A stretch of DNA of 55,843 bases, filler included, from Sphacelaria rigidula (Eukaryota): the NCBI GenBank assembly GCA_964200075.2. It is 3 parts of 3 records of this genome, joined end to end, with 100 filler letters (N's around TTAATTAATTAA, not from the genome) between each part and the next. Parts side by side here need not be neighbours in the genome. Positions count along the whole stretch, not along the records: positions 1 to 18,550 come from CAXNAA020000838.1; 2 more parts are not named here. One strand, given 5' to 3'. Positions 1-55,843 of this stretch are shown here, one piece after another. The notes below the pieces were generated by a model. That model was not told the DNA's origin. It was given only the letters and a program-made list of their open reading frames with translations, and made no database searches. The number at the start of each line of letters is the position of its first letter. Position 1 is the first letter of the stretch. The translations under genes were made by a program, and so were the position numbers.

Positions 1-101
1 CTAGAGGTCCTGTTGGCAGTCGAGAGTGCTGGCGAGGGGAGTCGCCCTCCTCGGAGTGAAAGTGACGGGGATTGGACCCCCACGACTAACTTTTGTGTTG
101 C

Positions 102-175
102 TTTAAGAGACAACCAACTAGACTATTGATCAGTCAGCGCTGACTTGTTAGTAGTCTAGTTGGTTGTCTCTTAAA
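102..175. repeat. 74-bp palindromic mini-element or hairpin with TTAA at both ends
   Basis: Perfect 24-bp inverted arms tttaagagacaaccaactagacta / tagtctagttggttgtctcttaaa. Central palindrome agtcagcgctgact. Confidence 0.85.
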
Positions 176-186
176 CCGTCACAGGC

Positions 187-280
187 CCGATTCTATCCTC
201 TTGGACAACCAAGTCATGTCTGAGTTTGGTGCTGTATTAGATTGGGCAAACTAATCTCTGTCTTCCACCTCCACGGGTAT
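187..280 (+). pseudogene. Fragment resembling the C-terminal half of a retroelement aspartic protease, interrupted by the LTR at 281
   Basis: Manual translation PDSILLDNQVMSEFGAVLDWAN*SLS resembles the retropepsin ILGxDxLxxxxAxID motif. Confidence 0.4.
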
Positions 281-769
281 TGTAATAAAGAGCAAGCGGC
301 AGTATAATGCAAGAACACAGCTTGCAACCCAAGGCACAAGCTTGGCGGGCAAGTGTACAACCGTCAGGCTGCTACAACTTGTAGATACTGTGTGACCTGC
401 TCAGTATCCAAATATCAAACGAGGTTTCACGCGAATAGGTCCTTCACTTCTCTCTTGATTATCTTGATTCTATCTCCAGTATCTACTCAATCAATCCAAA
501 CCAATCCAATGCGTCTCACCGATAGTTAGATTTTTTTTGCTGGAGGGCAATAGAGAAGCAGTTGATAGCGTGGAGGATGGGCGAGCTGTATGGGTTCCAG
601 CTGATCTATCTCGCCATCGTTTACCAATATACAAGCTCATATCCGTACCCGACCAACCCTGAACAGACCTGCAGTCTTGTTTACCGGGATTCCCAATATG
701 ACCGAAAGCCAGACTTCGATAACGGGTCTGAAGCGGCATGACAGCAGGTTAGTATCCATCTTCATGCCA
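281..769 (-). repeat. 3' LTR (489 bp)
   Basis: Direct repeat of 13957-14462. On the minus strand it begins TGGCATGAAG and ends TTATTACA. Confidence 0.93.
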
Positions 770-890
770 CTAACCCACCCAGACGAACCTTTATTGCAGC
801 TGCGAGGATGTATCCTCAAACCAGCGAAAACCAAGGTTTTTCTTTACTATACAAGTCATGAGCGGCTAATAAAGCATACCTAAAGGAATA

Positions 891-1220
891 CTCCCGTACC
901 TAACACTCCCGTACCACCAATCCCGTACCCACTCTCACACCTCAAAAGAAGGGAAGCATAGACTGCTTCGAGGAGCAGAAAAAAACTGCTCCGAAACGCG
1001 GGAGCACAAACTGCTTCGGCGTGCTAGCGATCAACGAAGAAGCACAAATTGCGTCGGCGTCCTAGCAAAAGTTAAGGGGGAAAACAGGGAGGTACAACAG
1101 GAAGCAGAGCTCTGACCTGGGGGAAGCCAAAGGTACAACAGAGAGTAGAGCTTCAACCGGGGGGAAATCCAAAGGTACAACAGGGAGCAGAGCTCCAACC
1201 TGGGGGGAATCCAAAGGTGC
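891..1220. repeat. Tandem repeat blocks in the retroelement 3' non-coding region
   Basis: TCCCGTACC x3 (892, 907, 921). AGCAcaaACTGCTTCG-like units at about 955-1065. 41-42 bp unit aggtacaacag...ggggaa.ccaa starting at 1090, 1131, 1173 and 1215 (partial). Confidence 0.85.
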
Positions 1221-1461
1221 TAAAAACTGCAAGATCGAAAAGCTGAAAATCGGTGATCCAACGAGATCGAGCGCCAGATGAAGGGGATACAATGGCTCCA
1301 GTAGTCGTGGATAGCGGTCGTGTCAGTAGTTCTTTATCGTCGTCCGATATAGGTCGCGCTGTTGTGGTGTCGTAAAAGAAGATCCTGGTGGAGAAGGGAG
1401 AGCAGACAGTGCTTACGGAAAACAAATAGGGGTGGGGCAACAGTCACGACAATAGCGTGGT

Positions 1462-2079
1462 TCAAAGCGGGGCGTGGACGTCGTGGGTGTGGTCGATGTT
1501 GCGCTGGAGACCGCGGCGAAGTCCTTTGGACTTGAGGCGCTGGAGACACCAGGATCCGCGTGGTGTAAATGGGCTGGTGGTGTATAGCGCTGGCCAAAGC
1601 TTGAGCTGTATGGGTCCAGGGTCATCGATGAAGCGCTGTGTGTCGGCCGAAACCAGGTTAGCGGAGTGGGTCTGACCCAACCACCAGAAGTTTTCGCTGC
1701 CTTTGAACCAAAGGTAGCTGCCCTTGGGCAGGAGTCGCTGGTTCGCGAAGAACTTCGTCTTACAAGTCTTGGAGGGTACAAGTTCGTAACCATCGGCGAC
1801 AAAGCGTAGCCCCTCATTGCGGTGACGTTCGCGGGCTGCTGCGCCACGGCGCATGTTGCGATATTTCTTGTTGTGAGCAAGATGCTGATGTTGGGATTGC
1901 GTCCAGTAAAGGAGGATTGCACGACGGTGCAATTGCAGGTCGGATTCGCGTTCCCAAGACGCTCTCCGGAGACCGTGCCAGTGTGTCTTATACATGACAG
2001 CGATCTTGCTTCCTCGACCACGGGTTATCTGGTGGCCGGAAATGGAGGACACAGTCAGCCGAAGGGGCTGTTCCGTCAC
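1462..2079 (-). pseudogene. Pol C-terminus: chromodomain (1903-2058) plus PWWP/Tudor-like module (1540-1734)
   Basis: VSSISGHQ...VMYKTHWHGLRRASWERESDL matches the chromodomain WxG...SWEP/RxxxL pattern. It is followed by LPKGSYLWFKGSENFWWLGQ...RFIDDPG. Confidence 0.75.
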
Positions 2080-3400
2080 GTCGTCGGTTGTAACGTGGTA
2101 GGGCGGGGACTTGGTCGAGTAGCTGTTGAGAGCATACTGAGTGAGTCCGCAGGCAGGTACTTGGGCATGTCGCTTGTATCATGCGGGTTCGTGCAGGGTT
2201 TGCATCTGTGCACGGAGACGCGGGGCTTGGTGTTCTTGCCCTGGAAGTCGCGAGGCAAGTCGAGATAGAGCAGTTTGTCACCGACGGGTTTTTTATCCGT
2301 TGATGATGACGATGGTCCGACTGTCAGGATCTTGAATGGTCCTGTCCAATTGAGGGACAATTTTTTCTTCAAAATTGTTTCGTTGGCTGCTTCACTGGTG
2401 CCTTGGCGGATGGTCGACAAGTGTTGTAGATCCAAACCCAGTCACCAACTTTCCAGTTAGGGCGTTTGTGCATGACATTGTAGGAAGCAGTATTAGATCT
2501 CTCTAAGCGCGAGGCATTGGTAACGTGTTGTTCGCGCACGAGGGTGAACGCTTTGCGTTGTCGTGCATGCGTTAGCTCGTTGTAGGATAAATGATCCTGA
2601 TCCAATTCTTGGTGTCCGTCGAACGTGTGGCGCTCAAACACGGTGATAGGCAGCCGAGGGTAACGCCCAAGATGGAATTCGTTCGGAGAAAGGCTGGTGG
2701 CGGCATTAACCGAGGTGTTGTAGGACAACATGATGTGCGAGAGATTTAGGTCTCAGTCATTTTGGCGGTCATTGACAACCATAGAGAGCATCTTCTGGGC
2801 CGTGGTGCGATTAACTCTTTCGGTACCACCGTTACCGTTCGGGTGGTAGGCGCTCGTGGCAATTTTGCGTATGCCCAGGAGCTTGTAAAAAGCTCATCAG
2901 AGAGGTCTAAACAAAAGTGCTGACCATTGTCTGAAAGTAGTCGCTTTGGGCAACCGTAGTGCTTAATGTAATCATGGACCAGTATGTCAGCCGTTCCGGC
3001 GGCAGTGAAAGCTGCGGCGGTTACCGCGTACATGGACGCGTGGCGGCTAAAGCGGTCAGTGAAGAGTAAGATGTAGGTGTTGCCGCGACCTGTGATAGGT
3101 AGGGGGCCGAAGTAGTCAAAGGACACAAGGTGGCCGGGCTCGTCGGGGAGTCCCATAGAGATCACGGGCCAGCGTACTGTCTGTCGTGAAGTTTTTCGGG
3201 CTTGGCATTTAAAGCATCGCCGAATCCAGAAGCGGGTGGAAATTTCCATACCAACCCACCAGTAAAAGCGTTCCAAGAGCGCGAGGGTGCGGGTGACGCC
3301 AAGGTCGCATGACAAGTCTGTGTGACAGCCTTTCATGACCTAGGGGCGCATTAATAATGGCACATACATGCGCGTTGGTTCGTCATTGAGTAGTCGTGCG
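2076..3400 (-). pseudogene. Integrase (zinc-binding region, DDE core, GPF motif), frameshifted
   Basis: CHTDLSCDLGVTRTL...FYWW...CFKCQ; LVSFDYFGPLP; LLSDNG; LSYNTSVNAATSLSP; LNWTGPFKI. Confidence 0.93.
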
Positions 3401-4191
3401 GTGCGTCCCGTAGTTGGGGCGGCAATTGCGCTTGTCAAAGGCGTGGGCCGACGTACGAGTAGTTGCACGCCTCCATCCGTAGTGAAAAGGGTGCCTTTAC
3501 GCACGAGCTCGTATACGTCAGAGATAACTGGTGGTGGCTGTGTTCCAACCGGGGCCAGAAGTGTGGACGGAAAAGGGACTAGACAGTCAAGTTGTAAGTA
3601 CCGGGTGGCTGCGCAACATAGCGGTTCTGCGTTTTGTTCACGAGCCCAATCGTGGTGAGAATAGCTGGCGAGAAACTCGCGTAGTTGACATTCCGCTGGC
3701 GAGCCGACCAAACATGGCAGGGCAGGCGGCGGGGGAACAGGCGACGGGGCAGAAATGCCGACGTCAATTTTTGTTCCGGGAGCTGGAGACGAGTCGTCAG
3801 ATCCGTGCTCGGGGGCAGGAGATGTTTGCGGCGCCATTGTAGGCGGCGGGGTTGTATCAGTGCGCAGCGAAGATTGCTCGCGGCGCGTGGCGCACGGTGC
3901 AGAAGTTTTTGCGGAGCTTCGCGGGTTGGTCCCTGGAGCTTGTGCTGGGTGGCTCATATGGGTTACAGGTGTTGTTGGTGGCGGCGGGGCACTCAGAGTA
4001 GTGCGGGCGACAGACCGGGAGCGCGTGTTGTCGGAGATAAGATGGATGACTGGAAGTGTCTCCGCAAAGAGTTGCGCGCGAGTGCCGAAAGTGCGAAAAT
4101 CAACAAAATCGGAGGTAGTGGGCTCTAACACACCCAAGACGGCGTCATATGGTAGAGGGCAAGATCCTCCCATATGCATACCGGTTTCCGG

Positions 4192-4700
4192 TCACTGGAG
4201 GTCGAGGGCGTAAACAGGCGTTGAAAAACGTCTGATCGCGTAAATTCCGGGTTCATCGGGTTCCGTAAAACGGCAAGCCGGGCTGAAATCTGCGGCCGTA
4301 GGCGGCAGAGGTAAGTGGGAAAGAAGATCCGCGTTCCCGTTGGATTTGCTTGGACGGTGCTTACTGGCATACTGGTATGCTGTTAGAAACTCCAACCATC
4401 GTTGTACACGAGGGTTTTGTTCACCAACCTTGGCGAGTTGTTTAAGTGCTCCGTGATCCGTATAGATCTCGAAGGGCACGTGAAACAGATATTGTCGAAG
4501 GCGCTTAATGACTCAAGTGATTTCTCCGCATTCCAGTTCTAGCGGGCTCCAATTGGCCTCGTTGGGCAGGGTAGTGCGGCTGATGTAAAGGATGGGTCGG
4601 ACAGAGCCATCAACCTGAGGTTGATTCACACCTCCTCCAAAACCATTTGTGCTGGCGTCAGTATGGAGTTGGAAAAGGCGGGAGCCATCTTGTACTGCCT
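4192..4700 (-). pseudogene. RNase H of pol
   Basis: FQLHTDASTNGFGG, NWSPLELEC, FEIYTDHGAL, RVQRWLEFL, SNGNADLLS. Confidence 0.92.
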
Positions 4701-5690
4701 CCCAATCAGGAAAGCAAAGTATGGGCTTTTCGGCAAGCGTCTTGAGTAATTCGCGGGTGATATTCTCCATTTCTGTGGTGAAAGAAAACACGGCTCCTTT
4801 CTTGAGTGGCTCAGTAAGGGGGCGAATCCGTTTCGATAAATTCGGCAAAAAATTGCTGTAGTAGGATAGCCCACCCAACAATGAGCGAAGTTGAGAAATG
4901 TAAGTAGGCATCGGTAAATCAGTCATCGCCTTGACCTTGTTTGTATCCGGATGCAGGCCTGCTGGCGAAATGGGATGCCCCAAGAAATCCAAGTCAGTCG
5001 CGCCAAGGCGAGCTTTGGATGGAGACAGTTTCAAATCGTGCGTTCGTAGGCGAGAGAGAAATTCTCGTAGAGTGCGTATATGTGCGATAGGTGAGGCATC
5101 GAAAGCGATAGCGTCATCCAAGTACATGATGATGTGCTCGAGGCCCTCGGTGACGCGTTGCATTAAGCGTTGAAAGCACCCCGAGGCAGTGGCGGCGCCT
5201 TGTGGCATGCAAAGCCACTCATGGAGTCCGGACGAGGTGCAAAAAGCCGTCAGTGAGACTGTGTCAGGGTGTATAGCATTCTGAAAAAATCCAGAAGCGA
5301 GTTCGAAGGTGCTGAATATTTTGCCTTCGCCTAAGGAGTCGAAGACTTCATTAATGCGGGGAATTGGAAGTTTACCGACGACAGTGACGCGGTTCAACCG
5401 TTGATAATTCACGGTGATGCGTATGTTTCCATCCTTTTTGGGGACGACCACAAGTGGCGAGGCCCAAGGAAAGGAGGAATGTTGTATTAGTCCCGCTCCC
5501 AAATACGCGTCCAAGATGGCGTTAACTTTCTTGTTCAGGATTGGGTTGGTACGGTATGGCCGAGAAGAAATCGGCGAGACACCGGGTTGGAGGGTAACCT
5601 CAAAGGGCAGTGTTTTGCAATGCCCAAGGTCCGTCTTGGATCGGGAAAATCGGTCTTGGTACTGTAGCAGGACATCACTGAGTTCTTAGA
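4700..5690 (-). pseudogene. Reverse transcriptase of pol
   Basis: SFPWASPLVVVPKKDGNIRITVNYQRLN, MPQGA, YLDD (5113-5124), FLGHPI. Confidence 0.96.
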
Positions 5691-6359
5691 TGACTGCCGG
5701 TTTCCAGCCGGGCCCATAAAGGTCAAAATTGATGTCGCGCATGTGTGGCGGCAATTGGTTACACATGTGCAAGAAACTATTACGAGAATCTGGTGATAAG
5801 CGTTGAAGCACTTCAGCAGGAGGATCGGAATTTGACTGAGCAGGATCCACGGTGTGGACCTGGGGTGGAATAGTAGAGGCGAGATTGAAATAAGGTTCAT
5901 CGACACAACGTACTGATTCCGCCGGAGATGTGGTGTTTGGTGCGGCAGGCTCTGTGACGCACGTCTCGAGTGGGATGTGCATCAGGGGAGCAGCGGCGGT
6001 TCCTAAAACATCGCCGGGTTCTAAGTTAGCATGTCCCGTAAGAGAGAGGAGTTGTTGTCCCACCGACACGAAATGTTCTGTGTCGGCCGGTGCGCCAATA
6101 CGGGATAACATTTCGGCAAGATAATGGCCTGTAAGTGCTGGCATGCCATTTCGGCGAACGAATGCAACTTCAAGAAGTTGGGGGTCGTCGGAGAGTGTTA
6201 TACCCACGCTGCCGTTATATCGTAGGTGGTAAGCAGCTCCCGGTTGCTTGAGGATTCCTCTGATAAGCCAGGGCGCCGTGCAGAGTACCGGAGTGCTCGA
6301 GGTTGAATTCTCCACGCGGCGGGGAATGTGGCGTTAGTGGTGGAAGCGTGCGGTAGGTG

Positions 6360-6680
6360 CGTTTATCAAACCGCATATAGCTATCTCTGCCCAATAATAT
6401 GGCGTGATGCATGGTGCTGTTGGGGACAACGTATGCCCCGACTGCCAGGCTGGCAGATCGAGTGGTGTTGTGAAAGAATTGCACACTGAGACGTACGGAT
6501 TTACGAGTCGTTAGTGGCGCGGCAGAGTCACCGAAACCGCCCCACACGCGAGGTTTGGTGGTGGTTTCGCAAGCTGCAGTAGCAGCGCCAGTCTGTTTCA
6601 TGTGTTTCCATGTTGATTCTCAAATAAATGTTTGCGGGCTGCCGCTGTCCAACAAGGATACGCATTTCGTAGGCGTGATA
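6360..6680 (-). pseudogene. Aspartic protease of pol
   Basis: SLLDSGSPQTFI (DSG at 6641-6649) continues past an in-frame TGA into ...HAILLGRDSYMRF. Confidence 0.9.
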
Positions 6681-7640
6681 GCGTTTGGACCGGAATGGAT
6701 TGCAACGCGATTAGTGAAAGTGGCCGGATTGACAGACACTTTGCCGCCGACAAGATCCTGACCGTGTTGCGGCAAGGTAACCTGGTCAGGATCAGCGGGG
6801 CTGACAGCAAAAACGCACGGCGGATGATCCGCCGGTGGGTCAGATGTCTCACCAGAGAAGGGGGCGGACGGTATATTATTTCCAGGTGTGGCACGGTCAT
6901 TGGCGATTTCGTAAATTATCGTCTTTGGTTGACAGGGATCACAGTCAACGGGGGATGCAGAATGCGCGGGGCTGAAGCCGTCGATTGAAGAAGCAGTGCC
7001 GTCAGAATCATGGGCTTTTGTTTCTTCCGGGATACTTGATAGAGCCGTCGAGCTCAAAGTCGTCGCATTTTGGAGAGATTGAGGTCGAGGATTTCCGCTC
7101 GAAAGAGGTGTACGTAATGATGCGCGCGCGTCCTTGGGGACATGCTTACGGGGCTTTCTCTTTCGCCGTGACAAAGGTCGGGAAACTTCCAAAGTATTTG
7201 GGGATGAAACCACAACTGCGTCCAGTTGCGTGGATGGGGTCAGCATCGGGGCATGACGGAGCGAAACTTGTGGGCTGCTTTCCGTAGGCGAGTTTGGCTG
7301 TTGGGGCATAGCCGAAGATATGTTGGGGCGGTTGTTAATAAAACCGGCCGAAGGTAAGTCCGTGCGTCTTGAAAATCGCGGGGAAGGAGTCCGATCGAAC
7401 TGATTGGGAATTACATGAGCTGGTGTGGTCAGGTTCAAATCAGCAACACTTGGGTCAGCCGAAAAAGGCTTGCTGCTACCTGTGCGTGCGGTCGCTGAGG
7501 AAAGCCTTTGCCTCAGGGACTGGCGGTTGGTCTTCCCACACCTCAGACTTATACTCGGTACTGAAGGACCAACTTCAGTGCCGGGTGTAGGTCTGAGTCG
7601 CGGGGTGTCACAACTGTTACGCGGTGTGTGGAGGGGCGAA

Positions 7641-7808
7641 GACGGGGGTCGATTTGAACGGCCGTCAGTTGCGCTCCTGCATAGTGCCGGAAGAGCCGGG
7701 CGGACAATGTTAGTCGCGGGCTCTGCGAGCTGTGTTGAAAATTGTGTGGAGGTTCGAGACGGGGGTCGATATGAACGGCCGTCAGTTACGCTCCTGGACA
7801 GTGCCGGG
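7641..7808. repeat. Internal ~50-bp direct duplication in the Gag-PR spacer
   Basis: gacgggggtcgatttgaacggccgtcagttgcgctcctg at about 7641 and a near-identical copy at about 7758. Both encode PAL.RS.TDGRS.RPPS. Confidence 0.85.
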
Positions 7809-8041
7809 GGAGTCGAGTGAGCAATTTTTGACACGGACTCCGCGGGCTGTGTTGAAACATTCTTCGCTCGTGCTAGCGACGGCGTGGAAGACCGAAGAAC
7901 GCCGGCGTCGGCACGTCATGGATCTAAGCGATCCGTAGTGAAGGTACCAGGGTTTCTGGTGTTGGGATTAGAACTTCGTGTCGGTCCCGTCCGCTGGTGT
8001 CTATCAGCGGAACGGTTGTTGTTACGAGACTTTTGATCGTT

Positions 8042-9290
8042 CTACCGAGGGCTTCCGTGATTGTTGTTGTGTCGGCGACCGCGATTAGAGTTTTTGTTGC
8101 CACGTTGATTCGAATTGTTGCGGTAACTTCGAGTTGGTGGACGATAATCGCGCATACGTTTTTGCCATCGGCGCCACGCGGGTTCATTGTCCTGCAATTC
8201 AGGGTTCATGAGATCAAAGGCATTAATGCATGGACTGTCACAGTCGCGCATGCTGTGGCCTTGAACACTATAGTTGATGCAACTGTTGGCATGACTGCTG
8301 AAGGCATTGCGTCTAGCGGATGACGGAAGAAGTGGGTTCCACAAATGGGGATCATCGGTTATGAATGTCGTTGTTAAAGTCAGATAAACATCATCCCAAG
8401 TTTCCCCGGAAACGGCCGACCGTCAAAAGTCGCGCTAAAAGCATCTGGTACTTTGAACATGCATAACTGAACCGTCGACTGAGTCGGGGGTTCATGAAGC
8501 GCGAGACGAACTCGAATTCCTACCGCGAGCCCCTTGGGCATGAGCGGAGGACACAACCGTAGGTTGTGAACGCACAGACGTTGAAGGTTTGCCACGTACG
8601 GCAGGCGTTAGATTACCCTCTTGGTGTACAAAAGCAGACCACATAGTATCAACGGAGGCGTAAGGCACCTCGCGATGCGCCAAGACACCCGGAAACAACG
8701 ACGCCATCAGAGCCGGCTCCTGTTGAGCAACGCTATTGCGGACATAAGTCTGACACATTGCATCGCTCGGTCCATTCTGGCGTCCGACACCCGTCGTACT
8801 CGAAACCAAAAGCTTAAATTCGCGGAGATAATCCGCGAAGGGGACATGAGATGCTACGACAAAAGAACTCAGCATCTGGATGAAGCTGGCTTGATCACTT
8901 TTGTCAAAGTAGCCTATGAGACGCCTTTCCAAATCAGAGAGTAATTGCGGGCCTGTCTTCCCTTGGGAACGATCCGGATCCATCTCCGCGAGGAATCCGT
9001 CGAGCATCTGCGTCAAAGAAGCAGCGAGGTCGGGAGAGCGGCGGATGATCGATCGATGCATTGCTTTGTGTAAGGGAGTCTGCCAGCCCTCTACCCAGTC
9101 TGAGTCTTCGAAACGTTGTGTGCCAGTCACATCCGCCAAGTGAAGGATGTTACAAACAGTGCGGCGGATGGACGTGATGAGGGCAGAAGTAAACTGGCCC
9201 GAATCTTCGTTATCCGCGGCAGGCATGGTTTTTATGTGCCAGAGTTATTTCACATGCATCTGAATATACTGTCTTAGTATTGCAGCTACT
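8042..9290 (-). pseudogene. Gag core and zinc knuckle
   Basis: Helical capsid-like ORF 8492-9226 (PFADYLREFKLLV). Knuckle CINYSVQGHSMRDC at 8240-8281 is CX2CX4HX4C with the second Cys changed to Tyr. Confidence 0.8.
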
Positions 9291-12200
9291 CGGGCAGACT
9301 CAGCTCTATCGGAAGCTGCTCTTTTTTCTAGCTTCCGAACGTTCTCTGTCGGCCGCGACGGTTGCTAAAGCGCGGGCTGCAGTAGAGGACAAAGGACGGT
9401 CAGGTGTATCCGTATCGGACAAACCTAAAATGCGGGCCGAAACATCAGCCAACTTCGGAACCACTTGCCTGGGCCTGGGGGTCTCCGAGCCCGAGGCGGG
9501 AAGAGCTGCACCGGACCAGTTCCAGGCCAATGCGGATGAGGCGGAAGAGTTGCCTCCAGCGTACTTGTTTTTCGGCTTGCGAGGCGGGCGGTTCGGTCCG
9601 GAACTGCTGGAAAAAGATCCTCCACCGCCATGGCGGCGGCGTGAATTCCCTCTCCATCGATATCATCGTCGTCGCGCCGGTGATTTTTCTTCTGTCCCCG
9701 GCAGTTGGATGTTGCGGGAGTCCACCCATCTTCATCTTCGTCTCCGTTGAGGGTAGCGCCGGGATGAACGTTGAAGGCAGCGCGAAGCGCCGCAAAAAGT
9801 TCCTCGACCGCTTCAACGTAAGTGTGGTGGTCCCGGTGATCGCCAATGGTAGTCTGCAAAACCAGTTGGCCCAAGGTGAGCACCGAGACACCTGCCTTGG
9901 GGAGGAAGCCGTTCTGTTCGACATACACGCCAACCGTGTAAAAAATACGCTGGGATATCAAGGCCCAGGCGGTTGGGGAGCAGTGCAGGTGGTTTCGCCG
10001 GTCGAAGGGGCCGGTATAGGTTGACACAGGACAAGAAAGCCCTTCTCGTTCGTGAGACACCAGCCGCAAGTTTGGCGAAGAAACTGTGTGCAGCACCGAG
10101 CTAACTCCGTGACGCGGCGGTGTCGAAGGCGTCGTGATGGCGGCAGCGGCCGCAGCAGGCGCCGTCCTGTTCGACTTGCGAGGGATGACATACGTCGCTC
10201 TGTTGGACGCCGGCAGGTGGGGCCTGAGCAAGTTGTCGATGGAAGGCGGAGTGGCTTGATAATCAGTCAGGCGGGCCGCCGACGAAGTCGCTGCTTGAGC
10301 GGTCCGCTGAACATGATCTTCGAGTTGACGAACCCGTCTTTGAGCCGCCGTAGCCGCAGTACGGCTTTCGCCCAGCGCTCGTTGAGCCGCCGTGCTCGTG
10401 GATTGAGCAAGGGAGGCCTGCCGCTGGAGATCCTTGAGAGTACTCGCGTGCTTCTCCATAAGGAGGCGGGCAGCGGCGGCGTCGGCGTCGCGTTGTTTGC
10501 CGAGGATGTTCCTGCGACTCATAGTCAGCGACGAGTTGTTGCTGTTCTGCGCGTGGCCGGTTGGTGAACAGGCGTAAGAGCAGGCCGGTGGGGCAGTGCT
10601 CATCGGCAAGCGGAGGGAGAACCTCCACGAAGGGGGCAGGGCGCACAGGGGCCGTGGTGGAGCCGCTATCGGCATCCGTGTCGATAGCAGACGGAGCGGC
10701 GGCGGTTGTATGAGCCGACGCAGGGGCGGCCGCAGGCGCAGCAGTCGCGGTAGCGGCAGCAGGAGCTCCGGGAGCGCGAATGGTCTTGCTGGCAGTAGCG
10801 GTAGTGCGTTGGGCGTCCATAGTTGCTGTCGCGAGTTGCCGTTCGACGTCTGTCAAACGTTGTCGCAGAGAACGAATAAGCGCACCGTCGGAACGGGACG
10901 GTGGTTCGCGGTCAGTGCGTTGTCGTCGGTTGTGCGATGAGGTGCGGTCGGATCCTGCAAGTGAGGATTCCGGAGCCGGTGACATGTCCGATAAATATGT
11001 TTTGGATATCTTCAGCATGTACAGTGTTATCATTGCGTACATGACGGTTGTGTGACAAAGGCTGAGCAGTAGAGATGCGCGAAGGTGCATGATCGGAGTT
11101 GTTTGAGCGCGAGTTAACGCGCGAAGGACTTGATCTGGGCCGCAAGGCATCCTCGTGAGTACGGCTATGGTTAGTGTTCACCGGGCGCTCAGGAGCGCGG
11201 GATGAATTGGAACTATGGCGTGAACTACCTTCATATTTGTGTCCATGAGCGATATTCTTCGGGCGTGTGGAAGCGCGCGATGAATTCAAGCTTTGCTTGG
11301 AGTGGCCCTTAGAACTGCTAGAACGGGAGACATGGTCATGACCAAGTCTCGGTGTGCGGCGCCGGTCAGAAGCGCGAGTACGGCTCTGCTGCGACGTTGA
11401 GGAAGGGCTGGACTCATGTTCGTTGAATTTATCATGAGTAACGAACGGAGGGCGCGATGTCGCCGAACGGGTCGCCAGACGTACGGGTTTGGGCGTCGCA
11501 GGTGCAGAATTATCATTGAATTGCACATGAGCAGACACCGACTGATCTTGGAGCGTGGCGTGGCAAAAAGCCGTAAATGCCTCGATGAGAGCTGGCGCTG
11601 GCGATGGCGATGACGCGGAGGAGGTGCGATGCAGAGTTTGCATGGCAGCATGCATGGCCGTAACTGCAGGTTCGACATTGGACTGCGCAGTAGGGCGCAT
11701 GGGACTATCAAGAGTCTTGCGAAGGGGGTCCGTAACGGAAGCAGCCCGTGTGACAAAGTCTCTTGCTCCAGAAGCGATGCGCTTTGTCGGGACAGAATCG
11801 TCTCGAGAGTTGTCAGCCGTCAAGTGACGGGATGCCACGGTTGAAGCAACCGTGACAGGGCCGAGCTGGACACGTGTGTCCAGGGGCAACGACTCGACTG
11901 AGGGCACAATCCTAACTCCGGATTCCACGTTGGGATTCGGGGGAGCAGGGGCCAGCGAGGGGTGTGTGACGGAATCCACCGTTATGGGCTCACTGACATA
12001 CGCGTCAGGAACCAATGACCTGGCCGGGTGCACTACTATGTTCTCTGGGTCCGAGTCGGAACGTGAGAGAACAGGTCTCGGCGTCCAAGTCTGGTCTTCA
12101 AGTGTTGAAGAATGAGCTTCGCTCGAATGTTGGTCTTCATATCCCAAAGAACAAGCAGCACTCGCATACGTGCGGCGATGTGTTGAAGGTGGCGTACCGC

Positions 12201-12303
12201 TTATCTTGAAAGATTTCGAACCGCCCGTAGTTTGACTCCGGGTCCGGCGGAGCGATTGGTTTCCCAATTGAGGGGAAGAGCCAGCGTTATTTTTGTGCGA
12301 CAT
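9290..12303 (-). pseudogene. Long N-terminal extension of Gag (Ser/Pro/Thr/Ala-rich, coiled-coil segments, one possible globular patch)
   Basis: Overlapping ORFs 10912-12303 (ATG start), 10263-11150, 9425-10675, 9445-9933 and 9306-9530 join by single frameshifts and lead into the Gag core. Confidence 0.65.
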
Positions 12304-13937
12304 GATAATCGTACGCAGCCTTTGTGCTTAAAAAGGAAGGTGTAGTATGCTGATCTGCGGCTCTAATCAAAGTAGCGTGACACCAGGTGATGCTACGTGC
12401 AGAAGCCGAAGCTTGATCCGGGAAATACTGGATAATGAAGCCTAATAGCGCCTGAGGGGACCGTGGGATCTGATTTACTTGAGTAATTTATTCAAGCGAA
12501 TTGCGGTTGGTAACAAGTATGCCCGGGGTCTGATTAATACAACTTTATTCAAGTTGTGGCGGTAATAGCTAGCACGGGGTTGTGCACAGAACAGGCGTAT
12601 GTTGTCGAAGACAAGCGAAGACCCGATTGTCTGTAGCAGCGTTGGTGCGTGGAAGAACAACTGACACCTGTTCCGGATGTAAGATTCCAGCCCAAGTTGA
12701 GGAACGACTGGCGGTGTGCAAATGAAAAGAACTAAAGATATATATATATATATATTCTCAAATGCGCACGAAAAATGTGCAGCGTAAGGCAGCACAAAAG
12801 CTTTTACAAAGCTTGGGTTGTAGACCGCGAACTCCGACTGCGGAGTGCAGAGCAAAGGCTTGTTATCCAACGAAGTTGGGACAACGTATGTATGCGGAAC
12901 AAAGATGGTGTGATGCACAACAGGGGCAACGCTGAGGGCGGGTGCCGACAACGTTTTGAATGCACAGGCAAGGGGCACCGATTTCGAGTGCTGTCTGTTC
13001 AAATGAGCGCGTAACGGAGCTTGAAATGTTTCAACCAGTGATATTTCAACAAAATCGTCTCGGAACAATGAATTTGTTCGTTCGAGAAGGGTTCAAATGA
13101 GAAAAAACTCACAGTGCGTTATGATGATGTGTATTGTTACTTACCACGGTGATGTACCGCGTTGCCTTACGGTTGTGCGAGGTACACAAGAGGACAACAA
13201 GAACAAGTAGCCACCAGCAACGAAGCTAAAGCTACAACAACAACAAGGTCGCTACGAGCAACGAAGGTAAAGTGCCGGAACAACCCAAGGTTCGTGTGCA
13301 GATGTCCGTTATCACACTGTGTGAACACGGTTTGTACTTGTTCAGTAATTTCGTGAAGGAAAGATACAACAGTTGCGTACAATCGATACTGACAAATAAG
13401 AGCAGCAGCGTGCCGGCTTGGCAGGAGCTTAGGTCAGGAACAGCGGCTGGCGATGAACAACAGTACGCCTTTGTGCACTGGTGTTCTGTACAAACCTGTA
13501 GTAGAAGGCTTATTCTGTAGAAGGAAAGGGGGCCACAAGACCAAATACACGAGCCAACGATGGCTTGGTGCGGGGGTCGAGCCGGGCTGGTGAATCACGA
13601 AAAGATTCACAGCCGTGCAGGCGAATTTGATACCGTGGGGCCTTGTACAGGTGATGTCAAATTGACAGCACGGCAAGAATAGCAAGCAGTGCGCGTTGAC
13701 CCCACGTTGACCACACAAGATGTGGCATCGAGCTCTACAGCAATTGCAAGTAGCAAGGCACGAATACACTTTACCGAGGGACACACGGGGCAGAAGCTCG
13801 AGAGCTACTGACTACCTGGCGGTAGATTTGACCACAACTCCGAAGGGAAAAGGGGAAAACGATCAAAAAGCTGGAGTACACAGCCGGCAGTCTGGGATAC
13901 AAATCGGTACAAGAAAGAAGCGCAATAGCCAAAGAAG

Positions 13938-13955
13938 CTCCTTAGTCAAACGCCA
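13938..13955 (-). promoter_or_regulatory. Primer binding site
   Basis: TGGCGTTTGACTAAGGAG lies 1 nt inside the 5' LTR end. It is complementary to a tRNA 3' end ...ACGCCA; the tRNA is not identified. Confidence 0.7.
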
Positions 13956-13956
13956 A

Positions 13957-14462
13957 TGTAATAAAGAGCAAGCGGCAGTGTAATGCAAGGACACAGCTTA
14001 CTACCCAAGGCACAACCTTGGCAGACAAGTGTACAACCGTCAGGTTGCTACAACTTGTAGATACCGTGTGATCTGCTCAGCATCCAAATATCAGACGAGG
14101 TTCACGCGAATAGGTTCTTCACTTCTCTCTTGATTATCTTGATTCTAACTCCAGTACCCACTCAATCCGTCCAATTCAACCCAATGCGTCTCACCGATAG
14201 CTAGGCTTCTTTTGCTGGAGGCCAATAGAGGAGCAGTTGATAGTGGCTGATGAGGGGGGCTTTGATCGTGTAGCACGATCAAATACAAAGCCATCCCTGT
14301 AATTATACAGGTTCACATTCGCATCCGACCAACTCTGAACAGACCTGTAGTCTTGTCTACCGGGATTCCTTGTCTACCGGGATTCCCAATACTACCGAAA
14401 GCCAGACTTCGACAACGGTTCTGAAGCGGCATGACCACAGGCTAGTATGCATCTTCATGACA
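13957..14462 (-). repeat. 5' LTR (506 bp)
   Basis: On the minus strand it begins TGTCATGAAG and ends TTATTACA. It contains a 17-bp tandem duplication at 14352-14385. Confidence 0.93.
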
Positions 14463-15127
14463 TAACCCATCTGGATCACGCATACTTTCCCCAGTAAAAT
14501 TGATCGTGATTCAGAAGGTGACCGGGTCTTTTATCGGGATCAAGCACACCTTTTCAGGTGAAATTGATGCCAATTCAACAGAGGACCTACTCTCGCCGTC
14601 AGAGGGTTAACCGCGTGACCGCGGCGGTTGTTCATCATGGACCATATACAGCCATACAAAGCGGTACAGTAAGTAAGTGACTGAAATGTTGTGCAGAAGA
14701 AATTCTTGTCAACATGCGTGGCGTCGTGCACCACCACCGATCACGGTAATCTGACGACGGTCAAACGGTTAACCCTCAGACCGCGATGCGGGTAGTCCAT
14801 CTGAAATACGCATACTTTCCCCAGTGAAATTGATGCCAATTCAGCAAGTGACCTACCCTCGTGGTCAAAGGATCAACCGTTTGACTGCAAGGATCGGTCA
14901 TCGCAATCAAGCATACATTTTCAGGTGAAATCGATGCCGATTCAACAAATGACTAACTCTCGCCGTCAAAGGATCAGCCGTTTGACCGCGGTGGTTGTTC
15001 ATCATGGGCCATATATAGCCAATCACAGCACAACAGCAGGTGGGCGACTGATAAGATGTGCAGAAGTAATCATCGTCAACGTGCCCGGCGTCGGGCACTG
15101 CCACTGACCACGGCAATCCGACTACGC
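14463..15127. mobile_element. Tandem cluster of piggyBac-type (TTAA-CCC...GGG-TTAA) mini-MITEs with a duplicated spacer
   Basis: agagggTTAA at 14601-14610 and TTAAccctcagaccgcga at 14769. 14540-14760 is repeated at 14907-15127. Confidence 0.75.
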
Positions 15128-15239
15128 AAAAGCCGAGAAGCCACACTCATAGCTTCCGGATTGGCTGGTGAAACTGACCAGCGCCAAATCCACTGTGTCA
15201 AACGGTTGAGAACGTCACTGGTACCGGAGAGACATAGAG

Positions 15240-15487
15240 GAGTCATGCTACGATAGGGGGGGGGTGTTTGATTCCACGAAAAAATGGGCTCATAAATGCT
15301 TCAGACGACCTGACACACTCGCGGTGCGCTTGTATTTGGGTAAAATCGGTGTCAAGCAGTATGAATGAGCATTATTTATCGGAAGCAAGCGTGTTTGAAC
15401 AACCGTTGCCACTATGAACGACGATTCCCAGTAGAATTTCGTGGAAGAAAACGGCCCAAAATACCCCCCCCTATCATAGCATGACTC
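15240..15487. mobile_element. MITE with GAG termini and 4-bp TSD (Sola2-like)
   Basis: ~30-bp TIR gagtcatgctacgatagggggg / cccccctatcatagcatgactc, flanked by AGAG on both sides. A second left end is at about 18466. Confidence 0.85.
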
Positions 15488-16119
15488 AGAGGTTCCTTTG
15501 CATTGACGGGTGAAGATTAGGTCACTGGTTCCGGGGAAATAAGGTGCTTTAGATTTTCATGAGAGAAAAGTCAAACGGCTCGGTGCGTCACTGGTGTTGA
15601 AGGTTCCGCGCGTTAAATTCCAAGGGGGAAAGAGATGTGAAAAGTGCCACGGAAACAGGCTGCGGTTATTCCGAGTAGGGAAACTTTAGATTATGATGGC
15701 TAGGGAAATCACTAGTACCAGAGTGAATTCCGCGGAGAAAAGGGCGAATTCCGCGAAGGTCGAGGAAAGTGCCGACATAGGGCAAATTCACCCCCCGAAA
15801 TGGGGGAGCATAAACGGAATAATACTGGCCGCTGGCACGTCGGACTTCGGAGGAATGCTGCGCTGTCAGGCATCGCGACTGTTGCACCTGCGTACAGGTA
15901 CTCGGAATGCGGATAAACATAACATATAAGAATAATACAAGGTTTTTGGCGCTGCGCATCCCCGCTCAACGAAGCGTTACCCAAGGCAAAGGATGATGTG
16001 GAGTGTTGCAACCGACATCAGCCGTTGCCCACATACAGGAGTGCTTAGAGGCGAAGATAAGATCCAGAGATAACTCGTTCTCTTCTTTTTTCCTCTTTGG
16101 ACTTTCAAACATCGTCGAC

Positions 16120-16475
16120 GACGATTAAACCTGACCAAGAAAGAGCCGGAAGGAGGCAGAAAACACTGGTCCTACACAACAAGAAAGATCAGCGTGAAGC
16201 TCCACCCATTCTCCGTCCGAGAAATCCACGCGAAATGAACGTATTCAACCTTCAAAAAACGACAAACCCTGAACGAGAATCAAGAATGGAAACGAGGCAG
16301 AAGACACTGATCGTACAGAACTAAAGAATAACCGTCATTCTCCACCCATCCTCCGCGTCTCAGATATCTGCCCAAAATGAACCCATTTCAACCTTCGAAC
16401 ATGGGCAAACCTCGACCGAAAATGAAGAATCTCATCGACGCAGAAGACACTGGTCCTGCAGAATCAAGAACTACC
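16120..16475. repeat. Degenerate tandem repeat, ~142-bp unit, ~2.4 copies
   Basis: gcagaa(a/g)acactg(g/a)tc recurs at about 16155, 16297 and 16440. ctccacccat and ttcaaccttc recur at the same period. Confidence 0.8.
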
Positions 16476-17152
16476 CATGAACGGATATGACAGCATCGAC
16501 AGTAGTATGAAGAAAAAATGTAGAAATCACTGTTGCCCGTCAATGAGACAACAACGTGTAAGACCGTATTTTATGGCAACGAATGTCGATTTTTTTAGAC
16601 GGGACCGCAAATTCGCGAATACAAAATCGGGAGAGGGGACCGTTTTATGGTACAGACGTCATCATAAATTTGTGGCGAAGTTATGTAAACCGACGACCAT
16701 TTCCTGCACGAGTGTGGTATTGCGTACTTGTGCATGAAGCCGAAGAGCAGGCAGGCGGTAAATAATCCTTCGAGTACAGTGCCGTACCTTGGTTCCCTAG
16801 GTTAATACAATGCATAACACCCCATTTAATACAGTGCACAATCATGCCGTATGGTATAGTACATGATGACGGCACCGTCGTTATCGCGAGAAAAGTGAAC
16901 AATCAGTTCGCGAGAAGAGTTCAGCAGTGCAGTGCCACAAACCACCCCTCAAGTACAGCGACAACAGACGAGGAGAGTACAGTACCGTTTGTTATAATAG
17001 TGATACATGTGGCAGCGCAGCGCAGCATCAAATATTACCATCGCCGCAGGGTACGGCGTCAGCACTCATTATCCGTTTGTCAAACCCCGTGCAAAGCTGC
17101 TTCAGCAGCTGGTGCGGGCAGGCACGCCCTGCGCTGCCACGAGAAGCACCGT

Positions 17153-18057
17153 TTTTGTGAGATTGGGAATAGAGCGCTGATTGAGAGCGACTTTGATTAT
17201 TCGCTGTAACTTACACATTATTTCATTCCGTGTGTGCTTCTCTTTGCCTCCATCATTGGCGTGTGCATGTCGATATCCTACTCAGGGATATCAAAGGTCT
17301 CAGTGGCAAGCTATCACAGTAAACAGATTGGACCTCGTGGAGGGGCATTTCGTAACTGAAACGATTCATTCACTAACTGACCGCTTTTCACTCTCACTCG
17401 TATCCTTTTCTCTCAATCTCACGAAATCACTGTTGAGACTGTCTTCTGCTGCGATTGCGAAAGTATAAAACGTCTCCTACCCTACCATTGTACGTCAATG
17501 CACGGACGCCATCTCCTCAAAATCGGGGGGATGAGTCACGATCTCGGACTGATCTCCCGATCTTTGAAAAACAAATCGGGAGGAATCGTTCTGAGATCGC
17601 AACACCCCGATATTTTCGGGCCCCCGATTTGGTCCATGAAATGCGTTCCCCGATTTTTTTCCCCCGATGTGAAAAAAATTGAGATTAGTGACTGCCATAA
17701 AAAAATAATGTTGATTGATTGATTACCGGTATCTCACATTAGATTAACTGATTGCAACAATCCAGCCTGTGGTCAGGAGCGGCAAAAAAAGATTAGAATG
17801 AATGATGAAAGAAAAAAGAAGGGAAGAAGCAGAAAAAGACAAAAGCAACGACCTCAGAAGGGAAAAAAGAAAAAAGAAAGGAAGCAGCGATGGTCTGAAA
17901 CCCTTGGTATCCCTCAGTAGGATATCGACGTGTAGCTGTAAGCACACGCCAGTGATGTAGGCAAAGAAAAGTAAACGTGAAATGAATGATTGGCAAACTT
18001 GAAGCGAATGATAGAACACACTCGCAATCAACGCCCTACTCTCAATCTCACGAAACC
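17153..18057. repeat. Inverted pair of ~150-bp repeats (about 17153-17302 and 17895-18057)
   Basis: ctttgcctccatcattggcgtgtgc...gtcgatatcctactcagggata pairs with tatccctcagtaggatatcgac...gcacacgccagtgatgtaggcaaag. Confidence 0.75.
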
Positions 18058-18112
18058 GTTGCTACCTGCTGCTAACACACTATTGTGAGGTAAAAGGTCC
18101 CAAAAGGATTAA

Positions 18113-18212
18113 CCCTTAGACCGCGAGGAGGGTAGTCCATCTGGATCACGTTTACTTTTTCAAGTGACATTGATGCCGACTCAACAGATGACCTATTCTC
18201 GCCATGTAAGGG
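18113..18212. mobile_element. 100-bp piggyBac-type mini-MITE
   Basis: TTAA-cccttagaccgcgag...taaggg-tcaa. Same family as 14773 and 32578. Confidence 0.75.
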
Positions 18213-18236
18213 TCAAGGACTACACCAGCATCGACA

Positions 18237-18462
18237 CTGTGTGTGTGTGTGTATCACACAGGGAAAAGGACAACACAGGACATTTTTCTTCTTCATTTGT
18301 CATAGTTCTCCACCTTCCTTTTGCGGTGCTTGCCTTTTATTTTTTATCGCGAGAGGGGTTCAGCAGTCCCTTTCCCTCGCCGACCGTAAGGTCGAGTTTT
18401 GTGTACCCACGACATCGTCTCTCTCCACTGTTGGGCATTGTGTGAGAAAAAAATCGAGATCG
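18237..18462 (-). mobile_element. SINE family A, partial copy
   Basis: Reverse complement of the body of 34428-34752, with a (TG)n tail. Confidence 0.75.
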
Positions 18463-18550
18463 CTTGAGTCATCCTACGATAGCGGGGGAGGTATTTTGGG
18501 CCATTTGTCGCCCGAAATTCGAGTCAGATCGTCGTTGAAAGCAGCAACGG

Positions 18551-18650
18551 NNNNNNNNNNNNNNNNNNNNNNNNNNNNNNNNNNNNNNNNNNNNTTAATT
18601 AATTAANNNNNNNNNNNNNNNNNNNNNNNNNNNNNNNNNNNNNNNNNNNN
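18551..18650. other. Assembly gap with artificial TTAATTAATTAA linker
   Basis: 44 N + TTAATTAATTAA + 44 N. An identical construct is at 37201-37300. Confidence 0.95.
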
Positions 18651-19687
18651 GCCCAATTCGTTTCCGGTGATGAGATATTGCTCTGCCAGGTTAAATCCGT
18701 TTCTGGGCTGGCCCAGCTCGTAGCACGCCCAGCTAGATCATGTGCATCGACATACTTCGGAGCCTTTAGCAACGGCAGGAGAAGGTCGCGATCGCGAGCA
18801 TTTCGGGGAAGGTGAAATGAACCGCTGCTGAGGAGCCAACCCGACACAAGGATCGACACGGCGGCGCGATCCCGATGCAGTTCGAAATCACCTCTTCTGA
18901 CACCCGACGGCGACATTTGCGTTATCGACCGCCGCCATGAGCGTCTCGTACGCGACCTGTGTGACGGTACCACGCGGTTGCAGAGGAAGGTCGGACGGAA
19001 GTACGTGGAGTTGTACGGTCGGCATTTGGATACAGTGTATGTTCTCATTACTACGGCTCGGCGGCACCTGGCGTTGTACACCGCGTGGTTGCTGCCCCTC
19101 GGAAATGGCGTCCACAACGTGAAACCCTGAGGAGCGGCAGCGACGCGTTCATAACCTCTGATTCTGTGTATGGTCTTCACGTGGCGGATTGATCGAAGCC
19201 TGAAATGGCGCCACGGTCGAAAAAATATCACATCGGGGAGATTTCGGTGATGGAAACGGATCAACAAAATTCTCCAGAATTGTTCTTCACCTGGACCCCA
19301 ACGTTCCGGTGATCGGGACCAAATTTTAATAGCGTGTAGTGGTCATCAATAGCTGCCAAGAATGCAACGATATATTGAGGGACTGGTGTGGATACAACTT
19401 TTATTTTCCGGGTTTTCATCCTCGAAGACAAGCTCCATCATCACTGCTGCACGAAAACAAATTCTGGATACGTGGGCCCCAAGATCGAAAAAATGAGTTT
19501 TTGAGGGGCGCTTGCCGGAGGGACGGACACACGCCTAGTCTGTTATCCCCTAGTTTATAGCCGATGCGTCGGTTTATGTGGTCAGCTGCTATGTAAACGG
19601 ATCTCTGACATGGAGGCCGCCACGTAGGGCCAACGTTCGCGAGATACTTCACTTACCATGCTTGCATTTATGGGATCATCATGATCT

Positions 19688-19940
19688 CCGATAGCCCCCC
19701 CCCCCCCCCAAATAAAAAAGTGGCTGGTTTGGGGAGGCGGAACATACACGTGAATCGGAATGAAGAAAGCCGAGCACAACGAGCAACTGAGAATGCCCAC
19801 GCTTGGGTTCGTTTTCGCCAATGTCGCCGGTATGATGAGGTGCTTGATGCCTGAGTACAAACATCAGGTGCTGTTTGACCTTTTTCTTCGTGGCAATGTT
19901 GGACTGGTTTTCGGGGGGGGGGGCTATCGTAGAAAGCGTC
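19688..19940. mobile_element. MITE, same family as 55145-55343
   Basis: gatagcccccc ... gggggctatc ends. Shared body ggctggtttggggaggc...cacgtgaatcg...ccgagcaca. Confidence 0.7.
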
Positions 19941-22900
19941 TGCCCGTGTCGAGTGCCTCGAGTACCTTCGAGCAGTCCGGGGAAGTTTAGCACGGCATGA
20001 GAAAAAGTTGCTACTTTGCCCACAGGCTGTCGCTACAGTGCGCTCGAGTGCATACATGCGTGTGGGCGTGGCCGGCATCCGAGGTCATCGTGACACAGCG
20101 GGCGAGGAGCAGAAGTAAATATAACATGAGCGTCGCAATGACCACAAGACTGTTCGGCTCCTGTCGGTGTGTCTTTATCCTTTTCTTCAACAATAGCACA
20201 AAAACGAATAACAAAAAACACGACATTTGTTTGAAAATTGCCCTCCACGAAGAGGGTGGGGGGTTCGTGTCGAGAAATTTCCTCTCGGTAGACCGCACAC
20301 GGTAGGGGGGTAGGGGTGCACTTTTTTCGCTGAGGCTTTTTGCTGTAGGAGCCTCTCGATGACAAATATCTGGGGTTTAGTGTGCCGCGTCAGGTAGCTT
20401 ATGAGCTGTCCGACGTGTGCACTTTTTGGACTAAAATTCTTGTTTGGCCAAAATAAAACTACGGCCACCGGACAACGCGAACATGTCCTAGAACCGTCTC
20501 AACGACTAGAGCAAGTCGCTCCATGGTGTCAAACTCCGCCTACCTCTCATTTGGGGCGTAATACAAAGAAGGACCAGAAAAACATTTTCACAACAACACC
20601 GTTTTTTGTTTACTGTGAGGAGCGGCCGCATGAAGCAGCGGATATATTCGCAGCAACACGAGTCAGTGTGAACCACAAGACAAACGAAAAATCTACTCAA
20701 CGAGGGCAGCGGGGTGACCTGGTTCGCTGCTTCTCGGTGTCCCCAACTGGGTACTGTTGTGCATGCAGTACAAAAGTCCAGTCCAGCACATTTGTACCGC
20801 ATAGCCGGACCGTTGCTCAAGGTAAAAGTGCAAACCGTATTCCGTGCAGAACATATACCGCCTGTATATTGTCTTTCCCTTGCTCAAAACATAAATCAAA
20901 TGACCATCCATCCATCCATCCAATTAATTAATTAGTTATTACAACTATCCACCACAACAACCTAAAAATTTGGATGTCAATAACCGAAATGTTGGGGTCC
21001 TACGGGAAAATCCAATTTCGGGGAATTTCGGCGATCCGATTATCCCCCAGTACTTCGCCGAGTAAGTGAGCGTGGACCCATCAGCGGGTAGTATGTACCA
21101 GCATATCAGCGAAAGAAAATGGGTCGAGGAAATGAAGTTTTTAATAAGCAGCAGTGTGACAGCACATACATATAACACACTACGAGAGTCATGAGGCAAG
21201 AAGGGCACTCGTTTCACCGTTTCGCAGGGCCTTACGCGTGCAACGAAATTTCGGGGGGTTTCAGGCAGATAATACGCGCCGTTCTCGATGCACCGTCTAT
21301 CAATCGTCCCCAAAATTTGCACAGCATTGTCCAAGTGCATGGCAAAACACGTGGCGCCGCCGTTTGTTCAACTCGCATACTCGTAGACTTGTCGTATAGC
21401 AACTCCGATACATTGTACGTGAGGGGTATGCGACTGCCGACTGCTGCGCGTAGAGCACAAAAATGCCGCTGGAGGCAACGCTCTCGCCACTCGCCGGATG
21501 TATGGAGAATTTTCCACTTGCTTAACTACTTTCACACATTGTAGCAAAATTCTTGTGCATTCCTTGTCTTATTTCGTCCGCGGGCGCTGTGGCGGTAGCT
21601 CATGATGTGATGTGTACCTTCGCCCGGTCTGCAGTGCTTGTCGCATGCAGTTGTCATGTTCTAAAAGCCCCAATTCCGGGCACAGTGGGCCACAGATGAT
21701 GACGAATGTCTCAGCAAGTGCACTATTATATCTTTATACAGGGTACACCGTGGAACCTCGGTGGAACACAGACAAAGTGGAGAGGAGAGAGAGGAGGCCG
21801 AAAACGGTAAATTATACTTATTTTTCGTACGGTATAGTTTTGGGTGTGCAGCCAGGTGCAACACGACAACGATAACAATGCGCAGGTAGGTGATAGACTA
21901 CTATCGCGCCTACTTGCCCCAGAAAATGAGTTTCAACTCCGAAACAATGAGATCGTCAATAATAATACCTTCGAAACAAATGAGGCTGGACAACCAAAAT
22001 GAGGTTCAACCCCGCATAAAGAGGTTTTGCCTGACCATTTTTATGCGAACGAATCTTGATTTGTAGACATATTATAAGGATTTCAGTCCGTCTACAGGTA
22101 ATTCTCTCCCGTGGATTGATTTTTCGGATCCCAATCCGTTGGGCAATGTTTTGTGCCCATAATAAATAGCTGTGAGCAAACCAGATCAACTCTTCGATTT
22201 TCTGGGCGTCTATATCCATAAAATATCCGTTGTTGAACACCTGTCTGTGCACAAAAGATTTACACCTTCATTATTTCCTGTTTCTCACAGCACCAACAAC
22301 TACAACTGTATAGTCATCATTCGTGACAGAAGATAGTATATGTCTCTCTCGTGAGCGTGGAAGAAAAATATATCATATTTGATCAGTCCATATATACTTC
22401 ATACTACTACACCATCTACCGTTGTATCTAGCGCTGGAAGTCAAACCAGACACAACTATGAGTTTGAATCTCCCCTTATTCATGAAAAGCGCCACTTTAG
22501 CTGGATACTGGACGGTGTGCTAGTTCCCATCAAGGAAGCGGTGGTGGTGTTGCATGGTGTTTTTCAACTTGCGAGGTGATCTTTCCATCGCGGGTCTGAA
22601 ATACAACCTGTCTTCGGATCTAAACAAAGGAAAAAAATTGAAACTTTTGAGAGTTTGACTTTTTGCAGGCGGCGATTCTGGACAGCGGGGAGTCAAACTT
22701 TTCTCTTGCTGTTTGTATCCCCTAATCATCCTCTTTCGAACACACATTTGGTGAGGTAGACGCAGTCGCGAATAGTTGGACGCAGAGAGGAAGTCAGGGA
22801 CAAGCTAGGCCGGGTGGAAAGCTCAAATCATCCTACGGGAATCCCAGAGCGGGTCCACGCATCTTCTTGCTGGCCCGCGCGTGTGCTTGCTGGCGCTAGG

Positions 22901-25769
22901 ACTTGGAGATACTGTGGCCTCCACGACGACGGGGCGCGCCCGGCGGGCAGAACACGCCTAGTTGAATATAGATGATTCCAACGTTGACACTCCTGACGGC
23001 GTCAGCTGGGATAGCCTGGGTCCGAGGTGTGAAGGGTCTGGAGCCCGAGGCTGTACATCGAGTCGGAGCACTTGGCAGAGCACGCTATGGTAAGAGAAGA
23101 GGCAATTTTGTCATGTCCGCAGTGCGGGCGTGGTGTGGTGGGTTTCGCGGGACGGCAAGCTATATGTTCGGGTGTATATGCTTTTGCCATCCCCCCGTTT
23201 AGTTCTTTTGTCACTATTATATGCGCGAAACTGGGTTTGATCATCATGTGATATCTCGATGTCTCCCATTTTTTATCCTCTCCTGCCTCCTGATTATTTG
23301 TTCTTGGTCCCCGAACTCAACCATAGAACTGCTTTCGCGGGGTTCGGTACACGTCCGAGTAGTGCTGCACTGTGGCCTATAGTAGTGTGGCTTTGTTGTT
23401 CACATGGTTCTAGTCCCGTCGCTGCATTTGCGTACAGCGGATGATGTCGAGGACTTCGGCTTTCGGTCGCCCAATATTTAGCTTCTTCGTACGCCTTGTG
23501 CTCAGGATGTTATCGCCGATGTCATTGTGGAAGCATCTTCAGATACAATCCTCTTTCCTCATTCCAGGGTCGAAATATGCGCATATGCCAATGTTTTTCA
23601 TTCAAGACACGAAACCGTAACGACTGCCGGAAGGAATCACATATAAACAAGTACTACGCGAGCCGGTGTTATATGTGTTGCTCTCGTCGAGATAGGGGAG
23701 GGATGTTTGCAAAAACAATGCTGACCACCTTGTGGCACCAAGGTACGCGTCATTTTTATGTGTCTCAGGCAGTCTCAGGATCACCGATGGGCCCATGGGG
23801 AGTCTGTACACATACCGCCCGTGTCTGTCATCACGGACAGCACCTGTGGCTGGGACAGTTGAACACAATTTCAGTGTCGGAGTATTTCTTCTATTTGCGT
23901 CCTACACTGTACAATCCTGACTGACCATTGTGTGTACTACTGTACAAAGCAAGAATGTCCCCAACGCGAGGGCACCCGCACCCGCAGCCATCCGCGTGCT
24001 CGTGTCCATAGCTCTGTCCATTTTATGCGTACCTGTAGCCTGTAGATCATGGTGGATGGAACATCCAAACTACAGGTGAATACATGCACCGAGTCACGGC
24101 TGCTCGATCACATTGCGCATTGAACGAGTCGTAAAAGGAGCAGCGAGAATACTTGCCTGTACTTGAGCATGCCACTCGAATCAGGTGGAACTCTGAAAGT
24201 TTGCTCTAGTCCACAGGAAGACTTACACTCGAAAAGATCTTCCCTGTTAATGTGCTGTTGTTCGGGTGTAGGACGACTGATAGTCGGCTACGTGCCCTCC
24301 CGCGTCGTCGCCTGCTGGCTCTCCTAGGGGAAAAATATATGGTGCAGCCAGATATATGTACAGTAAAGGACATGGGTAGGGTCCCCATAGTATTACTAAA
24401 GCATGCATACCGTACTACTGCACCGTTATACCCCAGCACGTGTGCTTCCTTTGTGTACCGACTGAATGTCAAACACGCGAGACTTCGTTGTCATCCTGCG
24501 CCTTGCGTCGTAGCGTAGTGCATTTGCCCGTGCGGTGTCTATGCTTCACTCAGTATAGGTGCATTTTCGGTACTGTGTCAACCCTTCGACGGGCGTGCTT
24601 CACATGCTTATTATTCAAGTGAACACGAAAGATGACATCGATTCAGCACATGTCCTTCCCTGCGGGCCAAATGGTGAACAGCACATAGGATCATCCCCCC
24701 AAAGAAGCATTTTTATTTGCCCTGTTGACGAATCGCTCTCCCGACAATCTTACAACAGTCAGTCCTGACGTACGACATAAGTACTGTTGTTTGTACAGCG
24801 TCGCACTATTATACTGTACAGTACACCACTCGTACTCCACTGAATTTACTGCACTAAACGAGCGTGGTGTTGCACGTCTGCACCGTGTTGGGCCGCTTCT
24901 GATGGTCCGAAAAAAAATTGAAAAAAATATATAGGCAACGACTTTTTCCCGACAACTTTTCACGACGAAAACAGTTTTTAAAATCGTTTTTTATCAGAGG
25001 TATCTCAAACACGAGATTCCCCTTATATTTCATAATAATTGTCAGTGAAATGAATATGTCGGACACTACATGAGTGAGGTACTTCTCTATTACGCCACTT
25101 CATCTGGCCAACGAAGAAATATATATGGGAAACTGCTCTTTGGGGATTTCTGCGTCATTTTACGCTCTACAAGAGTGTTACGCGAATGTTGACACGTTGA
25201 ATTGCATTTCTCAACTCGTTGAAACGGTTTAGAACACACTTTACGGTGGCCGCAGTTTGGTTGTATTTTGCCAAACTTCGCATTTTTCTTGGAGACCGCT
25301 CATTTTTCTCGGAGACCACTTGAAACAAGTCCACAAAAACTTCTCCCCTCGCTGTACTCGTTTTGACGGGTACAGGACACCTCTGCTTTTTCGGGTGACC
25401 GCAGTTTTTGTTTTGTCTCAACTGCGTTTTTCTCAGAGACCCCTCATTTTTCTTCACGACTGGTCAAGTTAAAAAAAAAAACTTCCCCCCGAGAAAAATG
25501 CACGTTCTGGCCCAAAAAAATACTGCGGAACCGTGACAACAAGTGCAGCAAGGCATTTCAAGGTGTCAAGATCTGCCTAGTTCTCTTTTACGTTCGTCAT
25601 ATAATGTGGCCCTAGCTTCAGGGCGTTTCTTGTGCAGCCGGGTTTTTGCTTCCCAAAATGATCGCCTCGTACAATCCAGCCCTGTCCGTTGTTTCTTGTG
25701 CTGGTCGTTTTCCGACATTTGGGGGAAGGGTTCCGCGGTTCGGACGAATCATCGCCGGTTTGAATCACC

Positions 25770-25910
25770 TAATCAATCATTTCTCAGGTCTTCTTGCCCG
25801 AAAAAGAAATAAAGGTTGACCGCTGGTCAAAGAGGTCTCCACCCAATTTATGCGCCATACCACGTGCCTGGGCTGTGCGTACCTGGGTTGCAACGCTGAC
25901 AACAAAGCCC
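25770..25910 (+). repeat. Dispersed repeat; other copies at 37044-37200 (minus) and 55706-55843 (plus)
   Basis: Shared ...gttga(c/t)cgctg...cacgtg(c/t)ctggg...gtacctgggttgcaacgctga. Confidence 0.8.
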
Positions 25911-28003
25911 AAAAATTAATTCGTACGGTACCAATCAAATACACCAAAGCCAAGCGACTTTCAGACGAATCATCAATTCGTCCGACCCTTTGAGGGTTTC
26001 ACGTAGTGTTCAAGGCGTCTGCTGAGAGCTGAGAGGGACAGGTCTTTTGAAAACGCGTATGCATGCAGTAGTACGCTCAGTACAAACAATTGCTCGGTCG
26101 AAGCAGAGCAGTAGTGCCGTAGTAGCAGTATCATAGTAGCAGACCAGCGCAGTGCAGCAATAGTGCAACTGACCATACCTCAGCATCGTGCAGCATGCAG
26201 CGTGTTGCAACACCAGCAGGAATACCTCACAGCACACCTACTACAGTATTTGAACCCGGTCAAATATAAGGGGTGCCTGCAAAATCGAAACTTTGTGCAC
26301 GCTTGAGACACCCCTAAATCCTTTCCTCAATGTGCTGCCTCGCGCCCTCGCGCGAACTTTGCAAGGCGTACAATACGATCCTTCCTGAAGTTGATACTCT
26401 CTGCGGTCCGACCTTCCCATGAGACTCGATCGAGCTCTGCCCCGCGATGCGTAACAAAGAGAGGGCTGTTCGAACGCTCACGCGGTTCCTTGCGCAAAAA
26501 GCGCAACGGCGTTAAGTGACTCGCGTATGTCTTATAAGGTCGTTTCAGTTTAGAAATCCCGCGGGGCCTATGAGAGAGCAAGGTGTGAAGCTCTGATAAT
26601 GGGCGAGCACCACCGACCTTGCCAACGCTCAAGGGGGCGTCTCCGGGGCATTTTCTGTGAGAGATGCGGTGCGATCATACTCCACCATATTTCAATTTCA
26701 AAAATCTACGAGGCCGGTGCTCCGGAAATCCTCATATTCCCGGCAGAAGGCCCATGGAAAAACTGTCGGAAATTGAGAAGATCTGCATTAGAAATGGTTG
26801 TTCGAAACCGAAAAAGGGTCATTTTTGACGGCAAGAATAAAGGTGAGGTGAAAAAAAGCCTCGATCATTACTCGGAAAAAATGTTGATCGATGCTGAGTT
26901 TTACACCAAGATAGGGGCACCCGTCCGCATGACACTTGTCATCATTAATTTGGGTAACAAAGCAACGGCCGCTGCTTTGCCCGTGGTCACAGTTGCGTAC
27001 TGTCTGTATTCCCCCAACCGGTGTTTGCATGTGCTGTGCAAATCTCTGTCCTCGCTACTGTTGTGCGTGTGGTGTACGTTACGCTGCTGGCTTTGGCGTA
27101 TCAATGCATTCATTGCACACCTATCTGGTGCAGCTGTGCGTGCCGTGTGTTTTTGTGTACCGTTGCACAGCGGAGCTGATCTCCTTGTGCGCACCGTTTG
27201 TACAGCTGGTTGCACCGTGCTTGATGGAAGGCGCTTTTGGTAAACCCCTTTCCCGACGAACTTGATGTCTCCGAAAACAAGTCCCACACATGTCAACGAA
27301 ACGGGCGAAAAGTGCACCTCTCTGGGCACAACTCCCCATCTTGGACAACTTTTCCCCAATGCAAATATCATTCGAACGACCCGCCCGCATTTTGTCCGTG
27401 AAAGAGTATTTTTAAGATATTGAAACATGAAAAGCGGCCCCAAGCGCGTTCGTTGGCCTAGCGGACCTACTTCTTCATTTCGTCGTCGTACCGCAAAGGT
27501 CCGATTTGGGGTTTGTCTTCCCGAGACGGAAAGTTCTATTGGGGGTCGATATCAGGGCCCACTACAGTATTCTTTGAAAAAAGTTATGTTGGAGAAGTTG
27601 TGAAATTTCGAAGAAGCCCAAACGGCCCATTATTTTCGAGTTCTGCCGATGCTGTTGGATATCAAATCGCAAACACGGTGCTGATCTCGCCATTGGCTCG
27701 CCTTCGCCAGTAGAATGAACAACAGGATGATGCTGCTTGCACGTGTACGGCGTTCAAAACTGCGGCAAACATATTTCTCGTAATCGAAATGTTGAGCGGG
27801 GGGAGGGGGGAGGCGGGGAGGCGGGGGGCAATCGGAAAGGCGAGGGCGCGATCGACCCGTTCCCCCGGAATGCAACAGCAGAATATGTCGTATATAAATA
27901 AAACACTGTTGTACCGATTGTTGAAATGCCCGAGATGGATAAAAGGGCTGTTCGACGCGTGACTTTCATCATATTCTACGTTCTTGGCCACAATCACACG
28001 GTC

Positions 28004-28284
28004 TGTTACCCCCAGCAACTACGTGTGTTGTAATGTTGTAATCTGCCGCTGTATCTGCGTCATGACCTGTGTATGTTGTGTCGTGAAAATCCCTCCGGTC
28101 TTTCGCCCTGTTGGATATTCGCTGCTACCGGGGTCATCAGTGGCATTATTAAGTCCTTGTCGAACGAAGTTTGGCGTATGCTTGGTTTATGTCGGTTGTA
28201 CGCCCAGATACATCCACCACACCATCAGCTGTAGAAGTCACAGACGGTGCGGTAGCGTAACTCGTGGCAGCACAACGGGTAAGT
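28004..28284. mobile_element. Possible solo LTR
   Basis: Starts TGTTACCC and ends GGGTAAGT (degenerate inverted end). Flanks are cggtc / aggtc. Confidence 0.35.
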
Positions 28285-28840
28285 AGGTCGCTACGGGATC
28301 GTTTCTACTCTTTAATTTGAAAGTGATCATGTCCGCAAACGGTTCCTGATGACTCCCGAACGCTTGCGAGCGTCACGGCGTACTCACGACCGCAACTCTC
28401 GAAATTGCTGCGTTGCAGTCGATATCGTTCGGACTTATCTGAAATGAAGCTTCGGAAAAAAAAAAACTGTTTTATTCTCGCAGAAGTCTGAACGTGAAGT
28501 CAAAAAAGTCAGAAAAATGTGGACATCTCCGGAAAAATAGTGTGTAGATAATAATGGGCCTTCCCCCCGATGGGCTTCCCCCCCGATTTTTTCGATGTGA
28601 ATAATGTGACGGATTGAAAACGTTCCACTCCTTGACTGAAAACGTCTAACGACGTACAGTATTACGTTGGGCTGTTTCTAGCCTTTTTTGTCTTGATATT
28701 TTACGGCGGAAAAAATCCCGAATAAAACGAAAAGGTGTGAATTTTTCCCGTTAGTGAGGATCCTTACAGGCTGACCGAAAGAGCAGGAATTTTCCGGGCA
28801 GCCATTTTTCATGCCGTTTTTGTCCCTCATGCGGCGAACC

Positions 28841-28961
28841 CCCTCCAGGTCCTCAAACCTACAGGATTGGCCAGGCTTGAAATGGAACTGTATGTTTGTA
28901 TGTTTCCCTCCAGGTCCTCAAACCTACAGGATTGGCCAGGCTTGAAATGGAACTGTATGTT
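28841..28961. repeat. Perfect 56-bp direct duplication with 9-bp spacer
   Basis: 28841-28896 is identical to 28906-28961. Confidence 0.95.
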
Positions 28962-29129
28962 GCAGGCATTGTAGTAGCTCAGTTTTGAGAGTTGTGCTCC
29001 AAAATTTGGTGTGAAGAATCTCAAGGACACTACAGAAAGGTTTCGGCTACGTACGGCATTGAGATGATTGTATTCCGTTCATGAGTTGGAGACGTTTCAT
29101 GCCTAGAAAGGTAACCGCAATTGCAGTTT

Positions 29130-29512
29130 CAAAGGTGTGTTGGGTAGGGTAAATACCCGGGTATTTTGTAGCCACTCTCTCGAATCTTGTATACTACGAT
29201 TGTGGTATCTACAACCTCTACCCAAATATCTGGTGAAGTTGGGCACGATCGCAGTACTCTACCCGAGTTCTGGATATTTTTTGGTGTACTATAGTAGTAG
29301 TAGCAGGAGGAGGATTATCATTTTTATTATTTGTTCACATTTGTGTGGTCTCTCGGACCCGTGGTCACAGACGTAGGCTCGTCTTTCCAATACTGACCCT
29401 GCTGTTCCATACGAGAGATGGCTCTCGACGCTTCTTCTGAGGCTCGAAAGTTTACAACATGGTTTCTCGAATAACCCAAATTTAGGAAGTATCCTGCCCA
29501 GCACGTCTTTGG
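29130..29512. mobile_element. MITE with CAA(A/G)GGTGTGTTGGGTAGGGTA ends; related left ends at about 30516 and 55486
   Basis: caaaggtgtgttgggtagggta / tatcctgcccagcacgtctttg inverted ends. It lies inside a second inverted pair (about 28975-29012 / 29622-29660). Confidence 0.6.
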
Positions 29513-30784
29513 TTTTTTTTTGTAACAGACATTTTTTGTGAATAAATCGTCCCTAATTTATGCACAAAATATAAAATAATCTCATGGTCGACACCTTTTA
29601 TATTCTGCCCTCGCTATTCTCCATACCAAAATTTGAAGCTCAACTTTTAAAACTGAGCTGCTAAATCCAGATTTGGTACCTACCCTCGTAATATCTTCTG
29701 CTTGATGTAACTATTTTGTACCCGTATCTCTCGACAGATATGATTTAGGTCGAGGTGAGGGTATCGATCGTTTCCCCGTGCCCCAAAAATCAACGCCATC
29801 CACTGAATATTCTCGGGGTTTTTTGAAGACTTCAGTATCGAAATATCGTCGTATGCCAGAGGACATACTCGATACGGTTTTCCATCAACGACAAAGATTT
29901 TGAAGGGCAGGTACGACTCCTAGCACTGTACCCTGGTTGGAGTACCTCAAGTACGTTTTTCAAAATACCCTGCAATCGAGTATACTCTACTCGACCTGCC
30001 CTTGAAGCTTTTCATCAGGCTGTCGAGGAGATGAGTATCTGCACTTCGATTGGACGATTCACAACATGTGCGGATCACGGCCCAAGTCGTCTGCAATAAT
30101 GAAATATGCCTGTGACGGATAATTTGAATCCGTTTTCAGGCTGGCCCAGCCCGTGTTGCACCTGTTGGGTTCGAAATGGTTTCTTCTCAAAAGGCAAGAC
30201 GCCCGTTTACGTGAACACGTGGACGTTGAGCACCTGTCCAGAATGAGTTCTGAAGAACCCCTGACCGTTTTGTAAACCCCAAGCCAAATGCGTTGCTTCG
30301 CTGAGCCGTTTCCGTGAGGTATGCTTTCACGCGTTTCGTTGCAAGTGGTGGACGGTGGTGGTCACTGCGGTCCCCCTGCGATATGTGCAAACAACGTACC
30401 AGATCCTGGAAGATATATTTTCAGTAGTAGCAATAGCTGTTGTACACTGTAATTTTTTTTTGTCTATTGCAAATATTGATCACGTGTTGTCCATGGTGTG
30501 CAACGTACATGATACCAAGGGTGTGTTGGGTAGGGTATATCCTACACTTGGGTATTTTAAATGACCGTACTTGAAGTACCCAAAACTCGGGTTGATGATT
30601 GAGAGCGTACACAATACCAAGATATTGGGTAGAGTATTAAGATCGTACCTGATCCTACCCAACATTTGCGTGGAGGTTGGAGATCGGACCATCGCAATAC
30701 AAAATTCGAGATGGTGAATACCCGTGTATTTACACTACCTAACGTCTGTGACCACGGGTTCGCGAGATCGGACTAATGTGCGGA

Positions 30785-31158
30785 AATAATAATAATAATA
30801 ATAATACGCCTTGCATACTACTGTACTATTCTCTTCCAATATGCACCACCCGATACGCCTTTTTTTTTCCCCCATCACACTTTGCACCTCTCGCCTTCCT
30901 CTGGATGAGTCCGTGGTCTCAAGGGATAAACCCATCTCTCCCCCCGTACGTGCCTTTCATGTTGGTCTCGCGGATTGGGTCAGCACTCCCGCACCGCGTC
31001 AACTCACGTCACACGAACCCAGTCGACTACTTTGTTTACTCACGTTCTCACCCTTTCCACGATGGAACTCGGACATCACGAAGAAAAACCCAACGCATCG
31101 GGAATCGAACCCCCGTTCTCCTCACCCTAATGGCGACAGTCGGACCATTACACCTTAC
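30785..31158 (-). mobile_element. tRNA-derived SINE family B
   Basis: Minus-strand A box GGTGTAATGGT (31144-31154), B box GGTTCGATTCC (31101-31111) and an (ATT)n tail. A body fragment recurs at about 55600-55670. Confidence 0.7.
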
Positions 31159-32577
31159 AATATGCTAGCGCAGCCTTGCACTTTCTCGAGCATTGTTAAT
31201 TTTCCAAGGATGGCAAATAATGCCAAATGCTCTTACTTGTTACTGTTGTCTCCAGTGTTGCTGGTGGTAGTGCTGCTGCTGCTGCTGCGGTACCGTATCA
31301 TACATCCAAATAAATTTGTCAGCGGCTGAAGATGACGGTACAAAACAATCGGCGTGCCATCGCTCTCCACTGCACACCGTCTACTGCAAGCTGTTTCTAG
31401 ACCAATTCATTGATTGCCGCACATGATCCAGCTGTGGTCATGAATAGATGTGCCCAAGATACACGAATATTTGCTTTTTCTTACACAACAGGACTACAAA
31501 GTGTAACTACCTTGACAGCCCAAACGGGGTCACGGCGGGGTGCAAAGGCTACACAGTAAAAAAGGCCTCATTTGCATGTGTTCATCCATGGTTGAGTGGT
31601 CGTTACCGAAATGGTCATATACGGGTACACCGCGAAGTATATTAGTAATCCTTTACTGCTGGGTATCCTGTAGGGGAACATGGTGACTAAATTGACCAAT
31701 AAGTACATCACAACAGCCACTCCCTTCGGTTTATGCTTCCATCCTGGCTTGGAATATTCCAGTGGAAAGTTCACAAGAAAGCATGATTGATTTTTGCCTG
31801 GTGACGCACGGCACCGCCGCTGAGTGAAGATAAAAAAATGAATCTGTCAGGATTCGAACTCGTGACCTCCATCACTAGAGTCTCCTGTATCAGGGCGCTC
31901 ACGATGGCTCAAAAGTCGAGGAAACTGACAACCGTAGTGCGCGCGCAACTCCGAACAACCAAAAACGATCGACCTCGGGCTTGTCTTCGGGAACACGTGT
32001 GTGAAATTGTGTCTTCTAATTTTCACTCGATAGTGCGCTCCAACTGTCGGCGGTGTAGCCTTGGTCCTGACAAGTACCTCATCCAACTTTGTCACACGTC
32101 AAACACCCCATGAGCTACCTACAATAACTGATCAAAGAGGACTCTCGGCCCCCATCCGCAACATGAAAACCCGGATGGGGGAAATACCGGAGGAACGGCG
32201 CAGTCTGTCGACTGAACATCCATGACGGAGCTGTCAATCGTTCGTGGTCGATAGACGCAGAGACAACGAAGGAGTACAAAACAAGAAGAAAAAACGAAAA
32301 CATACACTCGTATAAAAGAAGAGACAAGAGAAAATAGCCACATCTGAGAAGGAGAAAAAAGAAGCGGCAATGAACAATCGACCATGATGTCATGGGCAGA
32401 CAAAACCCAAGGGGGATGACAAGAAACGAAGTAGTAAGAATCATGAAAAGAGGAATCTCAAAGTCGAGGTCCCCAGTATATTCGACATCGACCCTTCTGG
32501 GTCTGGGATGGACTACCGGGGTTGAGGGCCCCCACTGTGAATCGGCATCATTTTAACCTGAAAACGACTGAACTTAA

Positions 32578-32839
32578 CCCTTGGACCGCGAGGTTAGTCT
32601 TCTGTTGAATCGGCATCAATTTCGAGTGAAAAAAAGTATGCATGATCCAGAAAGACTGATCTCGCGGTCTAAGGGTTAACCCTTTTGGGACCGGACTCCC
32701 GGGAGCATGTGGGTTGCACGAAGGGGGCCTTTCGTGAATCGGCATCATTTTCAGTCGTTTCCCCCTAAAAGTGATACCGATTAACGGAAACGCCCCTGCG
32801 TGCAAACCACATATTTCTGGGAGTCCGGTCCCAAAAGGG
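32578..32839. mobile_element. Two abutting piggyBac-type MITEs (32578-32675 and 32680-32839) sharing a TTAA
   Basis: TTAA at 32574, 32676 and 32840. TIRs are CCCTT(G/A)GACCGCGAG (14/15) and a perfect 21-bp CCCTTTTGGGACCGGACTCCC. Confidence 0.9.
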
Positions 32840-34427
32840 TTAATGCCGATTCATACGTGGCCCTCACGTACAAACCAGGGTTTCACTCCTGCTTCGTGGG
32901 AGTCCGGTCCCAAAAGGATTGTATTTACTGTGAAACTTTACCCGGAACCTCCACTTCGAGATACCTCCAATAACGTTCATATGATGAGCGTTACGGGTTT
33001 ATAATGTACAAAGGGACAACACTTTGGCACAGACATTTTGTCAATGTTTTCGTGATGCTCCATGCTGGGCCAGCCAAGAATCTCGCATCCCTTCTGCACA
33101 CGGTGACCCTTCGAAAATACGGAATTGGCTTGATGGAAGCTCATCTCTGCTGAACTCTGCAGAACTGCAGGCCAACCCGCTGGCCGCACGCTTCACCGCT
33201 GTTCGAGTGGCGGTCACGCGACGACGATGTCAATTGCATACCCTGAACAATAGAATACACGGTCGAAAAACGTACTGTTGCAATAGACAATATATTCCAT
33301 ACTGTACGCAGTACGTTTTTCGACCGTGTATTCTTTTGTCCACGGTATGATCATTTGAGTACAGTGTGCTTTCTACGTCATCTCTTCTTCGAATCGTGTT
33401 CTTCCTCTTCTTTTTTCTCGTGCAGAAGTAAATCGTTCTTTACTCGCGGTCGCAAATCCACTGCTATACAAAAGATTAGGGTTGGATACTGGCGCAGCCG
33501 GCCAGGATCCACTGGCTGCGACAGTAGCCAGTATACCGGATCCCATCAGTACACTTGTGGCGCGGCGCAGCCGCGACCAGCGCCCCCCTCCCGGCTGGTG
33601 AGGGGCCCCCGGCCCCCGCCGGGAGGCGTTTTTTCACGTTACTTAGCGTCACTACGATAGAGCCTAGAAACTGAGAGGTTTTTGACCAACCTAAGAGGCA
33701 CTATTTCGGGAGACAACGTCTGGTACAACGCCCAAATAAATTGTTTCCAACTCGAGGAGAATGTGAAAATAGAAAATACTAAATGTGCCACAAATGTTGC
33801 AATGCTCATCAACTCCAGCGTAGTGATGAGGCTTACACGTAATTTGTTGTAATTGAAGTGTATCGCGTGTCGTCAGTCTCAACAAGCACAGAGTACTTCG
33901 GACTTACGCATAAAAAATGGAAAGAGTACGTCTATAGTAGCCCTTGACGGCACAAGGCGTCAGCGCCCTTGATTACTAATCATGAGGCAGCCTCACACAA
34001 AAAAACAAAACGAAAGACACAGCAGCCCTAAACGTGTATCAACACCGCATTTTCTGACGCAGCGGGTGCATCTGCTGACGCAGCAGGCCCCGCGGTACCA
34101 CCACCGAAGGGGTCTGCTGTTGGCGGACTGCCAAACGTGGAAAATCTTTGAAACGTTGTAATGGTCTCCTGTTGTGTGCGTGTGCTTCGAGTGGTGTGTG
34201 TTTTCTCATTTGAGGCGGCGTGGTGGCGTAATTTAGATGGGTTTCCGCTGTTTGTTTAGGCGTATTGTGGGACGTACCTGAGTTGTGTGTATCCTGGCGG
34301 TACTTGCTTGCTGCCCGTTTGCCAGGTCTCAGGAACTGGCCAGTTCCTAAAAGCTAGCTGTGCGTACTGGTTCAGTATCCAACTTTACAAAAGATCAAAT
34401 CCGCTGCCCAGTATGACGAAGTCGGAC

Positions 34428-34714
34428 GCCCCAGTGGCTCAGTTGGTAGCCTCGAAACAATTTGACGGATGGATCGTGGGTTCGAATCTCGGAGCGAGCT
34501 GGGTCTTTTTCTCACACAAATGCCCTACACTGTAGTCGAGAGCGACTACGTCGTAGGCACACAAAATTCGACTCGATGGTCGACGAGGTAAGGGAACTGC
34601 TAACCCCCTCTCGCGATAAAAAAAACGGTGTTGACCTTCCTCCTGTGCGACCCCGGCTGGTGCGCCCACATAAACCGAAAGGTGCAGACCGGCGTCCAAA
34701 ATAGACGGGAGTGC

Positions 34715-34752
<38 letters not shown>
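34428..34752 (+). mobile_element. tRNA-derived SINE family A, near full length
   Basis: A box TGGCTCAGTTGG (34435), B box GGTTCGAATCT (34479), repeated body and (CA)n tail. There may be a degenerate TSD. Confidence 0.85.
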
Positions 34753-34754
<2 letters not shown>

Positions 34755-35972
34755 ATGAGAAATGTTGAACCCAAATTTCTCACAGGCCCTCGCGACGTAC
34801 AGGGAGCTCATGTTTTTTTTCGTTGAGGTCCTCGTACTGGAGTTTGTTTTTTCCCTCCAGATTTTTGAACTGAGCTTGGCCGTACCAATTCTTTTTGTTG
34901 GACAAGTTGTGTCACGGCCCGTGTGTTTACGTTATTAATCTTATGTAAAAGCTTCAGTTTCCCAGACCTAGAGATAAGCCCTGAAAGCCGAATAGAGAAA
35001 GAATTGTCGCCCCTACCTGCTCACCCTGCAAGTCCTACTAATTTTCGGGGTACATCAGTACCCGCGATCGCCATTGCGCTGTCACACTAGAAATGGAATG
35101 CACGGCCAAATGTTGGGAGTTTTGGGGCGGAAACTCCACAAGGATATTCTTCGCGCAATCAACAGAAATTGCCAGAGACGTTTTGTCGTCAATTTGCGGC
35201 GTTTTCTTTTTTTTCAAAGCTCCCAAATCGCTTCATCTCTCTGTTGTTTTCCCTCTCGTCACTTTTCGCGTAATAATTTATTGCGAATCTCGCCCTGAAA
35301 TGAAGCCGTTCAAAACTTTTCAACCCCAAAAAATGACCCTTGCTCGGCCCAGCATCCAGTCATTATCCAACAAGGGACAGCTGATACAGACAAGGTGTGA
35401 ATTGGGTTTATCGTGGATTGGTTCTCGAGGCGTTCGTGACCGTGTTTTGCACAATCGACCTGCAAATAGAGCCAAATTATGTGACGACATTTTTTTCACA
35501 TATGCCCACGTGACGTACTCGTAAAAGGCATCCGTGGCCGTTACTTGCTCCCGATACAACGGCTGATATTGACGAGCGCGTCATTGGAGCTTTTCACATA
35601 CACACGGATCCTTCGTGCGTGTTTGTTTTGTTTTAGATTCGTTTTTCTTAATCTGATGAGTAAGTACATGGCTGACTTTCTTTGTCGATGATGAATTTTA
35701 GGTGGATACAAGTTTCAGGGGGCCCACTTGAGCCTGGCACGACAGACTGAAGGCGGTAGATGCCGAACTCGTCGACCCGTTAATTTTAATGATGATTGTG
35801 GCTGTTCACCTCATAATTACGGGAAATTATCTTCAAGGCGAGAGAAGTATATATATATATATTGTGAGAACATCCGAACCAGTGCGTCACACGCCCCACA
35901 GATTAGGCGCCTTTATAATCGAGACAACAGGAAATGAAGAATGAGATGCATTTATTTATTTTTCAACATGGT

Positions 35973-36852
35973 TGTGTGTGTCGCCACCCCCATCAATTCC
36001 GGACGCTGGTCCACACTTTTTCGATATATGTGGACGAATCAGCCGGGATCACACGGGGAAGGAAGGTCAACACATGAGTTTGTTTGGTTGTTGTTTGAAG
36101 GACTCCACCTTACTTCTGCGGTGCTTGCTTTACTGTTTGATCGGGAGAAGAGTTCAGCGATTCTTTTCCCTCGCGGCCGTGAAGTCTACCTTTGTGTGCC
36201 AATTCGACGGTTTTCCCGGTGAGTCGGTTGGTAACCTCGAAACCTTCTGACGATCGGGTCGTGGGTTCGAGTCTTGGTGACATCACACGATCTGAGATTT
36301 TGTCACATCATGCGATAAAAAATGAAGGCAAGCACCGCAGAAGGGAGTTGAGGTACGAAAAACAAATAAAAAAAAGCTCCAGTGTTGACCTTCCTCCTGT
36401 GTGACCCCGACTGGTGCGCCCACATATACCGAAAGGTGTAGACCGGTGTCCAGAATAGATGGGACAACACACGAACACACACATACACACATGCCCAGCA
36501 GTGGAGAACGACCATGTCTTTGGTACACAAAATTCGACTTCACCGTCGACGAGGGGAAGGGGGGGCTGAATCCTTCTCGCGATAGAAATAAGACGAGCAC
36601 CGCACGCGGTAGGAAGGTGGAGTACTACAGGTGATGAAACAAAAGAAAAAAATGTGTTGGCCTTCCTCCTGTGTGAACCCGGCTGATGCGTCCACATAAA
36701 GGCGTAGACTGGCATCCACAACAAATGATATGGCGCCCACAACTCACCGTTTAGAATCATGTGAGAAAAAATGTAGATCGTGCGACTTCACCGAGATTCG
36801 AACTCGCATTCCGGCAGTCAGATGGTGTGGAGGACACCAACTGAGCCCCGGG
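35973..36852. mobile_element. Cluster of four SINE-A pieces (-, +, +, -)
   Basis: 35973-36205 minus body; 36215-36490 plus copy with A/B boxes and CA tail; 36490-36725 plus body; 36755-36852 minus tRNA head. Confidence 0.8.
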
Positions 36853-37200
36853 GACAATTGGGCGAACGACAATATATTTGGGGTCTTTCGAATGAGCTTT
36901 GACTCTCTGTGCTCAACGTCTTTTGGAAGCATGCTAAAAAAATCCATCACTTCGGAACCTTACAAGGATTGTACAAATAATGATTCGTCTGTAAATTACT
37001 TGGTTTTAGTATCATGAGTCGACTCGTGACGAATCAATCCCTAGGCTTTTTTTCAGCGTTGCAACCCAGGTACACGCACCCCAGACACGTGACATGATGG
37101 CGCAAAAGCTACGTGGATACCCCTTGGACCAGCGATCAACTTTTTTTTCCCTTTCGGGCAATCAGACCGAAGAAATCGTGAATTTGGTGATTTTGAGTCG

Positions 37201-37300
37201 NNNNNNNNNNNNNNNNNNNNNNNNNNNNNNNNNNNNNNNNNNNNTTAATTAATTAANNNNNNNNNNNNNNNNNNNNNNNNNNNNNNNNNNNNNNNNNNNN
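37201..37300. other. Assembly gap with artificial TTAATTAATTAA linker
   Basis: 44 N + TTAATTAATTAA + 44 N. Confidence 0.95.
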
Positions 37301-38002
37301 TACAGTGGCAGTCTGTACACTTGTCTAGGTTGTGGTGGCTTGTTATTACCGCGCCGTTGCCACTCGACGCCAACCCAAGAGTCTAGAGGTGAGGGGGGTG
37401 GGGGGGGGGGGGCGTACTCATTTGTTGCTCGCCTGAGTTGTTTGACCGTTGACCACGCACCCCTTTCGAGACGGAACACCGTGAAGTTTGACCGGGAGGT
37501 TTGAAGTGGGGCGTAAGCAACCAGATATTTGTAAGCAGAGTCAATTTCTTAAGCGGAGTCAAAGATAATCCATCATTCATAACAAAACATGCGTTCGAAT
37601 GGCTACGTGATGTGCTTTGCCGCGATAGTCCAAACGACATTCTGTGCAGGTCCTACCACGCTCTATCATGCATCTCGGCCGTGCCCGACTGGCATTGAGC
37701 TTCGTAGAAATGCCAGTTCCATACTTTTATGCCCACTCTTTTGTGGGTGGCGCAAGGAATGGTAGGGGATGTTTTTGAAGGGGTGATGAAGCTGTTGCAA
37801 TTTTCATATATACAATGTAGCTGGTTGCAGACTGAAATGACTGATATTTTGTGAAGGTAGACCTGCGACACATCCTCGTTTCTATCATCGACTGTCAGAG
37901 GGGAAGAGGGGCAATGCCGGTGGCACGTGACACAAATTTCACAGATATGTGTATCTTCGTTCAGGAAGGATTTTTTCATCGTCGAATATGTTCAAGTCGA
38001 AA

Positions 38003-38215
38003 TTGTGTTGTCATCCCATCTATTCTAGACGCCAGTCTACACCTTACGGTGTATGTGGGCGCACTAGCCGGGATCACACAGAAGGAGGGCCAACACAGGA
38101 GTTGTGTTTTTAGTTCTCCCCCTTCCTTCTGCGGTGCTTGCCTTTATTTTCTCATCGCGAGAGAGGTTCAGCATTCCCTTTCGCTTGTCGATCGTTGAGT
38201 CGAATTTTGTGTACT
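38003..38215 (-). mobile_element. SINE family A, 3' part, in the ARL13 intron
   Basis: gacgccagtctacaccttacggtgtatgtgggcgcactagccgggatcacacagaaggagg matches the family body. Confidence 0.8.
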
Positions 38216-38627
38216 CTTTCCGCTCACGAGAGAAGGAAATCCATAATGGATCGGTCGTCTCAGGGTTGGGCAGGGGGCGAGCATGTTCTCACCCCCTCTC
38301 CCTCCGTCCTTCCCGCAGTTGATGCGGTGGCAAATTGCACCGGAGCTCGGGTGTATTCCATATCGCACGACGGATGGGACTACGGTAAAACATTAGATGA
38401 GGAGCATCAACCATGCATCGACCCGCCCTTCGCTCATGCTGCTCCCCGAGATTCATACCAATTGCGACAATCCCGGTACGTTTGGGGACATCTTTTCCCG
38501 ATGTCGATGGGGTTCTGTAACGTAGGTAACATGAACCCTTACACACAAATCCCTCGCTACCACCAGAAACATCTGGTCGGATCCACAACCCAAAAGTTAA
38601 AAAAGTATTGACTATCTTTTTACTGAC

Positions 38628-38798
38628 CTTCCCGGAGAGGTGCTTGTGATTCATCGCAACCAAGAAATGTTCCTTGCTTTCCTCCCACCGCGCTCTGTCC
38701 GCCCCGTCAACCAAGTAGATCACACCGTGAGCGTCGTGGAAGTAGTTATTCCATATGCTCCGAATCTTTTTTCCTCCCCCGAGATCGTAGAACTTGAC
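38628..38798 (-). CDS. ARL13B: ARL13-type GTPase, exon 5 (G3/switch II)
   Basis: AG|VKFYDLGGGKKIRSIWNNYFHDAHGVIYLVDGADRARWEESKEHFLVAMNHKHLSGK|GTCAGT. DLGGG in place of DxGGQ is the ARL13 signature. Confidence 0.93.
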
Positions 38799-38912
38799 CT
38801 ACGGGAATGAGTGATGGGAGCGCATATGTGACAGCATGGACAAGGGGTGAATATATTATTGAATGGTTCGGGGAGTTAAGGGTGGGGCGGGCATTAGCTA
38901 CTGGTCTGCTTG

Positions 38913-38943
<31 letters not shown>

Positions 38944-39766
38944 ACCCCGCTCCCCCCCCCCCCCCCCTCCCTCCTCCCCCCCCCCTCCCCCTCCCTTCTC
39001 CCCTCACCNNNNNNNNNNAGAGGGTAAAAAAATATTATAAAGTTGGGGGGGTTGATGGGGGGGGGGGGGAGCAATCGAGTTATTGTTTGGTCCCCCCCCC
39101 CCCCCCCCCGCCCCCTTTTACCGTCCAGGAACACTTTTTTGTTCATTTTCTACTCCTCGCCTAGGTCGTTGCGCACTACCCGCCGTATCATAACTTTCCA
39201 AAAGTCTCGGGTTTGTGGCAATATGGGGGGTGCTAGATCATCATTCCCGTACACGAGCAGACAGCGTTTTGTCCCCCGCCATGGTTGAACGACTCGAGCG
39301 GTAGGGCAGGGAGTTGACGTCATCGAAGAAAAAGTGGAAAATAAACGCCTGAAAGCGATCAAGTTACCTGTTCTCCGACACATATGACATGTACGATCAT
39401 GGGGCATATTTGTTGCGGTGGTTTGGGGCCACCGGAGCAAGCACCGCAAATATGCCAACCGCTACCGGCTCGAAACTAAAAAAAACAACCAGTAAGACAG
39501 TAATCACAGGCCACCCGGCAGGTTTGACTGCGCCAGATCTCAATTGTAAAGTGAACGATCACATTGTTGAAAAAAACAGCTTTGCTGACTTGACAGTGGT
39601 TCCATGGGTACATCGGCCTGGCTGTCCGCCAATACTCGTAGCACGACCCTGTCTATCCCTACAGCACGTGCGGAAGTAACGTGCAATCGATGGGCTCAAG
39701 CTGTAGCCAGCACATTACAACGGCCCACCCACAAGCGTAACAACAGAACCAGATGTAGTGACTGCA

Positions 39767-39870
39767 GCACAACAACAACAACAACAACAACAACAGCAAC
39801 AGCAACAACAACCACCGCCGCCTCCACCACCACCACCACCACCACCGCCGCCGCCGCCGCCACCACAGCT
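39767..39870. repeat. Compound intronic trinucleotide microsatellite (CAA)n/(CAC)n/(CGC)n
   Basis: Read directly from the sequence. Confidence 0.9.
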
Positions 39871-39926
39871 ACAGTCACAGCCATATTAATCAAAATGGTT
39901 GGGTCCCTGACTTGCCTCGACCTCAC

Positions 39927-40157
39927 CTTGAGCTGATCGCTGAGCATCATCGTGACCGGCTTGAACCCCACGCTCGGTCGTACTCGCGGGTCATGGTCTC
40001 CTTGAAGGGTGCCGAGTAGAGTCGTCTTTCCAGCCCCGTCTATGCCGAGCAGTAACACCACCGCGAGGCGCGGGTTCTTGTTGCTAGACGTCGCCGACGT
40101 TCCCGCAGGCATCGATGCTTCGATACGTGATGGAGGCAGGTTGGCCTTCGATGCCAC
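39927..40157 (-). CDS. ARL13B: ARL13-type GTPase, exon 4 (P-loop and switch I)
   Basis: CAG|VASKAN...VVLLLGIDGAGKTTLLGTLQGDHDPRVRPSVGFKPVTMMLSDQLK|GTGAGG. Phase 0/0, in frame with exon 5. Confidence 0.92.
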
Positions 40158-40957
40158 CTGCGGAAGCCGAAATGCGACGCCATCGTCGGAGGCCCAAGCA
40201 TGTAAAAGAGATTCCGGGGGGGCGAGGGGGGGGGGGTACCTTGATGTTGTGTGTTCAAAGGTGTGTGCTCTATGTCATCTTGATGCCGTGTACTATGTTT
40301 TGGTAAGCCGCGCCAACCACGGTAACGCGAGACGCAAGTGATCGCACAATCTTTGGAAGGGGGGCGATGAAGCCGAGTGCGTCGAGGTGCGCTCTGTGTA
40401 CATAATTTTGCCTTGATTTGTGAAGACATGGGCTCTCAATCGTGTTTGCGCGAAGTATGGTGTATGCTCATCGAAATGTTTTCATCCTGAAGGGTTTTGG
40501 TGTAACCCAAGGCATACTCCTGCATTTCCTTGTACCACACACTGCGTCTTGTCCCTCGATTATCTAGCGAACACTTGCATCATACCAGAACCCGGAACGG
40601 GACCGGCCATTAACGCGCCAGATGTGCAGCATATACAGATAATATGATGATCCTACCTAGTCCATTCGGTCCCTCGCTGACCGCTGCTTCCATCCTCCCC
40701 CCCCTCTCTCTCTGTATCTGGCTCTCTACCCTTCCGTCTGCTTAGCTATATATCTGCTTGTGTTTCCATATGCGTGTCTGTCTACCTGTGGGCTCTGTCT
40801 CTGTCTCTTTCCGTCTGTCTGTCTACCTACTTGTCTGTATATGTCCACCCTCTCGCTCTTTCTCTATATATCTCCAATGGGTAATATGTGAAACATGCAC
40901 AAGTTCAGCCGACACCAAGATGAACGAAGGGGCAGTCGAATGACCGTAGATTGATAC

Positions 40958-41123
40958 CTCAACGTCCCACGGTTTGTTCCTGCTCTCTCTGACCCCTTCT
41001 GCAACAACTCGGTCTCCTGTATCGGTGGACAGGTCAGGCCTCCGCGGGGGACTTGGCGACCTTGCACGCGAGGGAATTGCGCGCGAGCAAAGAAGTAGCG
41101 GCTTCGCCTGTTGAAAACAGCTG
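40958..41123 (-). CDS. ARL13B: Predicted exon 3 of the ARL13 gene (low-complexity linker)
   Basis: ttgttccgtttcgcgcAG acceptor and GAG|GTATC donor. Phase 2/0, reading ...SRARSPSPPRRPDLSTD...KPWDVE. Confidence 0.55.
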
Positions 41124-41270
41124 CTGCGCGAAACGGAACAATCTTTGGGATCGGTATCTCTTAGTGAGGTCGATCATAGCAAAATATTAAGTCCATCTAG
41201 TCAAGCTTCCGTTTCCTTCGTGCGTCTTGTTTCGCTGTAAACTACCGGTGAAAAATATACACTATCTCAC

Positions 41271-41544
41271 CGACGCTCTGTGCGGTCCTCCTGTGGTGGG
41301 GAACTTTTCTGCACTGCGAGGTCCATGTCCTGAGCCTGCTGCAGGCGGTTTCGAGCGGTCGATGGCCGAGGTGTTGCCACTGGAGAAACTGGTTTAGCGT
41401 TGTCGGTAATGTTGCCACCATGATCGCTCCTGTACACATCGTTGTGTCGCTCACTTCCGAGAGGAGAACCTCCCGTTGATCGCAGTGGTGTTTTCGACTC
41501 ATTGAAGTTCTCGCTGACCTCGGGCGTTTGTGTTCTTACCGCTC
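41271..41544 (-). CDS. ARL13B: Predicted exon 2 of the ARL13 gene (low-complexity linker); alternative acceptor at 41379
   Basis: aaaaacgatAG acceptor and CG|GTGAGA donor. Phase 1/2, reading ...VATPRPSTARNRLQQAQ... Confidence 0.55.
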
Positions 41545-44322
41545 CTATCGTTTTTTTTTGTCACGCGAATTGTGAACGTCGTAGCGGTCGTCTTATCTAG
41601 ATTTTCTCGGATAGGGCGCGTACAGACAAGACTCGCATGCCTTCACCCTATCCGCGCATTCACCGTATGAAAAATTAACGGCACAAAAAGGCACACTTAT
41701 GTACTGTTTCGGATATAGCTACCATCTAAGTTGTAGGTGTAATCTGTTCGGCTTTACACGAATGTGTGGCCTTCATAGTCCTCTATAGATGTACCCGTAT
41801 CCAAGCATATGTCGTTGTAAAGAGATGAAGAAACAACGTTCACCTCATGCCTTATAAAACCAAAGCTGACGGAAGTTACACTAACGTGAGACTCTCTTTT
41901 GTGCTGCTGTGCTGACGGTGTCGTAGTGTATGCCGTACATACGCTTTGTGTGCCTATATGCACGTTTGACGTTTTTCCCGAAACCACATCGGATTTAATC
42001 GGAAGATATCAGGATTCTCGTGCTTCGGGTGTGGTTGATATCCTGATGAGGGAATCAAATTGCACCATTTTTTACTCCACTAGCTGCGTCATCGCGGGCT
42101 TCAAGTAGCGCGAACTCTATAATACTAAGAGCTATATCAAACCCACCTTTCAATTGGTCGCTCGTGTCAAGACATGTCGACTCAGCAATGGCGACGAGCG
42201 TGTCAACTGTGGATCTCAAATACTTCACACTTTACAAAAACGTACCTGTCTTACGTTTCGCTCGATATCAAATCGAGAGACGCGAGAAACTTCTCCGAGG
42301 ACGGCTTACGGTACAAAGACTTTAGCTCCGTGTGCGCGTTTTGTTCTTAAAAATAAGCTTCTTGTTTTCTCATGATATCTTTTTTCTTTTCAAGCCTCAT
42401 TTTGAGCCCTTCTAGCGCAATTTGGGTGCGCTTTATGCGCCTTATTCGCGTCCTTGTTGTGGCGTTGTGACAGTATCCTCTCACGAGGCGCGCCTTCTAG
42501 CATGAGGACAAGACGAGAAGGTGGGCATTCGGAGTTTCAATGATTAATTTTATTTTATAAAATGTGTGTGCGTGTGTGTTTTTGCGTCGCGCGGCAGAGG
42601 CTTCGAAGTCCGCAACTCAGTCGCCTCAGCCTCTTTCGGCTCTGCCATAGTAGCTACACTGTTGACTGCACCACCGCTGCTGTCACTCATTATCACTTCT
42701 CACTGCTGCGGTTGCACTACAGCTGTACACTGTACGCTGTACCAGTGTACAAGTCTCGATCACATTTTTGAAATCAATTTACTACCACGTCAAAAGAATA
42801 TAAAGTTGAACCTTTCTCTGATCAGACCCGCAACCAAATAGGAACTCGAAACACGACCATCAAAGTTTGAAGTATTGAAACCTGAAGCCTATCGGCCTGT
42901 CTTGTGACAAGTCACGTCACATGAAGCACTTGCGGAAAGCTGCTAGAGTGGCAGCAGGAGGCGCATGAAAAATCATCGAACTTCATGCGCGTTTCAGGCA
43001 CACTGAGCTCATTATAAACAAAACAAAAAACTTATTTACGCTGAAAAACAAAAAATTACCTAAGCTTTATGCGTGCATACGGGGGTCTGTCAGGAGAAGA
43101 TTTTCAGACACGTAGCCGCCGCCCCCCCTCCCGGAGGGCATTTTTGTTTTTAGTTCTCATGATGTTTTTTTTTGCCAAATGCTGTTGAAGAAGTCGATAA
43201 AAAAACAGTGACGAAACCGGAAAGTCTGATGGGCTTTGCGAGGTTCGTTTATTTGCTTCTGCGCCTTGCCCGCTATGTCCCGATGACCTCGGATGCCGGC
43301 CACGCTCACACACATATATGCACATAGGCGCACGGTAGCGACAGCCTGTAGCCAAAGTAGCAACATTATTTCACGCCTCACCAAACTTGCCTGGACTACT
43401 GGTAAGTACTCAAGGCACACGACACGGAACATGACCTAAAAATGTCATCATGGTAAGTGATGAGTTTTGGGGGGGCGAGCGTGTCCGTCATCTCAGCGGT
43501 CTCCATGCCAACGATCTCTGTACACGGCAGCTGACCGCATCCGCCAACGCCTCGCCAATAAACTAGGGGATAGCAGTCGGGGTGTCCCCCCCCCCTAACC
43601 CCCCCTTCTCCTCTCATTAAAACTCAATTTTTTATCTTGGGGCCTACGCGTCCCGAAATCTTTTTTCGACAGACCCCTGGCGCCTACGGAACGAAAACCT
43701 AACGGTGCATTGTACACGTAGGTGCCGAAGGTCGTTGCAGGCGATGCGCTGACGATGGTCAAGCCGCTTGCTCGTGCGCTCACAGATTTTTCACAGAAAT
43801 AGGCCCACCCGACTCGATTTAACCGTGTACTCTTGTATTATTCCCACTTTCTGTACGCGAGTTTCCCTCGCGATTGTTGTCATCCTCCTCACATTTCCAT
43901 GTGAGACCGTATAGGACACAATGTACACATGGAGGCCCCTGTGCTCGAAGGTCCTTAATTTCTACCGAAATCGGGTGAGCGGTCAAGATCCCGCACCCTG
44001 AACAATGACTTTTGTGCACAATATAAGCCCAACAGCATATATGCAGATCTGCACTGAGCTCTTACGATTCATCTCTACATTACAACCCTACGAGGTACGA
44101 TCACCAGACGTCTACAGCTGTTCAGTTCGTTCACTTGGATAGCTTAGTCAGTTTTCAGGATACCTGCTCTCACTTGCGGTTTTGGAGGGTTTTCGTCGAA
44201 AGTTGTTGTTCAGAAAATGGACGGAGTGTTGACAGTTTTCGATCACATTCGATTCTAGAACAAGATCCGAGGTCTCAAGGCGCGCAGGCTATAAAAAAAT
44301 CATTCATGTTGTCCATATTCAC

Positions 44323-45193
44323 CTCGGAGCTGCTCGATAAGGAAGGATTCCACATCTGTGGGCATGTGTCGCAAGGTGCGGTTGATGAGCTCGGTGACCA
44401 GGGGCCCAATCTCTCGTGCCATGAAGAGACGATCCCTACGCTGAGCGAGCCTCCCCACAGCATTGCCCACAGTACCACTGCCACTATCTTTGTCCTTACA
44501 CCCATTACCCGTATTCAGTTCACCCTTCCCGCTGCCGTTGCCACCATCGCTACTACAACGGCCACTTTCCACAGTGCCTACCGAGTATTTAGGACTAGGA
44601 ACCCCAATAGCTGCACGAGAATTGGACGCGTTGTTCTTATCTAACCGTGATGTATCATTCTGATAGGCTGTTGCGGAAGCAACACCGTTCTTGTTAGTGC
44701 TGCTGTCATCTTGTTTTTCTTTCCTTGATACAAAAAGCAGGTGGCGGAGCGCGGCATCGTGAACGTTCGTCGGGTGGTCGGACACGAGCGCCAAAATCAA
44801 AGCGCCCATCACGGGATCTACCTTCGCACAGAGGTAGGCATGGGTTTCTTCGACTCGTCGACGTTGCCTGGGAGAAACCCTGCGCCTAGCAGGTTTTACC
44901 TCTACACAACCTCCTCCCACTATCCCTGAGTTGACGGTGGTCCTTCCATAGCCGCCAGCCGCCGCCGTGAATGGCCGACCGCCCCCACAGCCCCCACCCC
45001 CGCCGTCATTGTGTTCGCTAACGGCGGTCGCAGCGTTGTGCATCCCATCTTGATTTGCACGCCACCGTGCGCGTCTTCGTCTCCCGCGCTCATCTCGGAG
45101 ATGTCTAACTTGTGCCAAGCTGCTACCCCCACCGAGACGTACCGATGGGGGTGCTGTAGAAGGCGGTGGCGGGTGTGCCAGTGTCGTTGCCAT
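44323..45193 (-). CDS. ARL13B: Predicted first coding exon with two Dpy-30/RIIa-like dimerization/docking motifs
   Basis: ccaATGG start after an in-frame stop. Motifs AYLCAKVDPVMGALILALVSDHPTNVHDAALRHL (44735-44854) and LFMAREIGPLVTELINRTLRHMPTDVESFLIEQL (44327-44434). G|GTGAAT donor, phase 1. Confidence 0.75.
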
Positions 45194-48100
45194 TGGTCGC
45201 GACAACCGCGGGCAGAATAGGGTGTGGTAATTTGGTTACAGGGAAGGCACGCTGTGGGGTAAAGTCTGAGAAAGGGCGTAGGAACTCTGCAGGATCCCCA
45301 CCTCATACGAATCTAGAGAATCATGTGTTTATATACCGCATGCATGCGATAAGTGAAGACAGAGTGAGTGGGATCTTTCCTCGTGGCAAGGATATCGCGG
45401 TCCGCGCGGATTTCGTACATATTCACGTGTTGTGCTCCAAACATGTGTTCTTCTCCTAGGTCATAGTTCATTTGATTTTTTTTTTCTCGTCTCCTTCGAC
45501 AGGAGTCGAGTCCAGACTTTTTGAAGGAGATTGCGGCGGAAACAGAGGGAAAGGGCTATCGGCACGGACACTTTAGGTTTGGGAATAGGGCACGTCTGAT
45601 TATCCTCTCTGCGATCTTGTGCATCTTCGTCTCTCTTACCTCTTTCCTACGGTGGAAAATATAGTTTCATCCGGACAACAACGGGCCAGAGCCCCAAGGG
45701 CGGAGCGGCACACCGTAGCAACCGGCGGCGCCCTCTGTAGAGGTGAGGCGCATGGCAATATTAGACTTTCGCGCAAAGGTTGTGCAGGTACCGCGTTCAC
45801 TAGGCGTGTTCTTCGTAGGTATGCTACTGGGTCGAAGCTATGTGACTTGTTTTGTTGTGAGTTGAGGGGATCGTCTGTGTGCGCGTGCGTGCTTTCGACC
45901 AGCTCCGCTTTTGTTCACCTCCGTCAAACGAACGCTTGTCATTAACCCCGGTCCGTCTTCGTCGTGTACCTGTTATTCAGCAGTCATTTGCAGTGAGATT
46001 ATGTACAGCAACAGCATAACAGCCAGTATGGACAGACAGTACAGACAATACAGTCCCGTGCGTTGAGAGCGAAAGCAAATACATGTGCCTATCTGTCCCT
46101 AGTATCTGAGTTCCCAACCATGAGCGCTGTAAAAAGGTGTGCGTGCATCTTGCACTCTGCGCTATCTTGTCAACGTGAGTTATACCACCCTCCCTCGATT
46201 GTCCTCATCGAAGAGCACAAGACAACGTCCTCATGGCAATATATACCTAGTTTTAGAACGGTTTGCAGTCGTGGTCACCCACATGTTTTTTGCTGCGGCA
46301 AGCGGGTACTATAGTGTTATCTCTACCGTCCTGTACTGCCCTACTCTTCACTGAGCAGGCACGTCCAAGTGATTATCTCCCTGTTAATTGAGTATGCCGC
46401 TCGTGAATCTCTTCAGATCGAAATCAACGGGTTTGACATGAAAGTTTCGTCCATCGTGCCGTAAGATATGCACGAGAGCATGGACTACTTCCGTTTACAT
46501 CATCGCGACGCATTGAGAAATCGAAAAAAATATGGACGTTCAACATACCGCCCCGAAAACCTACGTGCAACAGACAGTACAGTCAGTGAGACAGTACAGT
46601 ATCGTCTGTACTGACTGTACGGTATGCATTACACCATGTTGCCGACGCCCTCTCTGAAAAGCCAAGACGAATCGCTCTTTTACGTTGCTCAGTTCACCAC
46701 GAAACCATCAGCAACTTTGTGCTACCGTATCCAGAACGCAGAGTTAGAGTGCACCGTGTGCACGAATCACGTACTTGAGCTTTTCAGATCGCAGCGCACC
46801 AGTACACAGCGCAGACCGTTCAACACAATTCGTGCAAGGGCGTAGACAGCGGCAGGACGCGTTTTAGCTGTGTCGGCCCTGATTTCCAGGCCCGACTTTC
46901 GCACCAACTCCCAACCCTAGCTGCATCATACTGTATTGTACTGGACTGCAGTATTGCACCTCCCTCCTCCCCCCCTCCCCCCCTCCCCATCCACATTTGC
47001 GTATGGATACAGGAGGTCACGCAGTAGTCGTACCGGGCAAAAGGTGTGCGGTGCAATGCAATGCCGTCCAGTACATTGCAGGATAGTACTTGTAGTGGGA
47101 AGGGACTGGTTATCCTTTTTATTTTTCCTTGAAGGAAAAAGGAAAGCCGCACCGAACACTTACCCCTCGAACGGGTTCATGTGCCGATTACCCGGAGTAT
47201 TGGCTAGACCGCTGTGTGGCGGTCATATGGGGTAGGCGCCTCGAGCGTTCGGAAAGCTCTGCTGAAGGCAGTGTGGAAGTTGAACCCACTTCCAACCCCC
47301 CCCCCCTATCAACTTGGCGCAGTGCAGTCGCCGCCCTACTCTTATGAGCTTTGGCTATCCTCGTGCGTGTTTTGTCCGCAAATATCCGGGCAGCTTCCTG
47401 ACAGTCTGGTATCACAGGAGCGTGCGCTCTCTGTTCGTGCACAGGGGACAGGGTAACGATTTCACCTTGAGTTGAATTCTCGAATATATGTCCTGTGACC
47501 ACCGCTGGATCGCTGGAGGGCCAGTTGAAGTGCGACAATCAATCAATCAAATCAATCAATCATGTGTCTTGGTCCCTGCCAATGCACAGGGGTGCTAGTG
47601 TGCCTCGTTCTATCTTGCGTACAGCAGTTTGAGATCCGATGCCACCTGTGATAACGCAATAACATAGCGCAGCACAAGCAAGTGCCAGAGAGACGTGCAC
47701 CCCGCGGAGCCCACCCGCGATCGTTACGATAGTGATGCTGAGATTTTCGAGTTCAACAGATTTGAAAACTCAGGCAGTGTCTTATCAAATTGTTTTCGAC
47801 TCGAAAACGTACGCTGGAATCGAATTTGCTCTTACCTGGTACGTCCACGGCATCCATGTTCTCAACCATCTGAGGGAATAACGAGCGTGGGCGAATCAGA
47901 AACGAGGGAATTCGATTCGACAAGACACGGCCTCACTGACAGTTGAAAAAAAGTGAAGGTTGAGGCATAGTAGCATACTGTAGAGACAACGTTGGAGTCG
48001 GACGGGGTACGCATGGTGGCACAGGAGCCGAGAAAATGACCGTCCTCGGGGGGTGTTTTCTACCATAAATCAAGGGGGTGATGCCCAACGTTTCGGCCTG

Positions 48101-48754
48101 TAGCGTGCCAATGACATACTTTCGAGTAATGTGACTATATTTTTTGCATATTTGAAATATTTGAAATATGAAAGGAGTTGGGGAAAAAAAATTACCTGGG
48201 GATTTGATTAATGTATCCCCCCGCCCAAGAACATGGTGTATGCTTTTCCTGGAACTTGACGATAGTCTGTTGGCTTAAGATGCGAGTGAATGTCAGAAAA
48301 CTGACGGTAGCGCTTGCAAGTGAAGCTGGTTTGTGACGACGGGCGCGATCGATTGCCTCCTATAGGGACGCGGCAGCCTTTTCGGTCAAATGAAGGCACA
48401 CTGTAGCTGGCTTGAAAATATGTTGCCAAAGTGTGACAAAAGTGTCACGGTCGGACGAACCTCGGGCGCGAGTGACAGACTCTCTGAATGAGGCTAGTTT
48501 ACCGGCGTTGGGCTAGAAATGTCCATGTTCGACACAAATTTACAAGTATCGCTACCCCTAACCCCAACCCAACGCATACCGAGAACCCTCGGGCAAGGGC
48601 GGAACCTAGCATTCCCTAGGCAAAGTGCGGTCTTGGTGGACCCCAAATCGGCGCCTGTGGCGCCGATTTAAACGAAAACGCGCTCTGAGCACGCGAGGAG
48701 CACACGGGACTGCCAGCCCCACTGAAATTCCGATTATCGTTGTTCACACTCAAA

Positions 48755-49750
48755 TCAAGTAATATCGACCATGATCATTTGTAGCCCAACGCCGGTGAAA
48801 TTTCCTGGAGATTCGAAGCGTGGGATTAACTTTGCGGTATAATATTGTAGCAAAAAGGGTATGCGCCAACAGTTTCGGACGGTTTCTGGCGAGATTTGGC
48901 AAGACGAAAGTGTTTGTGTGTGCTCTTCGGCAGATTTTGCTGGCACGAGTAAATCAACCATCGATCTAATGAGCTCCCAATTTACAGGGGAAGTGATCAC
49001 AACCTGAACTTTTCTTGCGTCCAAAAAAAGTTCGCTCGTTTCCAATCGATTTCGCCGGACATGAAGCTTCTCTACAATCGTGTGACACGGACCAATTGCG
49101 GATGAGGACGAACAAATCGAACGTATGCTGGTTGGTCAGTCAGCGCACGATTCACGATTCATCGTTGGGCCCAGATTTTTCGTTTCTTGTTTTTAGACTT
49201 CAATAGTATAATAGTGAGACGACATCGTTCTAATAATCTTCGGCATGTCAGCTTCCGATTATTTATCCGAATCGCGGGATGTGACGGACGTCGGCTGCTG
49301 TCATGTGAGAAGTCTTGTGGGTCGTAAGGTTCCATCAGCCAACGTGTGAGTAGGGTGCTCGGTAGACATGTGAGGGACAGGATGTTCGCTCTGTTCTCAG
49401 GGGACAAGTTAGGGTTACTGCACTTCGCGATGAAGGTGTTTTCATCATGTGATATGTAGAATGATACTTGGAGAATGCCTTGTGCAGTACAGGCTGGTTC
49501 GCGCTTATCGCCCAAAATTGTGTCATCAGCAAATACCTTTCGCATTTCGCAATGCCTACCCAAAGTCACATACATGACTCAATACTGACCGCCATGGAGA
49601 GTCAAAGAGCGTGACGTAGCTAGATTTGTGTTTGACCATGGTGGTGGCGCTAAGGGTCAAACTGTACCTCGACCAATCAGCGCCCATCAAATTGTTCTGG
49701 AAACGAAATATTTTCCAAGCACAATTCTCACCCAATTTCCACATGCTTCA
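48755..49750 (-). pseudogene. Degenerate hAT-like transposase relic
   Basis: NWELIRSMVDLLVPAKSAEEHTQ resembles the hAT W..L..L..LL.P.K.A block. Upstream PACTAQGILQVS resembles the CxxHxLxL block, in the expected order. Confidence 0.4.
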
Positions 49751-50111
49751 AATCGTAGTAACCGCCACCAGCTCGGGATTCTACCGGAAAAAATGGATTT
49801 GGAAGCGGTTACTACGTGATCGAATTACACCCGAAACCTTGGTGTTTCGGTCATGTGGGGTTTTGGCGTCGCCTAATCCCCACCGATGATACGCACGAAG
49901 AGCCCACGAAGCCTCGCGACGGTTCGCCTTATATCTGTCGTAGAAAAACTCAGATCGCCCTCAAGCTTGGTTGTTCCGTAGGTATTGATGCTCCAAATGG
50001 AAGAATTGCACTCTTGACAATTCTACGAAAAAACGATGTTCTCTACCGGATTCCGGGGGTCCCAGTGTAAACACCCCCGGAAGGTGGTACAGAATGCCTC
50101 AAAAGAAAAAT

Positions 50112-52005
50112 CAGGGGTCTACCCGTTACATGTTCACGTAATTTTTTTTAACGTTCACGTTACGTTTCGATACATGTAACGTATTATGAAACTACGAATG
50201 TCACGTGTAACGGCTACTATATCGTTACGTTGACACGTTTATCGTTCGAATCTAACGTTTCATTCTGTGCATGTCACGGCTCATTCACCAGTGTTTGGGG
50301 CGTTGTAACGTGTCGTGTAACGCGTAATGTAACCGTGTACGTGACGCTGACGGTGACCCGTCGGCTACTTCTCATGTGTAAAAAAAACTCTAAAGAAAAA
50401 CGCGTGTTCTGATAAATGACCAAAAATACACTTTTTATGTCATCAGAAAACGCGTTTTTTCACAGAATTTTTCCTGATAACATTTTCCGATAACCCAATT
50501 TCTTTGAGAAAATCAAGGTTTTCTGATAGCTTTGGACTATCGAAAAATGTTATTGAAAACGCGTTTGAAATCCCGCCGCACGCCAACGTACCCTCCAGCC
50601 CACGACAGCAGCCATGGTGGCGTGGCTGCCATCATCACCGGTGTGGCTGGTGCTCGCGGGCAGTCAGCGTGTTGCTTCATTGTCCTTCGCTCGCCAACTG
50701 GCCCTTTACCCCATGAGAACAGCACAGGGCAGGGTCGATGACGAGAGCTGTACAAACACTCTGTATGTACTTTGCACAGACAGTATTGTAGCGCGCAGTT
50801 CAGGTCTTCGCATGCACAGCGTGTTGCGAACAGCACTCGCAATGAAGCATAGGCTGCCCACGCACCCAAGACTTGTAGAGACGGGACCGCACTGACTGTA
50901 CACACGCTGCATGCACATAACTGACCTGCGAGCTACAATACTGTCTGTGCAAACTACTTACGTACAGAGTGTTTGTACAGCACTCATCATCGATCCTGCC
51001 CTGTTGTGTTCTCATGGGGGTAAGGGCCATCACGCTACTGGCGAGCGAAGGACAATGAAGTAACACGCTGACTGTCCGCGAGCACCAGCGACAGCAGTGG
51101 TGATGGCAGCCAAGCCATCACTACAGCAAACGCATACAATACAGTACTGTTGTGTGTACCATTGTGTGTGTTGTCGTTTCAGTCAAGTACTACCGTGCAA
51201 TGAAAAAGCACACCCTTCACTCTTACAGTCAGTTAGTACAGCAAGGCGGTGTTCGTGTTGATCGTCTTGCGTCACGCAGCCCACCATGTATTGCTCAGGC
51301 AATGTATCATAGTAGTACATTCAGTCAGTACGGACCGTACACCACGAACATGACAGCAGAGTGCTGCGTCTCCCTCTCGCGCCCCAGAATTTGAAATTAT
51401 GCCTGCACACCTCATGGAAAACGATGTACACTGCGTCGCCAATCTTGACAGTGCGTCGATCGCGTACGAAGGGCTCCTTTGAAAAGTTATGCGGAAAATC
51501 GCGCTGTTGAAAAACGGCTTTTCTGACAACGTGTTTTTTATACGTGGGAAATAGCCTTGAACGTGATCGAGATGATTATGATATTATGATGCAGTGCTGC
51601 AACGATGACTTGGAATGCGAGGTGTGGTGGGGAGGGCGCGAAATTGCTGCAATAGTAGCATACCCATACCATGGTCATTCAAATTCACTCGTGTTTATTG
51701 AAGCACATTCTTCTGGGATTTTAAAATTCATGGCAAACTTGAAGTTTCACCACTCCATGTGACGTGTTCATGACGTTTCATGTAACGTGTAACGTGTAAC
51801 GTCTAATGCACGTGTAACGTGTTCATGACGTTACACGTTACATTAAACGTTTCATATTACGTGATTTGAACGTTTGGGTAATTTAACGATCACGTTACGT
51901 CACAAATGAAACATGAAAAAAAATGACGTTACGTTCATCACGTGAAAAAAATTAACGTTCACGTCACGTTTCGGCCAAAACGTGACGTGAACGTGTATAC
52001 CCTTG
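50112..52005. mobile_element. Non-autonomous hAT-like element, ~1.9 kb
   Basis: Termini CAGGGGTCTACCCGTT / AACGTGTATACCCTTG. Flanks agaaaaat / gaaaaaat (near 8-bp TSD). ACGT/GTAACG-rich subterminal arrays at both ends. Confidence 0.7.
50614..51121. repeat. Long inverted repeat (foldback), arms about 200 bp
   Basis: 50614-50822 pairs with about 50900-51121 at high identity. Confidence 0.93.
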
Positions 52006-52159
52006 GAAAAAATAAAATGATGCGTCCCGGGGTAGTTCGACGAACATATGTACAAAGTTTGATCGAGAAACCGAAAGACAGTTTTTCTCACCTTCACCTT
52101 GAACACACCCAACAAAAACGCTTTCAATCTAAACCAAGCAGTTTGGAGTTTGCACGTTT

Positions 52160-52515
52160 CAAGCTCACGTCATCGCACAAACGCGCAAAACTTGACGCCG
52201 TTTTCACGAGTTGAGACCCTGAAACTTCACACAAATGTACCATGGGTCATTACACAAATTCTCCATGGACGAGATTTTGATTCAACTTTTTCACCTTTTT
52301 ACTGTTTTTCGCGTGTCCGACAGGATTCAAGCTTCTTCGGAAACCCTGGAAACCCCAAAAAAACGGTGAAAAACGGCCAGGAGCACAAAAAAACTCGACC
52401 TTCGAAAGTTGCGTGATGACCCATGGCAAAATTGTGCAAAGTTTCAGGGTCTAACTCCTAAAAACGGCGTGAAGTTTTGCGGATGAATGTTTTCAGGTTG
52501 ATGAGCGTGAGCCTG
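52160..52515. mobile_element. MITE with long (~80-100 bp) imperfect TIRs
   Basis: gcaaaacttgacgccgtttt...gaccctgaaactt...ccatgggtcat is inverted at 52405-52481. Confidence 0.8.
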
Positions 52516-55144
52516 CCTGTATGAATGAATTTTACATGGGATAATTACCCCGCATTCTCTTTGGTAGAGCACAGAAAGTATTACGAGCTGGGCCGTCCTA
52601 TTGATAGTATCCGCTATTTCTTCCACCGAACATATATCGAGACCCACGGCGAGATATCGCAAAGTAAACGTACCCCTGTGAACGAGAGATTGCCATGAGT
52701 TTTTCCCGACAACTCTTGAGTGTGTTCATACAGAAAATAAAGTTGTGTACTGATCATATAATGGATCTACAACAGCCTGTTCTAAATCCATTTAGGCTCT
52801 TACCAATCATGCTGGTAAGGTCTTTTATATCGGCTACTGTACAGCATAGAAGAAAAAGGGCTGGAAGAGCACATCCGGTAAATAGCCCAAGAACAGGACG
52901 AATCTACAAAACTGCGGGAGAACTCGTTGGAAAAATATGGTCAGATTTTTGCGGCTCCGGGGCATGGTTCGGCCGTCATGTTTTCCATCACCCTTGAGCG
53001 CTGGGCACGCTCTGCGCCATGGCGTCAAGCTCGCCGAAAGATCATCAATTGGAGAGAACTTCTGTCGCTACCATATGTTACGATAAGAAGTGGGACACGT
53101 GGCTGTTGAGGGAGGCTAAAGCACAAAGAATAAGAACGCGCCCTGTAACACGCACCTCACCACTATTCGCTGAGGCGGGCTCCCACTTGCGGCGGCTGAG
53201 TTGGTATTCTAGGGCGTCACGGGTAGCCCATGGAGGCGACAAGTCTTCAGGCTTTAGAGCGAGCAGCAGGAAGTGGGCGGCGGCATCCGCGTGCAAGAGT
53301 CACTCACTCCCATCAGGTGAGACTCACTGTCTGTGCTTATACCCACGTATCGACCCCTCGGGCACCAGGCTTCCTTATAAAATGTTATCATCGCGGGACC
53401 CTCCTAGCGCCGGTAAAGGCCCTGTTTTATAGAGTAAAGAAAAAAAAAGCGAGCAGCGAAGCAAGCGTCCAAAAGCAGAATCTTGTTGAGTCGCGGGAAC
53501 CATAGACCCGTCCGGTGACCCACCAGTGTGCTGCTGTTGGACGCTTGTTTCGCTTCTCGCCTTTTTTTTTTCTTGACTTGGTAAGACAGAACCTAACCCT
53601 GGTGCAACACAGTTGACGTGAGTCTTTCATTGCGGCACAGCTATACCGCCACATGTGCCGTTCCGTCTGTAGGGCGTCCGAGCTTTGTTTTTTGTATTTT
53701 CAAGTTGGAGCCGATAGCTGCAGGAGGTAGCGCAGACAAACCGGAGTAGATCACGCGGCGTGTACTGAGAGGCAGCATGTGCCCCTTTGAGAGGGCAGTT
53801 ACTTTGGCCTCCGTCCACTCTATATTATCAAGAGAGGCTATCCCGGCCCCGACGGCTATACTTCCATGAAATCTGCAGTAGAGTGTAAGGAGAAAATATT
53901 TCCCCCTCCGTCAAATGTGGTATCCCCTCCACTTTTTTTCGATGAGATTGTTTTTTCATTCTGTACTCTAATCCTGAGATATTTGCACCCTGAAATGGCA
54001 AAAAAAGTGTTTTCCTCAACTCTCTCATGAACCAGAAGAGAAGAGTTCGCTTGACACTCCTCGTGCGATTCGTACATGACGTCTTGGCCATATCAACCCT
54101 CATGTTTGACGAAGCTCTGTCGAAGGCAACTTTACGTGTTCGTCATGACGCCCGATTTTCCATTTCCCGCTGCTACACTCGTGACAGGCAAAGATCATTG
54201 AAACCCCATTGGCATCTTAGCAATGCCTGTGCATGGGAATGGGTTCACGAAGGAGCGCCGGGAAAGTTTCAGCATCACACGCAGAAGCAAGGATTGGGCG
54301 GGATAGACTATCCTGACATATCGTCAGATGCGTGGTCTTGCACGATCATGGAACAAACGTGTGGAGAAAGATCAACGATCGATTTCTCACGACCGACAGA
54401 GCTATCTCACCCATCGTGTCAAGGAATCGCAGGAACGCCTTGATAGTGGCGGGGTTCCACAACTGCCGCCTTCGCGAAGTACTGTGGGGCGACGTCAGCA
54501 TGCCGTTGCACCGTCCCGCGGGCGACTACGACGCTGACTTTGTTGGAGCTAGGAGTGACGCAGCTGGGGCGGAACGCGCGGGTGGAGGAGAGGCGACGGC
54601 ATTACCGGTGTCTGACGCGCGGCGCGTGCGGCTGTTCAAGCAGGCGAATGACAACACTCTTCAGTCCTGCAGCAGAAACGTGACCGGCATTAGGTGCAGC
54701 TTCTCCATTTCACCGGGCACCCCGCAACTGTGTCCTCACGACGGACAAAACTGGAAGCAGGGCTGTCTTTCCTCATTGGCACGCGACCGAAGCCGAAATC
54801 CGGAGTTCACCTGAACGAGGCATTTCCTCACTCGCCTACGGCATGCGCTCCGTTCACATCACACAAGATGCCTCTTGGACAACATGGAAAGGTGCTAGCA
54901 GAAGCGCGACTGATATTTCTGGCATGGATTCGTGAATTTCTAAAGCTTGACGGCAATTTTTCAAAGGCGATGACGATAGAGGCGTGCACGGACGAGAATT
55001 GATCTTAAGGGGATAGAAATGTTCAACTGGAGCTACTGAACCCGCAACGACGGCCCGAGGTGCCTGGAGCTTGAGAACAGCGAAACCATCAAAGCTCAAG
55101 GACTAGATTTAGGAAATGCGAAAGATCTCCGCGGCGCACCGTAA

Positions 55145-55343
55145 CTGACACTTTTTACGATAGCCTCCCATCAAAAAGGGGCTGGTTTGGGGAGGCAAAC
55201 TTTTCACGTGAATCGAAATGGGAAAAACCGAGCACATCGAGCAGCTGGGAATTCCCAAACATCAGGCGCTGTATGGCCACTTTTTTCGTGACACTTTCGG
55301 GCTGGTTTTGGGGGGGGAGGGGTGCCACCGTAGAAAGTGTCAG
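55145..55343. mobile_element. MITE
   Basis: TIR ctgacactttttacg / cgtagaaagtgtcag (14/15). Body matches 19688-19940. Confidence 0.75.
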
Positions 55344-55843
55344 CTGTCATTGACATGTAGCCGGGGTTAGTTCACAAGCAGTAGGGATCAAAGTAGAGAT
55401 GGTGAGGATGGGGGTTGTGGGGATTGTGTACCGTGAAATTCCACATGAACGTGCGCGCGGGGCTCCGTTTTTCGGTCAAGTCTTGCAAGGGTGTGTTTGG
55501 GTATAGGGCATATCCCACATTTGGGTATGTTGAACAATCGACCTGAAAGTACCGAAAACTTGGGTGGAGTGTTGAGATTGTACTCAACATTTCCCTCCCC
55601 TCAAGAGATGGGTTGACCCCTTGAGACCACGGACTCGCCCCGAGGAAAGGGAGGGGTTCAAAGTGCGACAGATAAATGAAACAATCCACGGTTAGACAAA
55701 TCATCACGACCCAAAATTACCAAACTCACGATTTTTCGGCCTGATTGCCCAAAAGGGAGAAACAAGTTGATCGCTGATCTAAGGGATATCCACGCACCTT
55801 TTACGCCATTCCACGTGTCTGGGCTACGTGTACCTGGGTTGCA

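Follow-up and report, generated by a model that had tools for sequence, protein, structure and literature searches.

Nowhere is it clearer than with integrase-fused chromatin readers that a mobile element can pick its landing sites by reading chromatin, and to our knowledge the known cases carry one reader each. A locus of Sphacelaria rigidula raises the question of whether an integrase can end in two. A first-pass annotation of the window (the whole 55,843-nucleotide stretch of DNA analysed here) read the open reading frame (ORF) at 1462–2079 as an integrase tail in which a chromodomain is followed by a second, PWWP/Tudor-like reader, and did not recognise this arrangement as characterised. 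It is necessary to ask, then, what this ORF belongs to, how its parts are predicted to fold, whether they are kept in other copies, and what a tail of this kind would do.

The open frame and the element that carries it

The 205-codon ORF lies on the minus strand (the plus strand at these positions is stop-rich), and all of the strings quoted in the annotation are present in its translation, which runs from a chromodomain-like stretch (ISGHQITRGRGSKIAVMYKTHWHGLRRASWERESDL) through a basic helix to LPKGSYLWFKGSENFWWLGQ...RFIDDPGPI...GSWCLQ. The GTG at 2079 is no genuine start codon; upstream of it the frame remains open as far as 2178 and contains a YLPAGLTQYVLN...SPPYHVT stretch that is typical of the family and that, in relatives, bridges the tail and the integrase C-terminal region. 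By tblastn, residues 514–769 of the relative P0151 and 1568–1834 of the relative P0167 align onto 2259–1480/1492 of the window. The description of the ORF as an integrase tail is borne out by this open frame, which continues the family's integrase, and by relatives that carry the tail in frame; it encodes the C-terminus of Pol/integrase and is no separate gene. The GPF motif reported ahead of the chromodomain does occur upstream of the tail, but it lies outside the ORF, at 2334–2342, and in another frame (ORF 2076–2435).

The element around the tail is a Ty3/gypsy (Metaviridae) LTR retrotransposon on the minus strand, in which reverse transcriptase (RT) is followed by RNase H and then by integrase (a zinc finger and the rve core), with LTRs on either side (Table 1). 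Pfam matches to RVT_1 and RT_RNaseH fall within 4513–5514, and collinearity with P0167 spans 6778–1492 of the window. The LTR pair is 82.7% identical over 521 columns (blastn), and a search at the ends of the LTRs turned up no target-site duplication. A second RNase H family was not found by Pfam in the window element or its relatives, unlike the oomycete Chronos elements, which are described as combining an integrase-chromodomain fusion with a second RNase H (PMC5348765).

The window copy is dead, since its pol contains in-frame stops and three frame breaks. Stops at 5688, 4515, 4194 and 3342 lie where the window aligns with P0167 in a single frame, one additional stop lies in the next frame segment, and the pol frame changes near 2887, 2418 and 2150. 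The tail has a lesion of its own: residue 148, in the third barrel strand, is Gln in this copy and aromatic in 86% of relatives, and contigs of other copies diverge from the window there (loose ends at 1639 in 8 contigs of run X1).

The 5' half of this 14.2-kb element (window 6800–13950) holds ~7 kb of long low-complexity ORFs on the minus strand (8492–9226, 9425–10675, 10263–11150 and 10912–12303), which match no Pfam family at E ≤ 0.1 except for one chance-level match. A gag region would not normally take up so much sequence, and a nested insertion may be part of it. The interval from the pol stop to the 3' LTR contains tandem repeats at 890–929 and 1090–1218 (a 14-nt unit present 2.8 times, and a 42-nt unit present 3.1 times with 83% matches). 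Elsewhere in the window, a run of N at ~18600–18650 (186 N in the window) is read through as X by an ORF at 18599–19267.

Table 1. Features of the retrotransposon and of its integrase tail, in window coordinates
Feature	Position	Strand	Evidence and remarks
3' LTR	281..777	-	blastn against 13957-14469
Pol C-terminal tail, open frame	1462..2178	-	Translation; stop codon 1462-1464; ORF 1462-2079 is the ORF-finder core
Short C-terminal end, residues 183-205	1465..1533	-	RG.QRN.D motif conserved; two short low-confidence helices
Predicted five-stranded Tudor-like barrel, residues 117-182	1534..1731	-	AF2 strands; profile matches; conservation
Conserved basic helical linker, residues 61-116	1732..1899	-	AF2 pLDDT blocks 77-93; column counts
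Chromodomain-fold module, ORF residues 8-60	1900..2058	-	AF2, Foldseek, Pfam, Swi6 alignment, column counts
Integrase C-terminal (GPF/Y) region	2076..2435	-	Frame differs from tail; break near 2150; GPF at 2334-2342
Integrase zinc-binding and catalytic core	2746..3336	-	Pfam Integrase_H2C2 E 7e-10; rve E 3.2e-7
Reverse transcriptase and RNase H, broken by in-frame stops	4192..5514	-	Pfam RVT_1 E 4.6e-20; RT_RNaseH_2 E 2e-11
Whole pol remnant	1462..6778	-	Collinear with 1848-aa relative P0167, residues 24-1834
5' LTR	13957..14469	-	blastn against 281-777

Predicted fold of the tail and its modules

From the single tail sequence, AF2 gave no usable fold (pLDDT 31.3), whereas with alignment A2 as input (146 sequences of relatives) it reached a pLDDT of 85.4 and a pTM of 0.78. 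In this model a chromodomain part (strands 10–20, 26–34 and 41–44, then a helix at 45–60) is followed by a linker (helix 71–88, a short strand at 98–100 and helix 103–111), by five barrel strands (122–126, 132–137, 146–150, 156–159 and 177–182; pLDDT 69–94) and by two short C-terminal helices of lower confidence. The pLDDT falls to 69 at residues 141–150, the same place as the lesion of the window copy. The second module that the annotation had placed at residues 116–180 coincides with the predicted barrel, AF2 predicts five strands there, as the SH3-like barrel on which its proposal depended would require, and the basic helix that it saw after the chromodomain falls in the linker, which is basic and conserved (Y73 82%, R77 79%, A81 86%, R83 83% and R87 83%). 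Foldseek found no PDB match to the whole tail model at E ≤ 0.001 and no meaningful match in BFVD, and a phmmer search of the PDB with the ORF returned only one spurious dehydratase match (E 0.11).

In the AF2 model the first module shows the three-stranded sheet capped by a C-terminal helix that defines a chromodomain fold, and its top Foldseek matches in the PDB are chromodomains (Swi6, cpSRP43, MPP8, Polycomb and CBX7), with probabilities of 0.99–1.00 and rmsd of 1.8–4 but E-values of only 0.058–0.6. Pfam Chromo (PF00385) matches the window ORF at E 0.087 (13.2 bits, below the gathering threshold of 25.1) and 20 of the 146 family members at E ≤ 1 (best 1.7e-4), and neither Chromo nor Tudor matches P0151–P0153 at E ≤ 1. 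When the cage is mapped through an alignment of the family profile to Swi6 (E 0.071), the family columns hold Leu in 61% and an aromatic residue in 3% at position 1 (Leu8), Trp in 91% at position 2 (Trp34), and Leu in 71% and an aromatic residue in 4% at position 3 (Leu37), so that of the classical three-aromatic cage (HP1 Y24, W45 and Y48) the middle Trp alone is kept. The annotation was right that the first cage aromatic is missing but incomplete, as the alignment and the family columns show the third to be missing too, and methyl-lysine reading by this chromodomain is doubtful because two of its three cage aromatics are missing.

The one-Trp cage pattern is reported for shadow chromodomains and for the chromodomains of plant group II retrotransposons, which resemble the present module in that they are without cage residue 1 and usually residue 3, and whose ligand is given as unknown (PMC3350952). 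ECR-1, the centromeric Gypsy of Ectocarpus, is likewise a brown-algal integrase-chromodomain fusion, but it is described as keeping all three cage aromatics where the present family keeps one (PMC11541908), which makes the present chromodomain a domain of another kind.

The barrel matches no Pfam family above threshold. A profile built from 24 barrel-containing fragments (A3) and searched against the PDB hit 12 distinct sequences, all 12 of them PHF19 or PHF1 Tudor domains, at E-values of 0.015–0.77 that fall short of significance, and in the A3 alignment Tudor strands 1–3 fall on AF2 strands 1–3. Nine of the 14 PDB matches of the A2 profile were again PHF19/PHF1 Tudor domains; four were chromodomains (three MPP8 and Swi6), which match the first module, and one was an unrelated protein. 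The barrel and the Tudor domain of these Polycomb-like proteins are in register over strands 1–3 and have in common a G, D-G-L, L-G-K-I and V-x-F-x-D, whereas the present family has a 17-residue insert before strand 5, no PHD fingers and an integrase context. At the positions that we take to form the PHF1 cage, two of four are aromatic in the family by HMM alignment, and a small residue stands where the first cage Trp of PHF1/PHF19 presumably lies.

Other searches gave a broader spread. Sub-threshold Pfam matches among the 146 members were to SH3_VIII-1_N (12), Agenet (6), DUF3314 (6), PWWP (1), Tudor_2 (1) and Myosin_N (1), and among the 24 A3 members to SH3_VIII-1_N (5), Agenet (2), PWWP (1) and Myosin_N (1). 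For residues 452–552 of P0152, a protein atlas named Spin-Ssty, KIF2A-like_1st, PTM_DIR17_Tudor, Tudor-knot/Tudor_4, DUF4772 and MBT, with scores of 0.79–0.84 that make them leads only; Spin-Ssty, PTM_DIR17_Tudor, Tudor-knot and MBT are weak leads of Tudor type, and residues 90–205 of the window copy gave no usable match in the atlas. No Tudor domain was among the top Foldseek matches listed for the whole model except for a poor UHRF1 match (probability 0.15).

Each of these lines is weak alone, and together they point to a barrel of the Tudor-like Royal/SH3 type. The label ‘Royal-family-like’ is reasonable because the only PDB sequence matches of the barrel are PHF19/PHF1 Tudor domains. The ‘PWWP/Tudor-like reader’ of the annotation survives in this sense, but its PWWP half does not: 1 of the 146 members matches PWWP (PF00855), at E 0.12, and the motif is L-W-W-L-G, not P-W-W-P. 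Nor does hhalign detect the barrel as a duplicate of the element's own chromodomain or of the integrase C-terminal region (probabilities of 0.4% and 0.9%, respectively).

Conservation of the tail among relatives

A phmmer search of 1.84 billion representative proteins gave 429 matches at E ≤ 1e-3, 146 at E ≤ 1e-10 and 7 at E ≤ 1e-30, and many of these relatives cover residues 1–205 at 31–75% identity. The tail stands in frame behind the integrase in P0151 (779 aa), P0152 and P0153, in 13 of 28 longer matches with an rve domain, and in 21 polyproteins of 1016–3234 aa, and at one locus (L002) a single unbroken ORF of 1602 aa encodes RT, RNase H, integrase and tail. Chromodomain, linker and barrel are all kept in 29 of the 29 long tails examined. 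Within the barrel, conserved positions include W124 (69%), K126 (64%), D129 (68%), W132 (80%), W133 (72%), G135 (81%), R149 (80%), F150 (73%), P154 (84%), P156 (87%), W177 (74%) and C178 (80%), and the second Trp and the Phe (W133 and F150) are replaced in the divergent members P0095 and P0137. With hundreds of relatives and these conserved columns, the persistence of the motif in other copies, on which the first-pass proposal also hinged, can be affirmed. In a metagenome scan that kept 80 of 111 relatives, 3 loci reach the tail and 77 cover the integrase core only; a viral-contig scan with P0038 found no relative.

Across three loci with intact copies, the barrel has a pN of 0.22–0.27 against a pS of 0.68–0.76, and pN is 0.10–0.13 in the integrase core and 0.10–0.22 in the chromodomain; pN and pS are reported instead of dN/dS because synonymous sites are saturated (pS 0.57–0.82). 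These substitution patterns indicate that the tail is under purifying selection, weaker than that on the catalytic core.

The few relatives with a named source come from brown algae (among the 21 long matches, five proteins belong to Ectocarpus sp. CCAP 1310/34 and two models bear the label Undpi1). Six of the 21 long relatives (P0176, P0185, P0186, P0188, P0193 and P0201) have a NADAR domain (PF08719) ahead of the RT (P0176 residues 59–203, E 1.9e-40), and no NADAR match was found in the window copy in the collinearity comparison with P0167. Public runs in which portions of the stretch occur carry as labels ‘algae metagenome’, ‘marine sediment metagenome’ or a coded organism. In two runs ~7000 short contigs map on 4.2 kb (window 1400–5600) at 90–99% identity, so the family is highly repeated there. 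Where the window copy differs from other copies over 1400–5600 (runs X1, X2, X6 and X7), the changes are mostly transitions (for example, A>G at 59–70 and G>A at 43–67 places, and each transversion type at 1–24). Two gene models, P0020 and P0199, join a tail fragment to unrelated domains (TIMP and WSC in one, a kinase and a cNMP-binding domain in the other) and have probably arisen as chimeric predictions that run over the remains of a transposon.

The barrel also occurs in proteins that are without RT or integrase: P0086 (612 aa) and P0102/P0160 (828/832 aa) end in the barrel, and P0055 (626 aa) ends in the whole cassette of chromodomain and barrel. P0086 and P0102 align as homologues from end to end (29% identity, E 5e-59), and the N-terminal parts of P0086, P0102 and P0055 match no Pfam family. 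A reading of these three proteins as the element's Gag is unsupported, since those N-terminal parts have no match in the window or in the 21 long polyproteins. P0055, P0086, P0102 and P0160 might represent host genes, the donor of the cassette or a domesticated copy of it, or else non-autonomous elements or partners that would share its targeting system.

The alignments and the AF2 model together establish that a conserved, in-frame, two-module cassette, confidently predicted to fold, exists on the integrase. In working copies the integrase ends in this fixed cassette of a one-aromatic chromodomain, a basic helical linker and a Tudor-like barrel.

Proposed chromatin tethering and the alternatives

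A 2025 survey of Ectocarpus transposons describes four Gypsy lineages, of which three have ‘putative C-terminal chromodomains’; one chromodomain lineage always occurs with NADAR (for example, Gypsy-12_Ec32), and Gypsy-10_Ec32 has a C-terminal Tudor domain that the survey calls the first in any reported transposable element, domains having been called with InterProScan or HHpred (PMC12477816). The present family resembles these lineages in having a reader fused behind the integrase and, in 6 of 21 long relatives, NADAR, but theirs, compared by description, carry one reader each and here two stand in tandem (PMC12477816). Because the tail is found in both NADAR-bearing and NADAR-free polyproteins, it could underlie the survey's ‘putative chromodomain’, its ‘Tudor’ or, in different lineages, both; either published label might name one half of the present cassette. 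The statement that the arrangement is uncharacterised therefore needs to be narrowed: the tandem is not described in the portions of the survey drawn on here, but a single integrase-fused chromodomain or Tudor was published in 2025 (PMC12477816). A literature search on chromodomain, Tudor and integrase brought up, in the texts it covered, no other description of a tandem tail, and a survey of reader-transposon fusions reports mostly Chromo and PHD domains (bioRxiv 10.1101/2021.11.30.470311).

The brown-algal chromodomain lineages are placed outside both chromoviruses and Chronos (PMC12477816, PMC11541908). Chromoviruses such as MAGGY and Tf1 are alike in having a Ty3/gypsy integrase with a C-terminal chromodomain that is linked to targeted integration, and integrase-fused chromodomains are reported to direct integration, as in MAGGY (PMC3350952). 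Their proteins end in the chromodomain, whereas ~145 further residues, including the barrel, follow it here.

The PWWP domain of LEDGF/p75, a Royal-family barrel of the host, tethers HIV integrase to marked chromatin in trans; here, by contrast, the reader would be part of the integrase itself. By analogy with integrase-fused chromodomains elsewhere, we consider it moderately probable that through a histone mark the cassette holds the integration complex on chromatin, which would bias where new copies land. The barrel would be a likelier reader of a methylated histone tail than the cage-poor chromodomain, which together with the basic helices could add contacts to the nucleosome or to a partner. 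The ligand of the PHF1/PHF19 Tudor domain is H3K36me3.

It is also possible, although not the outcome that we expect, that the barrel and the basic helices bind nucleic acid or a host chromatin protein and not methyl-lysine, in which case the tail would still tether or target. DNA is a ligand of the SH3-like C-terminal domains of integrases, and PWWP domains recognise both DNA and histone. A strongly basic and highly conserved linker, an aromatic cage that is incomplete in both modules, divergent members that lose W133 and F150, and a myosin SH3-like domain, no histone reader, as the commonest sub-threshold Pfam match are consistent with binding of this kind, whereas the PDB sequence matches are to histone-reading Tudor domains only and the Trp-Trp pair and the Phe are kept in most members.

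Tethering through a histone mark also has to be considered in terms of the chromatin of the host lineage. Brown algae are reported to have no H3K27 methylation and largely no H3K9 methylation, with H3K4me3, H3K9ac and H3K36me3 accompanying activity and H3K79me2 and H4K20me3 accompanying repression (PMC13076208). By that account, a host poor in H3K27 and H3K9 methylation fits a chromodomain that is without its cage and has a second reader beside it, and candidate marks present in brown algae would be H3K36me3, H4K20me3 and H3K79me2. A more specific proposal, that the cassette is a self-contained two-part reader adapted to hosts poor in H3K27 and H3K9 methylation, with a chromodomain that gave up its cage, with a barrel that steers integration by reading H3K36me3, H4K20me3 or H3K79me2, and with cassette or barrel possibly exchanged with non-Pol genes, strikes us as rather unlikely to hold in full.

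That the tail is mainly structural, its chromo-shadow-like module and barrel aiding integrase multimerisation or regulation without a part in target choice, is improbable. A Trp-only cage is the shadow chromodomain pattern (PMC3350952), Foldseek lists an HP1 chromo shadow domain at rank 10, and the pTM of the model suggests that the modules may pack as one rigid body. Against this, the well-studied integrase-fused chromodomains are, in the accounts drawn on here, all tied to targeting (PMC3350952, bioRxiv 10.1101/2021.11.30.470311, PMC11541908), and the presence of the barrel at the end of proteins without integrase argues for an autonomous binding module. Finally, the idea that the frame is open by chance, or is decayed sequence that encodes no domain, to which a broken and old copy and a nearly blank Pfam result might lend some colour, is refuted for practical purposes by hundreds of relatives, intact in-frame copies, a confident fold and a pN far below pS.

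What is new here is the tandem cassette, as the general idea of reader-fused Gypsy elements in brown algae was already published in 2025 (PMC12477816). Because Pfam recognises neither of its modules, the cassette will be overlooked by automated annotation. A chromodomain and a Tudor-like barrel in tandem, conserved in a family that is both large and abundant, would make a natural targeting device of two parts. In a host lineage whose chromatin is reported to be without the usual chromodomain ligands (PMC13076208), the ligand of this cassette would reveal which marks such elements use as preferred or safe places to land.

Follow-up and report, generated by a model that had tools for sequence, protein, structure and literature searches.

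The question raised by this locus, on the minus strand of a 55,843-nt stretch of Sphacelaria rigidula DNA (referred to below as the window), is whether an ARL13-type GTPase and two tandem dimerization/docking (D/D) motifs are parts of a single gene, and how the protein might be held in the flagellum. On the whole, one gene is shown to encode, ahead of the first half of an ARL13-type GTPase domain, a basic helix, the two motifs and a linker that is conserved in part; the window carries the 5' two-thirds of this gene and the 3' third is absent. The explanation as a whole, namely an ARL13 orthologue from a brown-alga-type genome, with D/D motifs, lipid-free docking to the axoneme and a gap at its 3' end, is in our judgement quite probable.

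Based on the five minus-strand exons drawn in a preliminary description of the locus, we reproduce the GT-AG ends, the phases and the open codons (Table 1). Each exon is preceded by AG and followed by GT, the exit phases are 1, 2, 0 and 0, and the 571 codons contain zero stops. The ATG at 45193 is the earliest in-frame ATG downstream of an in-frame stop, and the predicted N-terminus can be aligned with the N-termini of orthologues; such a gene model lies well outside what chance would give. In a search of 2783 six-frame pieces of the window, a brown-algal profile built from three orthologues matches all five exon ORFs in colinear order, with E of 1.1e-46, 8.3e-11, 6.1e-07, 1.9e-28 and 3.4e-27 for exons 1 to 5. 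Exon 1 alone finds 39 relatives by phmmer at E <= 0.001, and its end is matched by the unspliced ORFs of the relatives P0008, P0009 and P0010, which terminate soon after ...EQL(R/Q); likewise, the ORFs of five unspliced relatives stop right after WD(V/I)EV, that is, at the end of exon 3. Intron 1 contains repeats of high copy number, lying at about 43118-43671 and 42287-42563, where the contigs of DNA run X2 have depths of 30,000-40,000 and 4,579 versus about 25-30 in adjacent bins. The junction first drawn as 41271/41123 is probably 41271/41060: the stretch 41061-41123 encodes 21 residues that are absent from 15 of 15 aligned orthologues, so that the acceptor at 41060 is the more likely one. 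With this acceptor, the alignment suggests that the model probably has 550 codons and an N-terminal extension of about 445 aa instead of about 465.

Table 1. Features of the ARL13 locus and its downstream flank, in coordinates of the window
Feature	Position	Strand	Remarks
Exon 1	44323..45193	-	290 codons + 1 nt; contains the start codon; conserved basic N-terminal helix, then two D/D-like motifs with a low-complexity linker between them
Basic N-terminal helix	45038..45130	-	residues ~22-52; consensus GxGLxGxRxLRxxR from 33 sequences
D/D-like motif 1	44720..44872	-	residues 108-158; pLDDT 94-98
D/D-like motif 2	44324..44461	-	residues 245-290; pLDDT 92-98
Intron 1	41545..44322	-	2778 nt, GT..AG
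Exon 2	41271..41544	-	linker with conserved RPSTARxRLQQAQ block
Exon 3, as first drawn	40958..41123	-	ends in conserved NKPWDVEV
Exon 3, form favoured by homology	40958..41060	-	acceptor AG at 41062-41061
Exon 4	39927..40157	-	start of G domain; P-loop GIDGAGKT at 40023-40046
Exon 5	38628..38798	-	switch II DLGGG at 38772-38786, no catalytic Gln; runs to ...HLSGK
Post-exon-5 sequence	37201..38627	-	no further ARL13 exon; high-copy repeats from ~38408 downward
Two 44-N runs	37201..37300		filler between parts, according to the description of the stretch; 1.3 kb downstream of exon 5

At the N-terminus, residue 2 is Ala and the earliest Cys read from the translation is residue 68, so that no myristoyl or palmitoyl site is evident there. 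The basic N-terminal helix, absent from the preliminary description, spans residues 25-52 in the AlphaFold model, the block of residues 31-50 having pLDDT of 90 and 81; in the available parts of the published Arl13 accounts we found no description of it.

Judged by sequence similarity, exons 4 and 5 encode an ARL13-type GTPase that is nearer to ARL13B than to other Arf/Arl paralogues. The Pfam family Arf (PF00025, cutoff 22.3 bits) matches exon 4 with E 1.3e-06 (28.4 bits) and exon 5 with E 3.9e-14 (52.9 bits), and exon 4 is 84% identical to the relative P0007 by tblastn. The closest solved structures for exon 5 are the ARL13B chains 4m9q_A and 5di3_B (E 4.6e-11 and 5.2e-11), the next family being ARL2 (E 1.7e-08), while the orthologue P0006 matches ARL13B with E 2e-35 versus 3.5e-22 for ARL1, its next family. 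Switch II reads DLGGGKK, with the catalytic Gln of DxxGQ replaced, and a switch II without this Gln is described as a feature of ARL13 in section 6 of PMC6140319. The Ectocarpus counterpart, EsiArl13, is classed as Arl13 by Vargová et al. 2021 (PMC8358228).

The fusion of the two parts is genuine, since in Tribonema and in six named species of brown algae the gene models of orthologues put the N-terminal region and the Arf domain in one protein. In a search for longer proteins, three of the four matches, namely those from Scytosiphon promiscuus, Ectocarpus sp. and one EukProt entry, have PF00025 downstream of this N-terminal region, and further named members are Ectocarpus fasciculatus, Hapterophycus canaliculatus, Discosporangium mesarthrocarpum, Choristocarpus tenellus and Tribonema minus; the Arf domain is present in 14 of 38 representative relatives scanned. 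Both motifs and the Arf domain are also found together in P0041 (521 aa, contig of 1635 nt) and P0043 (470 aa, contig of 1527 nt), whose contigs hardly exceed the ORF. The architecture claimed in the preliminary description, ARL13 joined to two tandem motifs, is found in orthologues of named brown algae. The reading that the D/D exon and the GTPase exons are two adjacent genes could appeal to the 2.8-kb length of intron 1 and to the fact that zero spliced reads or contigs of Sphacelaria rigidula were seen, but it is hardly credible, given the colinear single proteins of relatives that unite motifs and GTPase, the frame maintained over all four junctions, and the conservation of linker exons 2 and 3 between the two parts. 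As to the 3' end, searches with orthologue tblastn and profile find no G4 (NKxD), G5, coiled coil or C-terminus in the 55.8-kb window, and orthologue residues beyond ...GK have no match in it, the 38.6 kb downstream of exon 5 included. The orthologues do have these parts, among them ILNKED and a helix that aligns to CrArl13 up to residue 206. Due to these missing elements, the window copy could be a truncated gene or pseudogene, in which a rearrangement associated with repeats or a transposon deleted everything after exon 5; in agreement with this, the high-copy repeats begin about 220 nt past exon 5 (with depths of 51,000-404,000 in bins 37301-37577 and 37855-38408 of DNA run X2), and further down there are short repeated elements and a retroelement. 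We nevertheless regard truncation as unlikely: the frame of exons 1-5 stays open, their splice sites are canonical and conserved residues are retained, and the ORF P0008, 98% identical and from another data set, shows exon 1 intact there too. In addition, the two 44-N runs downstream make a missing or misjoined assembly at least equally likely as truncation. An assembly gap or a repeat-laden break right after exon 5 is taken as the likeliest reason for the absent 3' exons.

It remains to ask what the two exon-1 motifs are. By profile comparison they are helix-turn-helix motifs homologous to each other (hhalign probability 95.8%, E 7.5e-09, 36 columns), and among the aligned relatives motif 1 is kept in 32 of 33 rows and motif 2 in 33 of 33. 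The Pfam Dpy-30/RIIa check proposed earlier finds 0 families on the Sphacelaria sequence, neither at E <= 1 on exon 1 nor, with RIIa (PF02197) and Dpy-30 (PF05186) included, at E <= 10 on each motif alone; among 33 relatives, Dpy-30 has 3 marginal matches (best E 1.2e-04, 22.1 bits against a cutoff of 22) and RIIa has 3 (best E 0.0079). Against 177,635 solved sequences, a stacked profile of the motifs gives 9 matches at E <= 10 (best E 0.045), five of them RIIa/DPY-30/RSP2/SPA17, three axonemal (AK8 or CATIP) and one unrelated, and the profile of the whole region reaches RIIa at E 0.32 and RSP2 at E 9.1, both below significance. With the AlphaFold model, the top two Foldseek rows are DPY-30 chains (best E 7.5, not significant), and motif 1 lies on DPY-30 with rmsd 1.4 A over 37 columns (E 8.5). 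In the VIA comparison, motif 1 has Z of 3.7-4.7 with solved D/D domains, where any Z under 8 may reflect a mere common arrangement; the best 50 rows include 6 named PKA/SPA17 D/D domains and 4 more that are radial-spoke or axonemal chains of 44-84 residues, and most D/D and axonemal rows have rmsd of 1.2-3.0 A. The protein-atlas neighbour score of motif 1 is 0.76, a lead only, and the search with motif 2 gives no usable match. Overall, our own evidence for D/D is specific but below significance; the earlier claim of two D/D motifs holds as to a tandem homologous pair, in line with the published 'DD_R_PKA (2)' for Ectocarpus Arl13, and is left without Pfam recognition and with D/D matches below threshold. 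From these likenesses we infer that both motifs probably belong to the RIIa/Dpy-30 D/D superfamily. The silence of Pfam on the window's sequence, the sub-threshold level of every D/D match and the protein-atlas outcome would also suit a lineage-specific helical hairpin that resembles D/D and has another role (GTPase self-regulation, or tubulin or membrane binding) with no AKAP-type docking. This has in our view a very small chance, as D/D proteins dominate the matches both by sequence profile and, independently, by structure, some relatives lie at or near the Pfam Dpy-30 cutoff, and a published HHpred analysis (section 13 of PMC8358228), which also speculates on an axonemal AKAP such as RSP3, assigns D/D likewise.

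Taking the motifs as probable D/D domains, their pairing may be within one chain or between chains. The predicted complex of motif 1 and motif 2 has ipSAE 0.40 versus 0.02 for the best control, with the verdict 'weak support', contact agreement of at least 77% between runs and partner pLDDT of at least 67. Of 78 solved complexes 51 reach the pairing mark, as do 2 of 108 mismatched pairs; passing scores <= 0.60 are seen for only 5 of the 78 solved complexes, yet for all 4 passing mismatches of 180. A score in this band is, according to the tool, more often wrong than right unless pairing is likely beforehand, and the prediction may echo memorized solved D/D dimers. The modelled intramolecular four-helix bundle of both motifs, put forward in the preliminary description, thus has weak support. 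Upon deeper alignment pTM rises from 0.24 to 0.47, and VIA aligns residues 113-287 to a compact bundle (rmsd 2.9 A over 65 residues), which together with the conservation of the pair suggests that the model packs the motifs together. Pairing in trans like canonical D/D homodimers, which would give a dimeric ARL13 with two docking grooves, is a real though lesser possibility: all solved D/D matches are dimerization domains, the cis prediction is weak, and the linker separating the motifs is long and, with pLDDT <50 across much of residues 170-240, disordered. On the other side stand the tandem pair kept in relatives, consistent with an obligate pair, and the gain in pTM with VIA bundles spanning both motifs. 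Pairing in cis could be extended further: the motifs, as an internal pseudo-dimer, and the basic helix, as a third functional element, would together hold the ARL3 exchange factor at the axoneme in a self-regulated way. The pseudo-dimer would then be a single-chain, monomeric AKAP-docking module, and the helix might occupy the docking groove as an internal pseudo-ligand or else bind tubulin tails or membrane. We consider this extension quite unlikely.

In the proposed mechanism, the two motifs would probably pair as an X-type four-helix bundle, weakly favoured within one chain; the bundle would dock on an amphipathic helix in an AKAP-like protein of the axoneme, for example RSP3 as speculated in print, and the docking would retain the ARL3 exchange factor, with no need of a lipid anchor, in the flagella that motile spores and gametes bear. 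The anchoring would follow that by the single D/D domain of trypanosome Arl13. The AKAP-type flagellar anchor offered in the preliminary description is a putative one and matches a speculation printed earlier by Vargová et al. 2021, and searchable literature yields no report on the partner or location of a stramenopile ARL13. The fusion suggests that stramenopiles, as trypanosomes do, probably rely on protein docking instead of a lipid anchor to bring the ARL3 activator to the flagellum. The architecture with two D/D domains is already known: as the layout was published for stramenopile ARL13, its recognition here is a correct but ordinary rediscovery, and with the docking idea and the Ectocarpus domain call in print since 2021, the window adds a brown-alga copy and no new biology. 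Its value for annotation lies in position 41060 as the likely acceptor of exon 3 and in the absent 3' end.

Among known systems, two tandem DD_R_PKA domains are reported for oomycete and ochrophyte Arl13 by Vargová et al. 2021 (Genome Biol Evol, PMC8358228), and Ectocarpus siliculosus EsiArl13 (CBJ49234.1) is tabulated there as 'DD_R_PKA (2)' in supplementary table 1. EsiArl13 and the Sphacelaria protein have the same order of parts, with N-terminal helix, two motifs, linker blocks (RPSTARSRLQQAQ, RSPSPPR and NKPWDVEV) and ARL13 G domain, and the printed EsiArl13 sequence has the same motifs as P0006. However, exon 1 of Sphacelaria is just about 40-55% identical to its stramenopile counterpart, its low-complexity linker between the motifs is longer, and the window copy is without the 3' third. 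In Trypanosoma brucei, Arl13 associates with the axoneme via an N-terminal D/D domain (Zhang et al. 2018, J Cell Sci, PMC6140319), judged independently acquired by Vargová et al. (PMC8358228), and the coiled coil after the G domain is described as required for the catalytic function of ARL13 (PMC6140319, section 6). Common to T. brucei Arl13 and Sphacelaria are the lack of the switch II Gln, the lack of an evident N-terminal palmitoylation site and an N-terminal part of D/D or, in Sphacelaria, D/D-like type, whereas T. brucei has one D/D domain against two D/D-like motifs, and the function is shown by experiment in T. brucei and predicted in Sphacelaria. Animal ARL13B is palmitoylated and membrane-bound (PMC6140319, abstract; PMC8358228, section 12). 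Chlamydomonas and human ARL13B (5di3_B and 4m9q_A) are the top solved matches to exon 5 and to the G domain and following helix of P0006, and share with this orthologue the switch II DLGGG(K/x)IR; unlike Sphacelaria, they have no D/D extension. The axonemal D/D proteins DPY-30, RSP2, SPA17 and the radial-spoke RIIa chains have a helix-turn-helix similar, below significance, to that of the motifs, with the common pattern YLxxxVxPxxxxLxxxLxxxxPxDxxxFxxxxL in sub-threshold profile alignments and superposition on axonemal D/D chains at rmsd 1.2-1.9 A over 44-49 residues (Z below the caution line). In these proteins there is a single D/D domain per chain, and pairing takes place between chains.

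On the minus strand of the window, the five ARL13 exons of the preliminary description (see the table) leave phases of 1, 2, 0 and 0 and together give 571 stop-free codons in the window sequence. Downstream of an in-frame stop, the first ATG is that at 45193, and the N-terminus encoded from it aligns with those of the relatives. When the window is cut into 2783 six-frame pieces, a profile built from three orthologues of brown algae matches exactly the five exon ORFs, in profile order (E 1.1e-46, 8.3e-11, 6.1e-07, 1.9e-28 and 3.4e-27 from exon 1 to exon 5), and tblastn agrees on their placement. The GT-AG gene model is thus borne out by direct reading and ordered profile matches, and on sequence grounds the five exons are not chance ORFs. 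The exon order and phases stand, but the proposed junction 41271/41123 is probably to be changed. An alternative in-frame acceptor for exon 3 lies at 41060, 63 nt from that at 41123; its use drops 21 residues (SCFQQ...PSRA) which all 15 of the 15 aligned orthologues lack, and ...TERR then runs on unbroken into SPSPPRR, like in the orthologues. Judged by this comparison, acceptor 41060 is likelier than 41123, and the model would therefore count 550 codons through exon 5 and place an extension of ~445 aa ahead of the G domain. The acceptor pair could also represent alternative splicing instead of a plain miscall. In addition, intron 4 contains GGT and GTT trinucleotide microsatellites as read on the minus strand, together with long poly-G and poly-C tracts that surround a 10-N gap; the reads appear cut there.

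Positions of the ARL13 exons and of other features in the window
Feature	Position	Strand	Remark
ARL13 exon 1	45193-44323	minus	AG and GT flanks; start ATG
ARL13 exon 2	41544-41271	minus	AG and GT flanks
ARL13 exon 3, form of the preliminary description	41123-40958	minus	AG and GT flanks
ARL13 exon 4	40157-39927	minus	AG and GT flanks
ARL13 exon 5	38798-38628	minus	AG and GT flanks
Acceptor pair of exon 3	41061-41123	minus	AG of the alternative at 41062-41061
Basic helix	45038-45130	minus	residues about 22-52
Microsatellites	39759-39875; 38906-39110	minus	intron 4
Very high-copy repeats	37301-37577; 37855-38408		just past exon 5
Very high-copy repeats	42287-42563; 43118-43671		intron 1
~180-nt repeated element	34534-34710; 36382-36591; 36654-36736		inverted copy at 38147-38214
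Retrotransposon remnant	2749-5685	minus	

The relatives of the exon 1 protein show how the N-terminal region is connected to the GTPase. Of 8000 candidates scored in a search for longer relatives with exon 1, four proteins reach E <= 0.001, and in three of them (from Scytosiphon promiscuus, Ectocarpus sp. and one EukProt entry) Pfam detects Arf after the same N-terminal region. An exhaustive search of representatives gives 39 relatives at E <= 0.001, with 26 at <= 1e-10 and 13 at <= 1e-30; the named members include Ectocarpus fasciculatus, Hapterophycus canaliculatus, Discosporangium mesarthrocarpum, Choristocarpus tenellus and the xanthophyte Tribonema minus. Arf is present in 14 of the 38 scanned, and those without it are mostly N-terminal fragments which end at or shortly past an exon boundary. 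The unspliced ORFs P0008, P0009 and P0010 all end a few codons past ...EQL(R/Q), as expected if intron 1 is conserved, and P0004, P0016, P0021, P0027 and P0028 end directly past WD(V/I)EV, as expected if intron 3 is conserved. Two distant relatives carry both motifs and Arf, namely P0041 (521 aa on a 1635-nt contig) and P0043 (470 aa on a 1527-nt contig), and their contigs, barely above ORF size, look like single messages. Because single proteins carry both parts and the fragment ends fit conserved introns, the D/D (docking/dimerization) exon and the GTPase exons are judged to be one gene, and the claimed fusion of ARL13 to a two-motif extension holds in this orthologue survey. In Tribonema minus, the 1468-aa P0031 joins an ARL13-type protein to enoyl-CoA hydratase domains, and this gene model is probably two genes merged.

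We also mapped on 37301-45600 the contigs of three runs whose RNA kind is guessed (X1, X6 and X7) and of one DNA-type run (X2). Among the joints listed (15 of 51), which sit at repeats, none is a splice of one of the four junctions. Three X1 contigs lie on 41335-41523 within exon 2, on 41031-41154, passing unbroken over the 41123 acceptor 31 letters into the intron side, and on 40548-40739 within intron 3; they look unspliced or genomic and are undiagnostic for splicing. The X2 contigs match the window across all five exons, and X2 may be the source sample of the assembly itself. Another X1 contig (412 nt, depth 123) matches solely 44735-44833, the 99 nt of the motif 1 core, with 1 letter different, and could be a motif-sharing paralogue or a chimeric contig. 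At 45525-45600, X6 and X7 contigs of 413-423 nt with depth about 270-290 extend past the upstream edge of the mapped stretch; their source, some 330 nt upstream of the ATG, could be a repeat or an expressed gene next to this one.

As for the GTPase core, exons 4 and 5 match the Arf family in Pfam, and the best solved matches of exon 5 are two ARL13B chains (E about 5e-11, with the next family at 1.7e-08); for the brown-algal orthologue P0006, ARL13B is ahead of the next family by 13 orders of magnitude. The catalytic Gln is missing from switch II, which has the sequence DLGGG; Zhang et al. 2018 (PMC6140319) describe this absence as the hallmark of ARL13. The solved matches and switch II both agree with the ARL13 type, and the N-terminus has no obvious lipidation site.

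The identity of the two motifs in exon 1 is less direct. The Pfam check of their likeness to Dpy-30/RIIa fails on the window's own motifs: searched singly, neither of them draws a family at E <= 10, and exon 1 as a whole draws none at E <= 1. Among 33 relatives, three reach or approach the Pfam Dpy-30 cutoff (best 22.1 bits vs 22) and three have a weak RIIa match. Motif 1 and motif 2 share homology, as hhalign aligns them over 36 columns with a probability of 95.8% and E 7.5e-09. Their stacked alignment A3, searched as a profile against 177,635 solved sequences at E <= 10, gives nine matches: a RIIa-domain protein (E 0.045), DPY-30 twice, RSP2, SPA17, axonemal AK8, CATIP twice and one unrelated, where the AK8 and CATIP stretches are taken as axonemal proteins only, not as established D/D domains. 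Searching exon 1 against solved structures with phmmer yields chance matches only; in the protein atlas, the nearest named clusters to motif 1 are RIIa (17%) and DUF5586 (score 0.76, a lead only), and motif 2 has no usable match. AlphaFold with a 33-sequence alignment, superseding a first run on five sequences (pLDDT 50.4), models both motifs as helix-turn-helix with pLDDT 94-98. The top two Foldseek rows are DPY-30 chains at E 7.5-8.5; over 37 columns, one of them superposes with rmsd 1.4 A and has 30% identity. A Foldseek-independent structure search has, in its top 50 rows, six named PKA or SPA17 D/D domains and four short radial-spoke or axonemal chains, at Z 3.7-4.7, a range where likeness can be common arrangement. 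None of the D/D matches is individually significant, but the agreement between the sequence-profile and structure lists is hard to explain by chance, and the evidence points to membership of the D/D superfamily. The tandem D/D reading is favoured by mutual homology, D/D-dominated match lists and the modelled fold, though not by Pfam or any significant single match. Ahead of the motifs lies a third conserved element, a basic helix (consensus GxGLxGxRxLRxxR), which even the most distant relatives share with the brown algae and which is modelled as a helix with pLDDT up to 90.

In complex prediction, motif 1 with motif 2 has ipSAE 0.40 against 0.02 for the best control. Of 78 solved complexes, 51 reach the pass mark, as do 2 of 108 mismatched pairs; at 0.60 or under, those that reach it are 5 of the 78 solved complexes and all four passing mismatches (of 180). 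The runs share at least 77% of contacts, with partner pLDDT at least 67. This hints weakly that the two motifs may pair in cis; since solved D/D dimers exist, the pass may stem from the predictor having been trained on them. What is established here is the order of parts in the gene, its ARL13 type, the duplication of the motif and the lack of an obvious N-terminal lipidation site. The motif pair would form a four-helix docking module, bind an amphipathic helix of an axonemal protein, for which RSP3 is the published guess, and so enrich the flagellum in the ARL3 exchange factor.

The gene is incomplete at its 3' end. In the orthologues, ...HLSGK is followed by P(L/V)AxILNKED, the G5 region, then a coiled coil and a C-terminus that is also conserved, and no match to this part is found anywhere in the window by sequence reading, tblastn or profile search; in the minus-strand frames from 38700 down to 20000, NKxD has a single match, at 29328, in unrelated context. 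About 220 nt past exon 5, the X2 contig depth rises from about 25-30 to 51,000-404,000, indicating high-copy repeats, and two 44-N runs lie further downstream at 37201-37300. A missing 3' part due to an assembly break is the simplest reading, while true truncation of this ARL13 copy after exon 5 is possible. The same pattern, two 44-N runs 12 bases apart, also occurs at 18551-18650, and may represent masked or scaffolding gaps. Over the four very high-copy repeats of the table, the summed X2 depth is 4,600 to 404,000 vs about 25-30 elsewhere; the ~180-nt element is SINE- or MITE-like. The last ~90 residues of P0005, P0006 and P0007 form a well conserved block (...LVGYQKLALQMVGNMKSPISRKNRA...), which has no Pfam family at E <= 0.01 and is not in the window. 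Elsewhere, Rfam finds no family in the window, and of its 124 six-frame ORFs of at least 100 aa, the 60 scanned with Pfam show only a retroelement. The retrotransposon remnant has reverse transcriptase, RNase H, integrase zinc-binding and integrase core domains, and long Pfam-negative ORFs carry on along its strand to about 12.3 kb.

The two-motif ARL13 is already a published stramenopile feature, so that the observation is accurate and its reading sensible, but a rediscovery. Vargová et al. 2021 (PMC8358228) describe tandem DD_R_PKA domains, two per protein, for the Arl13 of oomycetes and ochrophytes, and speculate about an axonemal AKAP. They report HHpred searches using alignments of these extensions, and their supplementary table 1 gives EsiArl13 of Ectocarpus siliculosus (CBJ49234.1) as "DD_R_PKA (2)"; its printed sequence has the same motifs as here. 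Our analysis adds the correction of the acceptor to 41060, the missing 3' end, and the conserved N-terminal basic helix, which may deserve attention. No functional study of a stramenopile ARL13 was found in the literature searched (Arl13 with stramenopile, brown alga or oomycete). In trypanosomes, a single D/D domain ties Arl13 to the axoneme, as shown in Zhang et al. 2018 (PMC6140319); that association is experimental and involves one domain, and the gene here has two motifs.
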